Part shown: positions 1 to 64,000 of the stretch, piece after piece
Position numbering within the stretch: the stretch's first letter is position 1
Layout of the letters: every line of letters starts with the position of its first letter
Virus record (IMG/VR): IMGVR_UViG_3300027710_000011
Location: 62,001-126,000 of that record
Direction: 5' to 3' (one strand)
Length of the DNA: 64,000 bases
The notes under the pieces: generated by a model
What the model was told of the DNA's origin: nothing
The model's input: only the letters and a program-made list of their open reading frames with translations
Databases searched by the model: none
Made by a program: the position numbers and the translations under genes

Positions 1-213
1 TCAAGTCGTGATGCAGTCTGACAGTTCTTTCTAAATTATCCAAATTAGCGGGCGGTTCCAGAAACGGTACACCGCTGATAACAGCATAGTTTCGGCTGAA
101 CTTGATCTTGCTCACGTACGAAGCAGCTACCTCATTAAACAAGGCAGCGCTGTTGTTTGGTTTGGTCAAGCGATTCATGATTGCGTCTTTGTCCATTTTC
201 TTTTATCCTTTAT

Positions 214-795
214 TTAGTTGCCGTATACGTTTTGCGGGAAACCAGCGACGTCGTAGTTTGGTTCATCCGGGAGCACATTGAATCGATCAGAGCACACGAG
301 TTGGATCAATTTGACATCAGCTGTCTTAAATCCATAGCGGTCGACAGAGAGGATCACTTCCTCTCTGGTTTTCATCCAGTCCAAGAGTTTGATCTTGATG
401 CGCGAGCGCTGAGGTTCGTCGTCAATAATGACGCAATAATCACGTTCTTCGAGAACCTCATCAAGCAAACGCTGGTAGTTCTCCTGGGTGAATTCAGGGC
501 TATCCAGCATTTTCTGCGACAAGAGATTCATCAGGTTAGCAAGAGTTTTACTCGTGCTACCGGACACAAGGATTTCCGGAATACCGGCCCCAGTGTTACC
601 GATCGTATACAAGTAAGGAAGATTACTATCATCGCCATTAACGCCCTGAATAGCACGGCCCTGCTTAGAGATGATTTTCATCATTGATTGCTTGTAGGCT
701 TTTATTTTCTGTGCAAACTTCTTCAAGACAAATTGCGCGCGCGCGACCACGATGTGCTTGCGTGCACGGACTTTATTTGTTTTGACAATGCTCAT
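214..795 (-). CDS. DUF4262-like hypothetical protein
   Basis: 193-aa ORF; YLYTIGNTGAGIPEILVSG resembles the YTvGl..g.PEli.G motif of DUF4262. Confidence 0.6.
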   Translation of the reverse strand: MSIVKTNKVRARKHIVVARAQFVLKKFAQKIKAYKQSMMKIISKQGRAIQGVNGDDSNLPYLYTIGNTGAGIPEILVSGSTSKTLANLMNLLSQKMLDSPEFTQENYQRLLDEVLEERDYCVIIDDEPQRSRIKIKLLDWMKTREEVILSVDRYGFKTADVKLIQLVCSDRFNVLPDEPNYDVAGFPQNVYGN

Positions 796-834
796 TTCTT
801 TTTATCCTATCTAAGTTGGTTGTTAGGTCAAGCA

Positions 835-843
835 GTGATATGT
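835..843 (-). promoter_or_regulatory. Recurrent phage promoter-like motif ACATATCAC (copy 1 of 5)
   Basis: GTGATATGT occurs on + at 835, 22806, 34655, 49117 and 59166, always intergenic and upstream of a minus-strand gene. Confidence 0.6.
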
Positions 844-864
844 AATTAAAAAAGAATAGACTGC

Positions 865-896
865 ATAAAGGGAGAGGCAAACGCCTCTCCCTTTAT
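865..896. terminator. Bidirectional intrinsic terminator hairpin
   Basis: ATAAAGGGAGAGG-caaacg-CCTCTCCCTTTAT inverted repeat. Confidence 0.8.
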
Positions 897-1318
897 TAAC
901 TCTGTTGCAGACCGATGGTTTTATAGAGTTCTTGTGCCTCCGTAACCGTCAGGTCAAGGAACTCCTGATTAGGAATGGGAGCAAGAAAAGTGTTGTACTC
1001 CCACGAGCCGTTGGCATAATTATTGTTGTAACACACCGAACCAATCAGCTTGTCTTCGCTGAGATACTTGTAAACGGTCACGAACTTGACCAAAGCGGCC
1101 TCAGGATTGACCGTCAAGGCATGTTGCATAACCGCGACCACACCCAGAAGCATGCCGACAGTAGGCGCCGTCAACACGGTGAACAAGCCTTCTGCGTACA
1201 CCAGCTTTGCGCACGTAATCGCTTCGCCCGGAGACTCAAAGCTGCCGATGCGAGTCAGCATGTATTTGTCTTGAATTTTGTTCAAAACGAAGTACTCGCG
1301 GAGATTGTTGGGTTTCAT
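896..1318 (-). CDS. Hypothetical protein
   Basis: ORF in the gene array; start set at MKPNN to avoid overlap with the upstream gene. Confidence 0.7.
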   Translation of the reverse strand: MKPNNLREYFVLNKIQDKYMLTRIGSFESPGEAITCAKLVYAEGLFTVLTAPTVGMLLGVVAVMQHALTVNPEAALVKFVTVYKYLSEDKLIGSVCYNNNYANGSWEYNTFLAPIPNQEFLDLTVTEAQELYKTIGLQQS

Positions 1319-1370
1319 AGTTTTCCTTTTTGACGACATAAAGGAGGAGGCGAAATGCCTCCTTGTGGGG

Positions 1371-2024
1371 TTACGTGTAGAAGATGTGTCCACCAAGCCG
1401 ATAGCGAGCTGCGTAGCGCTTCAGAAATGGCTTTTCATGGACACCGTGGAAGTAGACGCTGCGGCCGACTGGATTGGGCTCGAGCTTGAGTAGGACCCGA
1501 CGTGCGATATCTCGAACATCGTCGAATTCCTTGGAAGGTTTGATAACGTCACTCCTCCCGTCGCAGTACCAGCCGAATTGGCATTGGTTCTTTACTGCTT
1601 TCCCGTTGATATGTTTTCCCTGGCGAACAACACCGCACACGGTGTCAGGGAATCGCTTGTCAGCTGCGCGATTGGTTACCACGTAACCTACAGCAGCCAG
1701 GCCTTTGCGGCCTTCACCCCTTGCTTCGAAATACATCGCTTGCGTTAGGCAGTTGAGACTATTCTCATCAGGCTGTTGCACTGACGGAACTTCGTCTTCC
1801 ACGATGAATGTCGCCGGCCCAAGTATTCGTGGATGGGGCTTGATTTCTTCAGAAACCTGTTTTGTGACAACCGGAGCTTGTTCAGCCAACACGGATTGCA
1901 CTTGACGAGTTTCTATCTCCGCTTGATGCGAAGAGATTGTCGAACAACCGACAAGGATAGCTAACATGAAGAACGTCAGCATAAGGCCTTTGACGGAGCC
2001 GAAGAGTTGATGTAGTTGGTTCAT
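1371..2024 (-). CDS. Cell wall hydrolase, SleB/Hydrolase_2 family, with N-terminal signal and possible lipobox
   Basis: CLTQAMYFEARGE, VVTNR, FPDTVCGVV, CQFGW and GGHIFY motifs; hydrophobic N-terminus ending LVGC. Confidence 0.9.
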   Translation of the reverse strand: MNQLHQLFGSVKGLMLTFFMLAILVGCSTISSHQAEIETRQVQSVLAEQAPVVTKQVSEEIKPHPRILGPATFIVEDEVPSVQQPDENSLNCLTQAMYFEARGEGRKGLAAVGYVVTNRAADKRFPDTVCGVVRQGKHINGKAVKNQCQFGWYCDGRSDVIKPSKEFDDVRDIARRVLLKLEPNPVGRSVYFHGVHEKPFLKRYAARYRLGGHIFYT

Positions 2025-2174
2025 AGTGGGTATTAGTTAGTTCCTATTACGCGAGTTTGGCTTTTCGCGTGCATTGGGGCACTGACTGATTCCGAATTGG
2101 ATTGGCGTCCGCATCAGAGGTCAGAGTCATTTTGCATTAACACCTACCTTTCTTGAGTTGCACATAAATAGGAG

Positions 2175-2480
2175 TTAGAACTTCAAAAGTTCGTCACCTA
2201 CGCGCATGAGAGCTTGCGCCGATTGATTTGTTGAGCGGATGCGCGCTTCTTCAATCAGCTTTTGAAGATCATCACTTGATGTATCGCGCCATTCCAGACC
2301 GTTCTCGGTATTCATCAGGACTTGTCCTGGCTTGCCGAGCGCAGGTTGGTCCGCGGATTCATCGGCAGGGACGACAGTGCTTGTCATTCCACGACCGGGC
2401 TTAGGCAGTACAGCTTGACCAATTGCTGGTGCAGTAATCGCTGTCAGCAGACTACCCAGGAAATTACGACGTTTATTCAT
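2175..2480 (-). CDS. Small protein with twin-arginine (Tat)-like signal peptide
   Basis: N-terminus MNKRRNFLGSLLTAITAPAIGQA. Confidence 0.6.
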   Translation of the reverse strand: MNKRRNFLGSLLTAITAPAIGQAVLPKPGRGMTSTVVPADESADQPALGKPGQVLMNTENGLEWRDTSSDDLQKLIEEARIRSTNQSAQALMRVGDELLKF

Positions 2481-2755
2481 GACGATTCTCCTTTATCTGT
2501 TGGCGGATATTTCTTCCAGGCATCCATTGCAATTTCACGAAGCTTCATTGCGGCTTTGTGAACAGACGGCATATCGAAAGCCGATGGATTAACGGTGCTA
2601 GAAAACCCTTCGCGTACCGGATAGATACCGTCGCTGGTACCAGTCACCGGGCGAGGTATGCCCGTCATGTCTTCACGAGTTACCGTGATGCTTTTGTTTC
2701 TGATGCCGCCTTCCGCGGTCAGCTTGCCTTTCAAGCCTTCCCAATCAAATTCCAT
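2477..2755 (-). CDS. Hypothetical protein
   Basis: ORF with 4-nt stop/start overlap with the next gene. Confidence 0.65.
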   Translation of the reverse strand: MEFDWEGLKGKLTAEGGIRNKSITVTREDMTGIPRPVTGTSDGIYPVREGFSSTVNPSAFDMPSVHKAAMKLREIAMDAWKKYPPTDKGESS

Positions 2756-2828
2756 CTGACACCCCTTGTCAAGTATACGATAAGTTGTTGTGTAAAAAAT
2801 AAAAGGAGGGATTGCTCCCTCCTTTTAT

Positions 2829-3335
2829 TCAGTCAACCCGGCGCGAGTTGATCGCAAGTTCTTGCCAATTGTCACGAACACCAATCTGATATCCCGATGG
2901 GTAAGACATCGTTTTGTTGCGTTCCTCAGCCATCAAAACACTACGCGCATTGAGTAGTGCTTCGATGTAATCGTGACGCTGTGTGGTAGTCAGCGCGACT
3001 TCACGAGGATCTTTCATCCATGACAACTCGATAGGAAAATCATCGATCTTGACAAAGTCACGGTCGTAAATGCTGATCCAGCCAGTGACCGTGCACACCG
3101 TCATTTGCGGCATTGCAAAGCGTGGACGAGCGTACTGTGGTGTAGACGCCGACTCATACATCTTGTCCAACCTAGCTCCGCTCGCATCGATCATTCTCAA
3201 CACCGCCTTCACAGCCACATCAGCGGCACGGTTGGCGTGGTTGAACTTCGCGTTCTGCAGCGAGTTATGCACAGCGTTCTTGCAGGCTGAGACAAAGCCC
3301 CACCAGTCTTTCGACGTATCGATTTTTTCAGTCAT
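2829..3335 (-). CDS. Hypothetical protein
   Basis: ORF; start set at MTEKID, overlapping the upstream stop. Confidence 0.7.
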   Translation of the reverse strand: MTEKIDTSKDWWGFVSACKNAVHNSLQNAKFNHANRAADVAVKAVLRMIDASGARLDKMYESASTPQYARPRFAMPQMTVCTVTGWISIYDRDFVKIDDFPIELSWMKDPREVALTTTQRHDYIEALLNARSVLMAEERNKTMSYPSGYQIGVRDNWQELAINSRRVD

Positions 3336-3639
3336 CAGTATCCTCGAATGTTTGTTGCACACCGATGTGAACGTGCGAAACTTCGCCGTTTGTATCGTTG
3401 AAGATAAATTCCGACGTATAACCAGCCGTGACAATAACGCTATGTCTTTGGCCGCGTTCAGTCTCACTGATCATCACCACGTAAGTGCCGACGCGTTTAC
3501 CTTCTTCTGTTTCATGAAGAACATCAAATCCGATGTCCATCGATTGCAGGACGCCGATGTAGGCCGTCAGCTTCGATCCCGGTAAGACCTCTGCAAGAGC
3601 AGCGATCTGACTGGCTTCAAGTTTCTTTGTTTTCAGCAT
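3328..3639 (-). CDS. Hypothetical protein
   Basis: ORF in a tightly packed operon. Confidence 0.7.
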   Translation of the reverse strand: MLKTKKLEASQIAALAEVLPGSKLTAYIGVLQSMDIGFDVLHETEEGKRVGTYVVMISETERGQRHSVIVTAGYTSEFIFNDTNGEVSHVHIGVQQTFEDTDD

Positions 3640-4054
3640 AGAACGTATCCTCCGTAGACAGACCGAACTTCACCAGGTGAGCGCCGAGGTTGGTGCCGAA
3701 TTCTTCTCGCAGCTTGTTGCCAGCCGCAAGACTGTCTTTGTCATCAAAGAACTCGTGCAAACTACCGGCAAAATCCTCTTCTTCATCTGTGATGCGGAAG
3801 TCCACCGCGCCTTCGATGTTGATGTCCAGCATATCGTCGAGTCTAGGCATCATTGCCGCCATTGGAACGCCGACTTCAGCATTTCCATCATCGATGAGAA
3901 ACAGTACGCTGCGAACAGCCAAACGTACACGTTCCTCAGGCGACAAGTCTTCGCGGCTTGCACACTGCGTTGCGATTTCGTCGCAAGCAGCAGCAAACAT
4001 CAGAGCAGTTTCTTCAGCTGTGTAGAACAACTGCTGTTTGCTGTTTTCATTCAT
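3617..4054 (-). CDS. Hypothetical phage protein
   Basis: Acidic 145-aa ORF coupled to the AAA ATPase stop. Confidence 0.75.
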   Translation of the reverse strand: MNENSKQQLFYTAEETALMFAAACDEIATQCASREDLSPEERVRLAVRSVLFLIDDGNAEVGVPMAAMMPRLDDMLDINIEGAVDFRITDEEEDFAGSLHEFFDDKDSLAAGNKLREEFGTNLGAHLVKFGLSTEDTFYAENKET

Positions 4055-5403
4055 TACCTACGCGCTCCTGATTTGGTATTAAACATCACTTTTCGATCAT
4101 GGCCGAAAGGATAAGCGTCCATTGGATAATTCGCCGGATACACGTGAACTGGCGAATTATCACCTTGTTGTGCCCGTTGACGTTCCATTCGAATCTTACC
4201 TTCTTCGTCAGCAGCCTTATCGAATGGATCAGAGTCGACACTTTCATCGAACTTCTTACCCATTTCCTGCAGCTTACCGACGCGACCCGTTGATTGCCGC
4301 ATTGTCAACTCATAGGTGACGTCGTCTTTGACATACGTGTAAGAACGCATATCTTCAGACATTTTTGTGATCTCATCCTCAAACAAGGTAACCGCCGTCG
4401 TTACTTCTTTGACTTCCGGGTCCTCGCTACAGAAGAAGATCTTGACAACAGTACCAACGTCCGTGACACGCTCGGTCGCGGTTTTGTTCTCCACGCGGCC
4501 GTCAGGATAAGTGATCTTTGCGTGATAAAGAACCGTACCACGTAGTTTAGTGGCGCCGCCAAACATCAAGTCCATAGCACCCATTACGGTCAAGCCTGGT
4601 GTGTGGTTCATTTCGTCCACCATGGCCGCCATCATGTCGAAGTTCAAAGAGTCGTACAGAACAGATAGCTTTGCAAAATGCATCACTGTCTTTTCTTCTT
4701 TGCTCTTGATGTTGTCGCGAACATAACCAACCAAGACATCGAGGGGCAGCAACGAGTAGTACTTCGTGTAGCGAATCCGGCTCGGACGATCGAACAAGTA
4801 TTGAGAGATGCGATCGCTGTCGTTGCCAGCAATCACGATCAACTTCTTACCGCCGCCCACGCTGCCGTCAAAGATGCTGAGCAAGCGATCTTGCGCGGAA
4901 GTGTCGTTGTTACCACTGTTCTCGATTTGCTTGGAGTACTGCTTGTCGAACTCTTCGAACACGAACATCACGTCCTGCGTCAAGGAACGCACCACCATCT
5001 CCAACATCCCGGCCGGGTATTGCTGGCTGCAGTAGATCACAGGCATGTCCATCATGGTGGCTGTGCGTGCCATAGCCATGATAGTGGTGGTCTTGCCAGA
5101 GCCCTTCTGGCCAACCAGCATCACGCCCATGTTGCCTTTCAGGCGCTCGAACGTACGGAAGTAATGATCGACGTCCTTGAGGACATCACCATACAACTTC
5201 TCCGGCGGTTGCACGAAGGGGATCGGTTCCAGCACAGCGCCTTTTTCTGGATCAAAAGTCAGCTCGTAAGGAACAGCGCGCAACTGTTGCACGGCTTTGC
5301 CCGGAACAGCGCGGGTTGGAACAATGTTGCCATTGTCCATCTCACGAAAGATATACGTAACTGGCTGCGCTTGGTTAGAGCCGGCTTTGTTCGTCTGAGT
5401 CAT
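4054..5403 (-). CDS. AAA+ ATPase
   Basis: Walker A GQKGSGKT, Walker B FVFEEFD, sensor/Arg-finger region FDRPSRI. Confidence 0.85.
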   Translation of the reverse strand: MTQTNKAGSNQAQPVTYIFREMDNGNIVPTRAVPGKAVQQLRAVPYELTFDPEKGAVLEPIPFVQPPEKLYGDVLKDVDHYFRTFERLKGNMGVMLVGQKGSGKTTTIMAMARTATMMDMPVIYCSQQYPAGMLEMVVRSLTQDVMFVFEEFDKQYSKQIENSGNNDTSAQDRLLSIFDGSVGGGKKLIVIAGNDSDRISQYLFDRPSRIRYTKYYSLLPLDVLVGYVRDNIKSKEEKTVMHFAKLSVLYDSLNFDMMAAMVDEMNHTPGLTVMGAMDLMFGGATKLRGTVLYHAKITYPDGRVENKTATERVTDVGTVVKIFFCSEDPEVKEVTTAVTLFEDEITKMSEDMRSYTYVKDDVTYELTMRQSTGRVGKLQEMGKKFDESVDSDPFDKAADEEGKIRMERQRAQQGDNSPVHVYPANYPMDAYPFGHDRKVMFNTKSGARR

Positions 5404-5514
5404 CTTGTTTCCCTTTTGGTTGTGGAATAGGTCTAGTGAGAAAATGTGGTGGTTCAGCCACATGTAGAAATTCAAAAGCAGACAGAATCGAAACCCTGTC
5501 TGCCGGTTTATTGC

Positions 5515-5910
5515 TTAGTGCTGAGTGGGTTTCTCGGCCAGCAAAGCCGTTGCATCACCCTTGGCGGATTGAGCCAGGAGAGACATCATGTTCAGCATCG
5601 CAGGGACTTCACTGACATCAGTGATATCCAGCAAACGATGCTCGCTCGAGCGAGAAGCGCGCAGTGCCAAACGCACGCCGAGATAGACGCCGTCTTTGGT
5701 GAAAGCGCGCAGCGTGAAGCGGCGGCCGTCTTGAGTGCGGAACTCGTGAACATTGTTACCTTGCGACCACTCGGCAAAGCCGATCAAAGGCAATGCGTTG
5801 CGCATTGCGGAAATGAAAGGCAGGATGGCTTGCGCATGGTGCTCTGCATTACGGACAGAGCCCTTGATGCCGAGACTGGTTTTACGCAGCAAAGAGACAT
5901 GGGTTTTCAT
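5515..5910 (-). CDS. Hypothetical protein
   Basis: 131-aa ORF with RBS-like AAGGAA upstream. Confidence 0.7.
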   Translation of the reverse strand: MKTHVSLLRKTSLGIKGSVRNAEHHAQAILPFISAMRNALPLIGFAEWSQGNNVHEFRTQDGRRFTLRAFTKDGVYLGVRLALRASRSSEHRLLDITDVSEVPAMLNMMSLLAQSAKGDATALLAEKPTQH

Positions 5911-6079
5911 GATTTCGGTTCCTTATTGAACACAAAGTTGAGTTAAAGAAAAAGTCGGACTACGTGCGACAAACGTCTACACTGATCCTAAGAGACTCGG
6001 ACGCATCCGAGCTTGAACACCTCTCTATAAGGTTTTTGACGTTCAAGATTCGAGTGTTCTGCATTTTACTGCACAACGA

Positions 6080-6379
6080 TTACCAATGTTTCCGGAGTTC
6101 CCGAGTCACCTTCTTGATTTCTCGATAAAGGTGCCGGAGCATCATGTAAATGATCAGACAGATGAAGTACACCGGAATGAGGATGTTCGCTATTGGAATG
6201 GTGCTGAAGATCAGCACAAGTCCAGCGTTCTTGAGGCGCTTGCGTCTTTCAACATGTGTTTCGCCGTCAGGACGTTTCTTGATCTCCCAGCGAACTTGCA
6301 TGAAGACGAGCAAGAAGATGGCGACGTAAATGAACGCCATCGACAGCAAGCCGGTTGTGAATAATGCCTTGGGTGTCAT
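6080..6379 (-). CDS. Small membrane protein (2 TM)
   Basis: Two hydrophobic segments; IPIANILIP motif shared with 52662..53090. Confidence 0.7.
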   Translation of the reverse strand: MTPKALFTTGLLSMAFIYVAIFLLVFMQVRWEIKKRPDGETHVERRKRLKNAGLVLIFSTIPIANILIPVYFICLIIYMMLRHLYREIKKVTRELRKHW

Positions 6380-6822
6380 GAATGTTTCCTTCGCTTTTCA
6401 GCGATGGCTCCGTGAAGGTTGTGCGCGTTCATCTGCACAACTGCTTGGACGTATTGTTCTACCAGCCGATTGATGCTTTCGAGAAGTGTCTCAATTGCAT
6501 CTTCAGCCACGACATCGTCAAGTGATTTGAAGATGTAGTTCAGAACCACGAAGTTGCCAGCAACTGCGCGAGGCGTCGCTTGTCCTGTTTGCAAACTTGA
6601 GGCTTGCGCGAACATATTCAGTGCGCACATCAGGAACTTGTGATACTGGGGATCACAGCGATCGCAAACACGCACAACCATACTCGCAACAATGGTCACC
6701 ATGTCTCTAGTTTTCTTAGGCCAGCAACCACGATACGTTTGATCGTAGAGGATCTGGTTCAGATTGAGAGAGACAGTTTGACTAAACGGCGTCAAGCACG
6801 GATAAACAGAGATGGTGCTCAT
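6376..6822 (-). CDS. Hypothetical protein
   Basis: ORF with 4-nt overlaps at both ends. Confidence 0.7.
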   Translation of the reverse strand: MSTISVYPCLTPFSQTVSLNLNQILYDQTYRGCWPKKTRDMVTIVASMVVRVCDRCDPQYHKFLMCALNMFAQASSLQTGQATPRAVAGNFVVLNYIFKSLDDVVAEDAIETLLESINRLVEQYVQAVVQMNAHNLHGAIAEKRRKHS

Positions 6823-7364
6823 AACAGCCGAATGACGTCAACGTTCGTCAGATGTGTATTGCTGCCCTTGAAGAACGCGTTGTAGAACTTGCATTCTTCT
6901 TGGTAAGTCATCGGCACTTCACCGTAGCTGTCGAACACCAGAGTGCCCAACTTCTTGTCCAGCTGTTCTTCTTCTTTGAACTTGACAAAGGCCGGTTCAT
7001 CGATGTTGTTCAGCAAACAGAAGTGTTGCTTGTGTGACGGATATGCGTCATCGAGCATCACAAGCACATGAGGCTCACGAACAACAATGATAGTGTTGTT
7101 GATGATGGCGTCGTGAGCTTTGTCCAACAGCCAACGACCACGCACGCCGCTTGGCAGCGCAATTACGGGAGTCGTTTGATACAGCTGCGCCAGGCTCAAT
7201 GCTGATTCCTTCCCGCCAGTGATCAGGTTGGACGGATGAGCGTAGTCGTAGATGCCGGTGTATTCTTTCAAGCGCATGCGCGTTTGATCAACCAAACGGT
7301 CGATATAGACGCTGGTCATCGCGTTTTTGATACGCTCGAGTTCCTGATGAGTTTTTTCAGTCAT
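6819..7364 (-). CDS. Hypothetical protein
   Basis: 181-aa ORF in the operon. Confidence 0.7.
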   Translation of the reverse strand: MTEKTHQELERIKNAMTSVYIDRLVDQTRMRLKEYTGIYDYAHPSNLITGGKESALSLAQLYQTTPVIALPSGVRGRWLLDKAHDAIINNTIIVVREPHVLVMLDDAYPSHKQHFCLLNNIDEPAFVKFKEEEQLDKKLGTLVFDSYGEVPMTYQEECKFYNAFFKGSNTHLTNVDVIRLL

Positions 7365-7369
7365 TTCGC

Positions 7370-8071
7370 TTATCCTTTAATTTGCTTGGTGTAGTTAATG
7401 TCGTGAACCTTGCGCATCAAACGAACGATGTCAAGCTTCGCTTTATGATTCTCCGCGATGTTGCTGGGAAATTCAGTTCTCTCAAACATACCCAAGGTTG
7501 CCAGCATGAACTGACCTTGAGAATAGTTTTTGAATTCGTTACCGGCTCGTCCGCGAATGTCGCAAAGACACGCGTTGATAAAGCTCATTGCGAGGCCGGC
7601 GTCGTCCAGCAGACGGGCATCTCGGATGAAGCTAAGGATGCGTGATGAACGCATCGAAAAGATCGAGTGCAACCTGATGTGTTGTTCACACATCAGCAAA
7701 GCCAATTCTCGGTCCATCCCTTCAATACCCAGGCGATCACAAACTGCTTTCACCAGAGGAATGCCGGTGCGCTCATGATCGTGGTGGCGAGGCAATATTT
7801 CAGCAGGCGTGATACCTTTGCCTAGATCATGCACGAGAACAGCAAATCGCTCCGAAGCAGTCAGCTTTAGGCGACGAGATTGTTCCATGCACAGTTCCAT
7901 GTGGATACCGACATCGATCTCAGGATGGTGTTCAGGACGCTGAGGAACGCCGTAGAGCGCATCAACTTCAGGTAAGTAGGACTTGAGCAGTCCGCTTGCG
8001 CGCTGATCTTGCAGCTCTTGTGCAGGGTTTTCACTTTTCAAGAGCTTCAGGAGATGTTCGTTGGTTGTCAT
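7370..8071 (-). CDS. Stand-alone HD phosphohydrolase homologous to the C-terminal domain of CCA-adding enzyme
   Basis: LPEVDALYGVPQ..HHPEIDVGIH and FAVLVHDLGKGITP..PRHHDH match the Cca HD domain; no DxD nucleotidyltransferase head. Confidence 0.85.
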   Translation of the reverse strand: MTTNEHLLKLLKSENPAQELQDQRASGLLKSYLPEVDALYGVPQRPEHHPEIDVGIHMELCMEQSRRLKLTASERFAVLVHDLGKGITPAEILPRHHDHERTGIPLVKAVCDRLGIEGMDRELALLMCEQHIRLHSIFSMRSSRILSFIRDARLLDDAGLAMSFINACLCDIRGRAGNEFKNYSQGQFMLATLGMFERTEFPSNIAENHKAKLDIVRLMRKVHDINYTKQIKG

Positions 8072-8122
8072 CTTATCCTCTATTACGTAATAAAGAGCAG
8101 ACCTAGGTCTGCTCTTTTATGT

Positions 8123-8602
8123 TCACCAACCAGACCAGGCTGGCTTGCCGGCGGAATTAAGCACCGTCACTTTTCGATGACGCAACCATTCCTTCATTTC
8201 AATCTTCTCAACTTTCCTGATGTTGCGCTGAATATCGTTCTTGGTTTTGAACTCATCAGCCAAGTTGTTAAAGCGATTGTTCACCGCTTCCCAACCATCT
8301 TCAGGTGCTTTGAAAATCGTGTACAGATACACCACAATGCCGAGCAAGTCTTCTCGTGTAGGCGAGACTGCACCATTCTCGATAACGATGGTGATGTTCT
8401 GGTCACGAGTTTGCACGCGATTGACTTTGAAGCTTTGCTCCAAAGCTGAAGCAAGTCCCATGTCAATCACATCGTCTCGTGACTTTGCAGCGTAGAGATA
8501 GTGATTGGATTCAGTCTGATCCCATTGCACTTCTACCCCAGTATGCTTAAAAGCAGGCTGGAGTACCTCATGCTCATATTTCGAGCTGTGATAAATGAGC
8601 AC
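8123..8602 (-). CDS. Hypothetical protein
   Basis: 159-aa ORF followed by a hairpin. Confidence 0.7.
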   Translation of the reverse strand: MLIYHSSKYEHEVLQPAFKHTGVEVQWDQTESNHYLYAAKSRDDVIDMGLASALEQSFKVNRVQTRDQNITIVIENGAVSPTREDLLGIVVYLYTIFKAPEDGWEAVNNRFNNLADEFKTKNDIQRNIRKVEKIEMKEWLRHRKVTVLNSAGKPAWSGW

Positions 8603-8615
8603 TTGGATCTCCTTG

Positions 8616-9011
8616 CTACATAGCGTAGATGTGCTCGTCTTGAGCTGCTGCCTTCTCGATCACTGACAGCGCGTCCAGATACAGATCAGCCGTGACTTCA
8701 CCGGAGCCGATGTCCATCCCCATCTTCAAGACTTCACGGGAATCCCAGTGTTGCTTGATGAAAGGAATGAATTTGTCAAGCGTCTTAGGCAAGTTCTCTT
8801 GAGCTTGCTGGAACGCTTTGACGCTGTACTCATATTCACGACGTGGTTCGACCAAACCGTACCACGTGTCAGTATCTTCGTGATACTGTTTACCGTACAA
8901 CTCTGGTTTGTCCCATTGCTTGATCAGCCTCAGAACAAACCGTGCCGTGGTTGTCGAGAAGGTGAGAGGATCTTTGACAGAATCCAATCCTGCGTAGAGA
9001 TAGGTACTCAC
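8616..9011 (-). CDS. Hypothetical protein
   Basis: 131-aa ORF adjacent to dcd. Confidence 0.7.
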   Translation of the reverse strand: MSTYLYAGLDSVKDPLTFSTTTARFVLRLIKQWDKPELYGKQYHEDTDTWYGLVEPRREYEYSVKAFQQAQENLPKTLDKFIPFIKQHWDSREVLKMGMDIGSGEVTADLYLDALSVIEKAAAQDEHIYAM

Positions 9012-9012
9012 G

Positions 9013-9876
9013 TCAGACCTTCCCCAAGGTCAAGCCCGTCTGGCCTTGGTATTTGCCCTTGCGATCAGCGTAGCTGGTCTTGCAGTCCTTGTTGCCGCGG
9101 AAGAAGATGAACTGAGCAATGCCTTCGTTCACGTAGACCTTCATCGGCAGGGACGTCGAGTTGGAGATCTCGATCACCACGTTGCCGTGGAAACCAGGTT
9201 CGATTGGTGTCACGTTGACAATGGCGCCAGCGCGAGCGTAGGTCGACTTGCCCACACAGATCACCATGACGTTGCGAGGGATCTTGAAGTACTCGGGCGT
9301 CACGCCGAGTACATAGCTGTTCGGAGGCAAGATGACGTACTCGCAGCCTTGCGCATCCGTGTGCACCTTGGCATCCACCAGGCAATCTTCACCACCGTTC
9401 TTGGGATCGATGATGCCGCCGTTGGCGTTGGTGAACAGACGGAACTTGTCGCTGACGCGCACGTCGTAGCCGAACGACGACAGACCGTAGCTGAGTACTT
9501 TGGCACCCTCGGATGTTTCGCGAATGCACTCGGTCTTGAAGTCCGAGATCATCGGCTCAAAGCGATTCTTGATCTGCTCGGTGACCGGCAGAGTGTAGAG
9601 TTGCTTCAAGCGCTCAGATTCAGCGTTGATGGCGTCAACAGCGTGCTGAGCCATCGGCCACGTGTTCAGGTTCGGATTGTTCGACCGGAAAGCCTGCAGA
9701 GCTGCGTCGTGACCTGCTTCGTCGTAGTACGTTTCGGGCAGAACGCACAGCTCTTGAATTTCAGTATCCGACAAGATGCCGGACGATGCGCCGATCATGA
9801 TTCCCATGGCGTGCTTGAGCTGATCTTCGCTCAGAACAGCAGCCAGGTCATTGGGGCGAGGAGATTGAATCTTCAT
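9013..9876 (-). CDS. dcd: dCTP deaminase
   Basis: [40 protein letters not shown] and [13 protein letters not shown] motifs. Confidence 0.93.
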
Positions 9877-9889
9877 GGTTTTGGTTCTC

Positions 9890-10462
9890 TTATTTGACAC
9901 GCTTCAGAAACGATGGTTGTGGTTTAGGCTCTGGCGCAGGAGTTTCTTGCGCAGCTGCCGAATCAGTCTTCTCGCCGACCAGCGTGTCGCCAGTAAGCGC
10001 TTCGTACATGCCTGGTGTAATGGCACCAATCAGCAGGGTTTGCGCCATGGTGCCGTAGCCGAACAACTCACCCAGCTTGACGCCAGCTGGACAAAAAGCC
10101 ATCAGCATCGCTGTGAACGGAACGAACACGCTGCGAGCCTGGCCGTTGAATCGCATCATGCAACCGATGCCTTGATCGCTGATGAAGAAGTTCTTGCAGG
10201 CGCTGTCTGCAAAATTCAAGACCAGCGTCTTGCATTGATAAGACGTCGTCATCAACTTATCGTCTTTCACGACAAGTACGGGATATTCTTCCGTCTGATG
10301 AGGAATGCCTTGTACACCTTCGACGCCAGGGAAGTTGTAGATGAACTTCACATGGACCGGATCGCTCATTGCGCGCATCCAGCCAAGCAGACCAGGAACG
10401 ATGAAAGGACGGCTATCAACAACGCCCTGCAGCTGCATGTAATCAAAATCTTTTCTGGTCAT
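9890..10462 (-). CDS. sspB: SspB-like ClpXP protease adaptor
   Basis: RPFIV..W, LVLNF...A, MRFNG...VFVP..A and C-terminal PSFLKRVK align with SspB and its ClpX-binding tail (LRVVK). Confidence 0.8.
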
Positions 10463-10554
10463 GGTACCCTCTTTGTAGCTATACTAATAAAAGATCAGTG
10501 TAAAAATCACACGGCATAAAGGACTGGCGTTGAACCAGTCCTTTATGTATCTAG

Positions 10555-10851
10555 TCATTCTTTCACTGGAGGCTTTGCTGGGAAATGAGTCCGAGCTAAC
10601 AACTTGAACGCTGATCGATTGATGAGTATTCGACGTGCAAGCTGTCTGTCTCCTGGCTTACTTGATTGGGCCAGGGCTTGAGCAATGGCTTTTAAGTCAT
10701 CGATGGACGAGATTACTTCTTGCTCCAGAGTCTTCTCTCTTGGTGGAGCAATAGGCGACATGTCCAGCGGAACACCCATTGTGGTTTCGCCAATGATTGT
10801 GGCGAGATCATCTAGTTTCTTGTTCACACCGAAATTAAAATGGAAGTGCAT
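10555..10851 (-). CDS. Hypothetical protein
   Basis: 98-aa ORF with RBS. Confidence 0.65.
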   Translation of the reverse strand: MHFHFNFGVNKKLDDLATIIGETTMGVPLDMSPIAPPREKTLEQEVISSIDDLKAIAQALAQSSKPGDRQLARRILINRSAFKLLARTHFPAKPPVKE

Positions 10852-10871
10852 GAATCCCCCTTGATTGGATC

Positions 10872-11339
10872 CTACATAGATTTCTTGTGATTTTCAAAGA
10901 CCCTTTGGTCCACAAGATCAAGGTGTTTTTTCCATTCTAGAGGGAAAGAGCAGTTCACTGCTTCACGGAACATGGGTGCAATTTGCTCAGGTGTATAACC
11001 TGCATTACCGCAAGCAATCGAAGTAACCATGTATTCCAGATCGTTGTTGCGATGCGTGTATTCCACGAACTCGGCAACTTCGATAGCGATCTCTTCCAGA
11101 GTGCGCGTGACAATCCAGTTGTTGGTAGGCGACACTTGCTTTCTGGTAGCGATAGCGTAAGCTTGACCGGTACGGCCATGACCAACGCCTTCTACAGCGC
11201 CAAAGTACTTAGCCGCAACTAAGGCCGATGATTTCCCATGTCTCCCGCCCGTATTACTTCCGAATACCCAGATTCTATCCAGCCCGCACACAGTTCCATC
11301 AGCGTGATACACGCGCACTGGAAATAAAGGTGCAATCAT
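10872..11339 (-). CDS. A1S_2505-family phage protein (macrodomain-like fold suspected)
   Basis: IWVFGSNTGGRHGKSSA...FGAVEGVGHGRTGQAYAIAT, VTSIACGNAGY. Confidence 0.7.
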   Translation of the reverse strand: MIAPLFPVRVYHADGTVCGLDRIWVFGSNTGGRHGKSSALVAAKYFGAVEGVGHGRTGQAYAIATRKQVSPTNNWIVTRTLEEIAIEVAEFVEYTHRNNDLEYMVTSIACGNAGYTPEQIAPMFREAVNCSFPLEWKKHLDLVDQRVFENHKKSM

Positions 11340-11443
11340 TTTGTCTCCAATACGTTTGTTTACTAGATCGGTAATATGTGGCTATCGCATTCTGCAATAC
11401 GTAATAAAAGTGGGCTAGATACCCACTTTTATTTTGTGTTTGT

Positions 11444-11968
11444 TTACATCTTGAGATCGTTACTGAGGACGAAGTCGATGAGCGGAGTGTCCACATTGAC
11501 AAACGTGGTTTCAACGGCATCGTACAACATCACGGTTGCCATGCGAGAGTCGATCGCTGTGTTGTCCAGTAACAGACAAAACTGGTCATCGACAATGGTC
11601 AGGATAAAACGGATGTCGTCGTGGAAGTCCAACCGAGAACGGATGTTCCCAGTAATTGGTTTCAGCTTGACTTGCTTACGAAAAGCAAGAGAGGGTCGAC
11701 CGGAGGAGCTCTTGAACAGATTGGCTGCGAGTAAACCCACGTTGGAGTAGGTGGTTGTTTTTGCCACGTCATCATTAACGTGCGCCCGCTGCCAGAGTTC
11801 TTCAAAGATACCTTTTTGCATGTACCGTTTGATTGTGCGTGCGTTGTCGGGATCCACGTTCTTCTGAACGTTTAACAGAAATCCGGATAACGTCAGTGCA
11901 CTAAGTTTTGTAGCCAACTGCTTTTGCATCTCTTTTCCCAGTAACGTAAATCTTGGTTTACATAACAA
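11444..11968 (-). CDS. Hypothetical protein
   Basis: 174-aa ORF. Confidence 0.65.
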   Translation of the reverse strand: MLCKPRFTLLGKEMQKQLATKLSALTLSGFLLNVQKNVDPDNARTIKRYMQKGIFEELWQRAHVNDDVAKTTTYSNVGLLAANLFKSSSGRPSLAFRKQVKLKPITGNIRSRLDFHDDIRFILTIVDDQFCLLLDNTAIDSRMATVMLYDAVETTFVNVDTPLIDFVLSNDLKM

Positions 11969-12118
11969 TGCACCAAGTCCCTCAACCTATGTCTTTACAC
12001 AGTATAAAAAGTCGGGAGGAATCCTATGCTTTTACAAAGCGATTTGTTTAACCAACTGTAAAGGAATGAGCTCTATGTTGCGTCCAACCAACTGGTGGCA
12101 TAAGTAGGTCAAGCGACC

Positions 12119-15100
12119 ATGCCTTCAAATACAACAAAACCATACGGCGGGTTAAGTCGTGACCGACTGACTCAGCTGATCAATGACTTCAACAACACGA
12201 ATCGCGTTGAAGGCGTAGATTTCATCTACGGCGTGCCGGTAGCACACACAGGTCCAAATGGTGAGAACACAAAGATCACCCTGACGCCTTTGCCGGACAC
12301 GATTTACGACGGTCCTGTGGACGTGCATTATTCGCGTCTGCGACTGAACGTTCTGGAGTTCTTGCCAGAAGGTTTCATTCGCGCTGCGGTGATCAAAGAC
12401 TTTCCTTTCTGGATCCACTCAGTCTTGCCGGAGATCAATGCCGCGTTGGGTCTGAATCTGGATGCATCGGAAGTCGTCAACACGCACTACGAAGGTCCTC
12501 AATCAACGTACCGTTTGGAAATCGTTCCAAGCGCTTCTGTTGCTTGGAGGCCGAGCTTCTATGATTTTCACGCCGTTCTCGGTGTGGAGCTCACAGATTC
12601 GTTCTTCACTGACATCGCAGATGGTTTCATCTGGAGCGGTAACGCGCTTGAAGACGTATTGCCGCGCGATTATCTGGAAGGCTTCGTTGCAGAAACCACG
12701 GAACTGAGTGTCGTCATTACTGGCGAAGTTGCGAATGGTTTTGCTCCGCGCGTAACACAGCTGTCTGAAATCATCCCTGTCAATAAGCTGGACGGTTTCG
12801 CTGCTGCGCTGTACGAACTCGAACGCGCTATTCCGACTGACAAGTTGGACGGCTTTGTTTTGACACCCGGTAAGCTTGAAGACCTGATTGGTCCCAAGGC
12901 CCTGGGCTTCGTGGCAGAAACATCACCTCTGGCTTCCTTCATTCCTGATGTAGCCGACGGCTTCGTTTGGACATTGTCGAGCCTGGCTGACTTCTTCCCC
13001 AGTAACGTGATGGGTGGCTTTGAGTTGACGCCTGGCGTTATCTCTAGCTTCTTCCCTGATAAGCTGGACGGCTTTGCCGCGACAACGACATCTCTGCATA
13101 CGTTGATCAACGATGTGGCTGACGGTTTCGATCGCTTCAGTACCAACCTGGGTACGCTGATTGCCGACAAGGCAGACGGTTTTGACCCTGTGTTCTTCTC
13201 GATTCCTTCGGCCTTCAACTCAGACATCCTGGACGGCTTTGTTGTTGCCGAACGTGAGTTGGGTGAGTTCTACCCTAGTAATGTCCTGGACGGCTTTGCT
13301 AAGTCCGAGAGTAACTTCGCTGGATTCTTCCCTAGCGACGTGGTAGATGGTTTCGTGTACACGCCTGGTGACTTGGCTGCTTTCTTTGCCAATAAGGCAG
13401 ACGGCTTTATCTGGACTGAGCGCGAGCTGGGCGAACTGATCGCTGACACTGCTGATGGATTCATTCGTCCTGAAGTAGAGTTGTCGACGCTGATCTACAA
13501 GGATCAAGCAGAAGGCTTCGTACCTAACACCACTGAACTGAGTGAAGTGATTGTTCAAGACGTTGCTACGGGCTTTGTTCGTACCGACAATGAACTGTCC
13601 AACCTGTTCACTGATGTAGCATCCGGTTTTGCGTTGACACCGCGCGAATTGAGCGAGTTGTTTGTTGATCAAGCATCTGGCTTCATCGTTAGCGATACCA
13701 ACCTGAGTGAAATTCTGGCTGACGTACTGAACGGTTTCGTACGTACCCCGACCTTGCTCGAACAAGTGATTTCTGACGTTGCCACTGGCTTCGATGCAAT
13801 CACTTACACACTGGAAGAGAAATTCAATTCAGACATCCTGAACGGTTTCGTTGAAACATTCAGTGACTTGGAACGTCTGATCGATGATTTCGCCAACGGT
13901 TTCGCTTATACGCCAATGCCACTTGGACAGATGTTCGGTGACATCGGTTTGGGCTTCGACATCGTTCCGACAAATCTGTCTGAACTGATTGGCGATGTCG
14001 CTACTGGTTTTGAAGTTCAAGATTCCACGATCGGGACGTTCTTCCAAGACGTCGCTGATGGCTTTGTCCTGACAGAAAACACACTGTCGGCAGTATTTGA
14101 AGACCAAGCCCTCGGGTTTGTTCCACAAACAACTGGTTTGACTGAAGTCATTCCTGGCCATGTGATGGGAGGTTTCTCGCCTTCGACTACAGAGCTGGCT
14201 GAGCTGATCGTTACTGATGTGGCTGACGGTTTCATTCCGCGCACAACAGCACTGGACGACTTGATTGCTAACGTCGCTTCTGGCTTCACGTTGACGGAGG
14301 GTGACCTCCAAGACTTGATTGCTACAGACGTGATGGATGGCTTCACGCCTGAGACCACTGAATTGTCCGTTCTGTTTGACGACGCTGCCAACGGCTTTGT
14401 TTACACAGAAGGCGACATTGGTCAGTTGATCACTGATACAGCAGATGGTTTTGTTTGGACAGCCTCTGACATCGCTGGATTCTTTAGCGATAGCGCAGAT
14501 GGTTTCGTTCTGACCGAAGGTAATCTGGCATCTCTGTTCGTGGACGCTGCCAACGGCTTCTCACGGACTGAATCCAGCCTGACTGTCTTCATCTCCGACC
14601 TCGCTGACGGTTTCACACCCGTTGTCGTGGCACTTTCGGACTTGATCGCAGATAAGGCAGATGGCTTTGCACCTTTCGAACCTGACCTGAATTCGTTGAT
14701 TGCTGACAAAGCTGATGGATTCGTACTGACACCTGGAGAGGTTGAAAACCTGTTCAGCGATGTAATGGACGGCTTCGTGCCTGAAACTACATTGATCGAT
14801 ACGCTGTTCGTTACTGATGTAGCACGCGGCTTCACAGCAGAGACATCTGCTCTAGGTACTTTCCTGCAAGACACAGCTGACGGTTTCGTTTGGACACCTA
14901 CCGATATTGATAGCAAGTTTGTATTCGATGTCGTTGAAGGTTTTGTCTGGACTGAATCCTCGCTGGACAGTTTCATCACTGCTGATGTACTCGATGGCTT
15001 TGTTGCAAGCGTAACTCCGCTTAGCGACATGGTGACCGCTGACGTGTTGGATGGGTTCATTGCTCAGACAACAGCTTTGTCAGAATTGATCAGTAACGTG

Positions 15101-16396
15101 GCGACGGGCTTTAGCCCTGAATCTACACCACTGAGCACTCTGATCACAGCAGACGTAGCGACGGGCTTCATTGTTAGCGAAACGGCTCTCAGCGAGATTA
15201 TCGTTGGTGAGACCGCTAACGGGTTCTCTGCACAGACTACAGCGCTCTCAGCGTTGATTACGGACGTCGCAGACGGCTTTGTGCGTGGTGAAAGTGAACT
15301 GACTAGCTTCATTGCCGACAAGGCAGATGGCTTCGTCTTTACACCTGGTCAGCTGGAAGTGCTGATTGGTAACGTTGCAACCGGTTTCGTACCGGAAACA
15401 ACTGACCTGTCTGCAATGATCGGTGACGTTGCAACCGGCTTCGTCTTTACGCCTGGTCTGATCAGTGATCTGTTTGTTGAGATTGCTGATGGCTTTGCTC
15501 CTGGTACTAGCGACATCGCTACGTTCTTTGCAGATGTTGCTGACGGCTTTGCTGTCGGCACAACGGTTCTGTCGACACTCATCGCTGATAAGGCCGATGG
15601 TTTCGTGGCGGCCGCAACTGATCTGTCAAGCTTGGTCGCAAACGTTGCTGACGGTTTCGTCTACACCGAGAACGACCTGACGAACGTGATCGCTGACAAG
15701 GCAGACGGGTTTGTTGCTGAAACAACAGACATTAATGGCTTGTTCGCTAGCAATGTGTTGGATGGCTTCGATAGCGTTCACACCACGATTGCCACAATGA
15801 TCTCTGACGTCGCTTCTGGCTTCGTCTGGAGTGAACGTGCTCTTAGCGAGCTGATTGTCCCTGATGTCCTGGACGGCTTCGACACTGGCGAGCAAACGCT
15901 CAATAGCGTGATTGCTGACAAGGTTGATGGCTTCCTGGCCACACCTGATGCAGACGGTCAATTGACTAACGCACTCTTCGTATTGCGTCCTGCAGATACA
16001 CAGTGGGCTGACGGTACCGTTATCGATGGTCGTATTGTTGAGAACATGCTTGTTCCAACCAGTCAAGATACGTGGGAAACTTTGCCCGCAACTTGGTCTG
16101 AATGGAATACGTGGCTGAGCAATCCGAACCCGATTGTCGAGTACGAAGAAGTAATTGACCTGGGTCAAGTCCGCACTGTTCGCTTGCGTGTTGATGCTGC
16201 TATCAATACAGCAACGACGGAAGGATGGGAAGCTAGGTACGTTACCAGCCTTGACGGAGTTGATTGGGGCAATGAAACATCGTGGCGTGATTTCCCAGGC
16301 AATAACGTAACAACGCGTTACGTGAAGGTCAAATGGGCCGCTCTCGGTACCTTCGCTACATTGTTGTCGCCAATGCTGACTGTTTACGAAAATTAA
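12119..16396 (+). CDS. Large virion structural / fibre-like protein with ~19-aa acidic tandem repeats
   Basis: 1425 aa; N-terminal domain with G..dvhY.Rl motif typical of phiKZ-like virion proteins; roughly 55-60 L..LI.D.A.GF repeats; distinct C-terminal domain. Confidence 0.75.
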   Translation: MPSNTTKPYGGLSRDRLTQLINDFNNTNRVEGVDFIYGVPVAHTGPNGENTKITLTPLPDTIYDGPVDVHYSRLRLNVLEFLPEGFIRAAVIKDFPFWIHSVLPEINAALGLNLDASEVVNTHYEGPQSTYRLEIVPSASVAWRPSFYDFHAVLGVELTDSFFTDIADGFIWSGNALEDVLPRDYLEGFVAETTELSVVITGEVANGFAPRVTQLSEIIPVNKLDGFAAALYELERAIPTDKLDGFVLTPGKLEDLIGPKALGFVAETSPLASFIPDVADGFVWTLSSLADFFPSNVMGGFELTPGVISSFFPDKLDGFAATTTSLHTLINDVADGFDRFSTNLGTLIADKADGFDPVFFSIPSAFNSDILDGFVVAERELGEFYPSNVLDGFAKSESNFAGFFPSDVVDGFVYTPGDLAAFFANKADGFIWTERELGELIADTADGFIRPEVELSTLIYKDQAEGFVPNTTELSEVIVQDVATGFVRTDNELSNLFTDVASGFALTPRELSELFVDQASGFIVSDTNLSEILADVLNGFVRTPTLLEQVISDVATGFDAITYTLEEKFNSDILNGFVETFSDLERLIDDFANGFAYTPMPLGQMFGDIGLGFDIVPTNLSELIGDVATGFEVQDSTIGTFFQDVADGFVLTENTLSAVFEDQALGFVPQTTGLTEVIPGHVMGGFSPSTTELAELIVTDVADGFIPRTTALDDLIANVASGFTLTEGDLQDLIATDVMDGFTPETTELSVLFDDAANGFVYTEGDIGQLITDTADGFVWTASDIAGFFSDSADGFVLTEGNLASLFVDAANGFSRTESSLTVFISDLADGFTPVVVALSDLIADKADGFAPFEPDLNSLIADKADGFVLTPGEVENLFSDVMDGFVPETTLIDTLFVTDVARGFTAETSALGTFLQDTADGFVWTPTDIDSKFVFDVVEGFVWTESSLDSFITADVLDGFVASVTPLSDMVTADVLDGFIAQTTALSELISNVATGFSPESTPLSTLITADVATGFIVSETALSEIIVGETANGFSAQTTALSALITDVADGFVRGESELTSFIADKADGFVFTPGQLEVLIGNVATGFVPETTDLSAMIGDVATGFVFTPGLISDLFVEIADGFAPGTSDIATFFADVADGFAVGTTVLSTLIADKADGFVAAATDLSSLVANVADGFVYTENDLTNVIADKADGFVAETTDINGLFASNVLDGFDSVHTTIATMISDVASGFVWSERALSELIVPDVLDGFDTGEQTLNSVIADKVDGFLATPDADGQLTNALFVLRPADTQWADGTVIDGRIVENMLVPTSQDTWETLPATWSEWNTWLSNPNPIVEYEEVIDLGQVRTVRLRVDAAINTATTEGWEARYVTSLDGVDWGNETSWRDFPGNNVTTRYVKVKWAALGTFATLLSPMLTVYEN
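12620..15940 (+). repeat. Degenerate ~57-nt (19-codon) coding tandem repeat
   Basis: GAC/GAT-GGN-TTY (D-G-F) recurs about every 57-60 nt. Confidence 0.85.
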
Positions 16397-16698
16397 ACAG
16401 TGACGGCATAGAGGGTAGAGCAGTCATCTTACTGACTGATTGCTCTACCTCAGATTATAATGTGAAGCAAGTTATTTTTGGAAGTACAAGAATAATTTGC
16501 TACACCCTTGTGTTGCCTGTACGCTAACTACGTACCGCAAGCTCAGTCCTCTTCAAGCCAAAACACAGGGTAAGGTTTGAAGTAACCACTTTTGCTCAAT
16601 GTGGTGGTCGTTAATTCGAGTAACATTGAGGGTTCTATTCTTATCCTATGTGGTAACACCCCCTAGGTAACTTTTTCATCTCTCATCTGGAGAATCAC

Positions 16699-17160
16699 AT
16701 GTCTGGTTTGCAAGTCGATCGCGCCAAGAGCGCTGACCAAAATATGCTGGCACTGATCCTGACCGCATCTTCGTTCGCCTTCACCGGCAGCGAATTCACG
16801 GTGGGCCCTGCTTCCGCACAAACTCCTGCTGATCCGCAAGAGAAGACCAACAGCCAAGTCACGCTGACCGCCGTCGCCAATTCCGGCTTCACCGGCACCA
16901 AGACCCTGCGCTACGCTCGCCTGGTCATCGGCCAAACTCGTCCCGGCGCCAAGGTGGCCTACGTGATCGGCGGCGCCGACACTCTGAGCACCCTGAAGTC
17001 CGCCATCGCTGTGGAACACAACCTGGTCGAGTCCGAGTTCGACATCACTGGTTCGTTGCCTGCTCAAGGCGCTGCTGCTGCCGTGTTCGCTGTGACCGCC
17101 GCCGGCGCCAGCAAGCTGTACACCGGCACCATCAACGTGTCCGTGACCTACCCTGCCTAA
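16699..17160 (+). CDS. Small virion structural protein
   Basis: Ala/Thr-rich, strongly C-ending codons; GTKTLRYARL motif like the N-terminus of 12119..16396. Confidence 0.7.
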   Translation: MSGLQVDRAKSADQNMLALILTASSFAFTGSEFTVGPASAQTPADPQEKTNSQVTLTAVANSGFTGTKTLRYARLVIGQTRPGAKVAYVIGGADTLSTLKSAIAVEHNLVESEFDITGSLPAQGAAAAVFAVTAAGASKLYTGTINVSVTYPA

Positions 17161-17174
17161 TCACCGGTGGTCTA

Positions 17175-17202
17175 ATAAAGGAGGGCTTCGGCCCTCCTTT
17201 AT
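17175..17202. terminator. Terminator between convergent genes
   Basis: ATAAAGGAGGGC-TTCG-GCCCTCCTTTAT. Confidence 0.85.
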
Positions 17203-17276
17203 GCCGTCTAAAGCAAAAAATAAAACACAGAATAAACAGAGGAGTCGAAACTCCTCTGTTTACTACATTCTCTTTC

Positions 17277-18194
17277 CTACTGTGCTTTAACAACGTACGT
17301 TTTAACTACTTTGTGCCCAACGCCTTCGTTCACGGTTTTATCGTTGATCCAGACGACTTTACCGCTCTTATAGTGGCGCTTGTGGCCTCGACGAACATGT
17401 TCTCGTGGTCTGAACCGCTCATCAATTCCTTCAGATGGTCCCGCATAATCAGTAGCTTCCGGAGATACAACATCTATTTCCAGAATACGGTAACTATCAA
17501 AAGGAAGTACGCCCTTTGGTAAGGACTTGTTATTGAACTGAGCTTTCTTCAAAATCTTGGGCGGACCCACGTTAACATTTGCACACGACAGCGCGTTTAA
17601 AAAGTTCATAAGCGCATGAGCTTCATCGTTGTAATCGGTAATTGGAAACCGACCATCAGAGGTAGCAATCAAAATAGCACAACTACCGTCCGCTGTAGTA
17701 GTTTTGAAATCCTTTTTAGGGATTGCGCCCATCGGTAATATGCACCATTTTTTATGTTTTTCATCGTAAAAGCACGGTTGAAAGAAAATGAATCTTTCAT
17801 CGCCACTTTCAGTTGCATAAACCAAACGCTTTCTTGACAGTATAGTGGTTTCTGCGTAATTACCCTCGATCCCTTTGGCCCTCATTTCCGCCTGCTGCGC
17901 CTGGATGATGAATTGATCTTCAGGTCTATCCTCACTCCGATCACGAGTAACGTTGAACTCAAGGCAAATTGTTTTAAACGGTAAGCGAAGTTCTTCGTCG
18001 TTGGGAAGTCCCGACAACCCTTTATCATCGAGAACAAAACCGTTATCAGGCAGCACGAACTTCTCAGAATCACGATGCAGCTTAGCGACGTAATATAGAT
18101 CCTCAGCATACTTGTGATCGCCAAGTGCCCTGACTCCATTTTCAAACTTTTTAGCATAAGCAGCAACTGCTCGGCTATAATTGAAGTATTCCAT
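17277..18194 (-). CDS. Hypothetical phage protein with PREHVRRGH motif
   Basis: 305-aa AT-richer ORF; C-terminal PREHVRRGHKRHY...VWI. Confidence 0.75.
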   Translation of the reverse strand: MEYFNYSRAVAAYAKKFENGVRALGDHKYAEDLYYVAKLHRDSEKFVLPDNGFVLDDKGLSGLPNDEELRLPFKTICLEFNVTRDRSEDRPEDQFIIQAQQAEMRAKGIEGNYAETTILSRKRLVYATESGDERFIFFQPCFYDEKHKKWCILPMGAIPKKDFKTTTADGSCAILIATSDGRFPITDYNDEAHALMNFLNALSCANVNVGPPKILKKAQFNNKSLPKGVLPFDSYRILEIDVVSPEATDYAGPSEGIDERFRPREHVRRGHKRHYKSGKVVWINDKTVNEGVGHKVVKTYVVKAQ

Positions 18195-18314
18195 GGTTGT
18201 TTCCTCTTTGGTTATGACGTATTACGCTGCAATAATAAGTATCTGAAATATTCTAGGCTATAGTTCTTAACAAAAAAGAAAGAGCATATGCAGGGAGCCG
18301 AAGCTCCCTGCATT

Positions 18315-18674
18315 TTAGTTCTTAGGCAACTTCTTGAAGTTTTGTCTGAACTCTTCTGGGGAATAGTGTTTGCTACCAACGATCTTGGTGCACGTCGGGT
18401 CAAACGCAATTGCATGACCCATGCAGACTTCATCGGAACCTTTCCAACCAAAGGTGATAAGGATACCTTGTTGGAATTCAGTGCCGGCAGTGAAATGTCC
18501 GCGATTGATATCTGGTGTCTTTCCGCCGCCCTCCTCGACTTTGCGTATATCGATGAATAAATTCTTCATGAAGTCTGCGTGCTCCTGCAGCAAGCCGCAA
18601 GTAGTTGCAAAATCAAAGAACTCGATTGGATCTTCCATCTCCAACATCTTCTCGAGATTGTTCTTTTCAGCCAT
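18315..18674 (-). CDS. Hypothetical protein
   Basis: ORF with RBS, ends at a terminator hairpin. Confidence 0.7.
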   Translation of the reverse strand: MAEKNNLEKMLEMEDPIEFFDFATTCGLLQEHADFMKNLFIDIRKVEEGGGKTPDINRGHFTAGTEFQQGILITFGWKGSDEVCMGHAIAFDPTCTKIVGSKHYSPEEFRQNFKKLPKN

Positions 18675-18687
18675 TTACTCCTCCTTC

Positions 18688-19158
18688 TTACTTGAAAGTA
18701 TTTCTGCGCCAACGACCGTTTATGTCGCTAACAGGGTTGATAGAGCCGCCCTCACCCGCCAGCTTCATTTGGTCGCCGATGAGTTCGCGCATCTTGAACT
18801 GCTTTTGCACGCGCAGTTCGATGAAGACTTCGCCACACACGTCGTCAATCTGTGCGTAGTAATCGTCTTCATCGAACTCTTCACCTTGCGTGTCGGTGAC
18901 TTCATTGACGGCCTTGCGGAAAGCAGCCGCAGCTTTGGCCATCTCTACTTTTTCACGTTCTCTGAAACCCACTGGAAAGGTTTCAGGATCAGGCTTGGCC
19001 ACCATGGCTTCTGCGCCGCAATGCGAGATCTTCTGGCGTTGAGCATCCGTCATGTAAGGGAAGTACTTTTTGAGCACCTCCTCAAACTGATCGATCACGA
19101 ACTGCTTGAAAATCAAGTACAGCTCTTGATTGGTTGGGATCTTTATAACGTTACTCAT
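18688..19158 (-). CDS. Hypothetical protein
   Basis: ORF with stop/start coupling. Confidence 0.7.
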   Translation of the reverse strand: MSNVIKIPTNQELYLIFKQFVIDQFEEVLKKYFPYMTDAQRQKISHCGAEAMVAKPDPETFPVGFREREKVEMAKAAAAFRKAVNEVTDTQGEEFDEDDYYAQIDDVCGEVFIELRVQKQFKMRELIGDQMKLAGEGGSINPVSDINGRWRRNTFK

Positions 19159-19436
19159 CAGCGCACCTGACCTGTTCGACGTGCCGTGATGTTACGCATC
19201 GCTTGACGATACGTCGGGAACAGCGATTCATGCAAGCGCCAGGGTGTGAACAAATGCATGATCCAGCCGCTTTTGCTCTTGATCTTTGCCTTGAGCAAGC
19301 CGTCTTTGATGATCGGCTTGCTCAAGAACAACAGAGGCTGAGGTTTTGACTTTTCTGTCAATTCACCGGCCGGACATGTCCACATAGTGGTGCCCGACTT
19401 GAGCTTCTTGAATTTCTTGGAATTAGGATTCATCAC
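19158..19436 (-). CDS. Hypothetical protein
   Basis: Basic 92-aa ORF with overlaps. Confidence 0.65.
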   Translation of the reverse strand: MMNPNSKKFKKLKSGTTMWTCPAGELTEKSKPQPLLFLSKPIIKDGLLKAKIKSKSGWIMHLFTPWRLHESLFPTYRQAMRNITARRTGQVR

Positions 19437-19684
19437 ATCTTCTCCGGAGTATGACCTTCAGGCCAAGGATCACTGCTGTCGCTTAAAACATCAATCATCC
19501 GGTTACGTACATCGTCACCACGGTCGCTGTGGAATTCGATAATGACATCGCCTTGAGTCGAATATTTCGTATGGAAATCTCGCAGTGCTTCAAGAGAAAG
19601 CGAAGCCTCCGAGACGATATCCCAATTCTCTTTCGTGTCTTTCATCAACACGTAAGGCACGTTGGAGGCTTCTTGCATTTTCAC
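19433..19684 (-). CDS. Hypothetical protein, paralogue of the C-terminus of 19681..20340
   Basis: Shared W.I......EF....R...IDVLS..D.WPEG..PEK. Confidence 0.7.
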   Translation of the reverse strand: MKMQEASNVPYVLMKDTKENWDIVSEASLSLEALRDFHTKYSTQGDVIIEFHSDRGDDVRNRMIDVLSDSSDPWPEGHTPEKM

Positions 19685-20340
19685 ACCTTCTTTTCCGGTT
19701 TATAGCCTTCAGGCCAAGCGTCGACTTGGGACAAGACATCAATCGCGGCATTGCGATCAGCAACAGCAGACGGACGGTTGAATTCGAGAAGCACTTGATC
19801 ATTACTCTCATCGGTGGCAACCGAAGTTGTCACGTGTTTATTGATGATGTCCCAGACTTCTTCGTTGTTCTTGACGACCAGGGACGGGATACCTGGGGTT
19901 TCTTGCAGATCCATTTTGTCTTCCTTCTTGGTTGGTTGTAGGATATTTTTCATCCGAGCGGAGTCAAAGAACTTGACCTCGTTTGAAATAAGTTTGGGGA
20001 GCAAGGCATTGAGCCGCATCTTTCCAAAATGGAAAAACATCTCGCTGCTAGTTGGTTCAGGACGATGAGTTATAATTATCTCGTCAGCAATGGTCTCCAG
20101 CCAACGTCGTGCACCGCCTGCAGGGCGAATAGTTCTGATCTCCACGCCCTTTGCCAATTCACGCAACTTGTTCACGTAGATGGGTTCACGCAAAAAGTCT
20201 GCTTTGTTGGGAATTTCCCAGATGTTGAGGTAATCGCGATATGCGTCTTTGGTATGGTTGGACGAAAGATCGACAGTTTGCTGATCCAGCTGGTTAAGCT
20301 TTTGCAACAATGCTGGGAAATCAATTTGGCTGTTATTCAC
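19681..20340 (-). CDS. Hypothetical protein
   Basis: 219-aa ORF. Confidence 0.7.
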   Translation of the reverse strand: MNNSQIDFPALLQKLNQLDQQTVDLSSNHTKDAYRDYLNIWEIPNKADFLREPIYVNKLRELAKGVEIRTIRPAGGARRWLETIADEIIITHRPEPTSSEMFFHFGKMRLNALLPKLISNEVKFFDSARMKNILQPTKKEDKMDLQETPGIPSLVVKNNEEVWDIINKHVTTSVATDESNDQVLLEFNRPSAVADRNAAIDVLSQVDAWPEGYKPEKKV

Positions 20341-20381
20341 GTTAGTTTCTCTTGGTTAGTGAAATAAAAAAGAATAAACAC

Positions 20382-21475
20382 CTCCTTAAGTACACGGGTT
20401 AGATGCACTTAAGGAGATATTCGAATTCGCTTAGTTCTTCGGTACCGGTGGCCATGAGACTTTCGTCTCGCTGAACTGTGCTTGCGCACAACAGCAACGG
20501 TTCGTACTCCTCTACAAACGAATTCGGTATCTCTGTTTTATTCACGTGGCATCCGTACAAGTTGACCAACGATAAATTGGGGGCGGTCAAGCGTGCACTA
20601 TGGAATCACCAGCGTTATTAAGTCCGTATCTGGATCTTGGTCTGCCGCAACCGGCGTCGAATTGTTTTTGGAAGCTTTTTGGCGGGAGGATTGCAATACA
20701 GTAAGCTAATTAACTCACGTTGTAGACAAGCCCATCCATTTCTGGATGCAAGCAAGTCTAAGCTCAGCGCCGCAACGTGGCCACTGTATCCATGAGGGTG
20801 TTTTAAGAACCTGACTCGATATAATCCGTAGCATTATCCGATCGCATAGATGCTAACGTAGCCTCGGTTTCTTTAATCACATGCGCTCACCCCACCGGGT
20901 ACCTTCGATGCACAGTAGGCGCCGTACAGGCTGCGTCGGGAACTCGGCAAGGGCGGCCACAGCCCACAGTCCCGACTATCGCTGTAGAACCCTTGAACTT
21001 CAGTCGCCTGCAAACACTCGCTTTTGCGCAGCGTGCATTAAAACTGAAGCCAAGGCCCAAGACCTCCGATCTTAGAACGTCAATACGTACTGCCAGTATT
21101 GCGCGTGCTATGGCTTGATCGAACCGGAGGTCCTTTTTGTTTATCAACCCGATGAGGTACCGGGTCAAACGAATGCGTATCCCCACAGAACCTCCCTTCT
21201 GAGTTGACTTTTATTGACAGCAGATTTGGTTTGAATCTACTGCTTGGTTGTTGGTGGGCATGAGTAAACGAGGGGCCTTCTCGAATCCGATGTGGTCTGA
21301 ACCGTCACGGTATTGAAGCCTGGCAGCAAGTTACTCTTCCCGTTTTTTATTCTGTTGGTCAGGGCAACTAACCAACGTAATTGACTCTTTCTAGAGTTTT
21401 GTGTTGGCCGCAACCGGCCTTCGAATTGTGGGTTGGAAAGGGAGTAATGACCATGGTTGATCGTCACTACTCCCA
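20382..21475 (-). ncRNA. Putative large structured non-coding RNA (family not identified)
   Basis: More than 12 helices with G-U wobbles favouring the minus strand, three GNRA tetraloops, nested long-range pairings, a terminal 14-bp hairpin plus U-tract; no convincing ORF between 20340 and 21237. Confidence 0.6.
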
Positions 21476-21989
21476 ACAGCATTCGGATGCGCTCGTGCAG
21501 CACCATGCTGCGGGCTGAAAAGCGCTTCCAGCCTACGTTGCGTTGATGAATTCGCCTGGACTGCTCATGCGCTGCCGCATCATGATCGTTGTCCTGGCGC
21601 GCTTGCACTAATTCATCATTCTCGTATTCACAGACGTACCAAGGAGAGATGGGTTCTTCATTCTGAACCAACGCTTGTGCCAAGGCTTTTCCGAGTCGAA
21701 TGGCAATACTGTCATCCTCAGATAACAGCACTCTGAGAATATCGCGTTTTGCAGCAACTGATCTGGCATCCACCATGCGTTGAAACGTAGAGCCAGATTC
21801 TTGCTCACGAATAGCGTGTAGGAATTCTTCGCGCTTGCTGGCTTCTTGGTTAGCGACTTCGATCAGTTCACATCCGGCTTCTTGTACCAAGTGTCTGATC
21901 TTATCGATCAAAGCAGAATCAAGACCTGCCCCCACGATAAGGAGGCGTTTTGTTTCATCGCTGGAATTCACAACTACCTCCTTTCTCAT
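21237..21989 (-). CDS. Hypothetical protein whose 3' third overlaps the structured RNA
   Basis: RBS GAGG before start; first ~165 aa look protein-like, the tail overlaps hairpins. Confidence 0.6.
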   Translation of the reverse strand: MRKEVVVNSSDETKRLLIVGAGLDSALIDKIRHLVQEAGCELIEVANQEASKREEFLHAIREQESGSTFQRMVDARSVAAKRDILRVLLSEDDSIAIRLGKALAQALVQNEEPISPWYVCEYENDELVQARQDNDHDAAAHEQSRRIHQRNVGWKRFSARSMVLHERIRMLLGVVTINHGHYSLSNPQFEGRLRPTQNSRKSQLRWLVALTNRIKNGKSNLLPGFNTVTVQTTSDSRRPLVYSCPPTTKQ

Positions 21990-21992
21990 TGG

Positions 21993-22520
21993 TTAAACTT
22001 GATAGCAGCTCAGGTGAGCTACACGGTCGAAGAACTCTTCGCAGTCGTCGTATTTCTTAAGTATCAGACTTCCATCACCAAACGTGTGTTCGTACCTGTA
22101 TGGTAAGAACCCGCTCATGACGTAAAGCTTAAACAGTTCAAACTGATGAAAGATGTCTAGAGCCGATTGCTCAATAGTGATCATCTTATCGATCAGTGTT
22201 ACTGACGGATACGGCCAAGGGTTTTGTTTCACACCATTTTCTTGTCCGAGTAACTTAAGTTCTTCCTCGGCTTGACTCAAGTGCAAGTGAAGATACCGCG
22301 TCATGCTAGCGATGTCGCGGTACGCTGTTGCTCTGTAAGAACAGGCTTCAACGATTTGATCAATGATGAATTCAGGGCTGGCTGAGAACAGCGAATTAAT
22401 CGTTCTGATCTGTCGTGAAACATCAATCACGACGGTATGCGGAAGATTGTTAAAGTCATCTACCGCATCAGAGTAACTAATATCTTCTTGCACTGAAGCT
22501 CCTTTATTGACATAAGTCAA
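21993..22520 (-). CDS. Hypothetical protein
   Basis: 175-aa ORF, GFLPYRYEHTFGD..LILKKYD. Confidence 0.7.
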   Translation of the reverse strand: MTYVNKGASVQEDISYSDAVDDFNNLPHTVVIDVSRQIRTINSLFSASPEFIIDQIVEACSYRATAYRDIASMTRYLHLHLSQAEEELKLLGQENGVKQNPWPYPSVTLIDKMITIEQSALDIFHQFELFKLYVMSGFLPYRYEHTFGDGSLILKKYDDCEEFFDRVAHLSCYQV

Positions 22521-22801
22521 TCAGGAACAGTGTGTGTCCTGACCAACTCGATTGCGCGTTGCTTGATGAGGGTAGAACCCAGTTGCTTTGCGAATGCAAG
22601 CATTTCTGGATCTTCGCTCTTATCAATCTTAGACCAAGTGACGAACTGTTTACCCCAGGAAATCTGAGGAGTCAGATCGTTGTAGCTGAAAGCAGCCACT
22701 TGACTTTTCTTGAATTGTGCAGCCATGATTTTAATGTTGGTTAGGTGTCCACAAATGATGGTAAACACACAGTAAAAACTACACATAACACCAGCCTCCA
22801 A
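22517..22801 (-). CDS. Hypothetical protein (start uncertain)
   Basis: ORF with 4-nt overlap to the next gene. Confidence 0.55.
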   Translation of the reverse strand: MEAGVMCSFYCVFTIICGHLTNIKIMAAQFKKSQVAAFSYNDLTPQISWGKQFVTWSKIDKSEDPEMLAFAKQLGSTLIKQRAIELVRTHTVPD

Positions 22802-22902
22802 AATGGTGATATGTCGTTAAAACAATCTAGGATCAAAGTGTATTGTGTGTACATCTCTCTACATGAGAGTAAAGATTTTTATTTTGGCTAGGAGGCCTAG
22901 CG

Positions 22903-24939
22903 ATGGCTAACATTGTTACACGAGCCCTTGGCTTCGTGGATGTGTCTGAAGACGAGAAATACATCACAATCGGCGGTGTGAAGGCTGAGAATATCGGTAA
23001 GGACATTCTCCGCATGTGGGGAACGAATCGCATTGAGCAACACATGTTCAATGAGATTGGTGGACGCGTTATCAGGTTCCCAAAGTTCTTTGGTCCTGAG
23101 GTGCATTACATCCTCAGCAAGATTTTGAACAACAAGAAGGTCGTTACAAGTCGTGGAAGTATCAAGGACGCTTTGGCTCTCCTTGAACAAAACACTTGGA
23201 TGAAACGCATCACGCAAGAGTACGACCCTATTATTGATTTGGATGCCGTCAAGCTGTTCAATAAGACGCCGATGCCGCACCAGATTAATTTCTTCCAGAT
23301 GTATAGTCATCGTACGCAATCGTACGGACTGAACGGCTATCTCCTGTCCGCTGGCGCTGGCACTGGTAAGACACTGATGGCACTCATCTTGTCCGAAATG
23401 CTGCATGCTGACTACAAGGTGATTGTCTGTCCAAAGAATGCTGCTTACCGAGTGTGGGTAACTTCTTTGGCTGAAGAATACAAAGATCCTCGCAAGGCTT
23501 GGGTAATCGCAGACGGTAAGGCTTACGAAGGTCAGAAGTACATTGTCTGTCATTACGAAGGTTTGGAAAAGCTCAAGGCCATTGCTGGCCGCCTTTCCGG
23601 ACGCGTGATCATCCCGCTTGATGAGTCTCACAATTTGAACAGTGACGATTCCTTGCGGACTCAATACTTCATCGACATCTGTCGCTCCATCCGTAACGTA
23701 CACGTGCTGTGGATGTCGGGTACACCAGTGAAAGCTCTTGGGTACGAAAGCATTCCACTGTTGCGCTCCATTGATCCGCTCTTCACCGATGAAGTGGAAG
23801 CGCGGTTCAAGAAGATCTATGGGCGTGATGCCACAAAGGCTTTGGACATCTTGCGTCAACGTATCGGCATGATTTCTTTCCACGTGGAAAGCTCTGCGGT
23901 TGTGACAAATGAGACGACGACTCACAATCGGATGATCAGTATCCCGAACGGTAAGATATACACGTTGGATGCTGTGCGTACCGAGATGCAGAAGTTCATT
24001 GAAACTCGTCTGAAATTCTACTTGGGCGAGAGCAAGAGTTTCAAGAAAACTTATGAGCGAGCGCTTGATATCTACGAAGACACGATCAAGGATAATGGCC
24101 TGCTGTCTAAAGACAGTGAAGAACGTCGTGCATTCAAGACGTACAAGCGCTACATCGAGCTGATCTCTTCCGGCTTTGATCCAATGAGTATGGCTAAGGA
24201 AGCCAAGTATTGCAATCATTTCGAGAAGAACATCATTGCTCCTACTTTGCCAAAAGACTTGAAGAAGGCTTTCATGAGCGCCAAGTCTGTGGTGAAGTAT
24301 CCGCAGCTTAAGGTACTTGGTGAAGCACTCGGTGGTGTTCTGAGCAAGAAGCGTGTTCAATGTCACTTGGACATGATTCCGCATATGGGACTAGAAAAGA
24401 TCATCAACGCGGCTTCGAAGAAGACCATCATCTTCTCGAGTTACGTTGAGGTGGTGGATGCAATCACGAAGTACCTGAAGGGTAAGGGTTTCAATCCCAT
24501 TGCCGTACACGCAAGTAGTGGTCAGGAACTCTCAGCATCCGTTAACCAGTTCTTCAAAGATCCGAATCTCAATCCGTTGGTGGCGACTTTCCAATCGCTA
24601 TCGACAGCAGTTCCGATTATCTGCGCGAACTGTACTGTGTTCACGAACATGCCGTTCCGTGAATACGAGATTACACAAGCTCGTGCTCGCACGAATCGTT
24701 TGGGTCAAGATACTGCTGTTGAGTACTACAACACGTACCTTGACACTGGTAAAGAGCCCAACGTCTCCACCCGCTCACGTGACATCCTGGAATGGTCGCG
24801 CCAACAAGTTGCAGCCATCCTTGGCCAAGACTATGGCGGCACTATTACAGCTGAAATGGTGAACTCGATGGAGAGTTTGACAGAGGACTACACTCCTTTC
24901 GAGATCAGTCTCGCTATGGAGGAATACGCAGACTTTTAA
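22903..24939 (+). CDS. SNF2-like (SF2) helicase
   Basis: PMPHQ, SAGAGTGKT, VCPK, IPLDESH, MSGTP, IFSSY and QARARTNRLGQ motifs. Confidence 0.88.
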   Translation: MANIVTRALGFVDVSEDEKYITIGGVKAENIGKDILRMWGTNRIEQHMFNEIGGRVIRFPKFFGPEVHYILSKILNNKKVVTSRGSIKDALALLEQNTWMKRITQEYDPIIDLDAVKLFNKTPMPHQINFFQMYSHRTQSYGLNGYLLSAGAGTGKTLMALILSEMLHADYKVIVCPKNAAYRVWVTSLAEEYKDPRKAWVIADGKAYEGQKYIVCHYEGLEKLKAIAGRLSGRVIIPLDESHNLNSDDSLRTQYFIDICRSIRNVHVLWMSGTPVKALGYESIPLLRSIDPLFTDEVEARFKKIYGRDATKALDILRQRIGMISFHVESSAVVTNETTTHNRMISIPNGKIYTLDAVRTEMQKFIETRLKFYLGESKSFKKTYERALDIYEDTIKDNGLLSKDSEERRAFKTYKRYIELISSGFDPMSMAKEAKYCNHFEKNIIAPTLPKDLKKAFMSAKSVVKYPQLKVLGEALGGVLSKKRVQCHLDMIPHMGLEKIINAASKKTIIFSSYVEVVDAITKYLKGKGFNPIAVHASSGQELSASVNQFFKDPNLNPLVATFQSLSTAVPIICANCTVFTNMPFREYEITQARARTNRLGQDTAVEYYNTYLDTGKEPNVSTRSRDILEWSRQQVAAILGQDYGGTITAEMVNSMESLTEDYTPFEISLAMEEYADF

Positions 24940-24951
24940 ATAATCGAGGTC

Positions 24952-25254
24952 GTGATGGGAAATGGAACAGAACCTATGAAGGGGCGTCGTGCTCCTTTAA
25001 ACAAAGATGGTTTCTTTGAGAACTTTGGACAACCTGGAGACTATGGACGTATCAAGCGGACGCTCGAACAAGTCCATGGTTTACAGGATCAACTGTACTG
25101 GCAAGTGATTGCACCTGACGGTAGTAGCTGTAAGTTGAGTCCAGAGGTTCACGAAGTCCTTGAACACAAGGACGGTACCATTTCTGTCACACCTTCGATT
25201 GTCACAAAGAGCTGGCACGGCTGGTTGAAACATGGAATCTGGACTTCCGTGTAA
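24952..25254 (+). CDS. Small protein, DUF6527-like C-terminus
   Basis: GTISVTPSI...WHGWLKHGIW. Confidence 0.55.
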   Translation: MMGNGTEPMKGRRAPLNKDGFFENFGQPGDYGRIKRTLEQVHGLQDQLYWQVIAPDGSSCKLSPEVHEVLEHKDGTISVTPSIVTKSWHGWLKHGIWTSV

Positions 25255-25338
25255 TAACCATTATCTTGTGTGAACAAATGTCTAATTACTTGGAAGTAGC
25301 TAGATACGACCACCCTTCTACACGTCTCAGGAAACAAC

Positions 25339-27036
25339 ATGAAACATCTGCCGCAAATTCTCGCCCAACAGCGCGCTCAAGCCCAATTCGCCATCGCCGG
25401 CGTTCCGTCTTCGCAATTGAGCGTTGCTCAAGAAGGCATCGCTCAAGAAGGCTTCGTGGACGGCTTCAAGGACTTCTTCACGCACCAGGCCACCACGAGT
25501 GACTTGGCTATCGTGCGCAAGGCCGCTTCGACCATGGCTGAATACAAGGTCGGTCTGACTTCCACTCGTCAGTTCGTCAACAACAACAACATGGCAGCGC
25601 TGCGCTACCTGTTCAAAGAAGATCAGCTGACCGGCAACCTGGTGGGTGACATCAATCACGACGTCAAGACCGTCGGCATGGTCAACGACGTTCTGCGCAA
25701 CATCGTTGAACTGCTGAAGAAGTCCAAGCCTGAAGACCGCAACAACGAAATCGAGAACGGCCTGATCAGCGTCCTGAAGGAAGCACGTGTCCACCTGGAC
25801 GACGTCGCCATGCTGGGCAACTACTACTTCTCGTTCGGCGCCCGCGGCACCGGAGATATGCTTGGTAACCATATCGACGAAGACATCAAGGCGAAGCTTC
25901 GCTTGGGCAACAACCTCACCGAAGCTGCTGTCGGCCTGGTCTTCTACGCTCTGGACAAGAAGAAGGCCGACGGTCTCTTCCCCAAGATCAACGAGAAGAT
26001 GGACTTCGACCTGAACGCTTTCAAGTCGGCAACTACTGCCTACGCAAAAATGCTGGGCCAGTCGGCTGCTTTGATCGAAGAGTTCATTGGCGAATACAAG
26101 CGCAGCAAGCGTCACGACAGCAAGCACGTTCGTCACGTTCTGCGCTACGGCCACAACGTTTGCGGCGTGTTGGTCGCCATCGCTTCGGTGACTCAGCCTT
26201 TCCTGAACTACATGCGCTCGCAGCTGAAGACTGGCGACGTCGCCATGGAAGGCTTCACTGACTCCGTCAAGAACGGTGTCAATCTGCTGAAGAGCAAATT
26301 CTCGCCCAATGACGAGACGAAGGCCAAGGCACAGATCGAGGTCTTGACCAAGCTCAAAGACGACGCTGAGCAACTGAAGAAGTACATCTCTTCGGGCGCT
26401 GACATCAAGTCGACATCGGTCAAGTTGACGCAAGCTGCCAAGAACTTCCCGGTGAGCGCGCAGACGCCTGACGAGCTGGTGCGCAACTTGTCCGCTTGGC
26501 GCAAGCAGACGGCTGCTGAGGTGACACGCATCTCCAAACTGACCGACAAGGCTGAAGTGGAATCCGCCATCGCCAAGATGAAGGAACAAGCCAAGGTCAA
26601 GGGCAAGATCGCTGACAACATGGTCTTCACGAAGGACGCGTGCTTGAAGCTGCTGTCGGAGATGATCGCATTGATCGATCTGAGCGTTCAGACCTGCAAG
26701 CGCAGTCTGGAGTTGAAGACGGAAGCCGGCGAAGTCAAGCCAAGCATGGAATCCATGTACATCGCCATGGAAAGCATGGAGATGACCATCGCTATGGAAG
26801 GCTTCTGGTCGAAAGTATTCGGCTACTACCTGCTGATCACCGGCTATGCCAGCTGGTTCTACGCCATCATCGTCGCTTGCTGGACTGTGTTCATGATCCT
26901 CACTGGTGCCGGTGTGTTCGCAGTACTGTTTACCGCAGGCGCTGCTGGCGTCAACTGGTTCCTCGGCAGCTTGTTTGTCGAAGCCGGTCGCAAGATGATC
27001 GACGACAACCAGGACGATGGCGAATATCGTTCCTAA
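25339..27036 (+). CDS. Internal head (ejected) protein with multiple A/S-x-E protease sites and hydrophobic C-terminus
   Basis: AQE-G twice, AME-G twice, SME/AME cluster; highly biased codons; C-terminal TM-like helices. Confidence 0.75.
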   Translation: MKHLPQILAQQRAQAQFAIAGVPSSQLSVAQEGIAQEGFVDGFKDFFTHQATTSDLAIVRKAASTMAEYKVGLTSTRQFVNNNNMAALRYLFKEDQLTGNLVGDINHDVKTVGMVNDVLRNIVELLKKSKPEDRNNEIENGLISVLKEARVHLDDVAMLGNYYFSFGARGTGDMLGNHIDEDIKAKLRLGNNLTEAAVGLVFYALDKKKADGLFPKINEKMDFDLNAFKSATTAYAKMLGQSAALIEEFIGEYKRSKRHDSKHVRHVLRYGHNVCGVLVAIASVTQPFLNYMRSQLKTGDVAMEGFTDSVKNGVNLLKSKFSPNDETKAKAQIEVLTKLKDDAEQLKKYISSGADIKSTSVKLTQAAKNFPVSAQTPDELVRNLSAWRKQTAAEVTRISKLTDKAEVESAIAKMKEQAKVKGKIADNMVFTKDACLKLLSEMIALIDLSVQTCKRSLELKTEAGEVKPSMESMYIAMESMEMTIAMEGFWSKVFGYYLLITGYASWFYAIIVACWTVFMILTGAGVFAVLFTAGAAGVNWFLGSLFVEAGRKMIDDNQDDGEYRS

Positions 27037-27109
27037 GTTCTTCTGAACTGTTAAAAGACCGAGTGGAAACACTCGGTCTTTTAATTTGTCACACAACAGG
27101 AAACAAAAT

Positions 27110-27955
27110 ATGGGTACCAATACTCAAACGCTTGTGTTGCCAACGCAGCAAGAAGCTATTGCCATGGAAGGTATCAAAGACACGCTCAAAGATGCCTGGG
27201 GCGCTCTGGTGAAGAAGTTCAATCCTACGGACCATGAAGCAATCATGGCTCGTATGGAAAAGCTCTCGAAAGTTCGTGTTGACCTTATCAAGCTGAAACA
27301 ACAAATCAGCATGGGTAAGGACGACGGTCAGGTGACTGCGAACATCACGCGCTTTACTGCACACTTGCCTGTGACGGCCGATACAGGTGAGCAGCTTGTC
27401 AAAGAGCTGGCTATGCAGCGTAAACGCATTCATGCCGTGGTTGTGGCTGCCGAGCATGCAAACACGCCGGAATCCATCAAGACGGTTCGGGAGCAAATGC
27501 TCTTGGAGCTCTCAAAGAAAGGCAACGTCTCCAAAGACATCATCTTCACCAAGAAGGTGATTCTGCAAGTGCTGGATGAAACCATCGCTTTGCTGGATGT
27601 TGTTAAGGACGCGGGTGGTGCGTACAACAAGTGCCACGAGAAAGCCAAGACTTCTGGAAGCTTGGCTACAGAGTCCTACCTCAACGGCCTGGCTTTGGAA
27701 AGCTATGAAGATACGCTGGAAATAGCCCTAGAAGGCCTTGTGAGCGCCATCGTTGGCCTGACTGCACTCCTGGCCTCTATCACTGCTCGCGTGATGATGT
27801 ACTTCGCCTGGGTGATGGCAATTGGCGCTCTTCTGACCGGACAGTTCGCTGCAGCCTTTGGTTTGTTTATCGCTGCTGAAGTTCTGGAATGGATCAGTCA
27901 AGCTGGTCTGAATTATTCCAATGTCCAGCTGAACGGCGGTGAAGAAGAGCATTGA
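27110..27955 (+). CDS. Internal head protein paralogous to the second half of 25339..27036
   Basis: IAME-G, ATE, ALE-S, ALE-G sites; alignable domain; hydrophobic tail. Confidence 0.75.
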   Translation: MGTNTQTLVLPTQQEAIAMEGIKDTLKDAWGALVKKFNPTDHEAIMARMEKLSKVRVDLIKLKQQISMGKDDGQVTANITRFTAHLPVTADTGEQLVKELAMQRKRIHAVVVAAEHANTPESIKTVREQMLLELSKKGNVSKDIIFTKKVILQVLDETIALLDVVKDAGGAYNKCHEKAKTSGSLATESYLNGLALESYEDTLEIALEGLVSAIVGLTALLASITARVMMYFAWVMAIGALLTGQFAAAFGLFIAAEVLEWISQAGLNYSNVQLNGGEEEH

Positions 27956-27974
27956 TTTTTGAACTGAATATATA

Positions 27975-28007
27975 GCGAGTAAATGGGCTAAAAACCCATT
28001 TACTCGT
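27975..28007 (+). terminator. Terminator hairpin
   Basis: GCGAGTAAATGGG-ctaaaaa-CCCATTTACTCGT. Confidence 0.7.
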
Positions 28008-28174
28008 GTATGCCGTGTGTTTTTAATTGTAACTGGATTTTGGCATTTATAATTTGTACAAGGGGAGAACAGAGTACTTTTTTAGCACTCCGAGTCATCC
28101 TTTGTAAGCAAGTCAAAACTGCTAAGTCCATGCGAAATTATCAACCAAACTCTGTATAAAGAGGTAAAAAATCC

Positions 28175-30793
28175 ATGTTGTCTATCCTAATTAAGCGCGA
28201 CGGAACTCGCGAACCATTGATGGCAGAAAAAGTCAATGGGTGGGGTGAATGGGCGGCCGCTAATCTCGGAGATACCGTAGATTGGACTGCCGGCGTTATG
28301 AGTGCTGTGGCTTCTTTGCCCGAAGTTGCCCATAGCCAAGACTTGCAGCACGCTTTGATTCGTTACTTCTTGAATCTGGGCACGTCTGGTGGTCAGCGCA
28401 TGGCAGGACGTCTGTATGCGGCGACGGTCCACAAAGACATGTTCGGCAAAGCCTACATGCCGACGATTTGGAACGTGCATCAGCAGCTGCTCAACGCCGG
28501 CTTTATGGTCAAGCTGGATTACTCGGATGAAGAATACGCCGAGTTGCAAAGCGTGATCGATCATGAGCGCGATTTCGACTACATGCACACCCAGCTGTAT
28601 CAAATCCGCTACAAGTACTCGCTGCGCAACCAACTGACGGGTACTGAATACGAAAGCCCTCAATTCGTGTTCATGCGTATGGCCATGGCTTTGGCTGAAG
28701 ACCAACCAAAGCATCGTCGTATGAAGGATGCGAAGAAGTGGTACAACTACTTCTCCCTGAACAAGATCAACGCTCCGACGCCGAACTACACCAATCTGGG
28801 CACCAAGCTCAACGGTTACGCTTCGTGCTGTCTGTACACCGTTGATGACACTGCTGACTCTTTGGCAGTGGGCGACCACATTGCGTACAAGATGACTGTC
28901 ATGTCGGCCGGCATTGGCAACATCTTGATGACTCGCTCCATTCTGGATCCCGTGCGCGGTGGTTTGTTCAAGCATCGCGGCAAGCTGCCTTACCTGCGCT
29001 CCATGCAAGGCGCAGTCACTGCCAACGTGAAGAACGGCCGCAACGGCGCATGCACATCGTCCTTCGTGGCGTTCGATCCTGAGATCGATACGTTGCAGCA
29101 GTTGAAGAATCCCATGACGGTTTCTGACAAACAAATCCGCGGGATGGATTACAACATGCAAGGCAACAAGTTCCTTGGTCGCAAAGCAGCTGCCAATGAA
29201 GATGTGTTCTTGTTCAACATCTTCACGGCTCCTGACCTCTTTGCCGCTTTCTACGGCAAGGATCTGAACAAGTTCATCGAGCTGTACAACAAGTACGAAG
29301 CCGATCCGAACTTCAAGAAGGTTTACAAGTCCGCTCGTGAGATCATCATCAATACCGAGAACGAGGCTTACGAAACCGGCCGTGCGTACTTGTCCTTCAT
29401 GGACGAGATCAACTACCACACGCCGTACAAGGATCCGATCAACACATCCAACTTGTGTGTTGAAATCACGGAACCCACGCACGCGTACCAGAACATGATT
29501 GATCTGTACACCAACGGCCCAGTTGGTTACATCGAGATTCGTGTGATTGGCAGCGATGAGCCGATGCGCATGAAAGCCCCTGACGCCGTGTATCTGGTTG
29601 ATCACGAAGAATGGGAAGCTGCGCAGAACCTGATTCCTGGCGTGATGTTCCGTAAGCTCGGCGAAGATCGTGTTTACACGGTGACCGAGATTATCGACGT
29701 CAAGAAAGAACCTGAAGTGGCCATGTGCTCTTTGGGTGCCATCGTCAAACCCAATGTGACTGACGACGAATACGAGGACGTGATGTATTACACGCTCCTC
29801 ATGATCGACAAGTGCATTCACAAGTCCGATTACCCGCTGGCTCACGTCGGCTACACCGCCAAGGCTCGTATGGCTGCCGGTGTGGGGATCATGAGTTTGG
29901 CTCACCATCTGGCGAAGCTGGGTCTGGACTATACCGGCGAAGCTGGTAAGCGTGAAATCCACAAGGTGTTCGAAACGCACATGTACTACGCTATCCGTGC
30001 TTCTTTGAAGCTGGGTAAAGAGCTGGGCAATGCACCGTGGATCCACCGTACCAAGTGGGCTGAAGGTTGGGTTCCTACTCATACGGCCAACAAGCGTGTT
30101 CAGGAGATCGTTCCTGGCGGCTTTGTCAAGCAGTACGACTGGGATGCGCTGAGCAAAGAGATCAAGGCTAACGGCGGTATCCGCAACTCTGCCTTGGTTG
30201 CACACATGCCTGGCGAATCCAGCTCCAAAGCGTCTGGTGGTCTGAACAGCGTGTACCCTGCACGCGATACGTCCCTCATCAAGACGGACAACGACATCAC
30301 GACGTACTGGACTGTTCCGGACAGCAGCTTGTATTACCAACCGGCATGGGAAGTTCCGACCAAGGACATGATCGAAGATTACTCGATCATGCAACTTTGG
30401 ACCGACCAAGCTATCTCGGCAGACGAATATCGCAAGATCGAAGGTGCTGAGAAGGTCGGCACCGATGAGATGTTGCAGAACTACTTCCTTCGTTGCAAGT
30501 ACGGCCAGAAGACTCGTTACTACATGAACACCAAGACTTCCAAAGCGGTCAAGCTCGATCGCGCAGAAACTGCGTGTGGTGTAGAAACGAGTACCAGTGG
30601 CGTTCATGTGGAGAACATGATTGCTGAGTCCAAAGAAAACTGGAACGGCGGTCCTGTTCATGAAGGCTGGGCAAGTAACGATGCTCCTGCGCCGGACATC
30701 GCGCATCGTCCACCGACAATTAGTAGCGGTGACGATAGCGTCTACAACACAGAAGCTTCGGCTGGCTGCGAAGGCGGCTTCTGCAGTCTGTAA
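28175..30793 (+). CDS. nrdA: Ribonucleotide reductase class Ia alpha subunit
   Basis: PTP, YASCCLY, SNLCVE, AMCSLG, GVGIMS, HMPGESSS, KTRYY and C-terminal CEGGFC. Confidence 0.96.
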   Translation: MLSILIKRDGTREPLMAEKVNGWGEWAAANLGDTVDWTAGVMSAVASLPEVAHSQDLQHALIRYFLNLGTSGGQRMAGRLYAATVHKDMFGKAYMPTIWNVHQQLLNAGFMVKLDYSDEEYAELQSVIDHERDFDYMHTQLYQIRYKYSLRNQLTGTEYESPQFVFMRMAMALAEDQPKHRRMKDAKKWYNYFSLNKINAPTPNYTNLGTKLNGYASCCLYTVDDTADSLAVGDHIAYKMTVMSAGIGNILMTRSILDPVRGGLFKHRGKLPYLRSMQGAVTANVKNGRNGACTSSFVAFDPEIDTLQQLKNPMTVSDKQIRGMDYNMQGNKFLGRKAAANEDVFLFNIFTAPDLFAAFYGKDLNKFIELYNKYEADPNFKKVYKSAREIIINTENEAYETGRAYLSFMDEINYHTPYKDPINTSNLCVEITEPTHAYQNMIDLYTNGPVGYIEIRVIGSDEPMRMKAPDAVYLVDHEEWEAAQNLIPGVMFRKLGEDRVYTVTEIIDVKKEPEVAMCSLGAIVKPNVTDDEYEDVMYYTLLMIDKCIHKSDYPLAHVGYTAKARMAAGVGIMSLAHHLAKLGLDYTGEAGKREIHKVFETHMYYAIRASLKLGKELGNAPWIHRTKWAEGWVPTHTANKRVQEIVPGGFVKQYDWDALSKEIKANGGIRNSALVAHMPGESSSKASGGLNSVYPARDTSLIKTDNDITTYWTVPDSSLYYQPAWEVPTKDMIEDYSIMQLWTDQAISADEYRKIEGAEKVGTDEMLQNYFLRCKYGQKTRYYMNTKTSKAVKLDRAETACGVETSTSGVHVENMIAESKENWNGGPVHEGWASNDAPAPDIAHRPPTISSGDDSVYNTEASAGCEGGFCSL

Positions 30794-30841
30794 CCAACCG
30801 GGAGGGCCTGAGTGCCCTCCCACCTCTGAGATACCACAAGC

Positions 30842-31948
30842 ATGTTAGAAAAATCAATCTTCAACATTGGTAAGTCCGATTACCGTGGCCATCCCAGTTT
30901 GTTCCTGGGTCAAGAAGCAGGTCTCTTCGACACTGTGAACAAACAGTTCCCAAAGGTTTGGGATAACTACAAGAACATGAAGTCCCTTGACTGGGACGAG
31001 CTTGAATTCGATTTCAAGTCATGCAATACTGAGTTCAAGTCACGTCCTGCAGGAATGACTCGTCGGATGATCAGCACGCTGGGCTGGCAATGGGAAGGTG
31101 ATTCCGTTGCATCCCGTACCGTGCTGCCTATCATGGCACCTTTCATCTCTGCCCCGGAGTTGCAAGCTGCTTGGGGTCGCATCACTGATAATGAAGTGCT
31201 GCACGCTGCCACCTATTCGGAAATCGTTCGCTACTCGTTCGATAACCCGCATGAAGTGCTCACTGAAGTCTTGAAGATCAAGGAATCTCTGTCGCGTTTG
31301 AAGACCGTTTCTGACGTGATGGCCAAGGTCTATCGTGTTTCTCACGAATACGCATTGGGCATGCGTGAGAACAATCAAGACACGTACAACCACATCTACC
31401 TCTTTGTGGTTGCGCTGTTGTGCTTGGAACGCATTCAGTTCATGGGTTCGTTCGCAATCACCTTCGCTATTGGTGAAGTCGGTGCGTTCATGCCTATCGT
31501 GAAAGCTGTTCAGCGTATCGCTCAAGATGAGCTGGAAGTTCACGTTGATCTGAACAAGATCATTTTGGCCAACGAGCACAAGACTGAACGCGGTCGCATT
31601 GCTCGTAAGGAAACTCTGTCACAAGTCCGCGCAATGGTTCGCGAATGCTTGGGTGCAGAACAAGCCTGGGTGGACTACCAAGATCTGGATCACGATCCCC
31701 TCGTGGGTCTGAATGGTCGTTTGCTGCGCGAATGGAACTGCTTGTCGGCTGGCGACGTCTACGACTCTTTGGAACTCCTGCCTGATTCGGATCTGGTGAT
31801 CCCGAAGAAGAACCCAATTGGCTTCATGACCAACTGGCTGGACATGTCCAAGACGCAAGCTGCTGTGCAAGAACAGCAGAACGCGCAGTACAAGGTCAAC
31901 GTCATCACTCGCAATGATGATGGTAAGATCTACGCTGGTGATTTCTGA
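30842..31948 (+). CDS. nrdB: Ribonucleotide reductase class Ia beta subunit
   Basis: WEGDS, DNEVLHAATY, LERIQFMGSF and QDELEVH di-iron and tyrosyl motifs. Confidence 0.95.
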   Translation: MLEKSIFNIGKSDYRGHPSLFLGQEAGLFDTVNKQFPKVWDNYKNMKSLDWDELEFDFKSCNTEFKSRPAGMTRRMISTLGWQWEGDSVASRTVLPIMAPFISAPELQAAWGRITDNEVLHAATYSEIVRYSFDNPHEVLTEVLKIKESLSRLKTVSDVMAKVYRVSHEYALGMRENNQDTYNHIYLFVVALLCLERIQFMGSFAITFAIGEVGAFMPIVKAVQRIAQDELEVHVDLNKIILANEHKTERGRIARKETLSQVRAMVRECLGAEQAWVDYQDLDHDPLVGLNGRLLREWNCLSAGDVYDSLELLPDSDLVIPKKNPIGFMTNWLDMSKTQAAVQEQQNAQYKVNVITRNDDGKIYAGDF

Positions 31949-31964
31949 CCAAAAAATAAAGATC

Positions 31965-31996
31965 ATAAAGGAGGAGCCCTTGGGCTCCTCCTTTAT
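31965..31996. terminator. Terminator between convergent genes
   Basis: ATAAAGGAGGAGCCC-tt-GGGCTCCTCCTTTAT. Confidence 0.85.
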
Positions 31997-32012
31997 TTTG
32001 TCGCTACTTAGT

Positions 32013-33800
32013 TCAATCCGGAATGTAATCAACGGCGTTCAAGACGCCTTTGATCAAACTGAACATAAACACAGCGCGCAGGCCGCAGCTCAAGAGGTCT
32101 GTCTTCAAACATTCCATCAACCGACCTCCTGTGATACGCGAGAAGTCGGAAATGGTTTTGACACCAATCTCGTCCAGCTGCGCAAAGTTAGCAGCGTACT
32201 GAACCGGCATATCGAAGATGTCGACCATCGGCATGCTCAGCGGAATCACATCCTTCGAAAGCGAAGGCTTGATTGGAAACGGCGTAATGAAACGTATGTC
32301 TTCCTTAAACGTGTAACCTTTATTCTTGATACGTCTAACAACGCAGTCAGCAGCCTCCATAGACAGACCCGACGCGATCATGAAAGTAGTCTCGTTCAAA
32401 CCGATGATGCTGCCAATCGATATAAAACTTCTGCTTACCAGATGCGAAGTCACACCGTCAGGCAGATTCAACTGATTTATCGGACGCAACCCAAGTGGAC
32501 GCGTGTCAGGCGTCTGAGTTGGTTCACGGTCTTGCTTGCGCAAGACCGAGTTCGCAGCCAGGCTTTCAAGACGCATCTCTGACTCACCGACACTTCGCAC
32601 TGGCGCTGCGCGCAAGAACGGATTGACGGTTTCCGTAGCCTTACTTACCAAGTCGGTTTCGCCAATGATGACATTGACCGGAACCCCGGAGCGCTGATGC
32701 AAATACGAACACTTATCCCCCGTCATCGGCAGATTCTTGAGCAGAGATTTTCCAGCATCAGTGATGATGCGTAGCGCTGCTTCAACATGACTCGGTGTTA
32801 CGTCCGAGTCTATTTGCAGATGATCAAGGATGGCGTCCAGCAGTTTCTTCTTCTGACGGAAGTTAGTCAGAAGATCTTGACTGCTACATTCGGCAGCTTG
32901 ACGCTTAGCATTTTCTGCCTGTTTAGCATACATGCCGTGTGGCGTTTGCATCCGGGTGCGCAAACGTTTGGTTGCTTCGATCTGCTGCGCCTGCATGAAC
33001 CATAAGTCCATAAAGCCAGTACTTTCAGGAGGGCGAACAACGGCAGCGGCGCGTGCTTCAGTTTCTTGCGCAATTATATTCATCACACGCCCGACATGAT
33101 CAGCGCTTTTGTTTGCCGTACTGACAACGATCTTCGGCGCCAAAGCGTTTTGTAAGTGATTGGCCAAAGCTACGTTCATTTGACTCAGAACAGAGCGCAC
33201 CTCAGCCGGCATGTCGTTCCAGCAAGTAATGGTCACGATGTCCTTGCTTTGGATCAACCTCTTATCAACCATCTGTACTTGCGCTGTACGAAAGGCTCTC
33301 TCTATGTTTTCATACTTAGGAGAACTAACGTAATGGCTCACGAAGCGATTCGCCAAATCGTGATACAGCTGGATAGTCCAAACGGGTTTGTTCTTAGCCA
33401 CAGCGTCTTCCTTTACGGCCTTTGGAGCCTTTGTTTTTGCCGGTGATGGAGTTGCGTTTGCCTTGACTGTTTTGGTTTTCTGATGGTGCTCCTTCAGTAC
33501 TTTACTGGCGCGAGCACCCAATCTTCCTTTCCACACATCCGTCTTGTACTTTGTTTTGTACTCACGCATCTCGTTGAAGTACGAAGCGTAGAGTTCCTTG
33601 CTAATGGGTTTTGGCGCATGACACAGCGCCTTGATCGTAACTCGGTGATCTTTGTGCAAGATTCCGAGTTTAATCATGTCGTCTTGTGCGAGGTTGAACG
33701 CATCCTGAATAATTAAGTCAGGTTTTGCTTTCACCTTTTCCACGAAAAGACGAGCACAAGCTTTCACTGCACCTTCTGTCCATTTTTGGATATTAGACAT
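32013..33800 (-). CDS. Multidomain protein with C-terminal RNA polymerase alpha-CTD-like domain(s)
   Basis: LRPINQLNL....SHL....FISIGSI......MIASGLS.EAAD.V..RIKNKG aligns with RpoA CTD. Confidence 0.6.
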   Translation of the reverse strand: MSNIQKWTEGAVKACARLFVEKVKAKPDLIIQDAFNLAQDDMIKLGILHKDHRVTIKALCHAPKPISKELYASYFNEMREYKTKYKTDVWKGRLGARASKVLKEHHQKTKTVKANATPSPAKTKAPKAVKEDAVAKNKPVWTIQLYHDLANRFVSHYVSSPKYENIERAFRTAQVQMVDKRLIQSKDIVTITCWNDMPAEVRSVLSQMNVALANHLQNALAPKIVVSTANKSADHVGRVMNIIAQETEARAAAVVRPPESTGFMDLWFMQAQQIEATKRLRTRMQTPHGMYAKQAENAKRQAAECSSQDLLTNFRQKKKLLDAILDHLQIDSDVTPSHVEAALRIITDAGKSLLKNLPMTGDKCSYLHQRSGVPVNVIIGETDLVSKATETVNPFLRAAPVRSVGESEMRLESLAANSVLRKQDREPTQTPDTRPLGLRPINQLNLPDGVTSHLVSRSFISIGSIIGLNETTFMIASGLSMEAADCVVRRIKNKGYTFKEDIRFITPFPIKPSLSKDVIPLSMPMVDIFDMPVQYAANFAQLDEIGVKTISDFSRITGGRLMECLKTDLLSCGLRAVFMFSLIKGVLNAVDYIPD

Positions 33801-33942
33801 GGTTGTATCTCCTTTTAGTTAAAATTTAAGAAAGTCTCAATTCACGCTCGTAATAGGTAATAGAAGTGAAACGTATTACGAGTATAAACAAAAACAAAGA
33901 ATAAAAGGAGGGAGTAATTCCCTCCTTTTATAACGTCTTATC

Positions 33943-34608
33943 TTAGACGTTGCCGTAACCCAGCTTGCGCCAGCGCTCGATGATCGAGTTTTCGAGCAAG
34001 TCATGCAACTTGTCCGAGTCGTTCAGATGAGCCGATGAGAACATCGTCAGTTTGTTGCTATCGTTGGCACCGATATTTGCGACGGCGTATACAGCAGCAG
34101 CAGAGACGGTGTTCTCGTCCAACTTTAGGAAATGGTGCTGGATAAATTTGCCGTCCTTGTTCGCCATCGTGATGGTGAAGCCAGGGTTCTTGAATTCAGA
34201 ACTGCTCTTGACCGGGTCATCCATGTTGATGATGGTTGTGACGCCCACGTAGTTCCCCTTGTGAGGATCTGGCTTTGGCAAGTACGAAGTCACAATCTTT
34301 TCCAGCGACGACATCAGGCGCTCGCGGAAGCGACGAGCGTTTTCTTGCTTGCCTTGGTTGTCATGCCTCACTGGTGTAGCAAAGAACAACTTGACTGCCG
34401 CTGCGAGACTTGCGATCTTGGGATCAGTGATGACGTCGTTATCGCCGTTGATGGCGTTGACAACTTCCAGCGTGATGTTATTTGCTTCGAACTGCATCAT
34501 CTCACGACCATTCGGCCAAGATAACGTGATCATGCCTGTGATGTAGGCGCGAATATGTTCGATGTCTTCTTTGGCGATGACGTATTTGATTGCTGGGAAC
34601 AAATCCAT
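33943..34608 (-). CDS. Hypothetical protein
   Basis: 221-aa ORF downstream of a GTGATATGT motif. Confidence 0.75.
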   Translation of the reverse strand: MDLFPAIKYVIAKEDIEHIRAYITGMITLSWPNGREMMQFEANNITLEVVNAINGDNDVITDPKIASLAAAVKLFFATPVRHDNQGKQENARRFRERLMSSLEKIVTSYLPKPDPHKGNYVGVTTIINMDDPVKSSSEFKNPGFTITMANKDGKFIQHHFLKLDENTVSAAAVYAVANIGANDSNKLTMFSSAHLNDSDKLHDLLENSIIERWRKLGYGNV

Positions 34609-34717
34609 GGTGATTCCTCTTTTTTACTGGTCTAGGACTGGTTATGTCCTGTTAGTGATATGTGTCTTCAAATTTTTTAATAGGGGAGTAGGGGAGTCCT
34701 AGGACTCCCCTACTTTC

Positions 34718-34963
34718 TTACGCCGTTACTTCTCTGCACTTGCCTTTGACTGCTTCAAAGATAACGTCATCGTCGGGACCTAGGAAAAGGAAACCCGCGT
34801 GATAATCACTCGAGTGATCTTCCCATGCACTGTGCGCTTCTTCCATCGAAATGGAATAACCGCGCACGGCACATATCTCGACAATACGACCAGCGTCTTC
34901 CAAGTCCACATCCGAAAGACATGCGGGCTCGTGATACGCTAAACGCTTCTTCAGATCAGCCAC
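34718..34963 (-). CDS. Hypothetical protein
   Basis: 81-aa acidic ORF. Confidence 0.65.
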   Translation of the reverse strand: MADLKKRLAYHEPACLSDVDLEDAGRIVEICAVRGYSISMEEAHSAWEDHSSDYHAGFLFLGPDDDVIFEAVKGKCREVTA

Positions 34964-36488
34964 CGTTGCTGGCCTTCAGCAGGCTGACCACGTCACGACC
35001 ACCAGTGGTGATGGTTCCGAGGTAAGTTGCCAGACCGGTGTTGAAGTTCACTTCAATGTACAAGACATTGCTGTTGGCAGTGTTGGTCACGGTCGCGTAA
35101 GCGCGATCGCTGAACATCTGGAAGCCGCTGGGAATGTAGCCCAGTGTGTCCAGATTCACCTTCACCAGATTGCCAGAGCTCAGATCTTGACGGATGAAGT
35201 TATTCATCGGCGCAGTCACGCAGTAAGCAAAGCCGGCCGAAACACGCGAGTACTTCGGCGAGACGCTCATCGGCGTGATCATTTCCAACACGTCACCAGC
35301 GTACGGCAAGTCCCACTTGTAGGTGGTAGGTGCCGCATAGATCGAGCTTTGCTGGGCCTTGGAGTAGTCCCAGTAGTTGCAGCGATCACCACCGATCACA
35401 GTGCCGCTGCGACCAGCGAAGCGAGTCATCGACTGCGGAGCTTGCACGTTCTTAGCCCAAGGCGCGGAGACGCCGTTGACCACGTCGACCACGGAGTTCG
35501 TGCCGTTTTGATAGGCAATGAATTCCTTGGCATCGCTCAGGACAATGCTGGTCGTGCAAGGCGTGCCGACGTTCTGGTTTGCATCGCGGATGATCTTGAA
35601 GGCGGTGTCACCCTTCTTGTAAATCATCAGGCCAGCGAACTGGCTTGCGTTGCCCACCAGATAGGTGCCGTCATAGGCCAGTTGGCCGCTGAAGTTGCCG
35701 GCCTTGCTGCACACAGGTTGCGTTGTCGCAGTCAGGTCAACACGTGCCACGCCGCCCTTGTTGTCGATCTGCAGTTCGCGAACCAGACCAGTGCTCTTGC
35801 TCAGATAGATCGCGTTGGACGAGGTGTTGAAACCTTCATCGCCCGCAGGGATCATGTCCGAGATGTCGCCGATCACGTCTTGGTTCAGAGCCACAGCTTG
35901 GCCGGTGGTGCCAAAGACCACGTAGTCGCCGGTGGTGTAGGTCAGGTTGCAGCTGGCGTCCACAGACGTGGGCACCGACATGTTGACCAGGGCATTTTGG
36001 TTGCCCATGTCCAACCACCACACGCTGTTGATCTTCACGCCGACGTTGGTGAAGTCGCACTTGACCTTGGATGCATCAGCCGTTGCGAACACAGGCGCCA
36101 TCGAGCCCAGCTTGCCACCTTGACCCAGCTTGGCAGACAGTTGCTGCGTAGCAGGAATGTTGGCAGGTGGGTAGGCCGGTTGGCACAGAGCCCCGCAGGC
36201 TTCAGCGTAGGCATTGCCGACCACGATGGTAGAGCTCTTGTTGAGGAAACGCTCCAGACGGTCCATCATCAAGGCCCCGACCTTTTGAGTGGGAGCCGTG
36301 GTGGCCAGAACGTCCTTGGTGCCCAAGCTCAGACCGGTCAGCGAGATGGCTTGTGGTCCAACAGGCGTCACAGGCGCAACAGGATCGGGCGTGTTGGGTG
36401 TGGAAGATCCGCCGCCTCCGCCGCCACCGCAAGCGGTGAGGACAATGGCTGCAGCAGCGATCAGAGAAGAATTGAAATGCTTTTTCAT
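34956..36488 (-). CDS. Large lipoprotein (possible beta-propeller)
   Basis: MKK..lipobox LTAC followed by poly-Gly and a Pro linker; beta-rich body. Confidence 0.8.
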   Translation of the reverse strand: MKKHFNSSLIAAAAIVLTACGGGGGGGSSTPNTPDPVAPVTPVGPQAISLTGLSLGTKDVLATTAPTQKVGALMMDRLERFLNKSSTIVVGNAYAEACGALCQPAYPPANIPATQQLSAKLGQGGKLGSMAPVFATADASKVKCDFTNVGVKINSVWWLDMGNQNALVNMSVPTSVDASCNLTYTTGDYVVFGTTGQAVALNQDVIGDISDMIPAGDEGFNTSSNAIYLSKSTGLVRELQIDNKGGVARVDLTATTQPVCSKAGNFSGQLAYDGTYLVGNASQFAGLMIYKKGDTAFKIIRDANQNVGTPCTTSIVLSDAKEFIAYQNGTNSVVDVVNGVSAPWAKNVQAPQSMTRFAGRSGTVIGGDRCNYWDYSKAQQSSIYAAPTTYKWDLPYAGDVLEMITPMSVSPKYSRVSAGFAYCVTAPMNNFIRQDLSSGNLVKVNLDTLGYIPSGFQMFSDRAYATVTNTANSNVLYIEVNFNTGLATYLGTITTGGRDVVSLLKASNGG

Positions 36489-36557
36489 GATGATTCCTAG
36501 AAGTCGAATTGAATGGAGAAACAAAAGAGAAGGGAGGGTTAGACCCTCCTCTAAGTT

Positions 36558-37853
36558 TTAATGAGCAGTCAGCGCAGCCAGCTCTTGGGATGCGATGTTA
36601 CGCAGAGCCGAGATAGCGCCAGTGATGCGGCAAAGACGCACGGTGCGGCCATTGTTCTTGGCTTTGTCCACACCCTTTCTAGCCAGATCTTCGTGAGCGT
36701 GCGAAATGAAGCGCACCATCATGAAAACAACGTCTGCGTTGGACGTGTGTTCCACAATCTGGTTTCCAGAGTCATCTGGTTCCAACATCACTAGATCAAA
36801 CTTGCCGTCAAGAGCCTTGCGCGCACGGTCTTGTTCGCGCTTGAACAGACAGACGACCACGGCCTTGGGTTTCTTAACCGGCTTCACTGCCTCAGGCTTC
36901 AGATCCGAAACAATGTTCGGCTTCTTTGCAAAAGGCATGATCGGAACGATATCTACCAGCGCTTTCGCAGCGGGAGTAGGAGTGATATCGATTACCGACT
37001 TGGTTTCCACGATGGCAGGAACTGGAGCAGGTGCCGGAGCTGACACGACCGGCGCCGCTGCTGTCGCGTGTTCCAGATAGCTGTTGAGATCAGCCGAGAG
37101 CTTTTCGTACTTGATCATCAGTGTCTTGATGACGTCGTCTTGAGACAGCACCAGTTCTTCGAGCTCGCTGATGCGTGCAGACAACTTGCTGTTGTCTGCA
37201 CTTGACTGACGATGAGCGGACGAATGCTCTTCATGGATGACGCGACTGACCTCAGCCATCTGAGGTTGTGCCTTGGGCTTCTTGGTCTTGATGACGTGAA
37301 GCGATTGCGATGGCTGCACAAACACAGTGTGCTGGACTGGCTTGTACAACCGGCCACGAAGGTGCTTCACAGCACCATATTCCACCAGATTGTGGGAAGG
37401 CGTCATGCGGTCATTGCCTTGTATGTCACACAGAACCAAGTTACCTTCCGCAGGATCTTCCGCCACCCGCTCGTGACTGGCTTTGACAGCTGTCAGCAAG
37501 TGCTCTTGCGTTGACTGGTCATGAGCAGGTGCTTGCGCAGGCATGGCTGTAGCGAAAGACGGTGAGACCATACCCGACTTGATCTTTCTGTTGGAATTGC
37601 GACCGCCTTGAGTCTTGCTTTCGCGTATTTCCGTGTATACGTCAAGGTGGTTAGTCTTAAACGCTTCCAGCAGATCGCCGCGCATGTCGGACAGGCCACG
37701 CCAAACACGCGTGTTATTTGCCTCAATGTCACCGTCATCGAGCAGTTGTTTTTGCGCGTCGTGCATCAATTGACTTTGCGATGCTGTGCTATCTTCTTTG
37801 TACTTATTGACCAGCAGCGCGACGAACTTCTTGCAAATTTCCTTAGACCACAT
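36558..37853 (-). CDS. Protein with C-terminal DUF2325-like domain
   Basis: ADVVFMMVRFISHA....A.K motif; Pro/Ala linker; N-terminus resembles repeats in 32013..33800. Confidence 0.6.
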   Translation of the reverse strand: MWSKEICKKFVALLVNKYKEDSTASQSQLMHDAQKQLLDDGDIEANNTRVWRGLSDMRGDLLEAFKTNHLDVYTEIRESKTQGGRNSNRKIKSGMVSPSFATAMPAQAPAHDQSTQEHLLTAVKASHERVAEDPAEGNLVLCDIQGNDRMTPSHNLVEYGAVKHLRGRLYKPVQHTVFVQPSQSLHVIKTKKPKAQPQMAEVSRVIHEEHSSAHRQSSADNSKLSARISELEELVLSQDDVIKTLMIKYEKLSADLNSYLEHATAAAPVVSAPAPAPVPAIVETKSVIDITPTPAAKALVDIVPIMPFAKKPNIVSDLKPEAVKPVKKPKAVVVCLFKREQDRARKALDGKFDLVMLEPDDSGNQIVEHTSNADVVFMMVRFISHAHEDLARKGVDKAKNNGRTVRLCRITGAISALRNIASQELAALTAH

Positions 37854-37926
37854 GATCTATCCTCTACCTAGTTAAGAAACAAAATAAGACTGGGAGCGAG
37901 TGCTCCCAGTCTATGCCGACATCGGC

Positions 37927-38349
37927 TCAGAAACGAATGAACACCAGCTCGCAATAGCGACCGTCTTCAGGACCCAGTTCCTTGAAGATGAGTTTGATTC
38001 TGGGTGCAGCGATCTCGATATGGTACTCCAGCTCGCCCTTCTCATTCATCGAACGCGAGAGCGTAATAGAAGTACCTGCTGTATTGGCCAGGAAGTCCAT
38101 CTTGGCCGCTTCGACCAAGGGGTATTCCATATCTGCCAATGTTAGCAAATGCCCGCAGATTTGCGCACAGATGCTTTCCAGCTCCAAATCGCAATCCAAC
38201 GTCACCCGGCCCAGCATGTTGTACGTGCTGAACGTCAGGTACTTCGGCCCTGCAGCAATGCTCAGACTGGGATGTTCACCCAAGTATCGGAGCAACTTCT
38301 TCAACTCGACCACACATTCAAAGTGCGGTGTAATGATTTCAACAGCCAT
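37927..38349 (-). CDS. Hypothetical protein
   Basis: ORF with RBS GGAGG. Confidence 0.7.
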   Translation of the reverse strand: MAVEIITPHFECVVELKKLLRYLGEHPSLSIAAGPKYLTFSTYNMLGRVTLDCDLELESICAQICGHLLTLADMEYPLVEAAKMDFLANTAGTSITLSRSMNEKGELEYHIEIAAPRIKLIFKELGPEDGRYCELVFIRF

Positions 38350-38384
38350 GACGGCCTCCTTTTCTTGACAACAATGTCAATAGA

Positions 38385-38774
38385 TTAATTTTGCCTTTGC
38401 AAGAACTGAACAAGCGCTTGCTTGATCTTTTCAGACGGAGCGTAATTACTCAGTTCTCGCGTAGGTGCCCAAAGTTTGCGTGCTGTGACGTCAGCAAGCT
38501 TCATGATCTCATCCAACACTTCTTGCTTTTTATCGCCAAGAATCAAGCAACGAGCTTCGGCTTCTCGCTGCAGACTATCCAAGTAGAAGTAGGACGAAAT
38601 CTTCACTCCCCGGCGCTGTTCGGAAATATGCGCCAGGAAGTAAAGAAGCAGCGGCACCATCAACTGTATCGCAATCAACGTGACCTCGCTATTGCTAGCG
38701 GTTTGCGGCAATTTTCGTGCAGCATCACGAGCGATAGCGTAGTCGGTGGAGCTGAAGATATTTTTGTTGGACAT
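38385..38774 (-). CDS. Hypothetical protein
   Basis: ORF in array. Confidence 0.7.
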   Translation of the reverse strand: MSNKNIFSSTDYAIARDAARKLPQTASNSEVTLIAIQLMVPLLLYFLAHISEQRRGVKISSYFYLDSLQREAEARCLILGDKKQEVLDEIMKLADVTARKLWAPTRELSNYAPSEKIKQALVQFLQRQN

Positions 38775-38782
38775 CTTGCTGC

Positions 38783-39265
38783 TTAGGCGTAGTAGTTGCT
38801 GAGCTTCGAAGGTCGTTCAGAATTCACGCGCTCAACAAAGCAACTGACTGCTCTGTCCAATTGCCACAGTGGATAACTTTGAACGGTGTACAGCACTTCC
38901 CAGTAGACCTTTTCACGGCTTGCCGACATAAACAACGGCTCGGTACTTTTACGATGAATTTCTTCACCAAAAGCAACTTGCAACGTGTTCGGGATACCGT
39001 TGGTGTGGTACTGATCGTCAACGTAGCGCAGCGTCAAACACGTTTTGTTCTTGAAGAAGTACGCAAACCTGATCTTTGTCAAGTCTTGCGTAAAACCGAA
39101 TTCTTCAAGCCAATCGCTGATGCGCTTGACCGTGATCTCGTCTGGACGAATGTGAGTCAGCTGCAAGGTGTTTCCCTCACTTTGCACGTTAGCCTCACCT
39201 TCGTAGATCTCGATCCGCACCGTACCTGTCTTCACACCGGCGACTTCCGCATTCTTGACTGACAT
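38783..39265 (-). CDS. Hypothetical protein
   Basis: ORF in array with RBS. Confidence 0.7.
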   Translation of the reverse strand: MSVKNAEVAGVKTGTVRIEIYEGEANVQSEGNTLQLTHIRPDEITVKRISDWLEEFGFTQDLTKIRFAYFFKNKTCLTLRYVDDQYHTNGIPNTLQVAFGEEIHRKSTEPLFMSASREKVYWEVLYTVQSYPLWQLDRAVSCFVERVNSERPSKLSNYYA

Positions 39266-39275
39266 GACTGAACTC

Positions 39276-39623
39276 CTAATGAATGTTGACGATGTGCGGC
39301 GAGCGCCGCGCCATGGTCTTGCACGGGCTCATTTCCAGGATTTTGAGCTTGTGCATTGTGACACAAATGCGAACGAAGTCATCTTCGTCGCGCCAGTCCA
39401 AACCGTACAGTTTGAAGTGGAACATAATGGCCATACTGTTCTTGATATCTTTGGCCTTGGTGAAGTTTTCAGGAAAGAGCTTTCGAAGCTTCACCTCGTT
39501 AGAGATGATTGCTTCTTCCAGCTCTGTATCCGTCATATCAGCAACCAGCTTAGTCATGTCAGTGCATCCGAAGAGTTTCAGAACGACGCAGCTCACTTGC
39601 GGTGACAACAGGCTTCTCGACAA
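39276..39623 (-). CDS. Hypothetical protein (start uncertain)
   Basis: ORF in array. Confidence 0.6.
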   Translation of the reverse strand: MSRSLLSPQVSCVVLKLFGCTDMTKLVADMTDTELEEAIISNEVKLRKLFPENFTKAKDIKNSMAIMFHFKLYGLDWRDEDDFVRICVTMHKLKILEMSPCKTMARRSPHIVNIH

Positions 39624-39903
39624 GTTTCTTGTTCTTCTGCTTGTTGGGCAACTTGTCGTTCCACAATGTTTCCATCGTACCCTTAGCTGTGAGGCGGATG
39701 GTGCCGCACTGATAGCCGTTGATGCGCAGGGTGAATTCGATCAGGTCACCCACCGCGCCTTCTTCGACCAAGAACTCACTGCAACGACGAATTGCAGTTG
39801 CAATGCGAGCATAGCGACGAATCCACACCACAGTGCGGACTTTGCTGCGACCTTCGAAACGGTGCAGATGGGCTTCGATATTGAACTTTGCCATTTGGGT
39901 CAT
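39559..39903 (-). CDS. Hypothetical basic protein
   Basis: ORF with 4-nt overlap to the upstream gene. Confidence 0.65.
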   Translation of the reverse strand: MTQMAKFNIEAHLHRFEGRSKVRTVVWIRRYARIATAIRRCSEFLVEEGAVGDLIEFTLRINGYQCGTIRLTAKGTMETLWNDKLPNKQKNKKLVEKPVVTASELRRSETLRMH

Positions 39904-40154
39904 CCCTTTTGTTTGTTCATTTTCAACTGAACTTCATCGATTTGAGCACGCGTCAGAACCACAGCCATTTCGGGCGGCGGATCATAACTGGAAGCGATTT
40001 TGTCAGCCACTTCCTTGTCATCAATGAAGCACTTGCATGCGACCGCATGGTCGTAGTCCGTACCGTTTGGAATATGCCAGTACGAAATGGCGTAGGCTTG
40101 ACCCTGGTCATCCACGGTCCCGCCTGCCAGGAGGATTTCTTGCGTGATAGTCAC
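39900..40154 (-). CDS. Hypothetical protein
   Basis: ORF with RBS. Confidence 0.65.
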   Translation of the reverse strand: MTITQEILLAGGTVDDQGQAYAISYWHIPNGTDYDHAVACKCFIDDKEVADKIASSYDPPPEMAVVLTRAQIDEVQLKMNKQKG

Positions 40155-40188
40155 GACTGCTCCTAAGAGAAGTTATTGAACTGGGCGC

Positions 40189-40527
40189 TCATACCCCCAG
40201 AATAGCACGTTGCTTTTGCAGCCACGTGTTGCGAGAAACTTGCGATTCGTAAATGCACACGGCGTTGTTAGTGCATGCATTGTTGATTTGAGTTTCCCAC
40301 TGGATTTGATTTTCAACAAATCCTTTCATTTGCGCAGAGTCAGCACCCTTTGCAGAACGAATCTTACTAACGTGATTGCGCATCAAGTCGCTTTGCGCAT
40401 TGATGGCTTGTTGGTAGCACGTGTTCAGCGAACGCTGGTCACGATACTTGTTGCAATAGCTGTTGCCCGAAGCAAAAGCACTCATGGAGAGAACCATCAA
40501 AAAGATGGCAGTGATGATCTTGTTCAT
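40189..40527 (-). CDS. Secreted LprI/DUF1311-like protein
   Basis: Sec signal ending AFA; C...C, Q..W, C....C..R helical cysteine pattern. Confidence 0.65.
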   Translation of the reverse strand: MNKIITAIFLMVLSMSAFASGNSYCNKYRDQRSLNTCYQQAINAQSDLMRNHVSKIRSAKGADSAQMKGFVENQIQWETQINNACTNNAVCIYESQVSRNTWLQKQRAILGV

Positions 40528-40621
40528 GATTGATAACCCTTCAAAGATTTCGCGCCGGTCATATTGGCGTGCATGTTTGTTAACTCGTGCGTCAGAATGC
40601 GAGTAAAAGGCAGTAACGCCT

Positions 40622-40918
40622 CTATTCAGTTGGTTTGTACAAATGGTCTTCTTTGAAAACCATCAGCTCCAGAAGTGTGGAGTACACGACAACGTCGACT
40701 TGCTTGTCATTGCGTTCGTTGTACTTCTTGACCAATTTGACATACGTCGAAGGAGCAAGTGTCGGGTCACTGAGTTGGCAGTACACGGCAGTCGTCAGCT
40801 CACTCTTTTGGGAGTACAAGAAATCACTGAAACCGACTTGCACGTCCATCATCTTACCAACGATGACGTTGGAGATGACAGTTGCTTTTTCGGCCAGTTT
40901 GCTGTGTGTGATAGACAT
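40622..40918 (-). CDS. Hypothetical protein
   Basis: ORF, start at MSITH after RBS GGAG. Confidence 0.65.
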   Translation of the reverse strand: MSITHSKLAEKATVISNVIVGKMMDVQVGFSDFLYSQKSELTTAVYCQLSDPTLAPSTYVKLVKKYNERNDKQVDVVVYSTLLELMVFKEDHLYKPTE

Positions 40919-41010
40919 TGAATTTCTCCGAAGATAATAAGTTAGTGATAGGTAAATCTGCAAAAACAAACTTACCTATCACCCACTTAAGTGGGTGATA
41001 GGGTTGATTC

Positions 41011-41472
41011 TTACTTGGGAGCGGCCAAGTTGTAGGCGTTTTCCCACATCTCGCCGCGTGCTTTGTACGCATTGAGTTTTTCTTGAACGGCGTTACCGCG
41101 TTCCCAGACTTTGAGATCGTCCGAATAGCCGTAATGCCAGTCATGGCCGGCGAGCATGGTCAAGAAGTCGAGGAACTCGGGATCCAGGGAATCCAAGTAC
41201 TTGTCAATCAACTTGTCCGTACGTGTTGGCTCCAACAGCCGGTCAGCGTGCTGGCGACCGCGTTCCATGAGAACTTGCATATAGGTGTCACCACCCGCCC
41301 ACGCAATGGGGAACAAAAAGTTGGCTTCGTAATCTTGCGCTCGGACGTAGCGCTCCATATCGCGAGGTTCCAAAGGTTCTTTGAAGTTCGCGATCTCGTA
41401 ACTGAAGTGATGACTGCGTACGTGACTGCGGAAATCATCCAGGGACATCAGTTCGTTTTGCTTGTAGCGCAT
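41011..41472 (-). CDS. Hypothetical phage protein
   Basis: C-terminal MLAGHDWHYGYSDD..VWERG motif; start MRYKQ after GGAGG. Confidence 0.7.
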   Translation of the reverse strand: MRYKQNELMSLDDFRSHVRSHHFSYEIANFKEPLEPRDMERYVRAQDYEANFLFPIAWAGGDTYMQVLMERGRQHADRLLEPTRTDKLIDKYLDSLDPEFLDFLTMLAGHDWHYGYSDDLKVWERGNAVQEKLNAYKARGEMWENAYNLAAPK

Positions 41473-41531
41473 GCTACCTCCTGATATTCTCCGCACCTAC
41501 ATAGGTACGGAGGCTCGTGTAAAAATGGTTG

Positions 41532-41879
41532 TTAGATGACGGTGAAGTTGGCGACAGCGTCTTCAGCCTTCTTCACGTCTTCCTTGGCGCTATCCAGGCC
41601 TTCCATCATGCAATCCAAACGCATTTTTGCCAAGGCAAGGTTGGCGAACTCGCCTCGGGCCAAAGCTTCTTGAACCTTTTCCACACCGCCGTTGGCTTGG
41701 ACGAAATTGTGGATGTTGGCTTCGAGAGTACGGACGGCGGCATCGACATTTTCCAAAACGACCTTGCCGCGCTGAAGAAGGATAATTGCTTCGCCGAACT
41801 TATCGGCTTGTTCCGTAGCCTTGGCTTGAAGACCCTGGCGCAGAGTTTCCACATTCAGTTTGTTGGCTGCTGTGTTCAT
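41532..41879 (-). CDS. Coiled-coil hypothetical protein
   Basis: Helical heptad pattern. Confidence 0.7.
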   Translation of the reverse strand: MNTAANKLNVETLRQGLQAKATEQADKFGEAIILLQRGKVVLENVDAAVRTLEANIHNFVQANGGVEKVQEALARGEFANLALAKMRLDCMMEGLDSAKEDVKKAEDAVANFTVI

Positions 41880-41929
41880 GATTTGTTTTTCCTAAAAAAG
41901 AAGTTAATGGGATTCGCTCTGACATGATG

Positions 41930-42334
41930 TCAGTACTTGCGACGAAACTTGGGTTTGGGTTGAAAGACGTTGTCGGTGTTCCAGGCCACAACTGGTGTGG
42001 AAGGGATATCAATATCCTTCATGAGATGGATGATGACTTTACCATTGCTGTAAATAAAAGCGGGCTCGGTCTTCATCTCATAAAGTGCAATATCTTCGGC
42101 TGTCTCAGCATAGATGCAAATCAGCACCATTAAACCAGCCGACTCGTCATTAATGTAGAAAAACCAACACTTACCCTCGCTGTTCTCGGTCTTGCCCACA
42201 TGGTTGACAGAGTTCAAGTAATCACGTGAACCCGACGCAGTGATGATCAAGGCGATCTGCTCATCGTTCAACGGCTTATGCACCGTCACGTTTTTGAGAT
42301 GGCCCTTTTCGTTGTAGAGAACTTGGATTTTCAT
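41930..42334 (-). CDS. Hypothetical protein
   Basis: Start set at MKIQV just after the upstream stop. Confidence 0.6.
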   Translation of the reverse strand: MKIQVLYNEKGHLKNVTVHKPLNDEQIALIITASGSRDYLNSVNHVGKTENSEGKCWFFYINDESAGLMVLICIYAETAEDIALYEMKTEPAFIYSNGKVIIHLMKDIDIPSTPVVAWNTDNVFQPKPKFRRKY

Positions 42335-42338
42335 GATT

Positions 42339-42689
42339 TCAAAGGCTGTCGCCGAAGAGTTTGTACACCTGCGGCGCAATATCAGGGAAACCACCAACGG
42401 CCTTGGCCAAATCAACCACATCAGTCTCACTGAGGTTGAAACGTTGCCCAAGTTTTTGGTGACGAAACGCATCAATACGTTTTTGCAAAGTTTGCAAATA
42501 CATGTTGGTCGCACGCGGGATAGGCGAGCCATCTTCGTTATCGATACGAATGCCGTTGCTGTCAATAACAACAAACGCGCAGTCCTGATCGTGAGCCGGG
42601 TTGTTCCACAGCTGAACAAATGCGCCGGTGACATGGTCAACACCAAAAGCGATCGTGCACACTTGACCTACGATTTCTTTACGAGACAT
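42339..42689 (-). CDS. Hypothetical protein
   Basis: ORF with RBS. Confidence 0.7.
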   Translation of the reverse strand: MSRKEIVGQVCTIAFGVDHVTGAFVQLWNNPAHDQDCAFVVIDSNGIRIDNEDGSPIPRATNMYLQTLQKRIDAFRHQKLGQRFNLSETDVVDLAKAVGGFPDIAPQVYKLFGDSL

Positions 42690-42740
42690 GGTAGTACTCC
42701 GAAACTTTAAGGGCGAGGTTGGTTGACCTCGCCCTGTGTG

Positions 42741-43136
42741 TTAGACGCGCTGGATATCAGCCACGCCATTCGTGAACGTGATCAGTTGTGAGAACTTACC
42801 CAGGTCAAATCCGGGGATGGCGGACTCCTGATTGTTCCAGGCACGAAGACGCTCGATCAACTCGTTACCGTCGTAGTCGACAGTACCGCCAATCGACCAA
42901 CGGCTGAGTTCCACTTGACCATCGTCGGTCACGTAGTACGGGTTGATACAACACACCGTATCTTCATTGACCGTCACGAGTTTTTCACCCACGTGGTTAT
43001 TGAAGACTGCGGCATGAGTGATCGTCTTAATCTTACCGTTATGACCGTCAATGTACTTGCCCTGATTTTGTTCCAGCACATGCAGGACATTGATAACAGA
43101 AGCGGACAGGGCGGGAGTTTGTGTGGAAACGTTCAT
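42741..43136 (-). CDS. Hypothetical protein
   Basis: ORF, start MNVST after AAGGAA. Confidence 0.7.
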   Translation of the reverse strand: MNVSTQTPALSASVINVLHVLEQNQGKYIDGHNGKIKTITHAAVFNNHVGEKLVTVNEDTVCCINPYYVTDDGQVELSRWSIGGTVDYDGNELIERLRAWNNQESAIPGFDLGKFSQLITFTNGVADIQRV

Positions 43137-43186
43137 GATGTTCCTTGTGAGGTAATAAAAGGAGGGCACATGCCCTCCTCCCTTTT

Positions 43187-43513
43187 TCAGATCCTGTCTT
43201 CTAACAGGAACTGTCGGATTTCATTACGAAGCGTTTTACTATAACGCAATTCGTAATCATCCGACCACCAGTTTTGTTTGGAGCTGAAAACCTCAACACC
43301 GTCGTACAAGACAACAGTGTTGCGACTCTCTTCTCCGCCATAACCGACGGTCTCCACTTGCACCAGCTCAGGGTTGAGATTTGTTCTCAACCACCAAACA
43401 GTGGTGTAAATGAAGTCTTCAACGATATTCCATTTCATGTCACTACGAAGATGATAGACGTCATCTTCGGAGAAAGAAATGGTGGAACCGTTGTTTTTCG
43501 CTACGTTGGACAT
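43187..43513 (-). CDS. Hypothetical protein
   Basis: Start MSNVAK after AGGAG. Confidence 0.7.
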   Translation of the reverse strand: MSNVAKNNGSTISFSEDDVYHLRSDMKWNIVEDFIYTTVWWLRTNLNPELVQVETVGYGGEESRNTVVLYDGVEVFSSKQNWWSDDYELRYSKTLRNEIRQFLLEDRI

Positions 43514-43616
43514 GATGTCTCCTAGTAGCGGACAGCAACTGATCAACACGATCAGTGACCCCGCTCATCCTCTTTTGATCCAGCTGGGTCGCGCTGGAGA
43601 GGTTTAACAGCCCTGG

Positions 43617-43832
43617 TTAGGGCTGAGTATCTTGGGAAGCAGCTTGCGCAGCCTCCCGTTCTTCTTCGTCGTAGTTGTCTTGCATCTCCTTCTCGAAGAT
43701 CTTGGCGTGCTTACGAGCGCATGCTCCGCACATCAGGTAACGATTACCGTCACTGCTGTCAAGCGCTTGACGCAAGTCGTCAACCGGAACTTCTTTCTCA
43801 CAGTTCTCGCAGAGGTCAGTATCGACTATCAT
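43617..43832 (-). CDS. Small Zn-ribbon protein
   Basis: CENC ... CGAC. Confidence 0.65.
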   Translation of the reverse strand: MIVDTDLCENCEKEVPVDDLRQALDSSDGNRYLMCGACARKHAKIFEKEMQDNYDEEEREAAQAASQDTQP

Positions 43833-43847
43833 TTCAATGGCTCCTTA

Positions 43848-44114
43848 TTAAGCTGCCTTTGTTTCCAACAAGTTCTTCAAGCGAACGGTCATTTCAATGT
43901 TCCATTCACCGTCGATAATGCATTGCTTTGTAGCTTGCAAAAGAGCACAGCCATCCAAGTAGATGACGACCATGCTGTCTTTCACAACCAGTTGTACTGC
44001 GTCAACGCGCAACTTAGAGATACGTTGAATGTGACGCAGACGAGCAAACGTACGACCAATGAAGGACATAGCGATCTTGCTTTGTGCCTTCAGTGTCTTA
44101 TAAACTTTGTTCAC
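43848..44114 (-). CDS. Hypothetical protein
   Basis: ORF with RBS AGGAG. Confidence 0.65.
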   Translation of the reverse strand: MNKVYKTLKAQSKIAMSFIGRTFARLRHIQRISKLRVDAVQLVVKDSMVVIYLDGCALLQATKQCIIDGEWNIEMTVRLKNLLETKAA

Positions 44115-44205
44115 TTAAAACTCCTTAATTAGTTGAGTTCAAGAGTGATAGCCATACCTACAAAAGCAAGTATGGCTATCGCCCCAGAGGACGATAGTGG
44201 TTGCG

Positions 44206-44628
44206 TTAGTGATAACGCTTGTTGCCCCAGCGCTTGGAGCGAGCCAGACGAACGACTTCCTTAGAAGCCGTAGACACGTCGCGCATCATTTGCGCAAACA
44301 TGTCTTCTGGTTCGTCTGTTTCCAGGTATTTGCGCAGATGAGCCTCACCCTTAGCAGTGATGACATCTACGACAAACACGCGTTGGATGTGTGCCAGGCG
44401 CGCTTTGATCAAGTACTCCAGCTCGGGTGCCAGAGCAGTCTTGGAGGCTTGAGCAATGAACTCAGCCTTGGCCAGGAACTTGATCGCATCTTCGAGAGCA
44501 GCTGGCTTGGATGCCAGATACGTCTTGAATTCGTCGTTCTCGACGTCGCGAATGACACTCTTGGCTGCGCCAGGAATGTGTTTGGATGCCTTCTTATCGA
44601 AAGCTGCAAGCAAAACGGTGGCGTCCAT
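44206..44628 (-). CDS. Hypothetical protein
   Basis: 140-aa helical ORF. Confidence 0.7.
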   Translation of the reverse strand: MDATVLLAAFDKKASKHIPGAAKSVIRDVENDEFKTYLASKPAALEDAIKFLAKAEFIAQASKTALAPELEYLIKARLAHIQRVFVVDVITAKGEAHLRKYLETDEPEDMFAQMMRDVSTASKEVVRLARSKRWGNKRYH

Positions 44629-44931
44629 GTGGGACCCTTTCTTCGTTGGTGGATGGAATTGAAAAGCCCGAAGATCTTCGGGCTACGAATTTACAAAACG
44701 AGGAACGAATTGGAATCGTACGCTGTTGTGTATTGACTCACAGGGACAAAACGGTAGTTAACATTTTGTCCCTTGCGTTCTTTACGCTTCTCAGGATCAT
44801 TCTCAGGTATGAGAAAATGACGGGACTCCTGACCAATCACAACCACCAAGTCTTCAGACTCGTCTTTAGCTTTGCCGTAGCTCATGCTACCTCCCAAGTA
44901 ACCTGTACCCACATGAGTACAGAGTTGAAAA

Positions 44932-45315
44932 TCAGAACATCTTTGCAGGCTGAATTGCGTCACGCAGTTCTTCGGTCACTTCCACAGACCAAGAGGTGTC
45001 GTTGAAGAAGTCGCGCTTGGCCTTCACCAGTTTGCGATGACCAACCACGAGCTCGATCTCGCCTTGGATACTGGTTTCCATTTTGAACTTGCTCGGGTCA
45101 GAGCTGTTGGCCTTGATGAAAGTGGCCAGCTTGCTCAGCAAGTCCAGAGTGGTGACGGTGTCAATTGCAGTTTCGATCTTGATCATTTTGGTGACTTTCG
45201 TAGTTGTGGAAGTGAAATTTACATCATGAGTCTTCTTGGCAGAACTGCCGATGGCGCACAGGGCAGCCAAGAAGAACAAACCCAGGGCGCTTGAGGGTGC
45301 AGATTTTTCAGTCAT
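44932..45315 (-). CDS. Hypothetical protein with N-terminal hydrophobic segment
   Basis: ORF with RBS. Confidence 0.65.
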   Translation of the reverse strand: MTEKSAPSSALGLFFLAALCAIGSSAKKTHDVNFTSTTTKVTKMIKIETAIDTVTTLDLLSKLATFIKANSSDPSKFKMETSIQGEIELVVGHRKLVKAKRDFFNDTSWSVEVTEELRDAIQPAKMF

Positions 45316-45889
45316 TTGTTTTCTCCAATTAAAAGATGATTATTAAGTTCGATACTACCTTAACTCATGCTAGGTATATGTGTCTGAAATATTCTAGGAT
45401 ACAGTTTTTGACCAAAAAAAGACATCATAATCAGGGGAGCCAAAGCTCCCCTGATTTTAAGACTATACGGATGAACCACTCCGTATTTGACGACGATCAT
45501 GCCACCAATAGCAAGGGATCGCTACTGCGAACATGATGCAGAACGTCAGCACACTTAGTACTGCAATTGCGAACGCGCCCAATACCACCAGTGTCGTAGA
45601 TAACACTTTAGTGGCGAGCTTGTTTAACTTTTTCACCTTATGTCTCCCTTAAGGCTAGATTGTTTTACAGGAGGATTTATCCTCCATACGCATTACTGCC
45701 TTACTTCTCGCCGGTAGCTTCTTTGATCAGTTGCTGGAATTGTTCCAGCTTCTTTTTATTTTGCATCCTGAGCCGCAGCGTTTGTTTGTGATCGCGTAAT
45801 GAAACCACAACAATTGCGAAGATAGGAGCCAACGCAATTGTCCAGACGAGCAACGCCATTAAGTCAGACATACCCTCCCCCTATTTGTC

Positions 45890-46150
45890 TTAAGGTTGCT
45901 CAGCGGCAATATCTTCACGACCAATGATGACACCTTGATCATTGATGGAAGTGGGTTCGAACTGGAAACTACCGCCTTGGCCTTGCGAATTGCCAACACG
46001 GAACATGCCTTGCACATCGAACTCATCGCGCTTCAAGCCAGGAGTCATTCTCGTATAAGAGATGTTTCCCTCAAACGAGTCATTATTCTCGATGCTCTTA
46101 CGAATGTCACCAAGAACATTCATAAGGTTTTCTTTTGTCAGAATTGCCAT
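45890..46150 (-). CDS. Hypothetical phage protein
   Basis: Start MAILT; SFEGNISY..., GQGG motif. Confidence 0.65.
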   Translation of the reverse strand: MAILTKENLMNVLGDIRKSIENNDSFEGNISYTRMTPGLKRDEFDVQGMFRVGNSQGQGGSFQFEPTSINDQGVIIGREDIAAEQP

Positions 46151-46155
46151 TTTGT

Positions 46156-46602
46156 TTATCCTTGTTTTTTGATACTGATCTTTACGCACTCGACGTGAAA
46201 GCCATCAATCAGTTCGTAGTAGTAATCTACCAGTACAAGGCGCTTGTTAACGCGAACCTTGTACTGGCAGCAAACGTCTTTGTTTGGCCGAACTGTAATT
46301 GCGCCGTTCAAGCCATAGATCAGTTCGTTAAACAAGGCTTGCTGTTTTTCATCCGTGTAAAGGATGCCGATATTAGGCGCGGAATACCTAACATCAAATG
46401 GCAAGAGCTTAGCAAACTCACCGCATTTCAGCAGCGGATCAATCGATTCTGGGTTCGACTTGAGATCCGCATAGCGAAACACCCAAGAGACCGTGCTGGG
46501 CTGCATGTTGGATTGGTTAACCCATTCCACCATTCGGTGCAGAGCCACAACAATGTCGCTTGCTTCTTTATAGAGCAGTTTGTATTTCCGCAGGTCGAGC
46601 AT
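46156..46602 (-). CDS. Hypothetical protein
   Basis: Start set at MLDLR. Confidence 0.6.
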   Translation of the reverse strand: MLDLRKYKLLYKEASDIVVALHRMVEWVNQSNMQPSTVSWVFRYADLKSNPESIDPLLKCGEFAKLLPFDVRYSAPNIGILYTDEKQQALFNELIYGLNGAITVRPNKDVCCQYKVRVNKRLVLVDYYYELIDGFHVECVKISIKKQG

Positions 46603-46604
46603 GG

Positions 46605-46955
46605 TTAGTAGCTGAACTTCACGAATTCGGGGTTGATGACACGGCGGATTTGGTATTCGGCCTGGACGTTCCACGCATCAGTACCGTTGGGCTTGCGAGC
46701 GATCAGCAAGACGTCGGTGTTGTGCTTGATGCGCAGCTCTTGAGCGGCCATTTCCAAGCGAATAGCACCGGGATTGTCCACACCCAATTGCAGCATCTGG
46801 AAGACGCGTGAGATCAGAGTGAAAGATTCGACTGTGGACAGATTGAAGCCCAAAGGCTCCAGCTGCAACGAACGAACGTTGTCCTTGAGCAGTTCGCTGG
46901 GGGCAGTGATTTGGTTTTCTGGAGTAGACATAGTCTGCCTTTTATTGCTTACCAT
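46605..46955 (-). CDS. Hypothetical protein
   Basis: ORF in array. Confidence 0.65.
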   Translation of the reverse strand: MVSNKRQTMSTPENQITAPSELLKDNVRSLQLEPLGFNLSTVESFTLISRVFQMLQLGVDNPGAIRLEMAAQELRIKHNTDVLLIARKPNGTDAWNVQAEYQIRRVINPEFVKFSY

Positions 46956-47023
46956 AAAGGTACTTGGTTGGTTGATTTGTCGCTATCAGTATCTAAGCAT
47001 ACTGTTGAGAGTATGCGTAAAAA

Positions 47024-47221
47024 CTAATTGCCTTTGAATGCGTTTTGTGTAACCATACCCAGACGAAGTTTGGTCGCGCGCACAACGTAGTCTTTATATT
47101 GACTATTCTTGTTCTTGAAACGACGCAGAGCTTCTGCTCTGACTTCTATCAATACTTGCTCTACCTCGGTCTCAGATTTACTGGACTGTCTGGCAAGCTT
47201 CATAATTGTTTCACTCGTCAT
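47024..47221 (-). CDS. Small hypothetical protein
   Basis: ORF with RBS GAGG. Confidence 0.65.
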   Translation of the reverse strand: MTSETIMKLARQSSKSETEVEQVLIEVRAEALRRFKNKNSQYKDYVVRATKLRLGMVTQNAFKGN

Positions 47222-47269
47222 AAGTCCTCTCTAAAACGTTGTTAGTTGTAAGTTCCTACCGTCTTCTTT

Positions 47270-47599
47270 TTAGTTCAGACTGTTAGGGTTGATAAAAGGT
47301 TTCGTCGTAAAGTCTTTAACCATGTCATCCATGTTGAGTTTACCGAGCTCAACACGAATGGCGTCAATGTGACCCTTTGCTTCGTCCGACAGCGTAACCT
47401 TCATGGCTTTCGCATCGACGTCGACAGCGCAGCTGGACAGTAAAAGTATTGCTTGTTTCGTTAATGGAATGGTGCCTTTGAGAAGACCTGTCACTTGGTC
47501 CTGAGTAAGGACCGGAAGTAGGAGACGATCAACGATGGTCGGCACAGGAATGTCTTTGAGTAAAGCATTCAGGTGTTCAAGAACAATATTTGCACGCAT
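47270..47599 (-). CDS. Hypothetical protein
   Basis: ORF with RBS. Confidence 0.65.
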   Translation of the reverse strand: MRANIVLEHLNALLKDIPVPTIVDRLLLPVLTQDQVTGLLKGTIPLTKQAILLLSSCAVDVDAKAMKVTLSDEAKGHIDAIRVELGKLNMDDMVKDFTTKPFINPNSLN

Positions 47600-47631
47600 A
47601 ACGAATTCCTTTTTAGATGATTACGTACTCT

Positions 47632-47817
47632 TCACGCAATTTTACTTGCGTCAATGCGCTTGAGAAGCTCAGCCTCGCGTTGCTGAGTTTCTTTGTGTTG
47701 AGCAGCAGCTTCTTTATCCTTGCCTTCGGCAAGAAGTTTGTGCAGCTGACTGCCAGACATTGCGTGCGTTCCTTGGTAGAAGAACGCATTGCGGAACAAC
47801 TCTGACTTGGTAGCCAT
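47632..47817 (-). CDS. Small hypothetical protein
   Basis: ORF with RBS GAGG. Confidence 0.6.
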   Translation of the reverse strand: MATKSELFRNAFFYQGTHAMSGSQLHKLLAEGKDKEAAAQHKETQQREAELLKRIDASKIA

Positions 47818-47831
47818 TTTTTCCTCTCTAG

Positions 47832-48269
47832 TTAACCACGACCTCGTTTATTAGGTGAGCGGTAATCTTGGCATTCAAAATTACCACTCACGATGTCTTC
47901 AAAGAACGGGCCGAGCGTGAGTTCGATAAACATCATCTCATCACCGTTGGGATGGTGAAGCTTGAATTTATCACGAAGCTTTCCATAGGCATGTTCGTCA
48001 TTACCGGCAAGTAAGGCATGAAAGGCATCTAGTGCTTTCTCATGCGAAACACCTTCGGCAATAACGACATTCTCGATGCACAAATCAACACATGCGGCAT
48101 GCACACGGATCTTGGATCGACGCGTGTTGTCCATAGTTGATTGCTTCGTTTTCATAAAGTCAATCAACTTATCTGGACCAACGCGCTTGTGCTTGTAGAG
48201 CTTCAAGCGCACGTATAGCGGAAAGACTTTTTTGATGCTAGGTAATTCTGACATCTCACTTCCCTTCAA
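47832..48269 (-). CDS. Hypothetical protein
   Basis: ORF in array. Confidence 0.65.
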   Translation of the reverse strand: MKGSEMSELPSIKKVFPLYVRLKLYKHKRVGPDKLIDFMKTKQSTMDNTRRSKIRVHAACVDLCIENVVIAEGVSHEKALDAFHALLAGNDEHAYGKLRDKFKLHHPNGDEMMFIELTLGPFFEDIVSGNFECQDYRSPNKRGRG

Positions 48270-48552
48270 TCACTGGATGTTTGTAACGATTATCCAGCTT
48301 CTGTACGGCCGCAATGACTTCAGCGTTCGTGTAGTTGTTTGGATGATTCGCTATTTCAATTGCTTTGTCATACGCAGGGTCGTTATCGATGTTTGCGTAT
48401 TTACAAAGCAACTGTCGTTCACACAACCGGGTTTCCACGACTTGTTGGAACTTTTCCAAACCAAAAGCCATCACGCCGAAGCCGATTACGAAAACAAGAA
48501 TTACGCCTACAACTGAGCACGCGATTTTCAGACGCTTTATGAATTGCTTCAT
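48256..48552 (-). CDS. Single-pass membrane protein
   Basis: N-terminal TM IACSVVGVILVFVIGFGVMAFG. Confidence 0.7.
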   Translation of the reverse strand: MKQFIKRLKIACSVVGVILVFVIGFGVMAFGLEKFQQVVETRLCERQLLCKYANIDNDPAYDKAIEIANHPNNYTNAEVIAAVQKLDNRYKHPVIEGK

Positions 48553-48561
48553 TGTTGTCCC

Positions 48562-48927
48562 TTATGTTTTTTGTATTTTGGTTGGCAGCACTTCACACAC
48601 AAGCTTTCGAAATAACTCTTCTTGTTCAGCAAGAATCCGTGCATCGAAGTTTTCCTTCAAACCGATCACCAAAACACCAAATTCATCCACGTAAAAGTCA
48701 AGCCCTTCCTTCACAATCTGTTCATGGATCAGAGTGAAGTTAAGCATGCTTTTACTTGCCCAAAAACGCACGGTACCAGCAAGTACTTTGCCTTCTTCCT
48801 TCATGGCTTTGACTGCGTCAGGCCATGAATTTTGTTTAGCAGCAAAAGCCCAACTTGCACACGGATGAATGATGGGTGGTGTTGGCAAAATGAAGTCTTC
48901 GTGAAAGCGATTAGTGCCGTTAAACAT
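48562..48927 (-). CDS. Hypothetical protein
   Basis: ORF in array. Confidence 0.65.
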   Translation of the reverse strand: MFNGTNRFHEDFILPTPPIIHPCASWAFAAKQNSWPDAVKAMKEEGKVLAGTVRFWASKSMLNFTLIHEQIVKEGLDFYVDEFGVLVIGLKENFDARILAEQEELFRKLVCEVLPTKIQKT

Positions 48928-49178
48928 TATCGCTTCCTTTCTTCATGCGGTTGCTCATGTTCTTGTCCTTCATCAGTTCGGTATAGAGTTTCAAAGAGAA
49001 ACCCAACACGATCAAATTACCGACGACAAGCAAGACGTTGACGATGGTAAGTCCGATGTTTAGAGTGGTTATTTCCACATCGCCTCCTACAGTTAGTTTA
49101 CTTATACACCAGGTCAGTGATATGTAATCAAAAAAGAATAGACTGCATAAAGAGAGGAGCATTGGCTCCTCTCTTTAT

Positions 49179-49490
49179 TTAGAATTTAATTTGCTTCCAC
49201 TTAAAGAATTTTGCCTTCCAACCAGAATCTGTAAGAATATAACAGACGTCCGGTACTTTATTGGTGAATGTTTGAATCTTACGAACTTTCACGTCGATAG
49301 ATTCAAACAGTTTAATACAGCCATTCATATCACAGCAATTGTGCGATGGCATGTACAGCATACCTTCCTGTTCAAGAAAGTTATATTCGATACTTTCAAC
49401 CTGACACATAAGACCAGGGTGATTAAAGCCCCGAAGAGCTTCAGTTTTTTCTTCATTTTCATCAGGGATCCAGTCGTCTTCATTATTCAT
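49179..49490 (-). CDS. Hypothetical phage protein
   Basis: AT-rich ORF; LYM...NCCDMNGCI.LF motif. Confidence 0.65.
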   Translation of the reverse strand: MNNEDDWIPDENEEKTEALRGFNHPGLMCQVESIEYNFLEQEGMLYMPSHNCCDMNGCIKLFESIDVKVRKIQTFTNKVPDVCYILTDSGWKAKFFKWKQIKF

Positions 49491-49549
49491 GATATTTCCA
49501 ATGTTGATAAAACGTTACGGCATAGGGGGAGGCTAAAAGCCTCCCCCTT

Positions 49550-49999
49550 TTATTTCAAGTACTTTGGATCCAACATGGTCCCACGGCACTTAGGACTTTC
49601 ACACAAACACTTGAACTTACTCAGCTCAGTATCTGTGGTGCGCATTCTGTAATCAATGCAAAGCTCTTCACCTTGCTCGATTTTTCTCTTTGCATAAAAA
49701 CGAATCTGCAGACGATCATTCTCGTCTCGCTCTTCTCGCGCAGCTACATTAGGACTGCACGAGTGATTCATCTTGCGCATCGAGTTGAGCCGGTTGTCGC
49801 CATCGATAGTGGAACCATCAGACAGCTGAAAGCAATAGAACCTAACCCCATCATCTTTGATGAGATGCTCTGTGCCTTCTTTGTACCTCTTTCCAAAGTA
49901 CTGACCAACCAAGACATGACGAGCGATTGGGACGGTTGTGTACAAACCATCAAACCCGTGTTTTGTCTGGCGTACTTCCACTCCCTTAATTGCTCTCAT
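49550..49999 (-). CDS. SET-domain lysine methyltransferase with post-SET Zn site
   Basis: HGFDGLY, RKMNHSCSPN, GEELCIDY, CLCESPKCRG. Confidence 0.9.
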   Translation of the reverse strand: MRAIKGVEVRQTKHGFDGLYTTVPIARHVLVGQYFGKRYKEGTEHLIKDDGVRFYCFQLSDGSTIDGDNRLNSMRKMNHSCSPNVAAREERDENDRLQIRFYAKRKIEQGEELCIDYRMRTTDTELSKFKCLCESPKCRGTMLDPKYLK

Positions 50000-50030
50000 G
50001 ATTCTTATTGGTTTTGAAACTACAAAAGAA

Positions 50031-50130
50031 TGCTGTCTGAAGCTGCTTCACCTGTCAGGCCCAAGAGCGTAAGTGTACGCGTGCCAGAGAAGACGTTGCC
50101 GCCCCCGTTAATGCATATCTTCAGACAGCA
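50031..50130 (-). ncRNA. Putative ~100-nt structured RNA directly 3' of tRNA-Thr
   Basis: Perfect 12-bp terminal helix; internal GGGGGCG-GCAA-CGUCUUC and GCGUA-cacu-UACGC hairpins. Confidence 0.5.
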
Positions 50131-50132
50131 AC

Positions 50133-50207
50133 TGGTGCCGGATATCTGGATCGAACAGATGACCTACCGCTTACAAGGCGGTTGCTCTACCACTGAGCTA
50201 AGCCGGC
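50133..50207 (-). tRNA. tRNA-Thr(UGU)
   Basis: Full cloverleaf GCCGGCTTAGCTCAGTGGTAGAGC...CTTGTAA...TTCGATC...GGCACCA with encoded CCA. Confidence 0.95.
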
Positions 50208-50208
50208 T

Positions 50209-50493
50209 TTATTTTAACACCAAACAATCTTGTCGCATGCGAAACAAAGCACTGTCTTCCCAACACTCTTCGTTGGGGTAGTACAACTTCTCAGCGGCCG
50301 CGGCTTCGGTCGGGAAATTCTCGCCGATCGGGCAAAGCACAATGAACTGGCCAGGCTTTGCGAATTTCGCTGCGTCAGCCTCATCCCAATGCAAAGACTC
50401 GGCCATCCAATTCTTCTCGTCCACCACCGTGCCAACAGCCCAAATTCGCTTCGGCAAAGGCGCGCCTAACTGGTCTTGAGGTGTTTGTTCCAT
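50209..50493 (-). CDS. Hypothetical protein
   Basis: 94-aa ORF ending 1 nt before the tRNA. Confidence 0.6.
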   Translation of the reverse strand: MEQTPQDQLGAPLPKRIWAVGTVVDEKNWMAESLHWDEADAAKFAKPGQFIVLCPIGENFPTEAAAAEKLYYPNEECWEDSALFRMRQDCLVLK

Positions 50494-50638
50494 GATGTTC
50501 CTAAGACTTTAACGTGCTCGCCAACAACGCGGATACGGATACCAAGGTATCTGAACAGGTTTTGATTCAGGTTTCGATTCTTCCTTCGTCTTAGGACGAT
50601 AGGGAGGAATCGCGTACTTGACAACAGGCGCTACCACG

Positions 50639-50917
50639 TTAGCACCAAACAATCTTACCGCCTTGTACCCAGTAATGGGACTTGCACGGGAGTTGCTGGT
50701 TTCCGATGGATGGATGCAAGGTAGGTCCCTCAGGACTTTCCATGTACGTCCAACCACGTTCTTTATCGATGGGAGTCACCGTTTCAATACCGCACCCACA
50801 GGCACAGCGATGAATGGCGAGTTCGTACTTCTTGGAAACGTAGAGCTTACCGTCCTGCATCTTCGTGCGTTCCGGCATTGTCACTACTTCTTCAACTGTC
50901 AGCTTTTCAATTGTCAT
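50639..50917 (-). CDS. DUF6527-family metal-binding protein
   Basis: HRCACGCG, PTLHPSIG, CKSHYWV. Confidence 0.75.
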   Translation of the reverse strand: MTIEKLTVEEVVTMPERTKMQDGKLYVSKKYELAIHRCACGCGIETVTPIDKERGWTYMESPEGPTLHPSIGNQQLPCKSHYWVQGGKIVWC

Positions 50918-50925
50918 TGAAACCT

Positions 50926-51067
50926 CCATTCACCAGGACCCGAACAATACTCGTGTGCCCTTAGTCTGACTTATCATGCTGTCAAGCGCAGTGTATTTCA
51001 CCTGCCAGGTTATCCTCACCCGTCTATGAACCTTATCTAGAAAGATTCGCCAGGCCCTGGTGAATGG
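50926..51067 (-). ncRNA. Putative ~140-nt multibranch RNA or cis-regulatory leader
   Basis: 15-bp closing helix with one G-U on minus enclosing four hairpins; 3' arm abuts the GGAGG RBS. Confidence 0.5.
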
Positions 51068-51279
51068 AACTTCATCTCTATATGGCTGCACCTCTAGGTC
51101 GCATCATGGTCTCTGGAGACAGCACTGTGTGCCGAAACGACAACCAAGCGTTACTTCCACAATTAACAAGCATCACCAAATTAACTGGGTTTCTATTCTT
51201 TCGACCTTGCGGGATCGATGGTCCCGCTACCAGATGCACCCATATAAAGACGGTGATTTAAGTTAACCGTCTTCCGCTC

Positions 51280-51507
51280 TTATCTTCCGATGGTTTTAAG
51301 ACGCAGTATCAGAGCTGCTTGTGCGTCCATGCTGGATTCAAGTTCAGAAATAGCGAGTTCCAAATCACTCGGTGGATGTGGCGAGTGAAGTGTTTTCTGA
51401 GCAAGTTCAGAGATTTGTCTCAGCTTAACTATGTTGGCAGAGACAACAGTGTGCTGATCTTGAAGCACCTGTATCTTCTCTTTGAGATCAGGATCGTTAC
51501 TATCCAT
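51280..51507 (-). CDS. Small coiled-coil protein
   Basis: 75-aa ORF with RBS. Confidence 0.6.
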   Translation of the reverse strand: MDSNDPDLKEKIQVLQDQHTVVSANIVKLRQISELAQKTLHSPHPPSDLELAISELESSMDAQAALILRLKTIGR

Positions 51508-51535
51508 TATCTATCTCCAATCAAAAAGAATAGAC

Positions 51536-52258
51536 TCAGTAGTTTCCACCACTTAAGAATTTGGAGATTGTCCAATGAGAAACGCCTAGACGTCTGCCTA
51601 TTTCGCGCAAGCTTAGCTCAGTCATGTTCTCGTAGATGTAAGCCTGCATCTCCGGAGTTAACACGCTTTGACTATTTTCTTCACCTATCCTTTTTGGAAT
51701 AAGTCCGCTGCTCGATGCGTGTTGCATATTCTCAAGACCAGTTGACCATTCAAGATTCCTAATAGATGGGTTTTCTTTATTGCCATCCACATGATTGACT
51801 TGTGGTTTATCTTCCGGGTTAGGTATGAAAGCCTTTGCTACACATAAATGTAGTTTCATCGCGTAATTTTTACCCTGACGCCCACCTATTTTTGTTACAT
51901 GCCCAGGATAGCCGTTAAGGGAATTTTCTTTAACGACTTTCATACTACGTTTAGATATCAGATGGCCTTCGCTGCTTATCATGAAATATTCAGACGTAGG
52001 ACCAGGAACATCTTTAACCTGTATTTCTAACCTAGGATGTGGGATGCCGCTTTTCAAAACCACAGGTCCAGCAGGCGTCATGAGGCCAGTTTCACCAGGC
52101 TGTAAGGATCTACCAATGCTTGTTTCAACTTGATATTGGCGAAACGATTTTAATACCTTTGTAACGTCACCATTTTCAAATGTTGTTGTAATTAATGCAT
52201 AGCTGAATCCGTCGTCATTAACTTCTTCAACAACTACAGATTTGACATTGTGTTCCAT
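51536..52258 (-). CDS. HNH homing endonuclease (NUMOD4-HNH-HTH)
   Basis: YFMISSEG, HLCVAKAFIPNPE..PQVNHVDGNKENP...NLEW, C-terminal LREIGRRLGVS; AT-rich. Confidence 0.9.
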   Translation of the reverse strand: MEHNVKSVVVEEVNDDGFSYALITTTFENGDVTKVLKSFRQYQVETSIGRSLQPGETGLMTPAGPVVLKSGIPHPRLEIQVKDVPGPTSEYFMISSEGHLISKRSMKVVKENSLNGYPGHVTKIGGRQGKNYAMKLHLCVAKAFIPNPEDKPQVNHVDGNKENPSIRNLEWSTGLENMQHASSSGLIPKRIGEENSQSVLTPEMQAYIYENMTELSLREIGRRLGVSHWTISKFLSGGNY

Positions 52259-52315
52259 AACACCTCCAAAAATAACGGCATAAAGAGAGGTTTTACCCTC
52301 TCTTTATGCACTCAA

Positions 52316-52393
52316 GGCTCCGCATTAGAGAATCGAACTCTACTAACCAGTGATTAACAGTCACGCCCATGCACCTTGCTCGGGTTTTGCGGA
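52316..52393 (-). tRNA. tRNA-Asn(GUU), atypical
   Basis: Anticodon loop CTGTTAA, T arm TAGAG-TTCGATT-CTCTA, acceptor TCCGCA/TGCGGA, G73; ends CC without A. Confidence 0.75.
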
Positions 52394-52411
52394 ATCGTTC
52401 TTTACCCAATA

Positions 52412-52436
52412 GCTCTACCAACTGAGCTATCAGGGA
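52412..52436 (-). pseudogene. tRNA 5' fragment (acceptor strand plus D arm only)
   Basis: TCCCTGA-TA-GCTC-AGTTGGTA-GAGC, followed by no anticodon or T arm. Confidence 0.65.
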
Positions 52437-52447
52437 ATTGTTCTGTG

Positions 52448-52554
52448 TGGCGCTACTTGGAATCGAACCAAGCACCTGCCTTTCTGTCGTAGCTAACGCA
52501 GCAGCGTAATCGCAGGGACAGATCGGTTGCTCTAGCCATCTGAGCTATAGCGCC
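52448..52554 (-). ncRNA. tRNA-like RNA with expanded anticodon domain
   Basis: Perfect acceptor, D and T arms; 33 extra nt in the anticodon region. Confidence 0.75.
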
Positions 52555-52566
52555 TAAACTGGGGAC

Positions 52567-52640
52567 ATAATGGAGCAAGAACCTGTGGAGTCAACGACTT
52601 TTCAGCTATTGACTTGATCCACGGGTCCTCGCTACATTAT
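52567..52640 (-). ncRNA. 74-nt long irregular hairpin RNA
   Basis: Continuous pairing with G-U on minus, 4-nt bulge, GAAA tetraloop. Confidence 0.5.
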
Positions 52641-52661
52641 TAGTGCTTAGCTAGTAAATTT

Positions 52662-53090
52662 CTACTGACCACCACTTTGTTTTCCATCACCATAAACCTC
52701 TTCGAACAGCACGATGATGTACGCTGCGCCCTTAACGCCTATTTGAAATATTGCCCAGCCCAAGAAAAACAACGGGATGAGCATGTTCAGAACAGGAATG
52801 AATCCCCACGTCATGACGACCTTACGAGCTAGTAAGATTTGCGGCGTCACGCTGGTGTGAGGATACGTCCGGATGTGAATATACATCATAATCATGACCA
52901 TCGCAAGGACGGCCACGTAGACCAGGTAAGCTCCTTCGAGCAAAACACTTGGTCCCAGACGCGTATAGATGACCACGCAGAGATTGACGAAGCTTCGTCC
53001 AACCACGAACGTCCACCAAGTAGCTATTGCCATCAAGCCATAGACCAGTAGCGCCTTCCAGAACTTGTTAAACGCTTCTTTTGGTTTCAT
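52662..53090 (-). CDS. Membrane protein (3 TM)
   Basis: Hydrophobic segments; IPVLNMLIP motif. Confidence 0.75.
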   Translation of the reverse strand: MKPKEAFNKFWKALLVYGLMAIATWWTFVVGRSFVNLCVVIYTRLGPSVLLEGAYLVYVAVLAMVMIMMYIHIRTYPHTSVTPQILLARKVVMTWGFIPVLNMLIPLFFLGWAIFQIGVKGAAYIIVLFEEVYGDGKQSGGQ

Positions 53091-53102
53091 ACAGATCCTT
53101 TC

Positions 53103-53723
53103 TTAGAATTTGTCAAGCTTGGCGATTGCGTACGTCCATTTCTTGTCCCGCAAATCTTCATCACCATGGCACGCCATTGCCTTGTAAGTGGTGAACATAT
53201 GGGAAGCAATGCCTTCCATATCGCGATTAGGCCATTGCGAAGGAATCATCATCGCTGTTTTCATGGTCTCGTCGCCGCAATTAATGACAAGAACATGAGT
53301 GACAACGTCAGAGATGGGATCGAGCTTGAGTTTATTGCGGATCACGCTAGCGTGCTCGAAACTGTAGCTGTACCAGTCTTCTTTCAGCGCATTGAGATAG
53401 CGTTCGGACAACGTCTTCACCGTGAGATCATGATTCATCCAGTGGGCATCGGATTGAATCATGAGCCGTAAGTGCTCGATCTGACGTGTCTTGTTCCAGT
53501 AGCGACGTTTTTCCCAATGCTTAAAGCGCTCACCCAATCCACCGTTGGTCCAAGCGTAGTTGATTTCAAACCACGTGCTGTCCACACCAAAGTAGATCAG
53601 AGCCAGTGCCAGCATTCCTGCTACCGGGTTCTTATCGGTTACCGCAAAGTACACACAGATTGCAGCCACCGCCAGCATGATGATGCCTGCAATCCCGATA
53701 CCAGAGAAGATTCTTTTCTTCAC
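53103..53723 (-). CDS. Membrane-anchored hypothetical protein
   Basis: Two N-terminal TMs then a soluble domain. Confidence 0.7.
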   Translation of the reverse strand: MKKRIFSGIGIAGIIMLAVAAICVYFAVTDKNPVAGMLALALIYFGVDSTWFEINYAWTNGGLGERFKHWEKRRYWNKTRQIEHLRLMIQSDAHWMNHDLTVKTLSERYLNALKEDWYSYSFEHASVIRNKLKLDPISDVVTHVLVINCGDETMKTAMMIPSQWPNRDMEGIASHMFTTYKAMACHGDEDLRDKKWTYAIAKLDKF

Positions 53724-53725
53724 GA

Positions 53726-54535
53726 TCAGTCCTTCATGTCGACGATGTCAAAAGTAATGATGTTCAGGCTACCAGGCTGAGGCTGGAGCTTGCCGTCAAC
53801 GCTTTCCAATTGCAGCATTGCTCGCATGCGGAACTCAGGTTTCTTACCTGCTTTTATCTGACCAACCAAGGCGCCGCCAAAAGCGCCGGTCGGTACGACT
53901 TTCCCGCGAACCACACCTTCGTTGTCAATCCACACCTGACTGATCTCGTGACTAACGTATTGCTCGTCAATCCGAGTGAGGCGGTTGGTGATGACGTTTT
54001 CCAGCGCCGAGGCTTTATCCTCGGGTTTGCCGAACTCGCCTTTCAGCGCTCCGGCGTTAATTCGAGGCTGGACGGAGAACAAGGCCTTTGCAACTTCTAT
54101 GCGAGGATAGTAGCGATTGGAATTTTCGTACCAGTAGTCTGCACGGTGCAGTTCCACATTGTTCAAATGCTGAGCGAGAAATGTCGCGTCCTTAATCTCG
54201 CGTTTGAGCTCGCCATCCACAAGCCGAAGTTCTTCGTACGTGTACACACCCGAATCTCGCGGATCAGGCGATCTGTAAATACGAACCATCGGCTCACTGT
54301 TATCCGCCACGATGTCGTCAAGAACGATGCGTGACAGAGCCGTATCGCCTTCTCCCGTGACAACTGCTTTAGGAAACTCATCAAACACCCGTTTGAGAGC
54401 CTTAGAAACCGTATCGTAACCGACGAACAACGGATGGACGTTTCCGTTGATCAACACACGGACAGTGTTTGCTTCGGTAACGTACAGGCTCAAACGGACG
54501 TCAAGGTAGCCGTCGCTATTTGCTTCGATCTTCAT
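53726..54535 (-). CDS. Prohead-protease (gp175/gp21-type) homologue, catalytic residues substituted
   Basis: GALKGEFGKP, RLTRIDE..VSHEI, G.V.PTG.FG..L, FRMRA, ITFD. Confidence 0.55.
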   Translation of the reverse strand: MKIEANSDGYLDVRLSLYVTEANTVRVLINGNVHPLFVGYDTVSKALKRVFDEFPKAVVTGEGDTALSRIVLDDIVADNSEPMVRIYRSPDPRDSGVYTYEELRLVDGELKREIKDATFLAQHLNNVELHRADYWYENSNRYYPRIEVAKALFSVQPRINAGALKGEFGKPEDKASALENVITNRLTRIDEQYVSHEISQVWIDNEGVVRGKVVPTGAFGGALVGQIKAGKKPEFRMRAMLQLESVDGKLQPQPGSLNIITFDIVDMKD

Positions 54536-54613
54536 TATGTTTCTCCTGTTTATACAAAAAAGAAAAGGAGGCCGAAGCCTCCTCTTATTCCGTCAGTTCT
54601 TTCATTGCTCGCC

Positions 54614-54976
54614 TCAGGTTGCCAAAAGCGAAGGAAGGTTTAGCTCGATGGGACGACGCATCGCTGCGCGAGCAGATGCCCACAGCAGACAAACGATGAC
54701 CACATCATCGCTTTGGAACTGCTCTTTGGCTGCGATAAGAATGTCCATCACCGCGACAGCGGCTTCGTAGTTCTTACCTAGACCTCGAGCGTATTCTCGT
54801 GTTTTCACCATCTGGTCCGGAGGTGCCTGCAAAGCAGACATCAGCAGGAACACTACTTCGCTCTTCATGGCAATCGACGACATGTACAGCTGCTTGTTAG
54901 CGCTGCTCACCGACATTTCTTTTCCATTGACGGTAAAGATACGACGGTCGTCGTCTGTGAAACGTTCTTCTGCCAC
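54614..54976 (-). CDS. Hypothetical protein
   Basis: ORF 3 nt after the TAXI stop. Confidence 0.7.
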   Translation of the reverse strand: MAEERFTDDDRRIFTVNGKEMSVSSANKQLYMSSIAMKSEVVFLLMSALQAPPDQMVKTREYARGLGKNYEAAVAVMDILIAAKEQFQSDDVVIVCLLWASARAAMRRPIELNLPSLLAT

Positions 54977-54979
54977 GAC

Positions 54980-55948
54980 TTACTTCTTCTTGGGAGTGGG
55001 CGAAGCGGCTTGAGCATTGGGCAGCTCGTACCAAAAGCGCGGATCACCACGGTCTTCGGAGTTCACATCTTGCCAGGCAGGATGTGTGCCATCAGCGTCT
55101 TGGATCTTGGGCAACTGCTTGTAGAAGCAAGCGCGCAGAGCAGCCAGCTTTGCCAGTTGCTCAGGATCACGGAAAACACGAGTGACAAACAAAGCACGCG
55201 ATGCCAGTGTGTCGACAGCACGACCACCGTTCAGGTTTGCGTATTCCACCTTGACAGCAGAGTACACGCCTTGGGTGTCGGAGTTGCCGCGCAGAGGGAT
55301 CAGTTTGAAGTTGCCCTTGACGGCCTTGACAGCGTCGGATTGCAAACCAGCAGAGATCAACACGCCGTCAACCTTACCGGCAGTCAGAGCCGCCAGAAGG
55401 AGACTGGTGCTTTCATAGCTGTCATCGATCTTCCACTGATACTTCATCATGTCGCTCAGAATGCGAGCGGTCACAGCAGAACCACCCACAGCGCCGATGG
55501 TGCGGTTCTTGAAGTCTTCAGCGTTGTTGTAAGCAACATCAGCGCCACCCAGCTTGGTAAAGCCCAGGTTGACGCCGCCTTCCTTCTTCACGTCAGCACG
55601 TGCGATCAGGTGAGCCGCTTCGTTGTGCAGCGTGAACAGCGTCTTCAGGTTCGACACCGAACTGGCGTTGTCGAAACGCGCAGCAGCCATCACGTCAAAC
55701 GGGATCAGCGCGGCCTTCACGCTATTGCCCTTGATCGACGCCAGGTTGGCCGTGCCGCCCTTGGACTGGACTTCTTCGAGCTTCATATTGTCGTCGCTGC
55801 AACGCTCGCTCAAGGTGCCGAGCATGTTGGAGTACACGCTGCCATTCTTGGCACCGCCACCACCGCCGACCTTGAAGACTTCTTGCGCTTGGATAGACAC
55901 GGACAGCATGAGAGCTGCGACCATCAGAAACAGACGATTCGTTTTCAC
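54980..55948 (-). CDS. TAXI-family (TRAP) periplasmic solute-binding protein
   Basis: Signal peptide, G..GSVY, SKGGTANL, LHNEAAHLIAR, IGAVGGS, GKVDG. Confidence 0.8.
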   Translation of the reverse strand: MKTNRLFLMVAALMLSVSIQAQEVFKVGGGGGAKNGSVYSNMLGTLSERCSDDNMKLEEVQSKGGTANLASIKGNSVKAALIPFDVMAAARFDNASSVSNLKTLFTLHNEAAHLIARADVKKEGGVNLGFTKLGGADVAYNNAEDFKNRTIGAVGGSAVTARILSDMMKYQWKIDDSYESTSLLLAALTAGKVDGVLISAGLQSDAVKAVKGNFKLIPLRGNSDTQGVYSAVKVEYANLNGGRAVDTLASRALFVTRVFRDPEQLAKLAALRACFYKQLPKIQDADGTHPAWQDVNSEDRGDPRFWYELPNAQAASPTPKKK

Positions 55949-55988
55949 AGATGTTTTCCTTTATAAGGTTTGGTTGAGGTTGTACTTC

Positions 55989-56132
55989 TTACTTGCCCAT
56001 GCCGCTGTAGCCGCCGCTGGTTTGTTCAGCAGGCACAGCGGTCTCGGCATCCGCGCCGCTTGTGAGCAAATAGTTCATGCCGACGAGGAAAGCGACCAAG
56101 GCAAGGCCGCCGAGGATGTAGTACTTCTTCAT
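55989..56132 (-). CDS. Small membrane or secreted protein (47 aa)
   Basis: Read manually: MKKYYILGGLALVAFLVGMNYLL...; ATG overlaps the upstream TGA. Confidence 0.6.
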   Translation of the reverse strand: MKKYYILGGLALVAFLVGMNYLLTSGADAETAVPAEQTSGGYSGMGK

Positions 56133-56947
56133 TGCTTGACCTGCTCTTTCTGGGTGACAGGGATTTCAAGGGTTTCGGTGGGAGACATCGTGATCTGATG
56201 CATCGTCACGCCGGAGATGGCCGCTTTTGTGCGGCTGTTATACAGGCTCTGCTCAATCTGAGCACGACGGCGTGCAACCGATTCGCGCACGGCAGTGAGC
56301 GACGCGTCGTTGCGGATGCGATCCGTGAATTCCTTGCGCTGAATGCCAGCCATCTTGGAGTTGAGAGAATCGCGTTTGAGACCCAAGTTCCAGTCAGTCT
56401 CCAGCGCGGTGATCAGACGTTCCCAGCGAGTCTGTTCGACCTTCCACAAGGAGATCTCGGAGCGTTGCAGTTCCAAGTCTTCGCGCATCATAGCGACTTC
56501 AGCTTTGCGATCAGCATAGCTTTCAGCAGTCATGTTGTTGATGCCGGCATTGACTTCAGCCTCGTACTGATGGATGCCAGTGTTCCAATCAGCAACGGCG
56601 TCTTCGGCCGCTTTGATGCGAACGTCTTCTTTGTTCCACAACGCCCACTGGGTTTGGATGGGATTGTCCGCTGCGATCTTTTGGATCAGAGCGATCTGCT
56701 TGACTTCCAGCCAGTTCCAGAAAGGACGCGCGCCGAAGAACGGGATGGCCGCCATTACGCTTGCCAAGATCAGACCGCCCAGACCCATGGTAGCACCCCA
56801 CATGGCCCAGGCGATCCAGTAGCCACCGCCACCCAACACAAAGGCACCGATCAAGCCGGTAACGATCATGTTGCGTTTCATCTTGTCTTTGAGACGAGTT
56901 GTCATCTCTTCGACGTCAAAACCCTTTTGCTTTTCAGACATTTTCAA
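56129..56947 (-). CDS. Two-TM membrane protein with long coiled coil (PspA-like by pattern)
   Basis: Two TMs then ~170 aa of heptads. Confidence 0.7.
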   Translation of the reverse strand: MKMSEKQKGFDVEEMTTRLKDKMKRNMIVTGLIGAFVLGGGGYWIAWAMWGATMGLGGLILASVMAAIPFFGARPFWNWLEVKQIALIQKIAADNPIQTQWALWNKEDVRIKAAEDAVADWNTGIHQYEAEVNAGINNMTAESYADRKAEVAMMREDLELQRSEISLWKVEQTRWERLITALETDWNLGLKRDSLNSKMAGIQRKEFTDRIRNDASLTAVRESVARRRAQIEQSLYNSRTKAAISGVTMHQITMSPTETLEIPVTQKEQVKQ

Positions 56948-57013
56948 TTGCCCTATTGGTTGATTAACTCAAAAGAAGTAGGTGTTCTAGGAAATTTTGG
57001 CAGTGTTTAATTC

Positions 57014-57748
57014 TTAGGTGACCGTGAAGGTGCCATGAACATACAGTGCCACTACGGAGATACTGGAGATCTCGTCATCTGTTCCAAACATTTCACTCAA
57101 CTTAAACAAGTGAGAAGTATGGACTATGTTTGCGAACTCCGCGCTAAACACGCCGGCGCTTGGCTGAAATCCTAAGAACGCCGATAACAAGAAATACTTG
57201 TCACGGAACTTGAATGTTTTATCGAAATGAGGTCCTTGTTTTTCTTGGTCAACACCGACCAAGAAAACCTTTCCGACTTCATCACCACTCAAGCGCGCCG
57301 TGAATTGAATCTTCCTACCTTGTTTGGTAAGCAGTTCCAACTCAATGGCGTTTACACAAATATCTTCGTTGTAGTTGATGGTGCCGACGACATTGTGATG
57401 TGGCGCCAACTTCTTGTGATCGAAGACGATAGTGTTTGGAGGTTCACCAGAGACGTCCAGCTTGTACTCGTAATTACGAATGGTTGAAGAACCCAGCTCG
57501 ATCACGTTCGATGTTGCGGGTTCAACTTCTTGCGCCTGGCCGGAGAGGCGCGACACTTCAGCTTGGAACTCGTCGAGGACTTTTGTCAGGCAAGTTTTGT
57601 CGCCTGTCAAGTCTTCGACTGTCGAGCCGCTCAGCGCAAGGATTTCACGAAGGGCTGGACCGCCGCTCACGACTGCTTGCAGCAGCTCAAACAGAGGCTT
57701 GTAGCTGAGCGTGACTTTGACGTCATCGATCTTTTCTGTTTCACTCAT
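57014..57748 (-). CDS. Hypothetical protein
   Basis: 244-aa ORF. Confidence 0.7.
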   Translation of the reverse strand: MSETEKIDDVKVTLSYKPLFELLQAVVSGGPALREILALSGSTVEDLTGDKTCLTKVLDEFQAEVSRLSGQAQEVEPATSNVIELGSSTIRNYEYKLDVSGEPPNTIVFDHKKLAPHHNVVGTINYNEDICVNAIELELLTKQGRKIQFTARLSGDEVGKVFLVGVDQEKQGPHFDKTFKFRDKYFLLSAFLGFQPSAGVFSAEFANIVHTSHLFKLSEMFGTDDEISSISVVALYVHGTFTVT

Positions 57749-57766
57749 TTTCTTTTGCTCCTGAAC

Positions 57767-58612
57767 TTAAGTGTATTGTTGCACGTAATGGTTGCCGACA
57801 ATGATGTTGCTGTGAATGTTGTCAACAGTGAAGTAACCTTCAGGTTCTTGTTGAGGCAGTTTAAAACCTAGCTTCTTTCCGAACTTTGGGTTGTACTCGT
57901 TGACAAGACGTCGAACACCGTCGTCGTTTGTTTTGTTGAACCAATTGGCCTTATCCAACACGTCTTCCTCGTCACCGGTTTTGATGTAGAGGGCAACAGC
58001 TAGAATCTGGTCAAGAACCGGCGTGTCCTTCAAGTAGACACACAGGTTAGCCACATGCACATCGTCTTTGGTCAGGAGCTCCAGGCTATAAGGCGTGGAG
58101 TATCCCGGAGAGATGGTTCTCTCGATGATGCTTTGGTGACCACGCTTGAGTACAAACTTGAAGATGCTGTTCGGATTATCGATGACGATCTCGTCGCCAC
58201 CAATGAAGATCCGAATCTCATCACCGAAGCCCATGTTGTCCACCAGCTTGAGCGCTTTCTTGATTGCACTTCTGGCCTTGTAGACACTGGATCTTCGATC
58301 ACGCTGGTACTTACGTTTTCTTCTATCAAGTTCTTCTTGCGAAGGTTGACAGTTGTTAACGTTGATCCAATTACCAGTACCGGAAATAAACCACCGCGTA
58401 TCAGTAGACACGGTGTTGTACGTAATACTGGTCGTACCGTTTGTTGGGATGATGATTTCGGACGTTGTTGCGGCTATCGATCGTATCGGCTGAATCACCG
58501 ACAAAGAACCAGCATTAGACGGAACCCAAATCCAACTACCGTCGCGAGGACCTATCGTGACAAATTCAGTGCACGTAGTAGCAATTGGTAGGGTACCTGT
58601 CGTGATGATTCC
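57767..58612 (-). CDS. Hypothetical phage protein
   Basis: Thr-rich N-terminus; ANLCVY..DTPVLDQILA..L motif; start uncertain, ORF open to 58663. Confidence 0.7.
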   Translation of the reverse strand, partial: GIITTGTLPIATTCTEFVTIGPRDGSWIWVPSNAGSLSVIQPIRSIAATTSEIIIPTNGTTSITYNTVSTDTRWFISGTGNWINVNNCQPSQEELDRRKRKYQRDRRSSVYKARSAIKKALKLVDNMGFGDEIRIFIGGDEIVIDNPNSIFKFVLKRGHQSIIERTISPGYSTPYSLELLTKDDVHVANLCVYLKDTPVLDQILAVALYIKTGDEEDVLDKANWFNKTNDDGVRRLVNEYNPKFGKKLGFKLPQQEPEGYFTVDNIHSNIIVGNHYVQQYT

Positions 58613-58659
58613 TGTTCTTGGGATCTCTGGAACAATCAACTCACCTGTCAGTTCCGTTG

Positions 58660-59136
58660 TCATCCGCCTGCAAGGGCACGGGTCGCAATAAGGCGATCGC
58701 CCTTCTTGACTTCATCAGCATCGCGAATGCGGCGCTCAGCTTGGAACTCGCGCTTGACCTCATCCTTGCGCTTTGCAAGACCTGCGCTGCCTGCGTCCAC
58801 ATTGCGCGCGATGTCAGCATCATCCATCAGCTTGACGATCTTCTCGAAGTCCTTGTCCTTGATGATCAAGTTTTCGATGGTATCCACGCCCTTCTTACCC
58901 AGCTTGCGCTTGTAAGAGATATTGGTCATGGGCAAACGACGCGTCGTGAAGAAGACGTAGTTCTCAGCCATCTTCTTGCGGATGAGGTCTTTCATCGCTG
59001 CATCGTTTTCAGGCGACCACGTTATCGTGATATCGCCAGTCATCGAGAGGAAGGTAATCCCAACATGATCGTCAGGAACTTGTTGGTTGGTTGTGTTATC
59101 GTACATTTGAACTTCTCGCTGCAAGAAATCATTCAT
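58660..59136 (-). CDS. Hypothetical phage protein
   Basis: ITFLSMTGDITITW motif, ends RALAGG. Confidence 0.7.
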   Translation of the reverse strand: MNDFLQREVQMYDNTTNQQVPDDHVGITFLSMTGDITITWSPENDAAMKDLIRKKMAENYVFFTTRRLPMTNISYKRKLGKKGVDTIENLIIKDKDFEKIVKLMDDADIARNVDAGSAGLAKRKDEVKREFQAERRIRDADEVKKGDRLIATRALAGG

Positions 59137-59224
59137 GGTTGTAAACCTCCGTATTAGCTAGGGAGGTGATATGTGACCAAAAAAGAATAGACTGTAATTG
59201 AGGAGGGCATTTGCCCTCCTCAAT

Positions 59225-59743
59225 TTAAAACGCTGCTTGACAGATTTTCATTTTGTCAACCATAAAGCTCAACAAATGCATGCCCTTGCCTTCATTGCGC
59301 GGTACAGAAACGACGTAGGTAATCAAGGGGTCAGTAACGTCTTCTGGCACAATCGTAATGCTGATATCCTTGAAACTATCGTTAATGATTTTCTCGGCAA
59401 AGGAAACGTCCTTGAACGGAGAAACAGCTTCAGGATGACGAGAAGTCATTGTGCGAAGATAATTGCGATGAGCTACGCGATAAATGTAGCTCAACATGTC
59501 TGCGTGCTCTACTGCATCAATGCCGGCGTTAGCGACGAAGACCATGCAGGCATCCATAAAGCGATGGTACGCATCGATGCCTTCATTATATTTCTGACGA
59601 TGCAAGACACCGGCTACAACTTGACCCGGAGCGCATTCGTTGCAGTCGGCGACTGAGCCATAGCACATGAGAATATCCTCAATCAGCTGAACAAATGGCA
59701 TCATGTCTTTGGTTACGATTTTGTTAGTTGTGCTCATCTTCAA
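59225..59743 (-). CDS. Hypothetical protein
   Basis: ORF. Confidence 0.7.
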   Translation of the reverse strand: MKMSTTNKIVTKDMMPFVQLIEDILMCYGSVADCNECAPGQVVAGVLHRQKYNEGIDAYHRFMDACMVFVANAGIDAVEHADMLSYIYRVAHRNYLRTMTSRHPEAVSPFKDVSFAEKIINDSFKDISITIVPEDVTDPLITYVVSVPRNEGKGMHLLSFMVDKMKICQAAF

Positions 59744-59766
59744 TCCTTTTTATTAATGGTAATTAT

Positions 59767-60105
59767 TCAGTGCAGTACTTCTTGAGAAGCGCCGATCAGG
59801 TGGACTTTCACACCGTGTTCAGCAGCTACGCTTTTCACAAGTGAGTTCAAAGCCATACCCATCATTGCGTTGCGCTCTTCTTCAGAAGCGTTCTTGAAGC
59901 TCAGACGCACTTCTTCAGGCCACAACAACTTAGGGTTACAGCACGAGAAGTCAGGCGTGCACTCACCACCTTCCATCTTCTCGCGATACAAGACCTTGTC
60001 TTCTTTGTCACAGACGCTGTACCAGCGATTGTTGTTGTGGATAGGATTGCCCTTCACCCACTCTTCCAATTGCTGGTCTGGTGTCATTTCGTTTTCTTCG
60101 AGCAT
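59767..60105 (-). CDS. Hypothetical phage protein
   Basis: GECTPDFSCC.P motif. Confidence 0.7.
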   Translation of the reverse strand: MLEENEMTPDQQLEEWVKGNPIHNNNRWYSVCDKEDKVLYREKMEGGECTPDFSCCNPKLLWPEEVRLSFKNASEEERNAMMGMALNSLVKSVAAEHGVKVHLIGASQEVLH

Positions 60106-60425
60106 GACTTATCCTTTTTTGCGAACTTAGCCTTACTACCATTCACGTAATGGGCTTTTTGCTGACAATAGAGACTCACAGCACTGCGAGACATACGGCC
60201 AAGAATAGCGTTGGCTTCACACTCGAACTCATCACGGGCGCTACCCAGATCAGAGAACGTGCGCGTTTCCATGCTTTGCCCGCTGCCGATGAGAACGTAG
60301 AACTCACGTTCATTATCCTTAGCGTGCAAGCGAACACGATATCCTGCGTACGCGAAGTCCCCCAGGTCGAGTAATCCCGTACAAGGGATCTCTTCTTCAG
60401 ACGGACGGTTTATCGTCTTTGGCAT
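60084..60425 (-). CDS. Hypothetical protein
   Basis: Start set at MPKTI. Confidence 0.6.
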   Translation of the reverse strand: MPKTINRPSEEEIPCTGLLDLGDFAYAGYRVRLHAKDNEREFYVLIGSGQSMETRTFSDLGSARDEFECEANAILGRMSRSAVSLYCQQKAHYVNGSKAKFAKKDKSCSKKTK

Positions 60426-60726
60426 CTTCAGCTCCTGGTGCGGCCGCACGAATGATATCAGCAGCACGTTCAACAATGTCTTTGCGCGACTCGTACTCGC
60501 AGTTCCGTAAGACTTTGCCAACGCCCGAGTTATCGGTTGTCAGGTCTTCCATGATTCCACGTGCTGCAGCATGCGCCCAGTCCACAGCTGGAACTATTTC
60601 ATCCTGACCATCAGGTTGATCGTAAGGAAGAAAAGCAGCCTGTTCCAACTTTTTCTTGGCCGCGAGGAGTCTTACTTGCTGATGTTTCCAGTGAACTTGC
60701 ACTGGTTTGATTTGTTTTTCGCTCAC
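60397..60726 (-). CDS. Hypothetical protein
   Basis: DWAHAAARGIM.DL motif. Confidence 0.7.
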   Translation of the reverse strand: MSEKQIKPVQVHWKHQQVRLLAAKKKLEQAAFLPYDQPDGQDEIVPAVDWAHAAARGIMEDLTTDNSGVGKVLRNCEYESRKDIVERAADIIRAAAPGAEDAKDDKPSV

Positions 60727-60735
60727 GATGTCTCC

Positions 60736-61017
60736 CTAGCCGTGACGGTCGATGATCTTCTTCTTCAGACCTTCGTAAGTCGGGTCGAGCAAGAAGGCGG
60801 TATCCGGTTGATCTTTCTTGGTTGTGTTCTGGGTCTCGAAGAAGATACGATCACCCTTCTTACCAGCGATGTCTTTGGCAAGCGGTGGCGTATCTGTTGC
60901 CAAACGTGTGATCAGGCCGATGAAGTGGTACTGATTGTCCGTACCCAATTTGCTGACCAGAACAGATCCTGGGGCTTTCTTGGAATTGAACTTAAGTGTT
61001 GGTTGCGTGTTCATCAC
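60736..61017 (-). CDS. Hypothetical protein
   Basis: ORF with RBS AGGAG. Confidence 0.65.
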   Translation of the reverse strand: MMNTQPTLKFNSKKAPGSVLVSKLGTDNQYHFIGLITRLATDTPPLAKDIAGKKGDRIFFETQNTTKKDQPDTAFLLDPTYEGLKKKIIDRHG

Positions 61018-61076
61018 TATCTCCTTTTTTACAGAATAAAAAGAAGAGGTGGTTAGCCTCTTCTCTTAGGGGTGGT

Positions 61077-61295
61077 TCAAGCTACGCCTAACAAGTTTCC
61101 CGAGCCAGGTACTACGTGTCGGGTTAACAAAGGGCCAGAGGTATAAACGAGGTCGTACATGCCGCCTTGAATGCGGACAGGAACCATTGGCATGGGCTTC
61201 ATCACAAGCCTTTCTTGCTTGTGTTCATTCGCATAATCAATGTATTCCTGCAGAGCTTTTGGTATTGAATAAGCGCTCGGAAGTAATCTCACCAT
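61077..61295 (-). CDS. Small hypothetical protein
   Basis: 72-aa ORF before a terminator. Confidence 0.5.
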   Translation of the reverse strand: MVRLLPSAYSIPKALQEYIDYANEHKQERLVMKPMPMVPVRIQGGMYDLVYTSGPLLTRHVVPGSGNLLGVA

Positions 61296-61348
61296 GGCAG
61301 GGAAAAAGAATACACTATCACAAAATCACTGCTATGGTTTTTAACTAC

Positions 61349-61714
61349 TCACCAGAAGCTGTATTCCCAATCAGCCACGTATTTCGCACGGAGTTGAGGC
61401 TCGTATTCCGGGTTGCCCAGGAAACGTTTGATCTCCAACTCGTTCGAGTAACGCAGCTTGCGCTCTTCCATGTTGCGGTAGTAGTGGTTGGGAGTCCAGG
61501 CATTGTTGTGCTTGGCCTCACCGTGAATCTCCCAGTACCGCTGGTTGCGCTCTTGTTCCGTCATCGGACGGTAGGTAGGGCACCCACCGTGACCACGCTC
61601 CATCTCGTGAAGGAAATAGTCACAGGTAGTGTAGAAACCGCCGGACTTAAAGCCGCCGTATTTAGAGGGACGGCAAGTCTTTTCGTAAGTCTTGCGACGG
61701 ATGGTTCTGCTCAT
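61349..61714 (-). CDS. Hypothetical phage protein
   Basis: MSRTIRRK start with RBS AGGAG. Confidence 0.7.
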   Translation of the reverse strand: MSRTIRRKTYEKTCRPSKYGGFKSGGFYTTCDYFLHEMERGHGGCPTYRPMTEQERNQRYWEIHGEAKHNNAWTPNHYYRNMEERKLRYSNELEIKRFLGNPEYEPQLRAKYVADWEYSFW

Positions 61715-61788
61715 TGATTTCTCCTTGAAGTCGACATCGACTTAAAAGAGTGGAGCAGAAGTGTTGTTCTTTGTATTTCATGTCAGTC

Positions 61789-62550
61789 CTATTTGAGAAG
61801 CTTTGTTTGCTTTTGAATTTCCAGAGCGAACTTTCTGAACTCGTCTTCGTTACCAAAGACAATGTATTCGCCACGGGTCACATGATGTTGAACACCGGCA
61901 TCTGTCATGGCTTGCACGATCTTGTCCATCGGCAATTCCTTCACAGGAATATCCGTTGGAATGAGAACGCTGGTCTCGATTTTTTGCAGAGCATCTTTAC
62001 TGAGATTGTGGTCGCGATACGCACTGCGGATACCGCCACCATCTATTTGATCCCAGCAGACCGGTGTGACTTGGTTGTCTGGCACCGTCACGACTGTCAG
62101 ACCTGGAGATACTTCATTCACGGTGGTGGCTGCCATGAGTTCGTTATTTCCAACAAGCTCTTCATACTTGCTGGAAGTAATGTGGAGCCTGTTGGACTTC
62201 ACGCCGGAACGAACTGCTGCTAGCACAATGCGTTTTTCCCAACGCTCCGTACTCATCGCCGGCAAAGATGCCCATTTGTAGTAAATTTCTAACGGAATGT
62301 GCATCCGAAACGGAATCTGAGTCGAAGCTTTGTCAAAGCCAGAAAGCGGCTCATTGGTGGCCATTACATTACCGTTACCGCCTCTTATGTACTCGCTCAA
62401 GACGTAAGTCAAGCCATACGCTTCAAAGCTCTCGCAACGAAGTTCGCCATACTGCTGTAACAATTCAGCGTCACTAAGTTTGAGAACTTCGGCAATGATC
62501 TTGTCCACCTCGACGAAATTGGCGGCGTCGTAATAATCAATCTTACTCAT
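61789..62550 (-). CDS. Hypothetical protein
   Basis: 253-aa ORF, coupled overlap. Confidence 0.7.
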   Translation of the reverse strand: MSKIDYYDAANFVEVDKIIAEVLKLSDAELLQQYGELRCESFEAYGLTYVLSEYIRGGNGNVMATNEPLSGFDKASTQIPFRMHIPLEIYYKWASLPAMSTERWEKRIVLAAVRSGVKSNRLHITSSKYEELVGNNELMAATTVNEVSPGLTVVTVPDNQVTPVCWDQIDGGGIRSAYRDHNLSKDALQKIETSVLIPTDIPVKELPMDKIVQAMTDAGVQHHVTRGEYIVFGNEDEFRKFALEIQKQTKLLK

Positions 62551-63029
62551 GTTCTTTTTCCTATTTTGAGTTCTTGACCAATTTCCATATACAGCTCGTT
62601 ATGTCGTCTTTCACGAGCTGCTAAGGCGTCGATGCAGGTGAACATGTTTGTGAACATGTCCTTCTCGCGAAGCCCGTTTCCGATAGTGTACGAGATCATC
62701 TCAGGCGTGACCTCTGGCAACGGATAGTGTTTTTTGCAGAACTGCGCAAGCGTCATTGGACTTGCGTCAGGCAACTTGAAGGGCTTGTGACTGGATTCTT
62801 TCACCGCCTGCATCACGGCAAGTTGGAAGTCAGAGGGATGATGCCTAGCGATCTTACTGGCATCGTTGCGAACCCACATCTCCTGACCTTCGGTTTTACT
62901 GCGCAGCCAGCCGTCTTCTTCAAGAGTTTTGGCAGCCATCTCTTGAGCATGAGTCTTCCCAACTTGCATTGAAGACATTGCTGCAAAGAGAGCGAGACTT
63001 TGGTAAGGACGTAATGGAAAGCGTGCCAT
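62547..63029 (-). CDS. Hypothetical protein
   Basis: 160-aa ORF. Confidence 0.65.
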   Translation of the reverse strand: MARFPLRPYQSLALFAAMSSMQVGKTHAQEMAAKTLEEDGWLRSKTEGQEMWVRNDASKIARHHPSDFQLAVMQAVKESSHKPFKLPDASPMTLAQFCKKHYPLPEVTPEMISYTIGNGLREKDMFTNMFTCIDALAARERRHNELYMEIGQELKIGKRT

Positions 63030-63058
63030 TTTCGTATCTTTCTGAGTTGAGACGAGCT

Positions 63059-63382
63059 CTAGTACTGACTGTCAAGTTCTGCGATTTCCTCAGCAGTGAT
63101 TTGAAGAGTCAGAATAGACATGCAGTCCTCAGGACTGATCACACCTGTCCAAAGCTCGCCGTCGGTTGTGACGATTGCGATCTTGTTTTGAAATGTAGTC
63201 GTATCAACATTCTTAGTGATACGACCGTAACTGATGAACAAGTTCTGAATGAACTGCTCGTCTTTGAATCTTGCTGTTGGAATCTGAATTTGCTTCAGTT
63301 GTTCTTCTTGTCTTGATCTGACGAATTCTGCGAACGTATCTTGGAAGTCCGCTTTCTTGTTTCGTGTCATAAACTCAAACAT
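63059..63382 (-). CDS. Hypothetical protein
   Basis: ORF with RBS GAGG. Confidence 0.65.
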   Translation of the reverse strand: MFEFMTRNKKADFQDTFAEFVRSRQEEQLKQIQIPTARFKDEQFIQNLFISYGRITKNVDTTTFQNKIAIVTTDGELWTGVISPEDCMSILTLQITAEEIAELDSQY

Positions 63383-63470
63383 TTGGTTTCCTCACCCCCG
63401 TTTATTGATCTATACTTTTTACTGACGTAATAAAAAAGAGCAGGATATCCTGCTCTTTTCCATCGTTGTT

Positions 63471-63998
63471 TTATTTTGTCTTTTGCGCTTCGTAATCAAC
63501 TTTCAAGCGATTCATCAGGTTTTCCATTTGAAACAGATCACGCTGATCGCTTGATGAGTTGAACACAATTTGACGTACTTCCTTTTCGAACATGCCGTGT
63601 TGGTTGCAGCACGAGTGATCAGGTAAGCACAGGCCGCGTTCAAAATCCGGTATTTCAACAGTTTGACTGTTGGCTTGTGCACGAGCGCGCAGCTGATGTT
63701 GTTTGCTCCACATGAAAGCCAGTGGTATTTTGAAGATAGGAATGTCCGCATTACCTTTGACACGGATGGGATCCATGTCTTCTAGATACGGAACCAACGA
63801 CTGATGAACAGAGTATCCTTCCACCCAACGCGACAACACGGTGATCCGGTCCAGAGATTCAATTCGCTTGATCAGACGAATGTCTTTCTCAGTGAACCCA
63901 TCTTTCTTGTATCGCAGCGTCATGTAATCCTGACAGTCTTCCGGTGTGAACTTCAAAGGAGGGCTATCTGGATCAAGCGCAATTGCATAGACACCAAT
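63471..63998 (-). CDS. Hypothetical protein, 5' end outside the window
   Basis: Frame stays open to the window edge (IGVYAIALDPDSPPLKF...). Confidence 0.65.
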   Translation of the reverse strand: MGVYAIALDPDSPPLKFTPEDCQDYMTLRYKKDGFTEKDIRLIKRIESLDRITVLSRWVEGYSVHQSLVPYLEDMDPIRVKGNADIPIFKIPLAFMWSKQHQLRARAQANSQTVEIPDFERGLCLPDHSCCNQHGMFEKEVRQIVFNSSSDQRDLFQMENLMNRLKVDYEAQKTK

Positions 63999-64000
63999 CT

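What the first reader, a model, noticed from the sequence alone, without database searches (positions are those of the whole stretch)
25339..27955. Head polyproteins whose A-x-E cleavage clusters would liberate membrane-spanning peptides
Seen: the 565-aa protein has AQE/G sites near its N-terminus, AME/G mid-protein and an SME-AME-SME-AME/G cluster before a ~78-aa hydrophobic tail. The 281-aa neighbour is homologous to its second domain and has ATE-ALE-ALE/G before a similar tail. Known: phiKZ gp175 and T4 gp21 cleave after S/A/G-x-E, and phiKZ-like phages eject head proteins and form an early membrane vesicle. Inference: these are polyproteins yielding soluble domains plus small two-helix membrane peptides for DNA translocation or vesicle formation.
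Basis: partly seen in the sequence, partly recalled or inferred. Interest (0 to 1): 0.65.

Follow-up and report, generated by a model that had tools for sequence, protein, structure and literature searches.

The report
Protease-cut jumbo-phage proteins with hydrophobic tails
Two neighbouring genes of an uncultivated nucleus-forming jumbo phage encode a new, unannotated family of proteins that carry the cutting signal of the phage's head-maturation protease at every domain boundary, so that cutting would free a small hydrophobic two-helix peptide, a candidate membrane-inserting cargo of the phage head.

Summary
The 565-aa (25339-27036) and 281-aa (27110-27955) proteins are paralogues (E 9e-25). 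Together they hold 9 of the genome's 21 copies of [VIL]-A-x-E-[GS]-hydrophobic (1.6 expected). Eleven of the other 12 lie in the phiKZ-type capsid protein, a portal-like protein, internal head proteins, other families conserved in such phages, and the S80 head protease itself. The genome (276.8 kb) also encodes chimallin.

A profile search of 1.84 billion proteins found only 28 clusters, all metagenomic and unnamed. Across 34 modules the only invariant residues are the two glutamates before the predicted cuts. The linker holding the pre-tail cuts is modelled as disordered, yet is the best-conserved segment in most comparisons.

The 565-aa protein is a fusion of two proteins encoded separately in relatives, with a site kept at the junction. 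Other members are tandem modules. Folding predicts amphipathic helices sheltering a hydrophobic hairpin, also when the two are given as separate chains (0.80 against 0.01).

That these are polyprotein substrates of the head protease is well supported, though only in silico. That the freed peptides act in DNA entry or vesicle formation is untested. A membrane tether cut to release the procapsid is a serious rival.

The parts
22903..24939 (+). SNF2-type helicase, first gene of the co-oriented gene run. It is the ortholog of phiKZ gp203, which is annotated as a virion protein in phiKZ and Erwinia phage RAY.
   Evidence: 37% identity over the full length to phiKZ gp203, E 6e-157. Pfam SNF2-rel_dom, Helicase_C and ResIII; phrog_62. 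Record annotations.
24952..25254 (+). 100-aa ORF kept between the helicase and the module genes in two relatives. Function unknown.
   Evidence: Orthologous 99-aa and 97-aa genes at the same place in L006 and L007. Weak DUF6527 match, E 0.0027, below the cut-off.
25339..27036 (+). Gene of the 565-aa polyprotein P0001 = leader + domain X + module (helical domain, cleavage cluster, hydrophobic tail).
   Evidence: (coding strand).
25339..25449 (+). N-terminal 'MKH' leader (aa 1-37) ending in the tandem sites VAQE32|G and IAQE37|G. Predicted targeting and cleaved propeptide.
   Evidence: The same MKH[LM] leader plus A-x-E|G heads the stand-alone domain-X proteins P0041-43 and most modules. It is the only protein of this proteome that starts in this way.
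25450..26250 (+). Domain X (aa 38-304), a soluble cargo domain of unknown function that ends at VAME304|G.
   Evidence: Stand-alone homologues of 285-286 aa (39-45% identity, E down to 4e-65) carry their own leader and end just before the linker that leads into the VAME|G site of P0001. In one relative it is a separate gene between the helicase and a module gene. No Pfam family, no usable Atlas hit.
26251..26742 (+). Amphipathic helical domain of the P0001 module (aa 305-468).
   Evidence: Aligns to P0002 21-185.
26743..26799 (+). Cleavage cluster of P0001 (aa 469-487): SME471, AME478, SME481, AME487|G.
   Evidence: The aligned Glu is invariant in 34 of 34 modules.
26800..27033 (+). 78-aa hydrophobic tail of P0001 (aa 488-565): about 55 hydrophobic residues rich in Gly, Ala and aromatics, a TG turn, then an acidic C-terminus.
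27053..27082 (+). Stem-loop (AAAAGACCGAG ... CTCGGTCTTTT) between the two genes. Terminator-like or attenuating.
   Evidence: Read directly from the sequence. The consensus scan did not list it.
27110..27955 (+). Gene of the 281-aa module protein P0002.
27110..27169 (+). Leader of P0002 (aa 1-20) ending in IAME20|G.
   Evidence: pLDDT below 50 for residues 1-19.
27170..27664 (+). Amphipathic helical domain of P0002 (aa 21-185).
   Evidence: AlphaFold2 with 34 sequences: block-mean pLDDT 80-95 over residues 41-180. One hydrophobic face of its helices contacts the tail.
27665..27733 (+). Linker with the cleavage cluster of P0002 (aa 186-208): ATE188|S, ALE197|S, ALE208|G.
   Evidence: pLDDT below 50 for 185-199, yet the best-conserved region in most family comparisons. 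E188 invariant.
27734..27952 (+). 73-aa hydrophobic tail of P0002 (aa 209-281). Predicted helical hairpin (helices 195-242 and 246-275) with an acidic C-terminus.
27976..28006 (.). Perfect 14-bp stem-loop just after the P0002 stop codon.

Best explanation
P0001 and P0002 belong to a small, unannotated family of head-targeted precursor proteins of chimallivirus-like jumbo phages. These precursors are processed by the phage's S80 (phiKZ gp175-type) prohead protease.

Anatomy of a module:
- a short N-terminal 'MKH' leader;
- a hydrophobic-A/S-x-E|G site;
- an amphipathic helical domain of about 165 aa;
- a conserved, flexible linker with one to four A/S-x-E sites;
- a hydrophobic helical hairpin of about 55 aa with an acidic end.

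Proposed course, all steps inferred:
1. The precursor folds as a soluble 'inside-out' bundle in which the amphipathic helices shelter the hairpin.
2. The leader takes it into the procapsid, as the capsid-targeting sequence does for T4 internal proteins.
3. The protease removes the leader, separates fused cargo (domain X in P0001, second modules in other phages) and nicks the linker. The hairpin peptide of 68-78 aa is then held only non-covalently.
4. On infection the pieces leave with the DNA, and the freed hairpin can insert into the host inner membrane or the early infection vesicle made from it.

My confidence differs by step. That these are protease substrates and polyproteins: about 0.85. 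That the hairpin is delivered to, and acts in, the membrane of the newly infected cell: about 0.4.
For: Protease present:
- G000:C1:232757-233473(-) is 35% identical to phiKZ gp175, E 2e-35.
- It matches Pfam Peptidase_S80 at E 1e-76.

Lineage:
- Chimallin homolog.
- phiKZ-type capsid protein PF25620 and PF12699 internal head proteins.
- DUF7941 proteins.

Motif:
- 21 copies against about 1.6 expected, 9 of them in these two proteins.
- The other 12 lie as follows: two in the capsid protein just before its Pfam domain starts; one each in the portal-like phrog_3004 protein at residue 304, three PF12699 proteins (the third a sub-threshold match), phrog_3239, two phrog_32764 paralogues, phrog_3229 and the protease C-terminus; and one false positive in the thymidylate kinase P-loop.

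Family:
- Only 28 clusters in 1.84 billion proteins.
- All members show leader, site, helical domain, Glu site and hydrophobic tail.
- E20 and E188 are the only invariant columns among 34 modules of 17-94% identity.
- P3 is A, S or G in 32 of 33 (first site) and 32 of 34 (second site).
- The linker is modelled as disordered yet is the most conserved segment in most comparisons.

Polyprotein logic:
- P0001 equals a stand-alone leader+domain-X protein (P0041-43) fused to a module, with a site at the joint.
- The L006 relative has the module as a separate 291-aa gene.
- P0011 and P0019 are tandem modules joined by a site.

Soluble sheltered state:
- AlphaFold2 mean pLDDT 77, pTM 0.69.
- The helical domain and the tail given as separate chains score ipSAE 0.80 against a best control of 0.01. 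The three runs share at least 73% of contacts and the partner pLDDT is at least 72. That mark was reached by 58 of 80 solved complexes and 2 of 110 mismatched pairs; these counts hold only roughly because my own alignment was used.
- Interface residues of the helical domain are hydrophobic (mean KD +0.94 against -1.03 for the rest).

Context:
- The genes follow the ortholog of the virion helicase gp203.
- That slot holds virion proteins in phiKZ (gp202, gp201) and Goslar (gp161).

Precedent:
- SPN3US gp47 is a processed, essential ejection-protein candidate with a transmembrane helix right after its maturation site (PMC5694885).
- Proteins injected with the DNA are found at the early infection vesicle (10.64898/2026.04.21.720040).
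Against: - There is no experimental datum. The phage is known only from metagenomes, and no RNA run holds the stretch.
- No homolog was found in any cultivated phage. phiKZ and Goslar lack the architecture.
- The complex test joined two halves of one polypeptide, so a pass mainly says that they form one fold.
- A hydrophobic stretch this long could instead be inserted into the producer cell's membrane, above all the internal hairpin of tandem members. That would hinder packaging.
- Tail sequence diverges as fast as, or faster than, the soluble domain, which suits a generic membrane anchor as well as a channel.
- No late-promoter signal could be defined.
Confidence: 0.5

Rival explanations
1. 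Membrane tether of the procapsid. The hairpin anchors the protein in the inner membrane of the producing cell, and the leader and helical domain bind the nascent procapsid core or portal. When the prohead protease fires, the cuts next to the membrane sever the tether and release the procapsid for transport to the phage nucleus. The hairpin stays behind in the membrane.
For: [quoted passage not shown]
- T4 proheads are released from the membrane at the gp21 cleavage step (as summarised in PMC5694885).
- The invariant, redundant cuts lie 0-31 residues before the hydrophobic block.
- K/R residues on both flanks and an even number of passes put all soluble parts in the cytoplasm.
- Tail sequence is conserved mainly in hydrophobicity.
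Against: - Such a core function should be universal, but the family has 28 clusters and is absent from phiKZ and Goslar.
- Copy number varies from one to two, and the genes lie in a variable slot.
- The same leader also heads domain X, which has no anchor.
- The hairpin is predicted to be sheltered in a soluble bundle.
- The protease works inside the shell, so juxtamembrane sites would be reachable only through an open vertex.
Confidence: 0.22
2. Disposable core or scaffold protein. The helical modules help build the procapsid interior, like T4 gp22, gp67 and gp68. They are then cut into pieces that leave the head. The hydrophobic end serves self-association rather than membrane insertion.
For: - The fold is all-helical, with K/E-rich helices of about 280 aa, cut at both ends and at several sites.
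- No scaffold counterpart has been confirmed in giant phages (PMC5694885).
- Multiple sites in one stretch are typical of fragments that are to be cleared (PMC5694885).
Against: - No cuts are predicted inside the 165-aa helical domain, which would stay too large to escape.
- The family is rare and variable in copy number.
- A 55-residue stretch with Kyte-Doolittle means up to 3.2 is far more hydrophobic than any known scaffold end.
Confidence: 0.1
3. These are not head proteins at all. They are tail-anchored membrane proteins of the infected cell (for example exclusion, lysis timing or vesicle or nucleus biogenesis), whose A-x-E-G motifs are structural or are read by something other than the prohead protease.
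For: - The genes lie beside nucleotide-metabolism genes (ribonucleotide reductase), not in the head gene cluster.
- No virion data exist.
- The complex prediction cannot tell a packaged from a cytoplasmic protein.
Against: - The six-residue motif is otherwise confined almost entirely to head proteins and the protease itself.
- The P1 Glu residues are the only invariant positions, and they sit in flexible regions.
- Fusions keep sites at domain joints.
- The upstream helicase is a virion protein in relatives.
- The early-promoter-like motif of this genome is absent upstream of these genes.
Confidence: 0.08

Closest known systems
SPN3US gp47 (positional counterparts phiKZ gp86 and 201phi2-1 gp148)
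   Same: A head protein of a phiKZ-like phage, cut by the prohead protease at A-x-E sites, with a predicted transmembrane helix directly after the maturation site. It is an essential ejection-protein candidate and evolves fast (PMC5694885). The P0002 model's joint-best structural match (Z 8.9, shared with the vinculin tail domain) is phiKZ gp86, with 205 residues aligned.
   Different: - No sequence relation: hhalign probability 0.2% to gp86.
- Z 8.9 lies within the noise for helical bundles.
- gp47 has a propeptide of about 111 aa and one helix at the N-terminus of the mature protein, not a C-terminal hairpin set free as its own peptide.
- The locus differs: the head-gene cluster against the slot after the virion helicase.
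- gp86 is a fixed inner-vertex capsid protein (PMC11297242).
T4 internal proteins (IPI-III, Alt) with capsid-targeting sequence
   Same: A short conserved N-terminal leader shared by unrelated cargo proteins. It is cut off after a Glu by the prohead protease, and the cargo leaves with the DNA (as summarised in PMC5694885). Here the MKH leader heads both domain X and the modules.
   Different: - The protease family differs (T4 gp21 against S80), as does the motif. That T4 gp21 cuts after L/I-x-E is my own knowledge.
- The sequences are unrelated.
- T4 internal proteins have no hydrophobic segments and are not polyproteins.
phiKZ-type internal head ('inner body') proteins, Pfam PF12699
   Same: Multi-site processing by gp175 at S/A/G-x-E. 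They are high-copy head contents that are injected and found at the early infection vesicle (PMC11297242; 10.64898/2026.04.21.720040). This genome's own PF12699 proteins carry the same extended motif.
   Different: P0001 and P0002 have no PF12699 domain. PF12699 proteins lack a hydrophobic hairpin.
Maturation-cleaved membrane-active peptides of non-enveloped animal viruses (nodavirus gamma peptide, picornavirus VP4, reovirus mu1N, adenovirus protein VI)
   Same: The logic is the same: a capsid-internal precursor is cut during maturation, so that a small hydrophobic or amphipathic peptide is held non-covalently and released at entry to act on a membrane. This comparison rests on my own knowledge of these systems and was not tested here.
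   Different: Different viruses, folds and proteases. The resemblance is one of mechanism only.
Alpha-helical pore formers with a buried hydrophobic hairpin (colicin pore domain, ClyA family)
   Same: Predicted amphipathic helices wrap a hydrophobic helical hairpin in the soluble state. ClyA, NheA and AhlC appear among the weak Foldseek rows.
   Different: No significant fold or sequence match: best Foldseek E 0.07, TM 0.14-0.23, and PDB profile search E above 0.004. No activity is known.

Membership tests
Substrates of a phiKZ gp175-type (MEROPS/Pfam S80) prohead protease | The same genome encodes the protease | tested here: met
   35% identity to phiKZ gp175, E 2e-35. PF20034 Peptidase_S80, E 1e-76, 257 bits against a cut-off of 23.4.
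Substrates of a phiKZ gp175-type (MEROPS/Pfam S80) prohead protease | S/A/G-x-E sites placed at propeptide and domain boundaries in accessible regions | tested here: met
   Sites at aa 32, 37, 304 and 471-487 of P0001 and at 20, 188, 197 and 208 of P0002. The leader and linker have pLDDT below 50. The sites coincide with fusion joints.
Substrates of a phiKZ gp175-type (MEROPS/Pfam S80) prohead protease | The site motif is shared with bona fide head proteins of the same phage and is rare elsewhere | tested here: met
   21 copies against 1.56 expected. Outside these two proteins the copies lie in the capsid protein, the portal-like protein, PF12699 proteins, three further PHROG families and the protease itself, with one false positive.
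Substrates of a phiKZ gp175-type (MEROPS/Pfam S80) prohead protease | Cleavage products with new N-termini after Glu detected in virions or procapsids | not testable with these tools
   The phage is uncultivated. It is known only from metagenome DNA runs, with no RNA or proteome data.
phiKZ internal head proteins (PF12699) | PF12699 domain | tested here: not met
   No PF12699 match in P0001 or P0002 at E up to 1. The genome's true PF12699 proteins score E 9e-26 and 2e-18.
SPN3US gp47 / phiKZ gp86 group | Sequence or fold relation to gp86, and position in the head-gene cluster | tested here: inconclusive
   Profile comparison probability 0.2%. Structural Z 8.9, rmsd 5.5 over 205 residues, below the level that is meaningful for helical bundles. 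The genomic position differs. The gp47 sequence itself was not compared.
T4-type capsid-targeted internal proteins | A conserved N-terminal leader shared by unrelated cargo and removed at a Glu site | tested here: met
   The MKH[LM] leader plus A-x-E|G heads both the domain-X proteins and the modules. This is a likeness of design, not homology. Targeting itself cannot be tested here.
Alpha-helical pore-forming proteins (colicin / ClyA type) | Recognisable fold or sequence match; a hydrophobic hairpin buried in amphipathic helices | tested here: inconclusive
   A buried hairpin is predicted, but there is no significant match in the PDB by Foldseek, VIA-align or profile search.
Chimalliviridae-like (nucleus-forming) jumbo phage, as host genome of the genes | Chimallin, phiKZ-type capsid protein, S80 protease, DUF7941 proteins | tested here: met
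   Chimallin homolog at 26% identity over residues 18-600 of 626, E 4e-32. PF25620 at E 3e-181. S80 protease. DUF7941 twice in the window.

The most novel reading that the evidence does not exclude
The freed hairpin peptides of 68-78 aa are the first phage-encoded membrane components of the early phage infection vesicle. They would be packed in the head as protease-nicked, self-chaperoned bundles and injected with the DNA. [quoted passage not shown] This would be a bacteriophage counterpart of the maturation-primed lytic peptides of non-enveloped animal viruses.
Probability: 0.15. Interest if true: 0.85.

Novelty: new variant of a known kind. Interest (0 to 1): 0.62.

Why it matters
Nucleus-forming jumbo phages inject their DNA into a lipid vesicle. 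How that vesicle forms is unknown, and so are its channels (PMC12908238). Their capsids assemble on the inner membrane by unknown tethers. No phage membrane protein has been tied to either step, and a full-text search for papers linking the vesicle with injected transmembrane proteins found only one, a general review of anti-phage defence systems.

This family gives concrete candidates. They have a clear, testable design: defined cut sites, a defined peptide, and a soluble carrier domain.

The work also gives a general recipe. A phage's own extended protease motif, learned from its capsid and internal proteins, can pick out unannotated head cargo. Gene fusions and fissions that keep a site at the joint can confirm polyprotein processing without proteomics.

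Tried and rejected
Searches that found nothing:
- Megablast and tblastn of both proteins, and of two distant family members, against 50,697 phage records: no match.
- Pfam, PHROGs and NCBIfam: nothing above cut-off. The sub-threshold rows are Sol_i_2 (25.2 bits against 26), DUF3915 and XcbC, which I take as chance.
- IMG/VR scan with the family alignment: no relative.
- ESM Atlas: no usable hit for domain X.
- No names or accessions for ten family clusters.
- Foldseek against the PDB: nothing at E up to 0.001. PDB profile search: nothing meaningful.

Ideas dropped:
- I looked for a counterpart in the genes that follow the virion helicase. By eye, phiKZ gp201 and gp202, LucasX gp179 and gp178 and RAY gp130 are unrelated. 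Only the idea of a variable 'virion-protein slot' survives.
- Homology to phiKZ gp86 is rejected by profile comparison. The structural match (Z 8.9) is too weak for a helical protein.
- A scan of phiKZ (first 265 kb) and of the whole Goslar genome for a C-terminal hydrophobic block of 40 aa or more preceded by A/S/G-x-E sites found nothing comparable. Goslar gp85 has two membrane helices but no leader or site cluster.

Expression timing:
- A strong early-promoter-like motif (ACATATCAC, 17 copies, all on the minus strand, one upstream of chimallin) is absent from this gene run.
- No late-promoter motif could be extracted; T-rich terminators dominate the k-mer lists.
- The sigma-70 scan is at the level of shuffled sequence.
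- No RNA run holds the stretch.

Other points:
- The antisense 597-aa ORF is rejected by the codon model and by protein-level homology of the + frame.
- Only genetic code 11 was used.
Full report
WHERE THE WINDOW LIES. The window is bases 62001-126000 of a 276,772-bp virus record that CheckV rates as complete. The genome encodes:
- a homolog of the phiKZ nuclear-shell protein chimallin (26% identity over residues 18-600 of 626, E 4e-32);
- a phiKZ-type major capsid protein (PF25620, E 3e-181);
- PF12699 internal head proteins;
- two DUF7941 proteins inside the window. A recent preprint reports that domain only from chimalliviruses (10.64898/2026.04.21.720040);
- a head maturation protease of the phiKZ gp175 type (35% identity, E 2e-35; Pfam Peptidase_S80, E 1e-76).

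It is therefore a nucleus-forming, phiKZ-like jumbo phage. It is known only from metagenomes: the source is a subsurface sample, and small shares of its words occur in sediment, freshwater, wastewater and soil runs.

THE OBSERVATION. The two ORFs are real and lie on the + strand.
- P0001 is 565 aa (25339-27036).
- P0002 is 281 aa (27110-27955). Its ATG follows the same AGGAAACA ribosome site as P0001.
- A codon model selects the P0001 frame over a slightly longer antisense ORF.
- P0002 aligns to P0001 301-540 (29% identity, E 9e-25), and the alignment begins exactly at AMEG in both.
- After the last site come tails of 78 and 73 residues, whose first 55 or so residues are strongly hydrophobic.

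IS IT MORE THAN CHANCE? Bare A-x-E-G is not enriched in the proteome (32 found, 27 expected). The sites in these proteins, however, share a longer pattern: [VIL]-A-[MQLIVT]-E-[GS]-hydrophobic.
- That pattern occurs 21 times in the 263 predicted proteins. The mean of 2000 within-protein shuffles is 1.56 and the maximum is 9.
- Nine copies are in P0001 and P0002, against a shuffle mean of 0.029.
- The other twelve are telling:
  - two in the capsid protein, at residues 58 and 80, just before its Pfam domain starts at residue 99;
  - one at residue 304 of the 965-aa portal-like virion protein. SPN3US and phiKZ portals lose long propeptides (PMC5694885);
  - one in each of three PF12699 internal head proteins, the third being only a sub-threshold Pfam match;
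  - four in three further PHROG families conserved in such phages (phrog_3239, the two phrog_32764 paralogues, phrog_3229);
  - one near the C-terminus of the protease itself, which autoprocesses in related phages (PMC5694885);
  - one false positive in the P-loop of thymidylate kinase.

The pattern is thus the extended recognition site of this phage's S80 protease. It refines the S/A/G-x-E rule reported for phiKZ and the A-x-E rule for SPN3US (PMC5694885). P0001 and P0002 are its densest carriers.

THE FAMILY.
- Word-based searches found four homologues of P0002 and none of full-length P0001.
- A profile search of 1.84 billion representative proteins found 28 clusters. Ten were looked up and carry no name; almost all of those come from metagenome assemblies.
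- tblastn of both window proteins and of two distant members found no homologue in the 50,697 phage records, and a scan of IMG/VR found no relative.
- Every member shows the same order: an N-terminus that is mostly MKH/MKF/MKY, one or two sites at residues 15-49, a helical domain of about 165 aa, one to four Glu sites, and a hydrophobic block that starts 0-31 residues later.
- In an alignment of 34 modules (17-94% identical to P0002), the only invariant columns are E20 and E188, the P1 residues of the first and pre-tail sites. G21 is nearly invariant.
- Position by position: P4 is I, V or L in 31 of 33 at the first site and 25 of 34 at the second. P3 is A, S or G in 32 of 33 and 32 of 34. P1' is G in 31 of 34 at the first site and S, G or A in 27 of 34 at the second. 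P2' is hydrophobic.
- The linker that holds the pre-tail sites is modelled as disordered (pLDDT below 50). Yet it is the best-conserved region in most comparisons. Against P0007 it is 84% identical, with 56% for the helical domain and 50% for the tail. Against P0009 the figures are 58%, 26% and 20%. A conserved flexible linker is what a recognition site looks like.

POLYPROTEIN LOGIC FROM COMPARATIVE GENOMICS.
- Residues 38-304 of P0001 (domain X) occur elsewhere as stand-alone proteins of 285-286 aa. These have their own MKH leader and A-x-E|G sites, and they end just before the linker that leads into the VAME|G site of P0001.
- In one relative the order is helicase, domain-X gene, module gene, ribonucleotide reductase.
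- In a 271-kb relative the first gene is a 291-aa module with its own leader.
- In a 277-kb relative there is a single module.
- P0001 is therefore a fusion of two separately targeted proteins, with a cleavage site kept at the joint.
- P0011 (572 aa) and P0019 (499 aa) are two complete modules in tandem, tails included, again joined by a site.
- This is the strongest argument, short of proteomics, that the sites are cut and that the mature products, not the precursors, are what matters.
- The tandem members also argue for an even number of membrane passes per tail. Otherwise the second module would lie on the other side of the membrane.

STRUCTURE.
- AlphaFold2 with the 34-sequence alignment gives mean pLDDT 77 and pTM 0.69. 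It models a confident helical domain (block-mean pLDDT 80-95 over residues 41-180), a disordered leader and linker, and two long helices, 195-242 and 246-275.
- Given as two chains, the helical domain (21-188) and the tail (209-281) dock with ipSAE 0.80, against 0.01 for the best of three controls. The runs share at least 73% of contacts and the partner pLDDT is at least 72. The tool's calibration is 58 of 80 true and 2 of 110 mismatched pairs, and it holds only roughly here because my own alignment was used.
- The contacting residues of the helical domain form hydrophobic stripes (mean KD +0.94 against -1.03; charged fraction 17% against 37%).
- Because the two pieces come from one polypeptide, this mainly shows that they form one fold: amphipathic helices sheltering a hydrophobic hairpin. 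That is the design of soluble, insertion-competent helical proteins.
- No solved structure matches significantly. Foldseek's best E is 0.07, with ClyA-family rows among the weak ones. VIA-align's best Z is 8.9, shared by the vinculin tail domain and phiKZ gp86, below the level that means anything for helical bundles. Profile comparison with gp86 is negative.

CONTEXT.
- The genes follow the ortholog of phiKZ gp203 (37% identity, E 6e-157). That SNF2 helicase is annotated as virion-associated in phiKZ and RAY.
- The slot after this helicase is variable, but it holds virion proteins in phiKZ (gp202, gp201) and Goslar (gp161, a DUF7941 protein) (10.64898/2026.04.21.720040).
- A motif that looks like this phage's early promoter is absent upstream of these genes. 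It has 17 copies of ACATATCAC, all on the minus strand, one before chimallin.
- I could not define a late promoter.

MECHANISM.
Shown by computation:
- the motif is the protease's site;
- these proteins are its densest carriers;
- the sites sit at leader, domain and tail boundaries;
- the tail is a hydrophobic hairpin predicted to pack into the helical domain.

Inferred:
- the leader targets the precursor to the procapsid, by analogy with the T4 capsid-targeting sequence;
- the protease removes the leader, separates cargo and nicks the linker;
- the nicked bundle is kept in the head and ejected;
- the hairpin then inserts into the inner membrane or the early infection vesicle made from it.

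The closest precedent is SPN3US gp47. It is a processed, essential ejection-protein candidate whose mature form starts with a transmembrane helix (PMC5694885).

The main rival uses the same anatomy differently. Chimallivirus capsids assemble on the inner membrane (PMC12908238), and a membrane-anchored protein cut next to its anchor would release the procapsid. Four points count against that rival: the rarity and variable copy number of the family, the anchor-less domain X that uses the same leader, the predicted soluble state, and the problem of reaching juxtamembrane sites from inside a shell. In its favour, the tail is conserved mostly in hydrophobicity.

Two weaker rivals are a disposable scaffold and a non-head membrane protein.

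NOVELTY AND VERDICT. The kind is known: head proteins of phiKZ-like phages processed by the gp175-type protease, some of them ejected. The variant is new:
- an unannotated family;
- a shared short leader;
- a polyprotein organisation;
- a C-terminal hydrophobic hairpin set free as its own peptide.

Neither phiKZ (first 265 kb) nor Goslar has a comparable protein.

My confidence is about 0.85 that these are protease-processed polyproteins of the head. It is about 0.4 that the hairpins act on the membrane of the newly infected cell, and about 0.15 that they are components of the early infection vesicle.

Noticed in passing
window about 835, 22806, 34655, 49117 and 59166 (all minus strand); 12 more in G000 outside the window: An exact 9-mer, ACATATCAC, preceded by a conserved tcta...tttt stretch, occurs 17 times in the genome, always on the minus strand. 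Most copies lie within about 190 bp upstream of a gene, and one lies before the chimallin homolog. It is probably the early (virion RNA polymerase) promoter of this phage.
   Followed up: partly
window 12119-16396 (+) and 16699-17160 (+): Two proteins with an N-terminal DUF7941 module (1425 aa and 153 aa). The Goslar preprint reports that domain only in chimalliviruses and in abundant virion proteins.
   Followed up: partly
window 24952-25254 (+): A 100-aa ORF kept between the virion helicase and the module genes in two relatives (99 and 97 aa). It has a weak, sub-threshold DUF6527 match. Its function and any link to the modules are unknown.
   Followed up: partly
window 25327-27120 (-) and 28187-30823 (-): Very long antisense ORFs (597 and 878 aa) lie opposite P0001 and the ribonucleotide reductase large subunit. 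The codon model favours the + strand frames, so these look like artefacts of codon bias that could mislead gene callers.
   Followed up: yes
L007:11244-11771 (relative of the window phage): A 175-aa Cys-rich ORF is inserted between the module gene and ribonucleotide reductase in one relative only. By eye it resembles an HNH/AP2-type homing endonuclease.
   Followed up: no
G000:C1:270-1112 (+), outside the window: A 280-aa protein with six copies of ATAAEGV[LI], spaced 18 or 36 residues apart. It accounts for 6 of the 32 A-x-E-G matches in the proteome and is unrelated to the cleavage motif.
   Followed up: no
G000:C1:166521-167873 (-) and 41418-42605 (-), outside the window: A 450-aa protein inside the internal-head-protein cluster has a 38-residue hydrophobic segment (306-343). 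A 395-aa protein next to the capsid gene has a C-terminal membrane helix. Both are possible counterparts of SPN3US gp47-like membrane-active head proteins.
   Followed up: no
window 27053-27082 and 27976-28006: Each of the two genes is followed by a strong stem-loop. The first lies between the paralogues and could set their relative expression.
   Followed up: partly
window 50133-50207 (-): A single tRNA-Thr (anticodon TGT) gene.
   Followed up: no

What the first reader, a model, noticed from the sequence alone, without database searches (positions are those of the whole stretch)
32013..32489. RNA polymerase alpha-CTD-like domain(s) at the end of a 595-aa phage protein
Seen: LRPINQLNLPDGVTSHLVSRSFISIGSIIGLNETTFMIASGLSMEAADCVVRRIKNKGYTF parallels E. 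coli RpoA [61 protein letters not shown]. A second, weaker copy follows (LDEIGVKTISDFSRIT). The DNA-binding R265/N268/GKKS residues are not conserved. Inference: a decoy that titrates host activators or NusA, or an accessory for the phage multisubunit RNAP, which lacks alpha subunits.
Basis: partly seen in the sequence, partly recalled or inferred. Interest (0 to 1): 0.62.

Follow-up and report, generated by a model that had tools for sequence, protein, structure and literature searches.

The report
Possible helix-hairpin-helix tail on orphan phage protein
An orphan 595-residue protein of an uncultured phiKZ-like giant phage probably ends in two small helix-hairpin-helix modules, the first shaped like the C-terminal domain of the bacterial RNA polymerase alpha subunit. 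This rests on one language-model structure prediction, not on measurable sequence homology, and the function is unknown.

Summary
The ORF and the quoted peptides are real: window 32013-33800, minus strand, 595 aa, with the quoted stretch starting at residue 438. The gene is under purifying selection (dN/dS 0.27), has a strong ribosome-binding site, and sits between two hairpin terminators. Only one relative exists (82% identical) among 1.84 billion representative proteins.

The likeness to E. coli alpha-CTD is not beyond chance by sequence. BLASTP gives E 0.74, the Pfam model PF03118 gives no hit, my own alpha-CTD HMM gives -1.6 bits, and hhalign gives P about 0.04-0.05. About 5% of random segments from this phage score as well.

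AlphaFold2 failed twice (pLDDT 38 and 32). The ESM Atlas's own model gives the only positive evidence. For residues 432-506, 8 of 10 neighbour rows carry PF03118. For residues 516-595, the neighbours are DinB, NusA, a RecG-like helicase and alpha-CTD proteins, most of them known to contain helix-hairpin-helix modules.

The phage does encode a phiKZ-type alpha-less RNA polymerase. However, this protein is not its fifth subunit, and the nearest phages sharing that polymerase lack it.

Best reading: a lineage-specific DNA-associated accessory protein with tandem (HhH)2 modules. The decoy and polymerase-accessory ideas remain untested.

The parts
32013..33800 (-). Whole gene with stop codon: 595-aa basic (pI 9.5) orphan protein, P0001
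   Evidence: ORF list and translation. dN/dS 0.27 against the only relative, P0002/L122. No Pfam, PHROG, NCBIfam or PDB-sequence family.
32292..32501 (-). Module D1, residues 434-503: predicted alpha-CTD-like (HhH)2 domain, basic (pI 9.6). It contains a canonical helix-hairpin-helix motif starting at residue 473.
   Evidence: ESM Atlas structural neighbours: 8 of 10 rows carry PF03118 over residues 432-506. The HhH consensus pattern hits only here in the phage proteome (pattern written post hoc). Sequence tests are not significant. dN/dS 0.24.
32256..32291 (-). Pro-rich linker, residues 504-515, between the two modules
   Evidence: Read directly from the translation. Segment boundaries as used.
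32016..32255 (-). Module D2, residues 516-595: predicted (HhH)2-type domain, acidic (pI 4.6), with a hydrophobic last helix
   Evidence: ESM Atlas neighbours are DinB (IMS_HHH), NusA, a RecG-like helicase and three PF03118 rows, TM by query 0.53-0.65. There is a weak Pfam SAM_EPH hit, E 0.095. BLASTP to RpoA CTD gives E 0.74 over this part. pI. dN/dS 0.25.
32502..32540 (-). Pro/Thr-rich hydrophilic tether, residues 421-433, ahead of D1
   Evidence: Composition (gravy -2.75). Read directly.
32541..32945 (-). Central region, residues 286-420, unknown fold. One weak lead to a rhodanese-like protein.
   Evidence: PDB 6mxv_A matches at E 0.0038 with the single sequence but only 0.072 with the two-sequence profile. 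Pfam Rhodanese was not hit. dN/dS 0.25.
32946..33155 (-). Hypervariable, indel-rich spacer, residues 216-285
   Evidence: 35% identity and a 22-residue length difference against P0002. A third variant in a sediment run also shows indels here.
33156..33389 (-). N-terminal repeat B, residues 138-215
   Evidence: Internal similarity to residues 6-70: Smith-Waterman 40, z 4.3, reached by 0.18% of shuffles; phmmer pairwise E 0.0011. dN/dS 0.16.
33390..33560 (-). Lys/Ala/Pro-rich basic linker, residues 81-137 (pI 10.3, 16 K+R in 57 residues)
   Evidence: Composition. Read directly.
33561..33800 (-). N-terminal repeat A, residues 1-80, the most conserved part (97% identical to P0002, dN/dS 0.06)
33809..33814 (-). 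Shine-Dalgarno AAGGAG, 8 nt ahead of the ATG
   Evidence: Read directly.
33847..33882 (.). 12-nt inverted repeat (92% complementary, 12 nt between arms) carrying TATTAC(G) motifs, 47-82 nt upstream of the ATG. Candidate promoter or operator.
   Evidence: Nearly identical in the relative L122, with one change in the outer base of one arm. TATTAC is about 4-fold enriched in intergenic DNA genome-wide: 25 of 87 copies lie in the 7.3% of the genome that is intergenic.
33901..33931 (-). Upstream hairpin terminator (13-bp stem plus T-tract) that ends the preceding gene and isolates this one
   Evidence: The relative differs in and beside the loop.
31965..31996 (-). Downstream hairpin terminator (14-bp stem plus T-tract), shared with the convergent RNR beta gene
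   Evidence: The stem is kept through compensatory changes in L122.

Best explanation
The gene encodes a lineage-specific, DNA-associated accessory protein of a phiKZ-like jumbo phage. It is not an RNA polymerase alpha subunit homologue in the family sense.

Its last roughly 160 residues most likely form two (HhH)2 modules. Each hangs on a proline-rich tether. The first is basic and shaped like alpha-CTD. The second is acidic and of the generic type seen in NusA, DinB and alpha-CTD.

Inferred mechanism: the basic module, together with the Lys/Ala/Pro-rich linker at residues 81-137, contacts the DNA backbone without sequence preference, as most (HhH)2 modules do. The acidic module serves as a protein-contact surface, as the acidic (HhH)2 repeats of NusA do. 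The duplicated N-terminal domain supplies whatever specificity the protein has.

Shown: the gene is real, under selection and set between two predicted terminators; the protein is an orphan; the phage has an alpha-less multisubunit polymerase.

Inferred: the fold (one predictor only), DNA binding, and the division of labour between the two modules.
For: - Real gene: dN/dS 0.27 overall and 0.22 over the C-terminal 175 residues; SD AAGGAG; flanking hairpin terminators, the downstream one with compensatory stem changes in the relative.
- Fold: ESM Atlas neighbours of residues 432-506 are dominated by PF03118. Neighbours of 516-595 are DinB, NusA, a RecG-like helicase and alpha-CTD proteins. The nearest named clusters by language-model features are PF03118, HHH_5 and DUF4332. 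A canonical HhH motif at residue 473 is the only such match in 85,706 proteome residues, against 0.23 expected.
- Charge layout: D1 pI 9.6, D2 pI 4.6, linker 81-137 pI 10.3.
- Context: phiKZ-type polymerase genes are present.
Against: - All sequence-based tests for alpha-CTD or HhH homology are at chance level.
- The Pfam HHH_5 model finds the HhH domain of another ORF in this genome (C1:126767-126925) but not this protein. DUF4332 finds nothing.
- AlphaFold2 gave no usable model and drew strands where helices 2 and 3 should be.
- The Atlas model has low global confidence (pLDDT 0.54, pTM 0.29), and its local confidence is unknown.
- TM values on domains of about 70 residues are weak evidence, and the HhH pattern was written after seeing the sequence.
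- The alpha-CTD residues that touch DNA are absent.
- There is no experimental or expression data; no RNA run holds the locus.
Confidence: 0.45

Rival explanations
1. One reading: an alpha-CTD mimic. It either soaks up host factors that normally dock on alpha-CTD (activators, NusA AR2), or it serves the phage's alpha-less multisubunit RNA polymerase as a tethered upstream-DNA or factor-contact module.
For: Residues 432-506 are structurally closest to PF03118 proteins in the Atlas. The module sits on a flexible tether, as alpha-CTD does. The phage has a phiKZ-type polymerase, published as lacking alpha and omega (PMC4666361). In the related Ralstonia phages, unidentified extra factors were proposed to explain host-independent transcription (PMC5468394).
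Against: There is no homologue in FLC9, FLC1-1B, RP12 or RSF1, which share the polymerase at 39-50% identity, so it cannot be a core accessory. The known extra subunit, gp68, has its own orthologue at C1:189848-191527. The gene is not near the polymerase block, which lies about 86 kb away. The DNA-contact residues of alpha-CTD are not kept. The host is unknown, so no partner could be named or tested.
Confidence: 0.12
2. There is no HhH or alpha-CTD domain. The likeness is a chance pattern in a helical orphan protein, which a language-model folder has pulled toward a common small fold.
For: Every alignment statistic is at chance level. BLASTP gives E 0.74. An unrelated ORF outscores this one. 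HMM scores are negative. hhalign P is 0.04-0.05 and 5% of random segments score as well. Pfam and the PDB sequence search are silent. AlphaFold2 shows no such fold. The service itself warns that TM over 0.5 means little for short stretches and that feature scores under 0.9 are leads only.
Against: The neighbour lists are family-specific, not a mix of small helical folds: 8 of 10 rows carry PF03118 for D1. Both modules return HhH-clan neighbours in separate structure searches of the same Atlas model. There is a canonical HhH motif at residue 473. Failure with only two sequences is normal for AlphaFold2 and is not evidence against the fold.
Confidence: 0.3
3. The protein is the promoter-specificity or fifth subunit of the phage non-virion polymerase, that is, the phiKZ gp68 or AR9 gp226 analogue.
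For: Similar size (595 against 521 aa). The gp68 family is known to diverge fast (PMC4666361).
Against: phiKZ gp68 finds a different ORF (C1:189848-191527, E 1.2e-20) inside a block collinear with gp66-gp74, and does not find this ORF at E<=10. The PDB sequence search with this protein returned no polymerase chain.
Confidence: 0.02

Closest known systems
C-terminal domain of bacterial RNA polymerase alpha subunit (Pfam PF03118, RNA_pol_A_CTD)
   Same: Predicted compact four-helix double-hairpin fold of about 70 residues on a flexible tether. Residues 432-506 have PF03118 proteins as their nearest structural neighbours. The L-R-P start and the I-G turn line up with E. coli residues 254-256 and 278-279.
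   Different: It fails the family model. There is no alpha N-terminal dimerisation domain. R265, N268, K297 and K298 are not kept. It is followed by a second module. The host protein is a 595-aa phage orphan.
NusA C-terminal acidic repeats AR1 and AR2, tandem (HhH)2 domains (from my own knowledge of E. coli NusA)
   Same: Two (HhH)2-type modules in tandem at the C-terminus. The second module is acidic (pI 4.6) and has a NusA cluster among its structural neighbours.
   Different: The first module is basic. There are no S1 or KH domains. No sequence similarity was found. The two modules are not recognisably duplicates of each other.
Generic DNA-backbone-binding (HhH)2 modules (Pfam HHH_5 PF14520, DUF4332 PF14229, DinB IMS_HHH)
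   Same: Canonical h-x-x-h-x-G-h-[GS]-x-x-x-A-x-x-h-h motif at residues 473-488. Atlas feature and structure neighbours include these families.
   Different: The Pfam models do not detect it, although HHH_5 detects another ORF of the same genome.
phiKZ gp68, the non-homologous fifth subunit of the non-virion RNA polymerase
   Same: An orphan-like protein of similar size in a phiKZ-type phage.
   Different: Not an orthologue. gp68 maps to another ORF within the conserved gp66-gp74 block.

Membership tests
RNA_pol_A_CTD (PF03118) | Scores over the Pfam gathering threshold (23.8 bits) | tested here: not met
   No hit at E<=10 on the protein or its pieces. No hit at E<=10 in the whole phage genome, while 14 of 14 control genomes ring. 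My own HMM from 69 RpoA CTDs gives -1.6 bits.
RNA_pol_A_CTD (PF03118) | Four-helix double helix-hairpin-helix fold | tested here: inconclusive
   The ESM Atlas model's neighbours are mostly PF03118, with TM 0.76 on a 66-aa member. AlphaFold2 was unusable at pLDDT 37.8 and 32.1.
RNA_pol_A_CTD (PF03118) | UP-element and DNA contact residues (E. coli R265, N268, G296, K298, S299) | tested here: not met
   In the ungapped register, R265 falls on G and N268 on S. The hairpin Gly is kept only with a 2-residue shift, and no Lys follows it.
Bacterial RNA polymerase alpha subunit (RpoA) | N-terminal dimerisation and assembly domain (PF01000, PF01193) ahead of the CTD | tested here: not met
   No Pfam or NCBIfam family on residues 1-430.
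HhH clan, (HhH)2 modules (HHH_5 PF14520, DUF4332 PF14229) | Match to a clan member's profile | tested here: not met
   HHH_5 hits only C1:126767-126925, in another ORF. DUF4332 gives no hit.
HhH clan, (HhH)2 modules | Canonical hairpin motif h-x-x-h-x-G-h-G-x-x-x-A-x-x-h-h | tested here: met
   Residues 473-488 match, with Ser at the second Gly. This is the only match in 85,706 proteome residues against 0.23 expected from shuffles. The pattern was fixed after seeing the sequence.
phiKZ gp68 family (fifth nvRNAP subunit) | Sequence similarity to gp68 and position in the gp66-gp74 block | tested here: not met
   The gp68 orthologue is C1:189848-191527 (E 1.2e-20). The target ORF is not hit at E<=10.
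Rhodanese-like domain (for residues 290-372) | Profile match and active-site Cys loop | tested here: inconclusive
   A single PDB chain, 6mxv_A, matches at E 0.0038, falling to 0.072 with the two-sequence profile. Gln stands where the Cys would be. Pfam Rhodanese was not hit.

The most novel reading that the evidence does not exclude
The protein is a trans-acting stand-in for the missing alpha-CTD of a phiKZ-type alpha-less RNA polymerase. On this reading, a tethered alpha-CTD-like module plus an acidic NusA-AR-like module recruits the phage polymerase, or a phage factor, to upstream DNA at a subset of promoters. This role would have arisen only in this groundwater phage lineage.
Probability: 0.06. 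Interest if true: 0.8.

Novelty: new member of a known kind. Interest (0 to 1): 0.33.

Why it matters
If the fold is real, alpha-CTD-like and (HhH)2 modules have been recruited into an orphan protein of a nucleus-forming-type giant phage whose own polymerase has no alpha subunit. That gives a concrete candidate to test for a phage-specific DNA-organising or transcription accessory factor. If the fold is not real, the case shows that a hand-spotted 18%-identity parallel can agree with a language-model fold and still fail every alignment statistic. Either way, the protein is one of many unexplained genes in a poorly sampled lineage of phiKZ-like phages from groundwater.

Tried and rejected
1. 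Looking for relatives to build an alignment. All searches below found nothing beyond one 82%-identical protein and the source contig:
- phage GenBank records, by DNA and tblastn
- IMG/VR
- the 5.8-billion word search, with the whole protein and with the C-terminal piece alone
- exhaustive phmmer against 1.84 billion representatives
- JGI metagenome contigs
- the four nearest annotated phages at E<=10

2. AlphaFold2 on residues 425-595 and on the full length gave pLDDT 37.8 and 32.1. No fold search was run on these models, because a low-confidence model gives meaningless matches.

3. I did not fold the domain with real alpha-CTD sequences added to its alignment. That would have been circular.

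4. The first collection of alpha-CTD sequences, from genome contigs, returned only near-identical Gammaproteobacteria. It was supplemented from 60 Pseudomonadota genomes.

5. The gp68 hypothesis was rejected by synteny.

6. The rhodanese lead for the central region weakened with a profile.

7. No paralogue of any domain exists in the phage proteome.

8. No RNA run holds the locus, so expression and timing could not be read.

9. Complex prediction was not used. The host is unknown, no binding claim is made, and orphan sequences without alignments would give no verdict.

10. A sigma-70 promoter scan found none in 31700-35200. This is expected for a phage that uses its own polymerases.

Full report
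WHAT IS THERE. The finding lies at the 3' end of an ORF on the minus strand, window 32013-33800, 595 codons. So the coordinates and peptides are correct.

The window is part of a 276,772-bp virus record, C1:62001-126000. Its source contig is a JGI metagenome contig of the same length, from a subsurface metagenome.

IS IT A GENE. Yes.
- An AAGGAG ribosome-binding site sits 8 nt ahead of the ATG.
- The only relative, P0002, is 82% identical and comes from a 276,853-bp contig with the same neighbours.
- dN/dS against that relative is 0.27 overall: 0.06 for residues 1-80, 0.16 for 138-215, 0.25 for 286-420, and 0.24 and 0.25 for the two C-terminal modules. Residues 216-285 are saturated and indel-rich.
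- The gene is boxed in by two strong hairpin terminators on its own strand, at 33931-33901 and 31996-31965. The downstream stem is kept in the relative through compensatory changes.
- It therefore looks like a single-gene transcription unit, with its promoter somewhere in 33801-33900.

WHAT PHAGE. Pfam RNA polymerase models hit three ORFs outside the window.
- The beta-like protein is 50% identical to that of Burkholderia phage FLC9. It is 43% identical to Ralstonia phages RP12 and RP31, 39% to RSF1 and RSL2, and 36-37% to the Pseudomonas phiKZ-like phages listed (PhiPA3 and others).
- phiKZ gp66, 67, 68, 69, 70, 71 and 74 each find one ORF, in the same order, at C1:182227-194238.
- So this is a phiKZ-like jumbo phage with the non-virion polymerase, including its fifth subunit. 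That enzyme is published as having no alpha, omega or sigma counterpart (PMC4666361).

IS THE ALPHA-CTD LIKENESS MORE THAN CHANCE. By sequence, no. I fetched E. coli rpoA and compared.
- The Smith-Waterman raw score is 46 against 26.8 +/- 4.5 for shuffles (0.35% reach it). However, an unrelated 289-aa ORF of the same phage scores 49, so this ORF ranks second of 288.
- BLASTP gives E 0.74 and aligns the second module rather than the first.
- Pfam finds nothing at E<=10 on the whole protein or on five pieces, apart from three weak unrelated hits and a SAM_EPH hit at E 0.095 on residues 505-595.
- PF03118 run against the whole phage genome finds nothing at E<=10, while all 14 control genomes ring.
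- I built an HMM from 69 distinct RpoA CTDs. The region scores -1.6 bits.
- Profile-profile comparison gives P 0.038-0.052. In an empirical control, 5.3% of random 80-residue segments from other ORFs of this phage score at least as high as module 1.
- The HHH_5 and DUF4332 models also miss it, although HHH_5 finds another ORF of the genome.
- The PDB sequence search is silent.

STRUCTURE. AlphaFold2 needs an alignment, and only two sequences exist anywhere:
- exhaustive phmmer over 1.84 billion representatives found only P0002;
- word searches with the whole protein and with the C-terminal piece found nothing else;
- IMG/VR, phage GenBank records and JGI metagenomes found nothing else.

Both AlphaFold2 jobs failed, with pLDDT 37.8 for residues 425-595 and 32.1 for the full length. 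They count neither for nor against the fold.

The ESM Atlas holds this exact sequence with its own model (pTM 0.29, mean pLDDT 0.54).
- Restricted to residues 430-595, 8 of the 10 neighbour rows carry PF03118, all aligned on residues 432-506. They include a 66-residue alpha-CTD protein at TM 0.76 normalised on that protein.
- Restricted to residues 506-595, the neighbours are DinB (with its HhH), NusA, a RecG-like helicase and three PF03118 rows, at TM by query 0.53-0.65 over residues 512-595.
- By language-model features, the nearest named clusters are PF03118, HHH_5 and DUF4332, at 0.81-0.82, which the service rates as leads only.
- A canonical helix-hairpin-helix motif stands at residues 473-488. 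With a pattern I wrote after seeing it, it is the only match in the 85,706-residue proteome, against 0.23 expected.

I take the fold as probable, about 0.55-0.6, and not as shown. The two modules are not detectably similar to each other. 'Second copy' is therefore at best a fold-level statement.

THE REST OF THE PROTEIN.
- Residues 6-70 and 140-205 are a weak internal repeat: Smith-Waterman z 4.3, reached by 0.18% of shuffles, pairwise phmmer E 0.0011.
- Between them lies a Lys/Ala/Pro-rich linker with pI 10.3.
- Module 1 is basic (pI 9.6), module 2 is acidic (pI 4.6), and the whole protein has pI 9.5.
- Residues 290-372 give one marginal hit to a rhodanese-like PDB chain (E 0.0038), which weakens to 0.072 with a profile. 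I treat it as a lead only.
- No domain has a paralogue in the phage.
- The upstream neighbours on the same strand have no functional family assignment. The downstream neighbours, which are convergent, are ribonucleotide reductase alpha and beta.

FUNCTION. Neither could be tested directly, because the host is unknown and no RNA run holds the locus. Two results bear on the second idea.
- The known extra polymerase subunit, gp68, has its own orthologue elsewhere, so this protein is not that subunit.
- The phages that share the polymerase at 39-50% identity have no homologue of this protein, even at a per-genome E of 10. A core accessory would be expected to travel with the enzyme.

The published observation that RP12 and RP31 are rifampicin-insensitive while RSL2 and RSF1 are not, with unidentified extra factors proposed as the cause (PMC5468394), shows that lineage-specific transcription factors are plausible in this group. 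This protein, however, is not among the RP12 genes.

My best reading is a lineage-specific DNA-associated accessory protein. On this reading, the basic (HhH)2 module and the Lys-rich linker hold the DNA backbone, and the acidic module contacts a protein. This follows from what (HhH)2 modules generally do and from the charge layout. It is inference, at confidence 0.45.

The reading that there is no HhH fold at all keeps 0.30. The alpha-CTD mimic reading keeps 0.12.

COMPARISON WITH KNOWN FAMILIES. The protein fails the PF03118 membership test on score, on the DNA-contact residues and on domain context. It passes only the predicted fold, and that only inconclusively. I therefore call it alpha-CTD-like in predicted shape and not a family member.

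The Atlas neighbours show that alpha-CTD-like modules fused to unrelated domains (WG repeats, CoxG, TPR) are common. One neighbour cluster, mostly viral and without a Pfam family, also resembles this region. The kind is therefore known, and this would be a new, very divergent member.

VERDICT. Interest is modest.

Noticed in passing
G000:C1:182227-194238 (outside the window): A block collinear with phiKZ gp66-gp74, including orthologues of the non-virion RNA polymerase subunits gp68, gp71-73 and gp74. It places this uncultured groundwater virus among phiKZ-like jumbo phages. Its beta subunit is closest to Burkholderia phage FLC9 (50% identity).
   Followed up: yes
window 33847-33882; also C1:70081-70092, 73371-73406, 141837-141853 and others: TATTAC(G) is about 4-fold enriched in intergenic DNA (25 of 87 copies lie in the 7.3% of the genome that is intergenic). 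It sits 15-90 nt upstream of about nine genes and often follows a terminator hairpin directly. Ahead of the target gene it occurs in tandem within a 12-nt inverted repeat. It is a candidate promoter or operator class.
   Followed up: partly
window 34657 (C1:96657) and about 15 other intergenic sites, e.g. C1:42668, 84808, 186461, 191619, 211404, 232587, 254198: A highly conserved motif, GTGATATGT-nn-CTGAAA, always on the + strand and often 5-120 nt ahead of + strand genes. It contains TATG, the phiKZ late-promoter core. The copy at window 34657 points antisense to its flanking minus-strand genes.
   Followed up: partly
genome-wide, e.g. window 31965-31996 and 33901-33931: Terminator hairpins share a stereotyped ATAAA-GGAGG...CCTCC-TTTAT stem and are very often followed by GC (giving TTTATGC) or TACG. 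This suggests combined terminator-promoter modules.
   Followed up: partly
window 28187-30823 (-), 25327-27120 (-), 22897-24384 (-), 35187-36500 (+) and others: Very long antisense 'shadow' ORFs lie over real genes, for example 878 aa opposite RNR alpha, in a 50% GC genome. Near-total avoidance of TTA, CTA and TCA codons explains them: 0, 1 and 0 in the 872 codons of RNR alpha. The target gene is less biased (6 such codons, GC3 0.54).
   Followed up: yes
window 34956-36524 (-): A 522-aa ORF starts with a signal peptide and a lipobox-like L-T-A-C, followed by a Gly run and a Pro/Thr-rich stretch. It is probably a phage-encoded lipoprotein. It has no functional family hit; two PHROGs of unknown function match only its signal-peptide region.
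   Followed up: no
window 32541-32945 (residues 286-420 of the target): A marginal match of residues 290-372 to both repeats of a rhodanese-like PDB chain (6mxv_A, E 0.0038), with Gln where the catalytic Cys would be. It weakens to E 0.072 with a two-sequence profile.
   Followed up: partly
window 31900-33950 in public runs: Identical short contigs of this gene occur in other groundwater and drinking-water metagenomes. A sediment metagenome holds a diverged variant in which residues ~397-523 (the tether, module 1 and the linker) are replaced by 360 unlike letters, while module 2 stays about 88% identical at DNA level.
   Followed up: partly
window 12119-16396 (+): A 1425-aa protein whose first ~150 residues (DUF7941) match small proteins that sit just upstream of tail-fibre genes in RP12, RSF1 and FLC1-1B. 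Here the module appears fused to a long C-terminal extension, so this is possibly the tail fibre itself.
   Followed up: no
G000:C1:128509-128805 (-): A 98-aa ORF gives the best, still insignificant, score of the proteome against my alpha-CTD HMM (8 bits, HMM positions 45-78). It has a TATTACG motif 89 nt upstream.
   Followed up: no

What the first reader, a model, noticed from the sequence alone, without database searches (positions are those of the whole stretch)
52448..52554. tRNA-like RNA with perfect acceptor, D and T arms but a 33-nt-expanded anticodon arm
Seen (minus): GGCGCUA-UA-GCUC-AGAUGGCUA-GAGC-A-ACCGA-UCUGUC-[28 nt]-GACAGA-AAGGC-AGGUG-CUUGG-UUCGAUU-CCAAG-UAGCGCC-A. The anticodon region forms an elongated irregular stem (UCUGUC/GACAGA, then ACGC-UGCU-GCGU) with no 7-nt loop. 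Removing any 33 nt does not restore a paired anticodon stem, so it is not a simple intron. No CCA is encoded. Inference: the intact elbow and acceptor suggest selection as a tRNA mimic (decoy for anticodon nucleases or tRNA-sensing defences, or a synthetase/EF-Tu ligand) rather than decay.
Basis: partly seen in the sequence, partly recalled or inferred. Interest (0 to 1): 0.76.

Follow-up and report, generated by a model that had tools for sequence, protein, structure and literature searches.

The report
Phage tRNA gene with plugged anticodon
A jumbo-phage genome carries a gene that folds like a perfect tRNA, except that a 33-base hairpin replaces the anticodon loop, so it cannot read codons. 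It sits in a tRNA locus scarred by homing endonucleases, and nothing yet shows whether it is a useful tRNA mimic or a freshly broken tRNA gene.

Summary
Window 52448-52554 (minus strand) scores 40.7 bits on Rfam tRNA (cut-off 29). It has a 7/7 acceptor stem, a 4/4 D stem and a 5/5 T stem. In place of the anticodon stem-loop there is one stable 50-nt hairpin. No contiguous excision restores an anticodon stem (best 3 of 5 pairs), and no CCA is encoded.

It is the first gene of a small RNA unit: promoter-like site, this RNA, a pristine 5' relic of a resident tRNA-Asn, an imported tRNA-Asn(GUU), a terminator, then an HNH homing endonuclease.

The genome is a 277-kb metagenomic jumbo phage distantly related to Ralstonia phage phiRSL1. 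No orthologue was found, so covariation and expression could not be tested.

Unannotated, non-decodable expanded tRNA-likes also occur in phiRSL1, RP12/RP31 and two metagenomic kin. Their inserts are unrelated in sequence. IMG/VR holds many expanded phage tRNA genes, and some families show compensatory changes.

Best reading (0.42): a Val(GAC)/Asp(GUC)-type tRNA gene disabled by an anticodon-pairing insert during endonuclease-driven turnover. Its RNA would probably still mature like a "tRNA scaffold". A selected mimic or decoy (0.28) is not excluded.

The parts
52567..52594 (-). Sigma-70-like promoter candidate (TTGACT, 16-nt spacer, CATTAT). It ends 12 nt upstream of the tRNA-like RNA and would give a leader of about 6 nt.
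   Evidence: It is a consensus match only: 5 sites were found in the region against 3.3 expected. A pond-metagenome contig keeps 52545-52645 at about 96% identity.
52448..52554 (-). The tRNA-shaped RNA gene (107 nt). Acceptor 5' strand 52548-52554; D arm 52529-52545; expanded arm 52478-52527; variable loop 52473-52477; T arm 52456-52472; acceptor 3' strand 52449-52455; discriminator A at 52448.
52478..52527 (-). Expanded arm replacing the anticodon stem-loop: 2 Watson-Crick pairs, a tandem G.A/A.A, then 6 bp (UCUGUC/GACAGA) that pair the former anticodon-loop bases CU-GUC with the insert's 3' end. Beyond that lie a 3x3 internal loop and a distal hairpin with a UGCU loop.
   Evidence: There is no second copy in the genome and no similarity to any fetched locus.
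52405..52436 (-). Relic of a resident tRNA-Asn. It keeps the first ~27 nt (acceptor 5' strand plus an intact D arm), followed by UAUUGGG, which pairs back onto the acceptor strand to give an 11-bp hairpin.
   Evidence: Alignment A3 against the tRNA-Asn of L125, FLC4-3B and RP12; fold.
52316..52393 (-). tRNA-Asn(GUU) of an unusual type (D arm CCCG-AGCAAGGUGCA-UGGG; 3' end G-CC-U). It is probably functional and was imported as a cassette.
   Evidence: ARAGORN finds it only at relaxed threshold. It is 79-86% identical to Acinetobacter T4-like phages and cyanophage BUCT-ZZ01, with compensatory acceptor changes. Contigs from RNA libraries of other samples cover exactly 52316-52395 with 1-2 differences and different flanks.
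52278..52309 (-). Intrinsic-terminator-like hairpin (13 bp) followed by a T run. It closes the RNA unit.
51536..52258 (-). Free-standing HNH homing endonuclease (HNH_3 domain plus a C-terminal helix-turn-helix), immediately downstream of the RNA unit.
   Evidence: A different HNH gene sits at the same place after the tRNA-Asn in the related contig L125.

Best explanation
The element is a class-I tRNA gene that has lost its anticodon loop. By its discriminator A73 and the retained CU-GUC/GAC-AG bases, it is of Val(GAC) or Asp(GUC) type.

A 31-33-nt self-folding insert sits just 3' of the anticodon position. Its 3' end pairs with the former anticodon loop, and the 3' strand of the anticodon stem no longer matches the 5' strand. 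The RNA therefore cannot decode.

It heads a short transcription unit that also makes a working tRNA-Asn. If transcribed, its intact acceptor/T minihelix and elbow should let host RNase P, 3' trimming enzymes and CCA-adding enzyme mature it. The result would be a stable ~110-nt tRNA-shaped RNA, as happens with engineered 'tRNA scaffold' chimeras. This step is inferred, not shown.

The most likely origin is a recent rearrangement at a tRNA locus that homing endonucleases repeatedly cut and rebuild. On that view it is a young disabled allele with no demonstrated function of its own.
For: Shown:
- tRNA core with an expanded arm, non-restorable by excision.
- The same locus holds a clearly non-functional yet undecayed tRNA-Asn 5' relic, which also ends in an inverted repeat of its own upstream sequence.
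- It also holds an imported tRNA-Asn cassette shared at 97% identity or more with unrelated contigs and an HNH endonuclease.
- The related contig L125 has a tRNA 5' fragment, a tRNA-Asn and a different HNH gene at the homologous place.
- The region is hypervariable among kin.
- '5' tRNA fragment + whole tRNA' scars recur in IMG/VR.
- Relatives of RP12 have tRNA-Asp(GUC) directly upstream of tRNA-Asn.
- The element lacks CCA, while this genome's tRNA-Thr encodes it.
- No orthologue or second copy of the insert exists.
- phiRSL1 carries further decayed tRNA debris next to its expanded tRNA-like.

From the literature:
- A free-standing homing endonuclease, SegB, cuts within tRNA gene sequences and drives recombination there (PMC13096335).
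- tRNA chimeras whose anticodon stem-loop is replaced are processed and stable in bacteria (PMC3401473).
Against: - All 16 stem pairs outside the anticodon arm and all tertiary-contact bases are intact, while the defects cluster in the anticodon stem. Random drift would not produce that pattern. It needs either one recent complex event or selection.
- The insert is a well-defined hairpin that continues the anticodon stem coaxially (z -2.74). A random insertion would not be expected to do so.
- Non-decodable expanded tRNA-likes with intact cores recur in at least four related jumbo phages.
- Some IMG/VR families of such RNAs show compensatory changes.
- The age of the insertion is unknown.
Confidence: 0.42

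Rival explanations
1. It is a selected, non-decoding tRNA mimic. The tRNA top half provides RNase P/CCA maturation, stability and recognition by tRNA-binding factors. The long arm either presents a ligand-binding hairpin (a natural 'tRNA scaffold') or makes the RNA a decoy or inhibitor for host enzymes or defences that bind tRNA bodies or cut anticodon arms.
For: - The cloverleaf core is perfect, while the anticodon is buried in a 10-step helix.
- A promoter-like site lies directly upstream.
- Analogous unannotated elements with intact cores and non-restorable arms occur in several kin: phiRSL1 (124 nt, 41.3 bits), L126 (122 nt, 40.6 bits), RP12/RP31 (108 nt, encodes CCA) and G001 (101 nt).
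- IMG/VR families of expanded tRNA-likes have conserved inserts and compensatory acceptor or anticodon-stem changes. In L042 versus L108, for example, three acceptor pairs change on both sides.
- Anticodon-replaced tRNA chimeras are stable in bacteria.
- tRNA-targeting defences are common, including one reported to remove the anticodon arm (reference list).
Against: - There is no orthologue, no covariation and no expression evidence for this element.
- The inserts of the window, L126 and phiRSL1 are not alignable, so this is not one conserved family.
- A pristine dead relic lies next door.
- No CCA is encoded.
- No partner protein is evident. The phage has no Ro/TROVE, RtcB or CCA-adding enzyme, and its neighbouring ORFs have no known domains.
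Confidence: 0.28
2. The insert is selected at the DNA level. It interrupts the recognition or cleavage site of a homing endonuclease that targets the anticodon-stem-loop region of this tRNA gene. That may be the neighbouring HNH or a competitor's enzyme. The allele would then be immune to cutting, at the cost of a dispensable tRNA.
For: - An HNH homing endonuclease lies 190 bp downstream of the unit.
- Two different HNH genes occupy this spot in two kin.
- tRNA relics show repeated cutting and repair here.
- Free-standing endonucleases cut in tRNA genes and need self-immunity.
- The phage keeps only two working tRNAs, so tRNAs seem dispensable.
Against: - The target of this HNH is unknown, and its position next to tRNA-Asn points to that gene rather than to element 1.
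- Immunity usually needs only point changes.
- The hypothesis does not explain why the insert folds so neatly onto the anticodon loop.
Confidence: 0.12
3. It is a real intron-containing tRNA of the kind called 'enigmatic introns' in phage tRNAs. The insert would be removed by an unknown host or phage activity, leaving a tRNA-Val(GAC) or tRNA-Asp(GUC) that works despite a weak anticodon stem.
For:
- The architecture matches 'clean' IMG/VR cases: the insert sits right after the anticodon and its 3' end pairs with the anticodon loop. In L019, L065, L057, L091 and L081, excision restores a 5-bp stem and a CU-NNN-RA loop.
- Lak megaphages were reported to have conserved tRNA introns (PMC6784885).
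Against: - Excision leaves only 3/5 stem pairs with tandem G.A/A.A, plus either an extra base at position 26/27 or a 6-nt variable loop.
- There is no bulge-helix-bulge motif, because both splice points would lie inside a helix or a symmetric loop.
- The phage has no splicing endonuclease or RtcB.
- At 31-33 nt the insert is far too small for a group I intron, and there is no ribozyme hit.
Confidence: 0.1
4. It is part of a larger Y-RNA-like (YrlA) or tmRNA-like RNA that spans the T arm of element 1 and the following D-arm hairpin.
For: A weak Rfam YrlA match at 52411-52477 (18.9 bits, E 3.9) joins the T arm of element 1 to the D arm of the relic.
Against: - The score is far below the gathering cut-off (69).
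- The match is explained by two adjacent tRNA pieces.
- The phage has no Ro/TROVE gene.
- ARAGORN finds no tmRNA in the genome.
Confidence: 0.02

Closest known systems
Phage tRNA genes with 'enigmatic introns' (Lak megaphages, Devoto et al. 2019, PMC6784885), and the 'clean' expanded tRNA genes seen here in IMG/VR (e.g. L019, L065, L057, L091)
   Same: - A short insert (20-50 nt) sits in the anticodon loop of an otherwise perfect phage tRNA gene.
- The insert's 3' end pairs with the anticodon-loop bases.
- Default bacterial tRNA finders do not detect these genes.
   Different: - In those cases excision restores a canonical anticodon arm. Here it does not (3/5 pairs).
- Those introns are conserved between genomes. 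This insert is an orphan.
Engineered tRNA scaffold chimeras (Ponchon and Dardel; described in PMC3401473)
   Same: - The anticodon stem-loop is replaced by a structured RNA.
- The acceptor, D and T arms are kept. In bacteria this suffices for tRNA-like processing and high stability.
   Different: - Those chimeras are man-made.
- Here the cargo hairpin has no known ligand, and processing has not been shown.
tRNA pseudogenes and fragments left by homing-endonuclease activity in phage tRNA clusters (T4/T6 SegB, PMC13096335)
   Same: - A free-standing endonuclease lies beside the tRNA genes.
- There are partial tRNA copies, imported cassettes, and recombination at short homologies.
   Different: - Typical scars are truncations, like the Asn relic at 52405-52436.
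- This element keeps both halves of the tRNA and gains a structured insert.
Unannotated expanded tRNA-likes of Ralstonia jumbo phages phiRSL1 (AB366653.2 188801-188924) and RP12/RP31 (AP017924.1 132080-132187), and of metagenomic kin L126 and G001
   Same: - They share the phage group and the overall design: an intact acceptor/D/T core, 100-124 nt long, a long irregular arm and no usable anticodon loop.
- The RP12 element also lies directly upstream of a tRNA-Asn.
   Different: - They have different parental tRNAs. phiRSL1's resembles a tRNA-Arg(CCG) body, as in L144.
- Their inserts are unrelated and their genomic positions differ.
- The RP12 element encodes CCA and has a long variable arm.
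tmRNA tRNA-like domain and bacterial Y RNA (YrlA) tRNA-like module
   Same: These are non-decoding RNAs that keep the tRNA acceptor/T-arm and elbow geometry while a long helix replaces the anticodon stem.
   Different: - There is no tag reading frame and no permuted order of modules.
- The phage has no Ro or SmpB partner.
- Rfam scores are far below the cut-offs.

Membership tests
Canonical tRNA (Rfam RF00005) | 7-bp acceptor stem, D arm and T arm with a UUCRANY loop, plus the conserved tertiary bases | tested here: met
   40.7 bits against a gathering score of 29, and all three arms pair perfectly.
Canonical tRNA (Rfam RF00005) | 5-bp anticodon stem with a 7-nt loop (U33, purine 37) | tested here: not met
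   a 50-nt hairpin takes its place, and the best stem after any excision has 3/5 pairs.
Canonical tRNA (Rfam RF00005) | 3' CCA (encoded or added) and aminoacylation | not testable with these tools
   CCA is not encoded; the 3' end reads A-CAC. The phage has no CCA-adding enzyme. Addition by a host enzyme is unknown.
Archaeal/eukaryal-type (bulge-helix-bulge) tRNA intron | Two 3-nt bulges on opposite strands, separated by a 4-bp helix, at the exon-intron junctions | tested here: not met
   the only 3-nt unpaired stretches (CCU and UAC) face each other in a symmetric internal loop.
Archaeal/eukaryal-type (bulge-helix-bulge) tRNA intron | Splicing endonuclease (PF01974) and RtcB-type ligase available | tested here: not met
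   neither is present in the 277-kb phage genome. The host is unknown.
Group I intron in a tRNA anticodon loop | Ribozyme core of about 200 nt or more (P1-P9) | tested here: not met
   The insert is 31-33 nt. The permissive Rfam scan of 48000-56000 gives no intron or ribozyme hit.
Phage tRNA 'enigmatic intron' class | Insert next to the anticodon that pairs with the anticodon loop | tested here: met
   UCUGUC/GACAGA pairing is seen. The same design occurs in L019 and L065.
Phage tRNA 'enigmatic intron' class | Excision yields a canonical anticodon arm | tested here: not met
   the window element gives 3/5 pairs, whereas 13 IMG/VR cases give 5/5 pairs with a canonical loop.
Phage tRNA 'enigmatic intron' class | The same insert is conserved in related genomes | tested here: not met
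   Searches find no other copy. Four assemblies of the same phage are identical.
Y RNA-like (YrlA, RF02553) | Rfam score above gathering, a Ro-binding stem and a Ro (TROVE) partner | tested here: not met
   The match scores 18.9 bits against a cut-off of 69. The genome has no TROVE gene.
tmRNA | tRNA-like domain plus a tag-encoding reading frame | tested here: not met
   ARAGORN in tmRNA mode finds none in the genome, and Rfam finds none in the window. Kin L126, L261 and L262 do carry permuted tmRNA elsewhere.
Homing-endonuclease scar / tRNA pseudogene | Loss of decoding capacity in a tRNA locus that holds an endonuclease gene and other tRNA fragments | tested here: met
Homing-endonuclease scar / tRNA pseudogene | Signs of neutral decay (mismatches spread over the stems) | tested here: not met
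   There are no mismatches in the 16 pairs outside the anticodon arm. The adjacent undoubted relic is equally undecayed, so this test has little power here.

The most novel reading that the evidence does not exclude
The RNA is a phage-made, non-decoding tRNA mimic, in effect a natural 'tRNA scaffold'. The tRNA top half recruits host maturation enzymes and gives stability. The long arm, with the anticodon sealed in a helix, acts as bait or inhibitor for a host tRNA-binding enzyme or a tRNA-cleaving defence. Jumbo phages of the phiRSL1 and RP12 groups would each have made their own version from different tRNAs.
Probability: 0.25. Interest if true: 0.75.

Novelty: new variant of a known kind. Interest (0 to 1): 0.45.

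Why it matters
If the RNA is functional, it would be a natural counterpart of the laboratory tRNA scaffold and a candidate phage counter-measure against tRNA-directed defences. It could be tested with a 330-bp construct.

If it is a relic, it is still useful in two ways.
- It shows that tRNA loci next to homing endonucleases produce pristine-looking, non-functional tRNA shapes. 'Intact arms' alone therefore must not be read as selection.
- It exposes an annotation gap. Expanded tRNA-like genes are unannotated in the reference genomes of phiRSL1 and RP12/RP31, and they are numerous in viral metagenomes, where several families do show compensatory evolution.

Tried and rejected
Orthologue searches, all negative:
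- Exact and degenerate DNA patterns in IMG/VR.
- JGI metagenomes gave only the phage's own genome and an ordinary tRNA-Met(CAU).
- GTDB genomes.
- BLAST against phage records.

Kin found through neighbouring proteins:
- The TRAP-like ORF gave many kin, but their contigs end before the locus or lack it.
- The 142-aa upstream ORF has no homologue.
- Look-ups of that ORF and of the HNH protein returned only four identical assemblies of the same phage.

Other tests:
- Expression: public contigs, RNA libraries included, cover only the tRNA-Asn cassette.
- Mobile palindromic element: rejected, because the genome has no second copy.
- Homology between the inserts of the window, L126 and phiRSL1: rejected.
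- Y RNA, tmRNA, ribozyme, BHB intron and group I intron: rejected.
- A special link between odd tRNA-likes and tRNA-Asn: considered, because it is seen in the window, RP12, KARL-1 and BUCT-ZZ01. It is judged to be probably an effect of tRNA arrays, since other contigs have ordinary tRNAs upstream of the same Asn cassette.

Full report
**What is there**

Rfam's tRNA model matches end to end at 40.7 bits against a gathering score of 29. The E-value is 3.7e-5 for the window. 46 nt stand where the model expects 13.

ARAGORN misses the gene with default settings. With introns allowed it calls 'tRNA-Val(gac), 31-nt intron', but the anticodon stem it draws is C-G, C-G, G.A, A.A, U-A.

I scanned every excision point, two stem registers and variable loops of 4-6 nt. 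The best result was 3 of 5 stem pairs.

The arm alone folds into one hairpin. Its energy is -18.8 kcal/mol, it takes 0.89 of the ensemble, z is -2.74, and 1 of 200 shuffles folds as well.

The 3' end is A-CAC. The genome's ordinary tRNA-Thr(UGU) at 50133-50207 encodes CCA.

**Context in the window**

The element opens a compact minus-strand RNA unit, which contains in order:
- a promoter-like site at 52594-52567 (a weak consensus match);
- the tRNA-like RNA;
- a hairpin at 52436-52405;
- a tRNA-Asn(GUU) at 52393-52316;
- a strong terminator-like hairpin at 52309-52278;
- a 240-aa HNH endonuclease gene at 52258-51536, with an HNH_3 domain and a C-terminal helix-turn-helix.

The hairpin is the first ~27 nt of a 'resident-type' tRNA-Asn. 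It aligns with the tRNA-Asn of the related contig L125 and of Ralstonia phages FLC4-3B and RP12, then breaks off. The broken end is followed by UAUUGGG, which pairs back on the acceptor strand.

The complete tRNA-Asn belongs to a different type with an odd D arm.
- It is shared at 79-86% identity with Acinetobacter T4-like phages, where it is unannotated, and with cyanophage BUCT-ZZ01. The acceptor stems show compensatory changes.
- Contigs from RNA libraries of other samples cover exactly 52316-52395 with 1-2 differences and unrelated flanks.
- It therefore behaves as a widely shared cassette.

**The genome and its kin**

The window lies in a 276,772-bp IMG/VR virus record judged complete.
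- Its TRAP-like ORF (54980-55948) is 49% identical to that of Ralstonia jumbo phage phiRSL1 and 36-38% identical to RP12/RP31/FLC.
- Closer kin at 63-84% identity exist only as metagenomic contigs.
- The stretch between that ORF and the BubE-like ORF is variable among kin.
- In L125 (75% identical) the homologous place holds a tRNA 5' fragment, an ordinary tRNA-Asn and a different HNH gene.

The locus is therefore a homing-endonuclease hot spot that accumulates tRNA fragments. Similar '5' fragment + whole tRNA' scars appear in IMG/VR. Published work on T6 SegB shows that a free-standing endonuclease cuts within tRNA gene sequences and drives recombination there.

**Search for orthologues and expression**

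None of the following found another copy of the element or its insert:
- DNA patterns in IMG/VR;
- JGI metagenomes;
- GTDB genomes;
- BLAST against phage records.

Four assemblies of the same phage from different samples are identical over 6.4 kb. The insert has no second copy in the genome.

Public read-derived contigs give no information on the element itself. A pond-metagenome relative keeps the promoter region and the first 10 nt of the element at about 96% identity, but its contigs stop there.

**Analogues**

Whole-record tRNA scans of kin revealed unannotated expanded tRNA-likes with intact cores:
- phiRSL1 188801-188924: 124 nt, 41.3 bits;
- contig L126 20249-20370: 122 nt, 40.6 bits;
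- RP12/RP31 132080-132187: 108 nt, CCA encoded, directly upstream of tRNA-Asn;
- G001 90244-90344: 101 nt.

The L126 and phiRSL1 elements, like the window's, cannot be made decodable by excision. The RP12 and G001 elements have no evident usable anticodon loop by inspection.

Their parental tRNAs differ. The phiRSL1 element has the acceptor, anticodon-stem ends and T arm of a tRNA-Arg(CCG)-like gene (L144). The inserts are not alignable: z is 1.5, -0.7 and -0.3 for the three pairs. phiRSL1 also carries more degraded tRNA debris nearby.

A pattern scan of IMG/VR returned at least 120 loci, 94 of them distinct, with 20-50 extra nt between the D and T arms.
- 62 have 7/7 acceptor stems.
- 13 are 'clean' introns placed right after the anticodon, with the insert pairing to the anticodon loop.
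- Several families keep the same insert in different tRNA bodies, with compensatory stem changes.

Phage tRNA 'enigmatic introns' were first reported in Lak megaphages.

**Interpretation**

The retained CU-GUC at loop positions 32-36, the complementary GAC-AG on the other side, and discriminator A73 point to a Val(GAC)- or Asp(GUC)-type parent. tRNA-Asp(GUC) lies directly upstream of tRNA-Asn in relatives of RP12.

The design matches the clean phage introns: the insert sits after the anticodon and its 3' end pairs with the loop. The difference is that the 3' strand of the anticodon stem does not match, so the product cannot decode.

The defects are confined to the anticodon arm, while 16 other pairs are perfect. 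That excludes long neutral drift. It leaves two possibilities: one recent complex event, or selection.

The neighbouring Asn relic is certainly dead, yet it is equally undecayed and also ends in an inverted repeat of upstream sequence. This shows that the first possibility happens at this very locus.

I therefore rank the readings as follows:
- 0.42: a young, disabled allele produced during endonuclease-driven turnover;
- 0.28: a selected mimic or scaffold;
- 0.12: an allele selected at the DNA level for immunity to endonuclease cutting;
- 0.10: a spliced intron-containing tRNA.

Whichever is true, the intact acceptor/T minihelix and elbow make tRNA-like maturation and stability of the transcript likely. 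I infer this from the behaviour of engineered anticodon-replaced tRNA chimeras.

The phage itself encodes no splicing endonuclease, RtcB, CCA-adding enzyme or Ro protein.

**Verdict**

This is a real and clean structural oddity that was correctly described. It belongs to a broader, poorly annotated class of expanded phage tRNA genes. This copy is an orphan in a scarred locus, and selection for a mimic function is not shown. Interest is moderate. The decisive data are orthologous loci from related strains and end-mapped small-RNA data.

Noticed in passing
window 52316-52393 (-): A tRNA-Asn(GUU) with an unusual D arm (CCCG-AGCAAGGUGCA-UGGG), an A7.A66 mismatch and the 3' end G-CC-U. Default ARAGORN and Rfam gathering both miss it. 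Near-identical copies (1-2 differences) lie in contigs of RNA libraries from other samples with different flanks. Homologues in the Acinetobacter T4-like phages inspected or listed here (KARL-1 and about 13 others in the hit table) are unannotated.
   Followed up: partly
window 52405-52436 (-): An undecayed 5' relic of a different, resident-type tRNA-Asn. It is extended into an 11-bp hairpin by an inverted copy of its own acceptor strand. This may be a footprint of fold-back repair after an endonuclease cut.
   Followed up: partly
window 51536-52258 (-); L125 15749-15982: Two different HNH endonuclease genes occupy the same position, just downstream of tRNA-Asn, in two related phages. The locus is a homing hot spot.
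   Followed up: partly
L134 3302-3425 (-) = AB366653.2 188801-188924; L251 = AP017924.1 132080-132187 (-); L126 20249-20370; G001:C1:90244-90344: Expanded tRNA-like genes of 101-124 nt with intact acceptor/D/T arms, in phiRSL1, RP12/RP31 and two metagenomic kin; those in the deposited phiRSL1 and RP12 records are unannotated. phiRSL1 also has several more degraded tRNA-like pieces just upstream (L134 3830-4150, minus strand).
   Followed up: partly
IMG/VR loci L004-L123 (e.g. L042/L108/L109/L118; L020/L070; L045/L071; L016/L076; L014/L063/L110; L018/L094/L114/L054/L096): Families of viral tRNA-like genes carry the same 25-50-nt insert in different tRNA bodies, with compensatory changes in the acceptor and anticodon stems. 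One class has a ~45-nt insert with a conserved ACAGCAA motif between the D arm and a normal anticodon arm (Asn, Thr, Lys). Another has a second T-arm-like hairpin plus a GAAA hairpin in place of the anticodon loop. Another shares GUAGGGAGUCAUGACCUGAG.
   Followed up: partly
L126 1010-1316; L261 6263-6593; L262 6432-6737: Permuted (two-piece) tmRNA genes occur in three related phage contigs, 4-9 kb upstream of the TRAP-like marker. None is found in the window's own genome.
   Followed up: no
L001 about 1583-1662 (-) and L002 about 1590-1660 (-): In Acinetobacter phage KARL-1 and cyanophage BUCT-ZZ01, the gene directly upstream of the odd-type tRNA-Asn is another aberrant tRNA-like. It has an acceptor stem, a T arm and one long arm. 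The KARL-1 copy has a UCU anticodon-like loop, no D arm and an encoded CCA.
   Followed up: no
L263 5732-6568: A related 224-kb phage contig encodes a Thg1-like protein (tRNA-His guanylyltransferase family), which suggests tRNA-end chemistry in this phage group. I did not search the window's own genome for it.
   Followed up: no
window 53726-54535 (-), 54980-55948 (-), 49550-49999 (-), 50639-50929 (-): Neighbouring genes are a Peptidase_S80/prohead-protease-like ORF, a TRAP/NMT1_3-like periplasmic-binding-fold ORF conserved across the phiRSL1 group, a SET-domain ORF and a BubE-like ORF.
   Followed up: no
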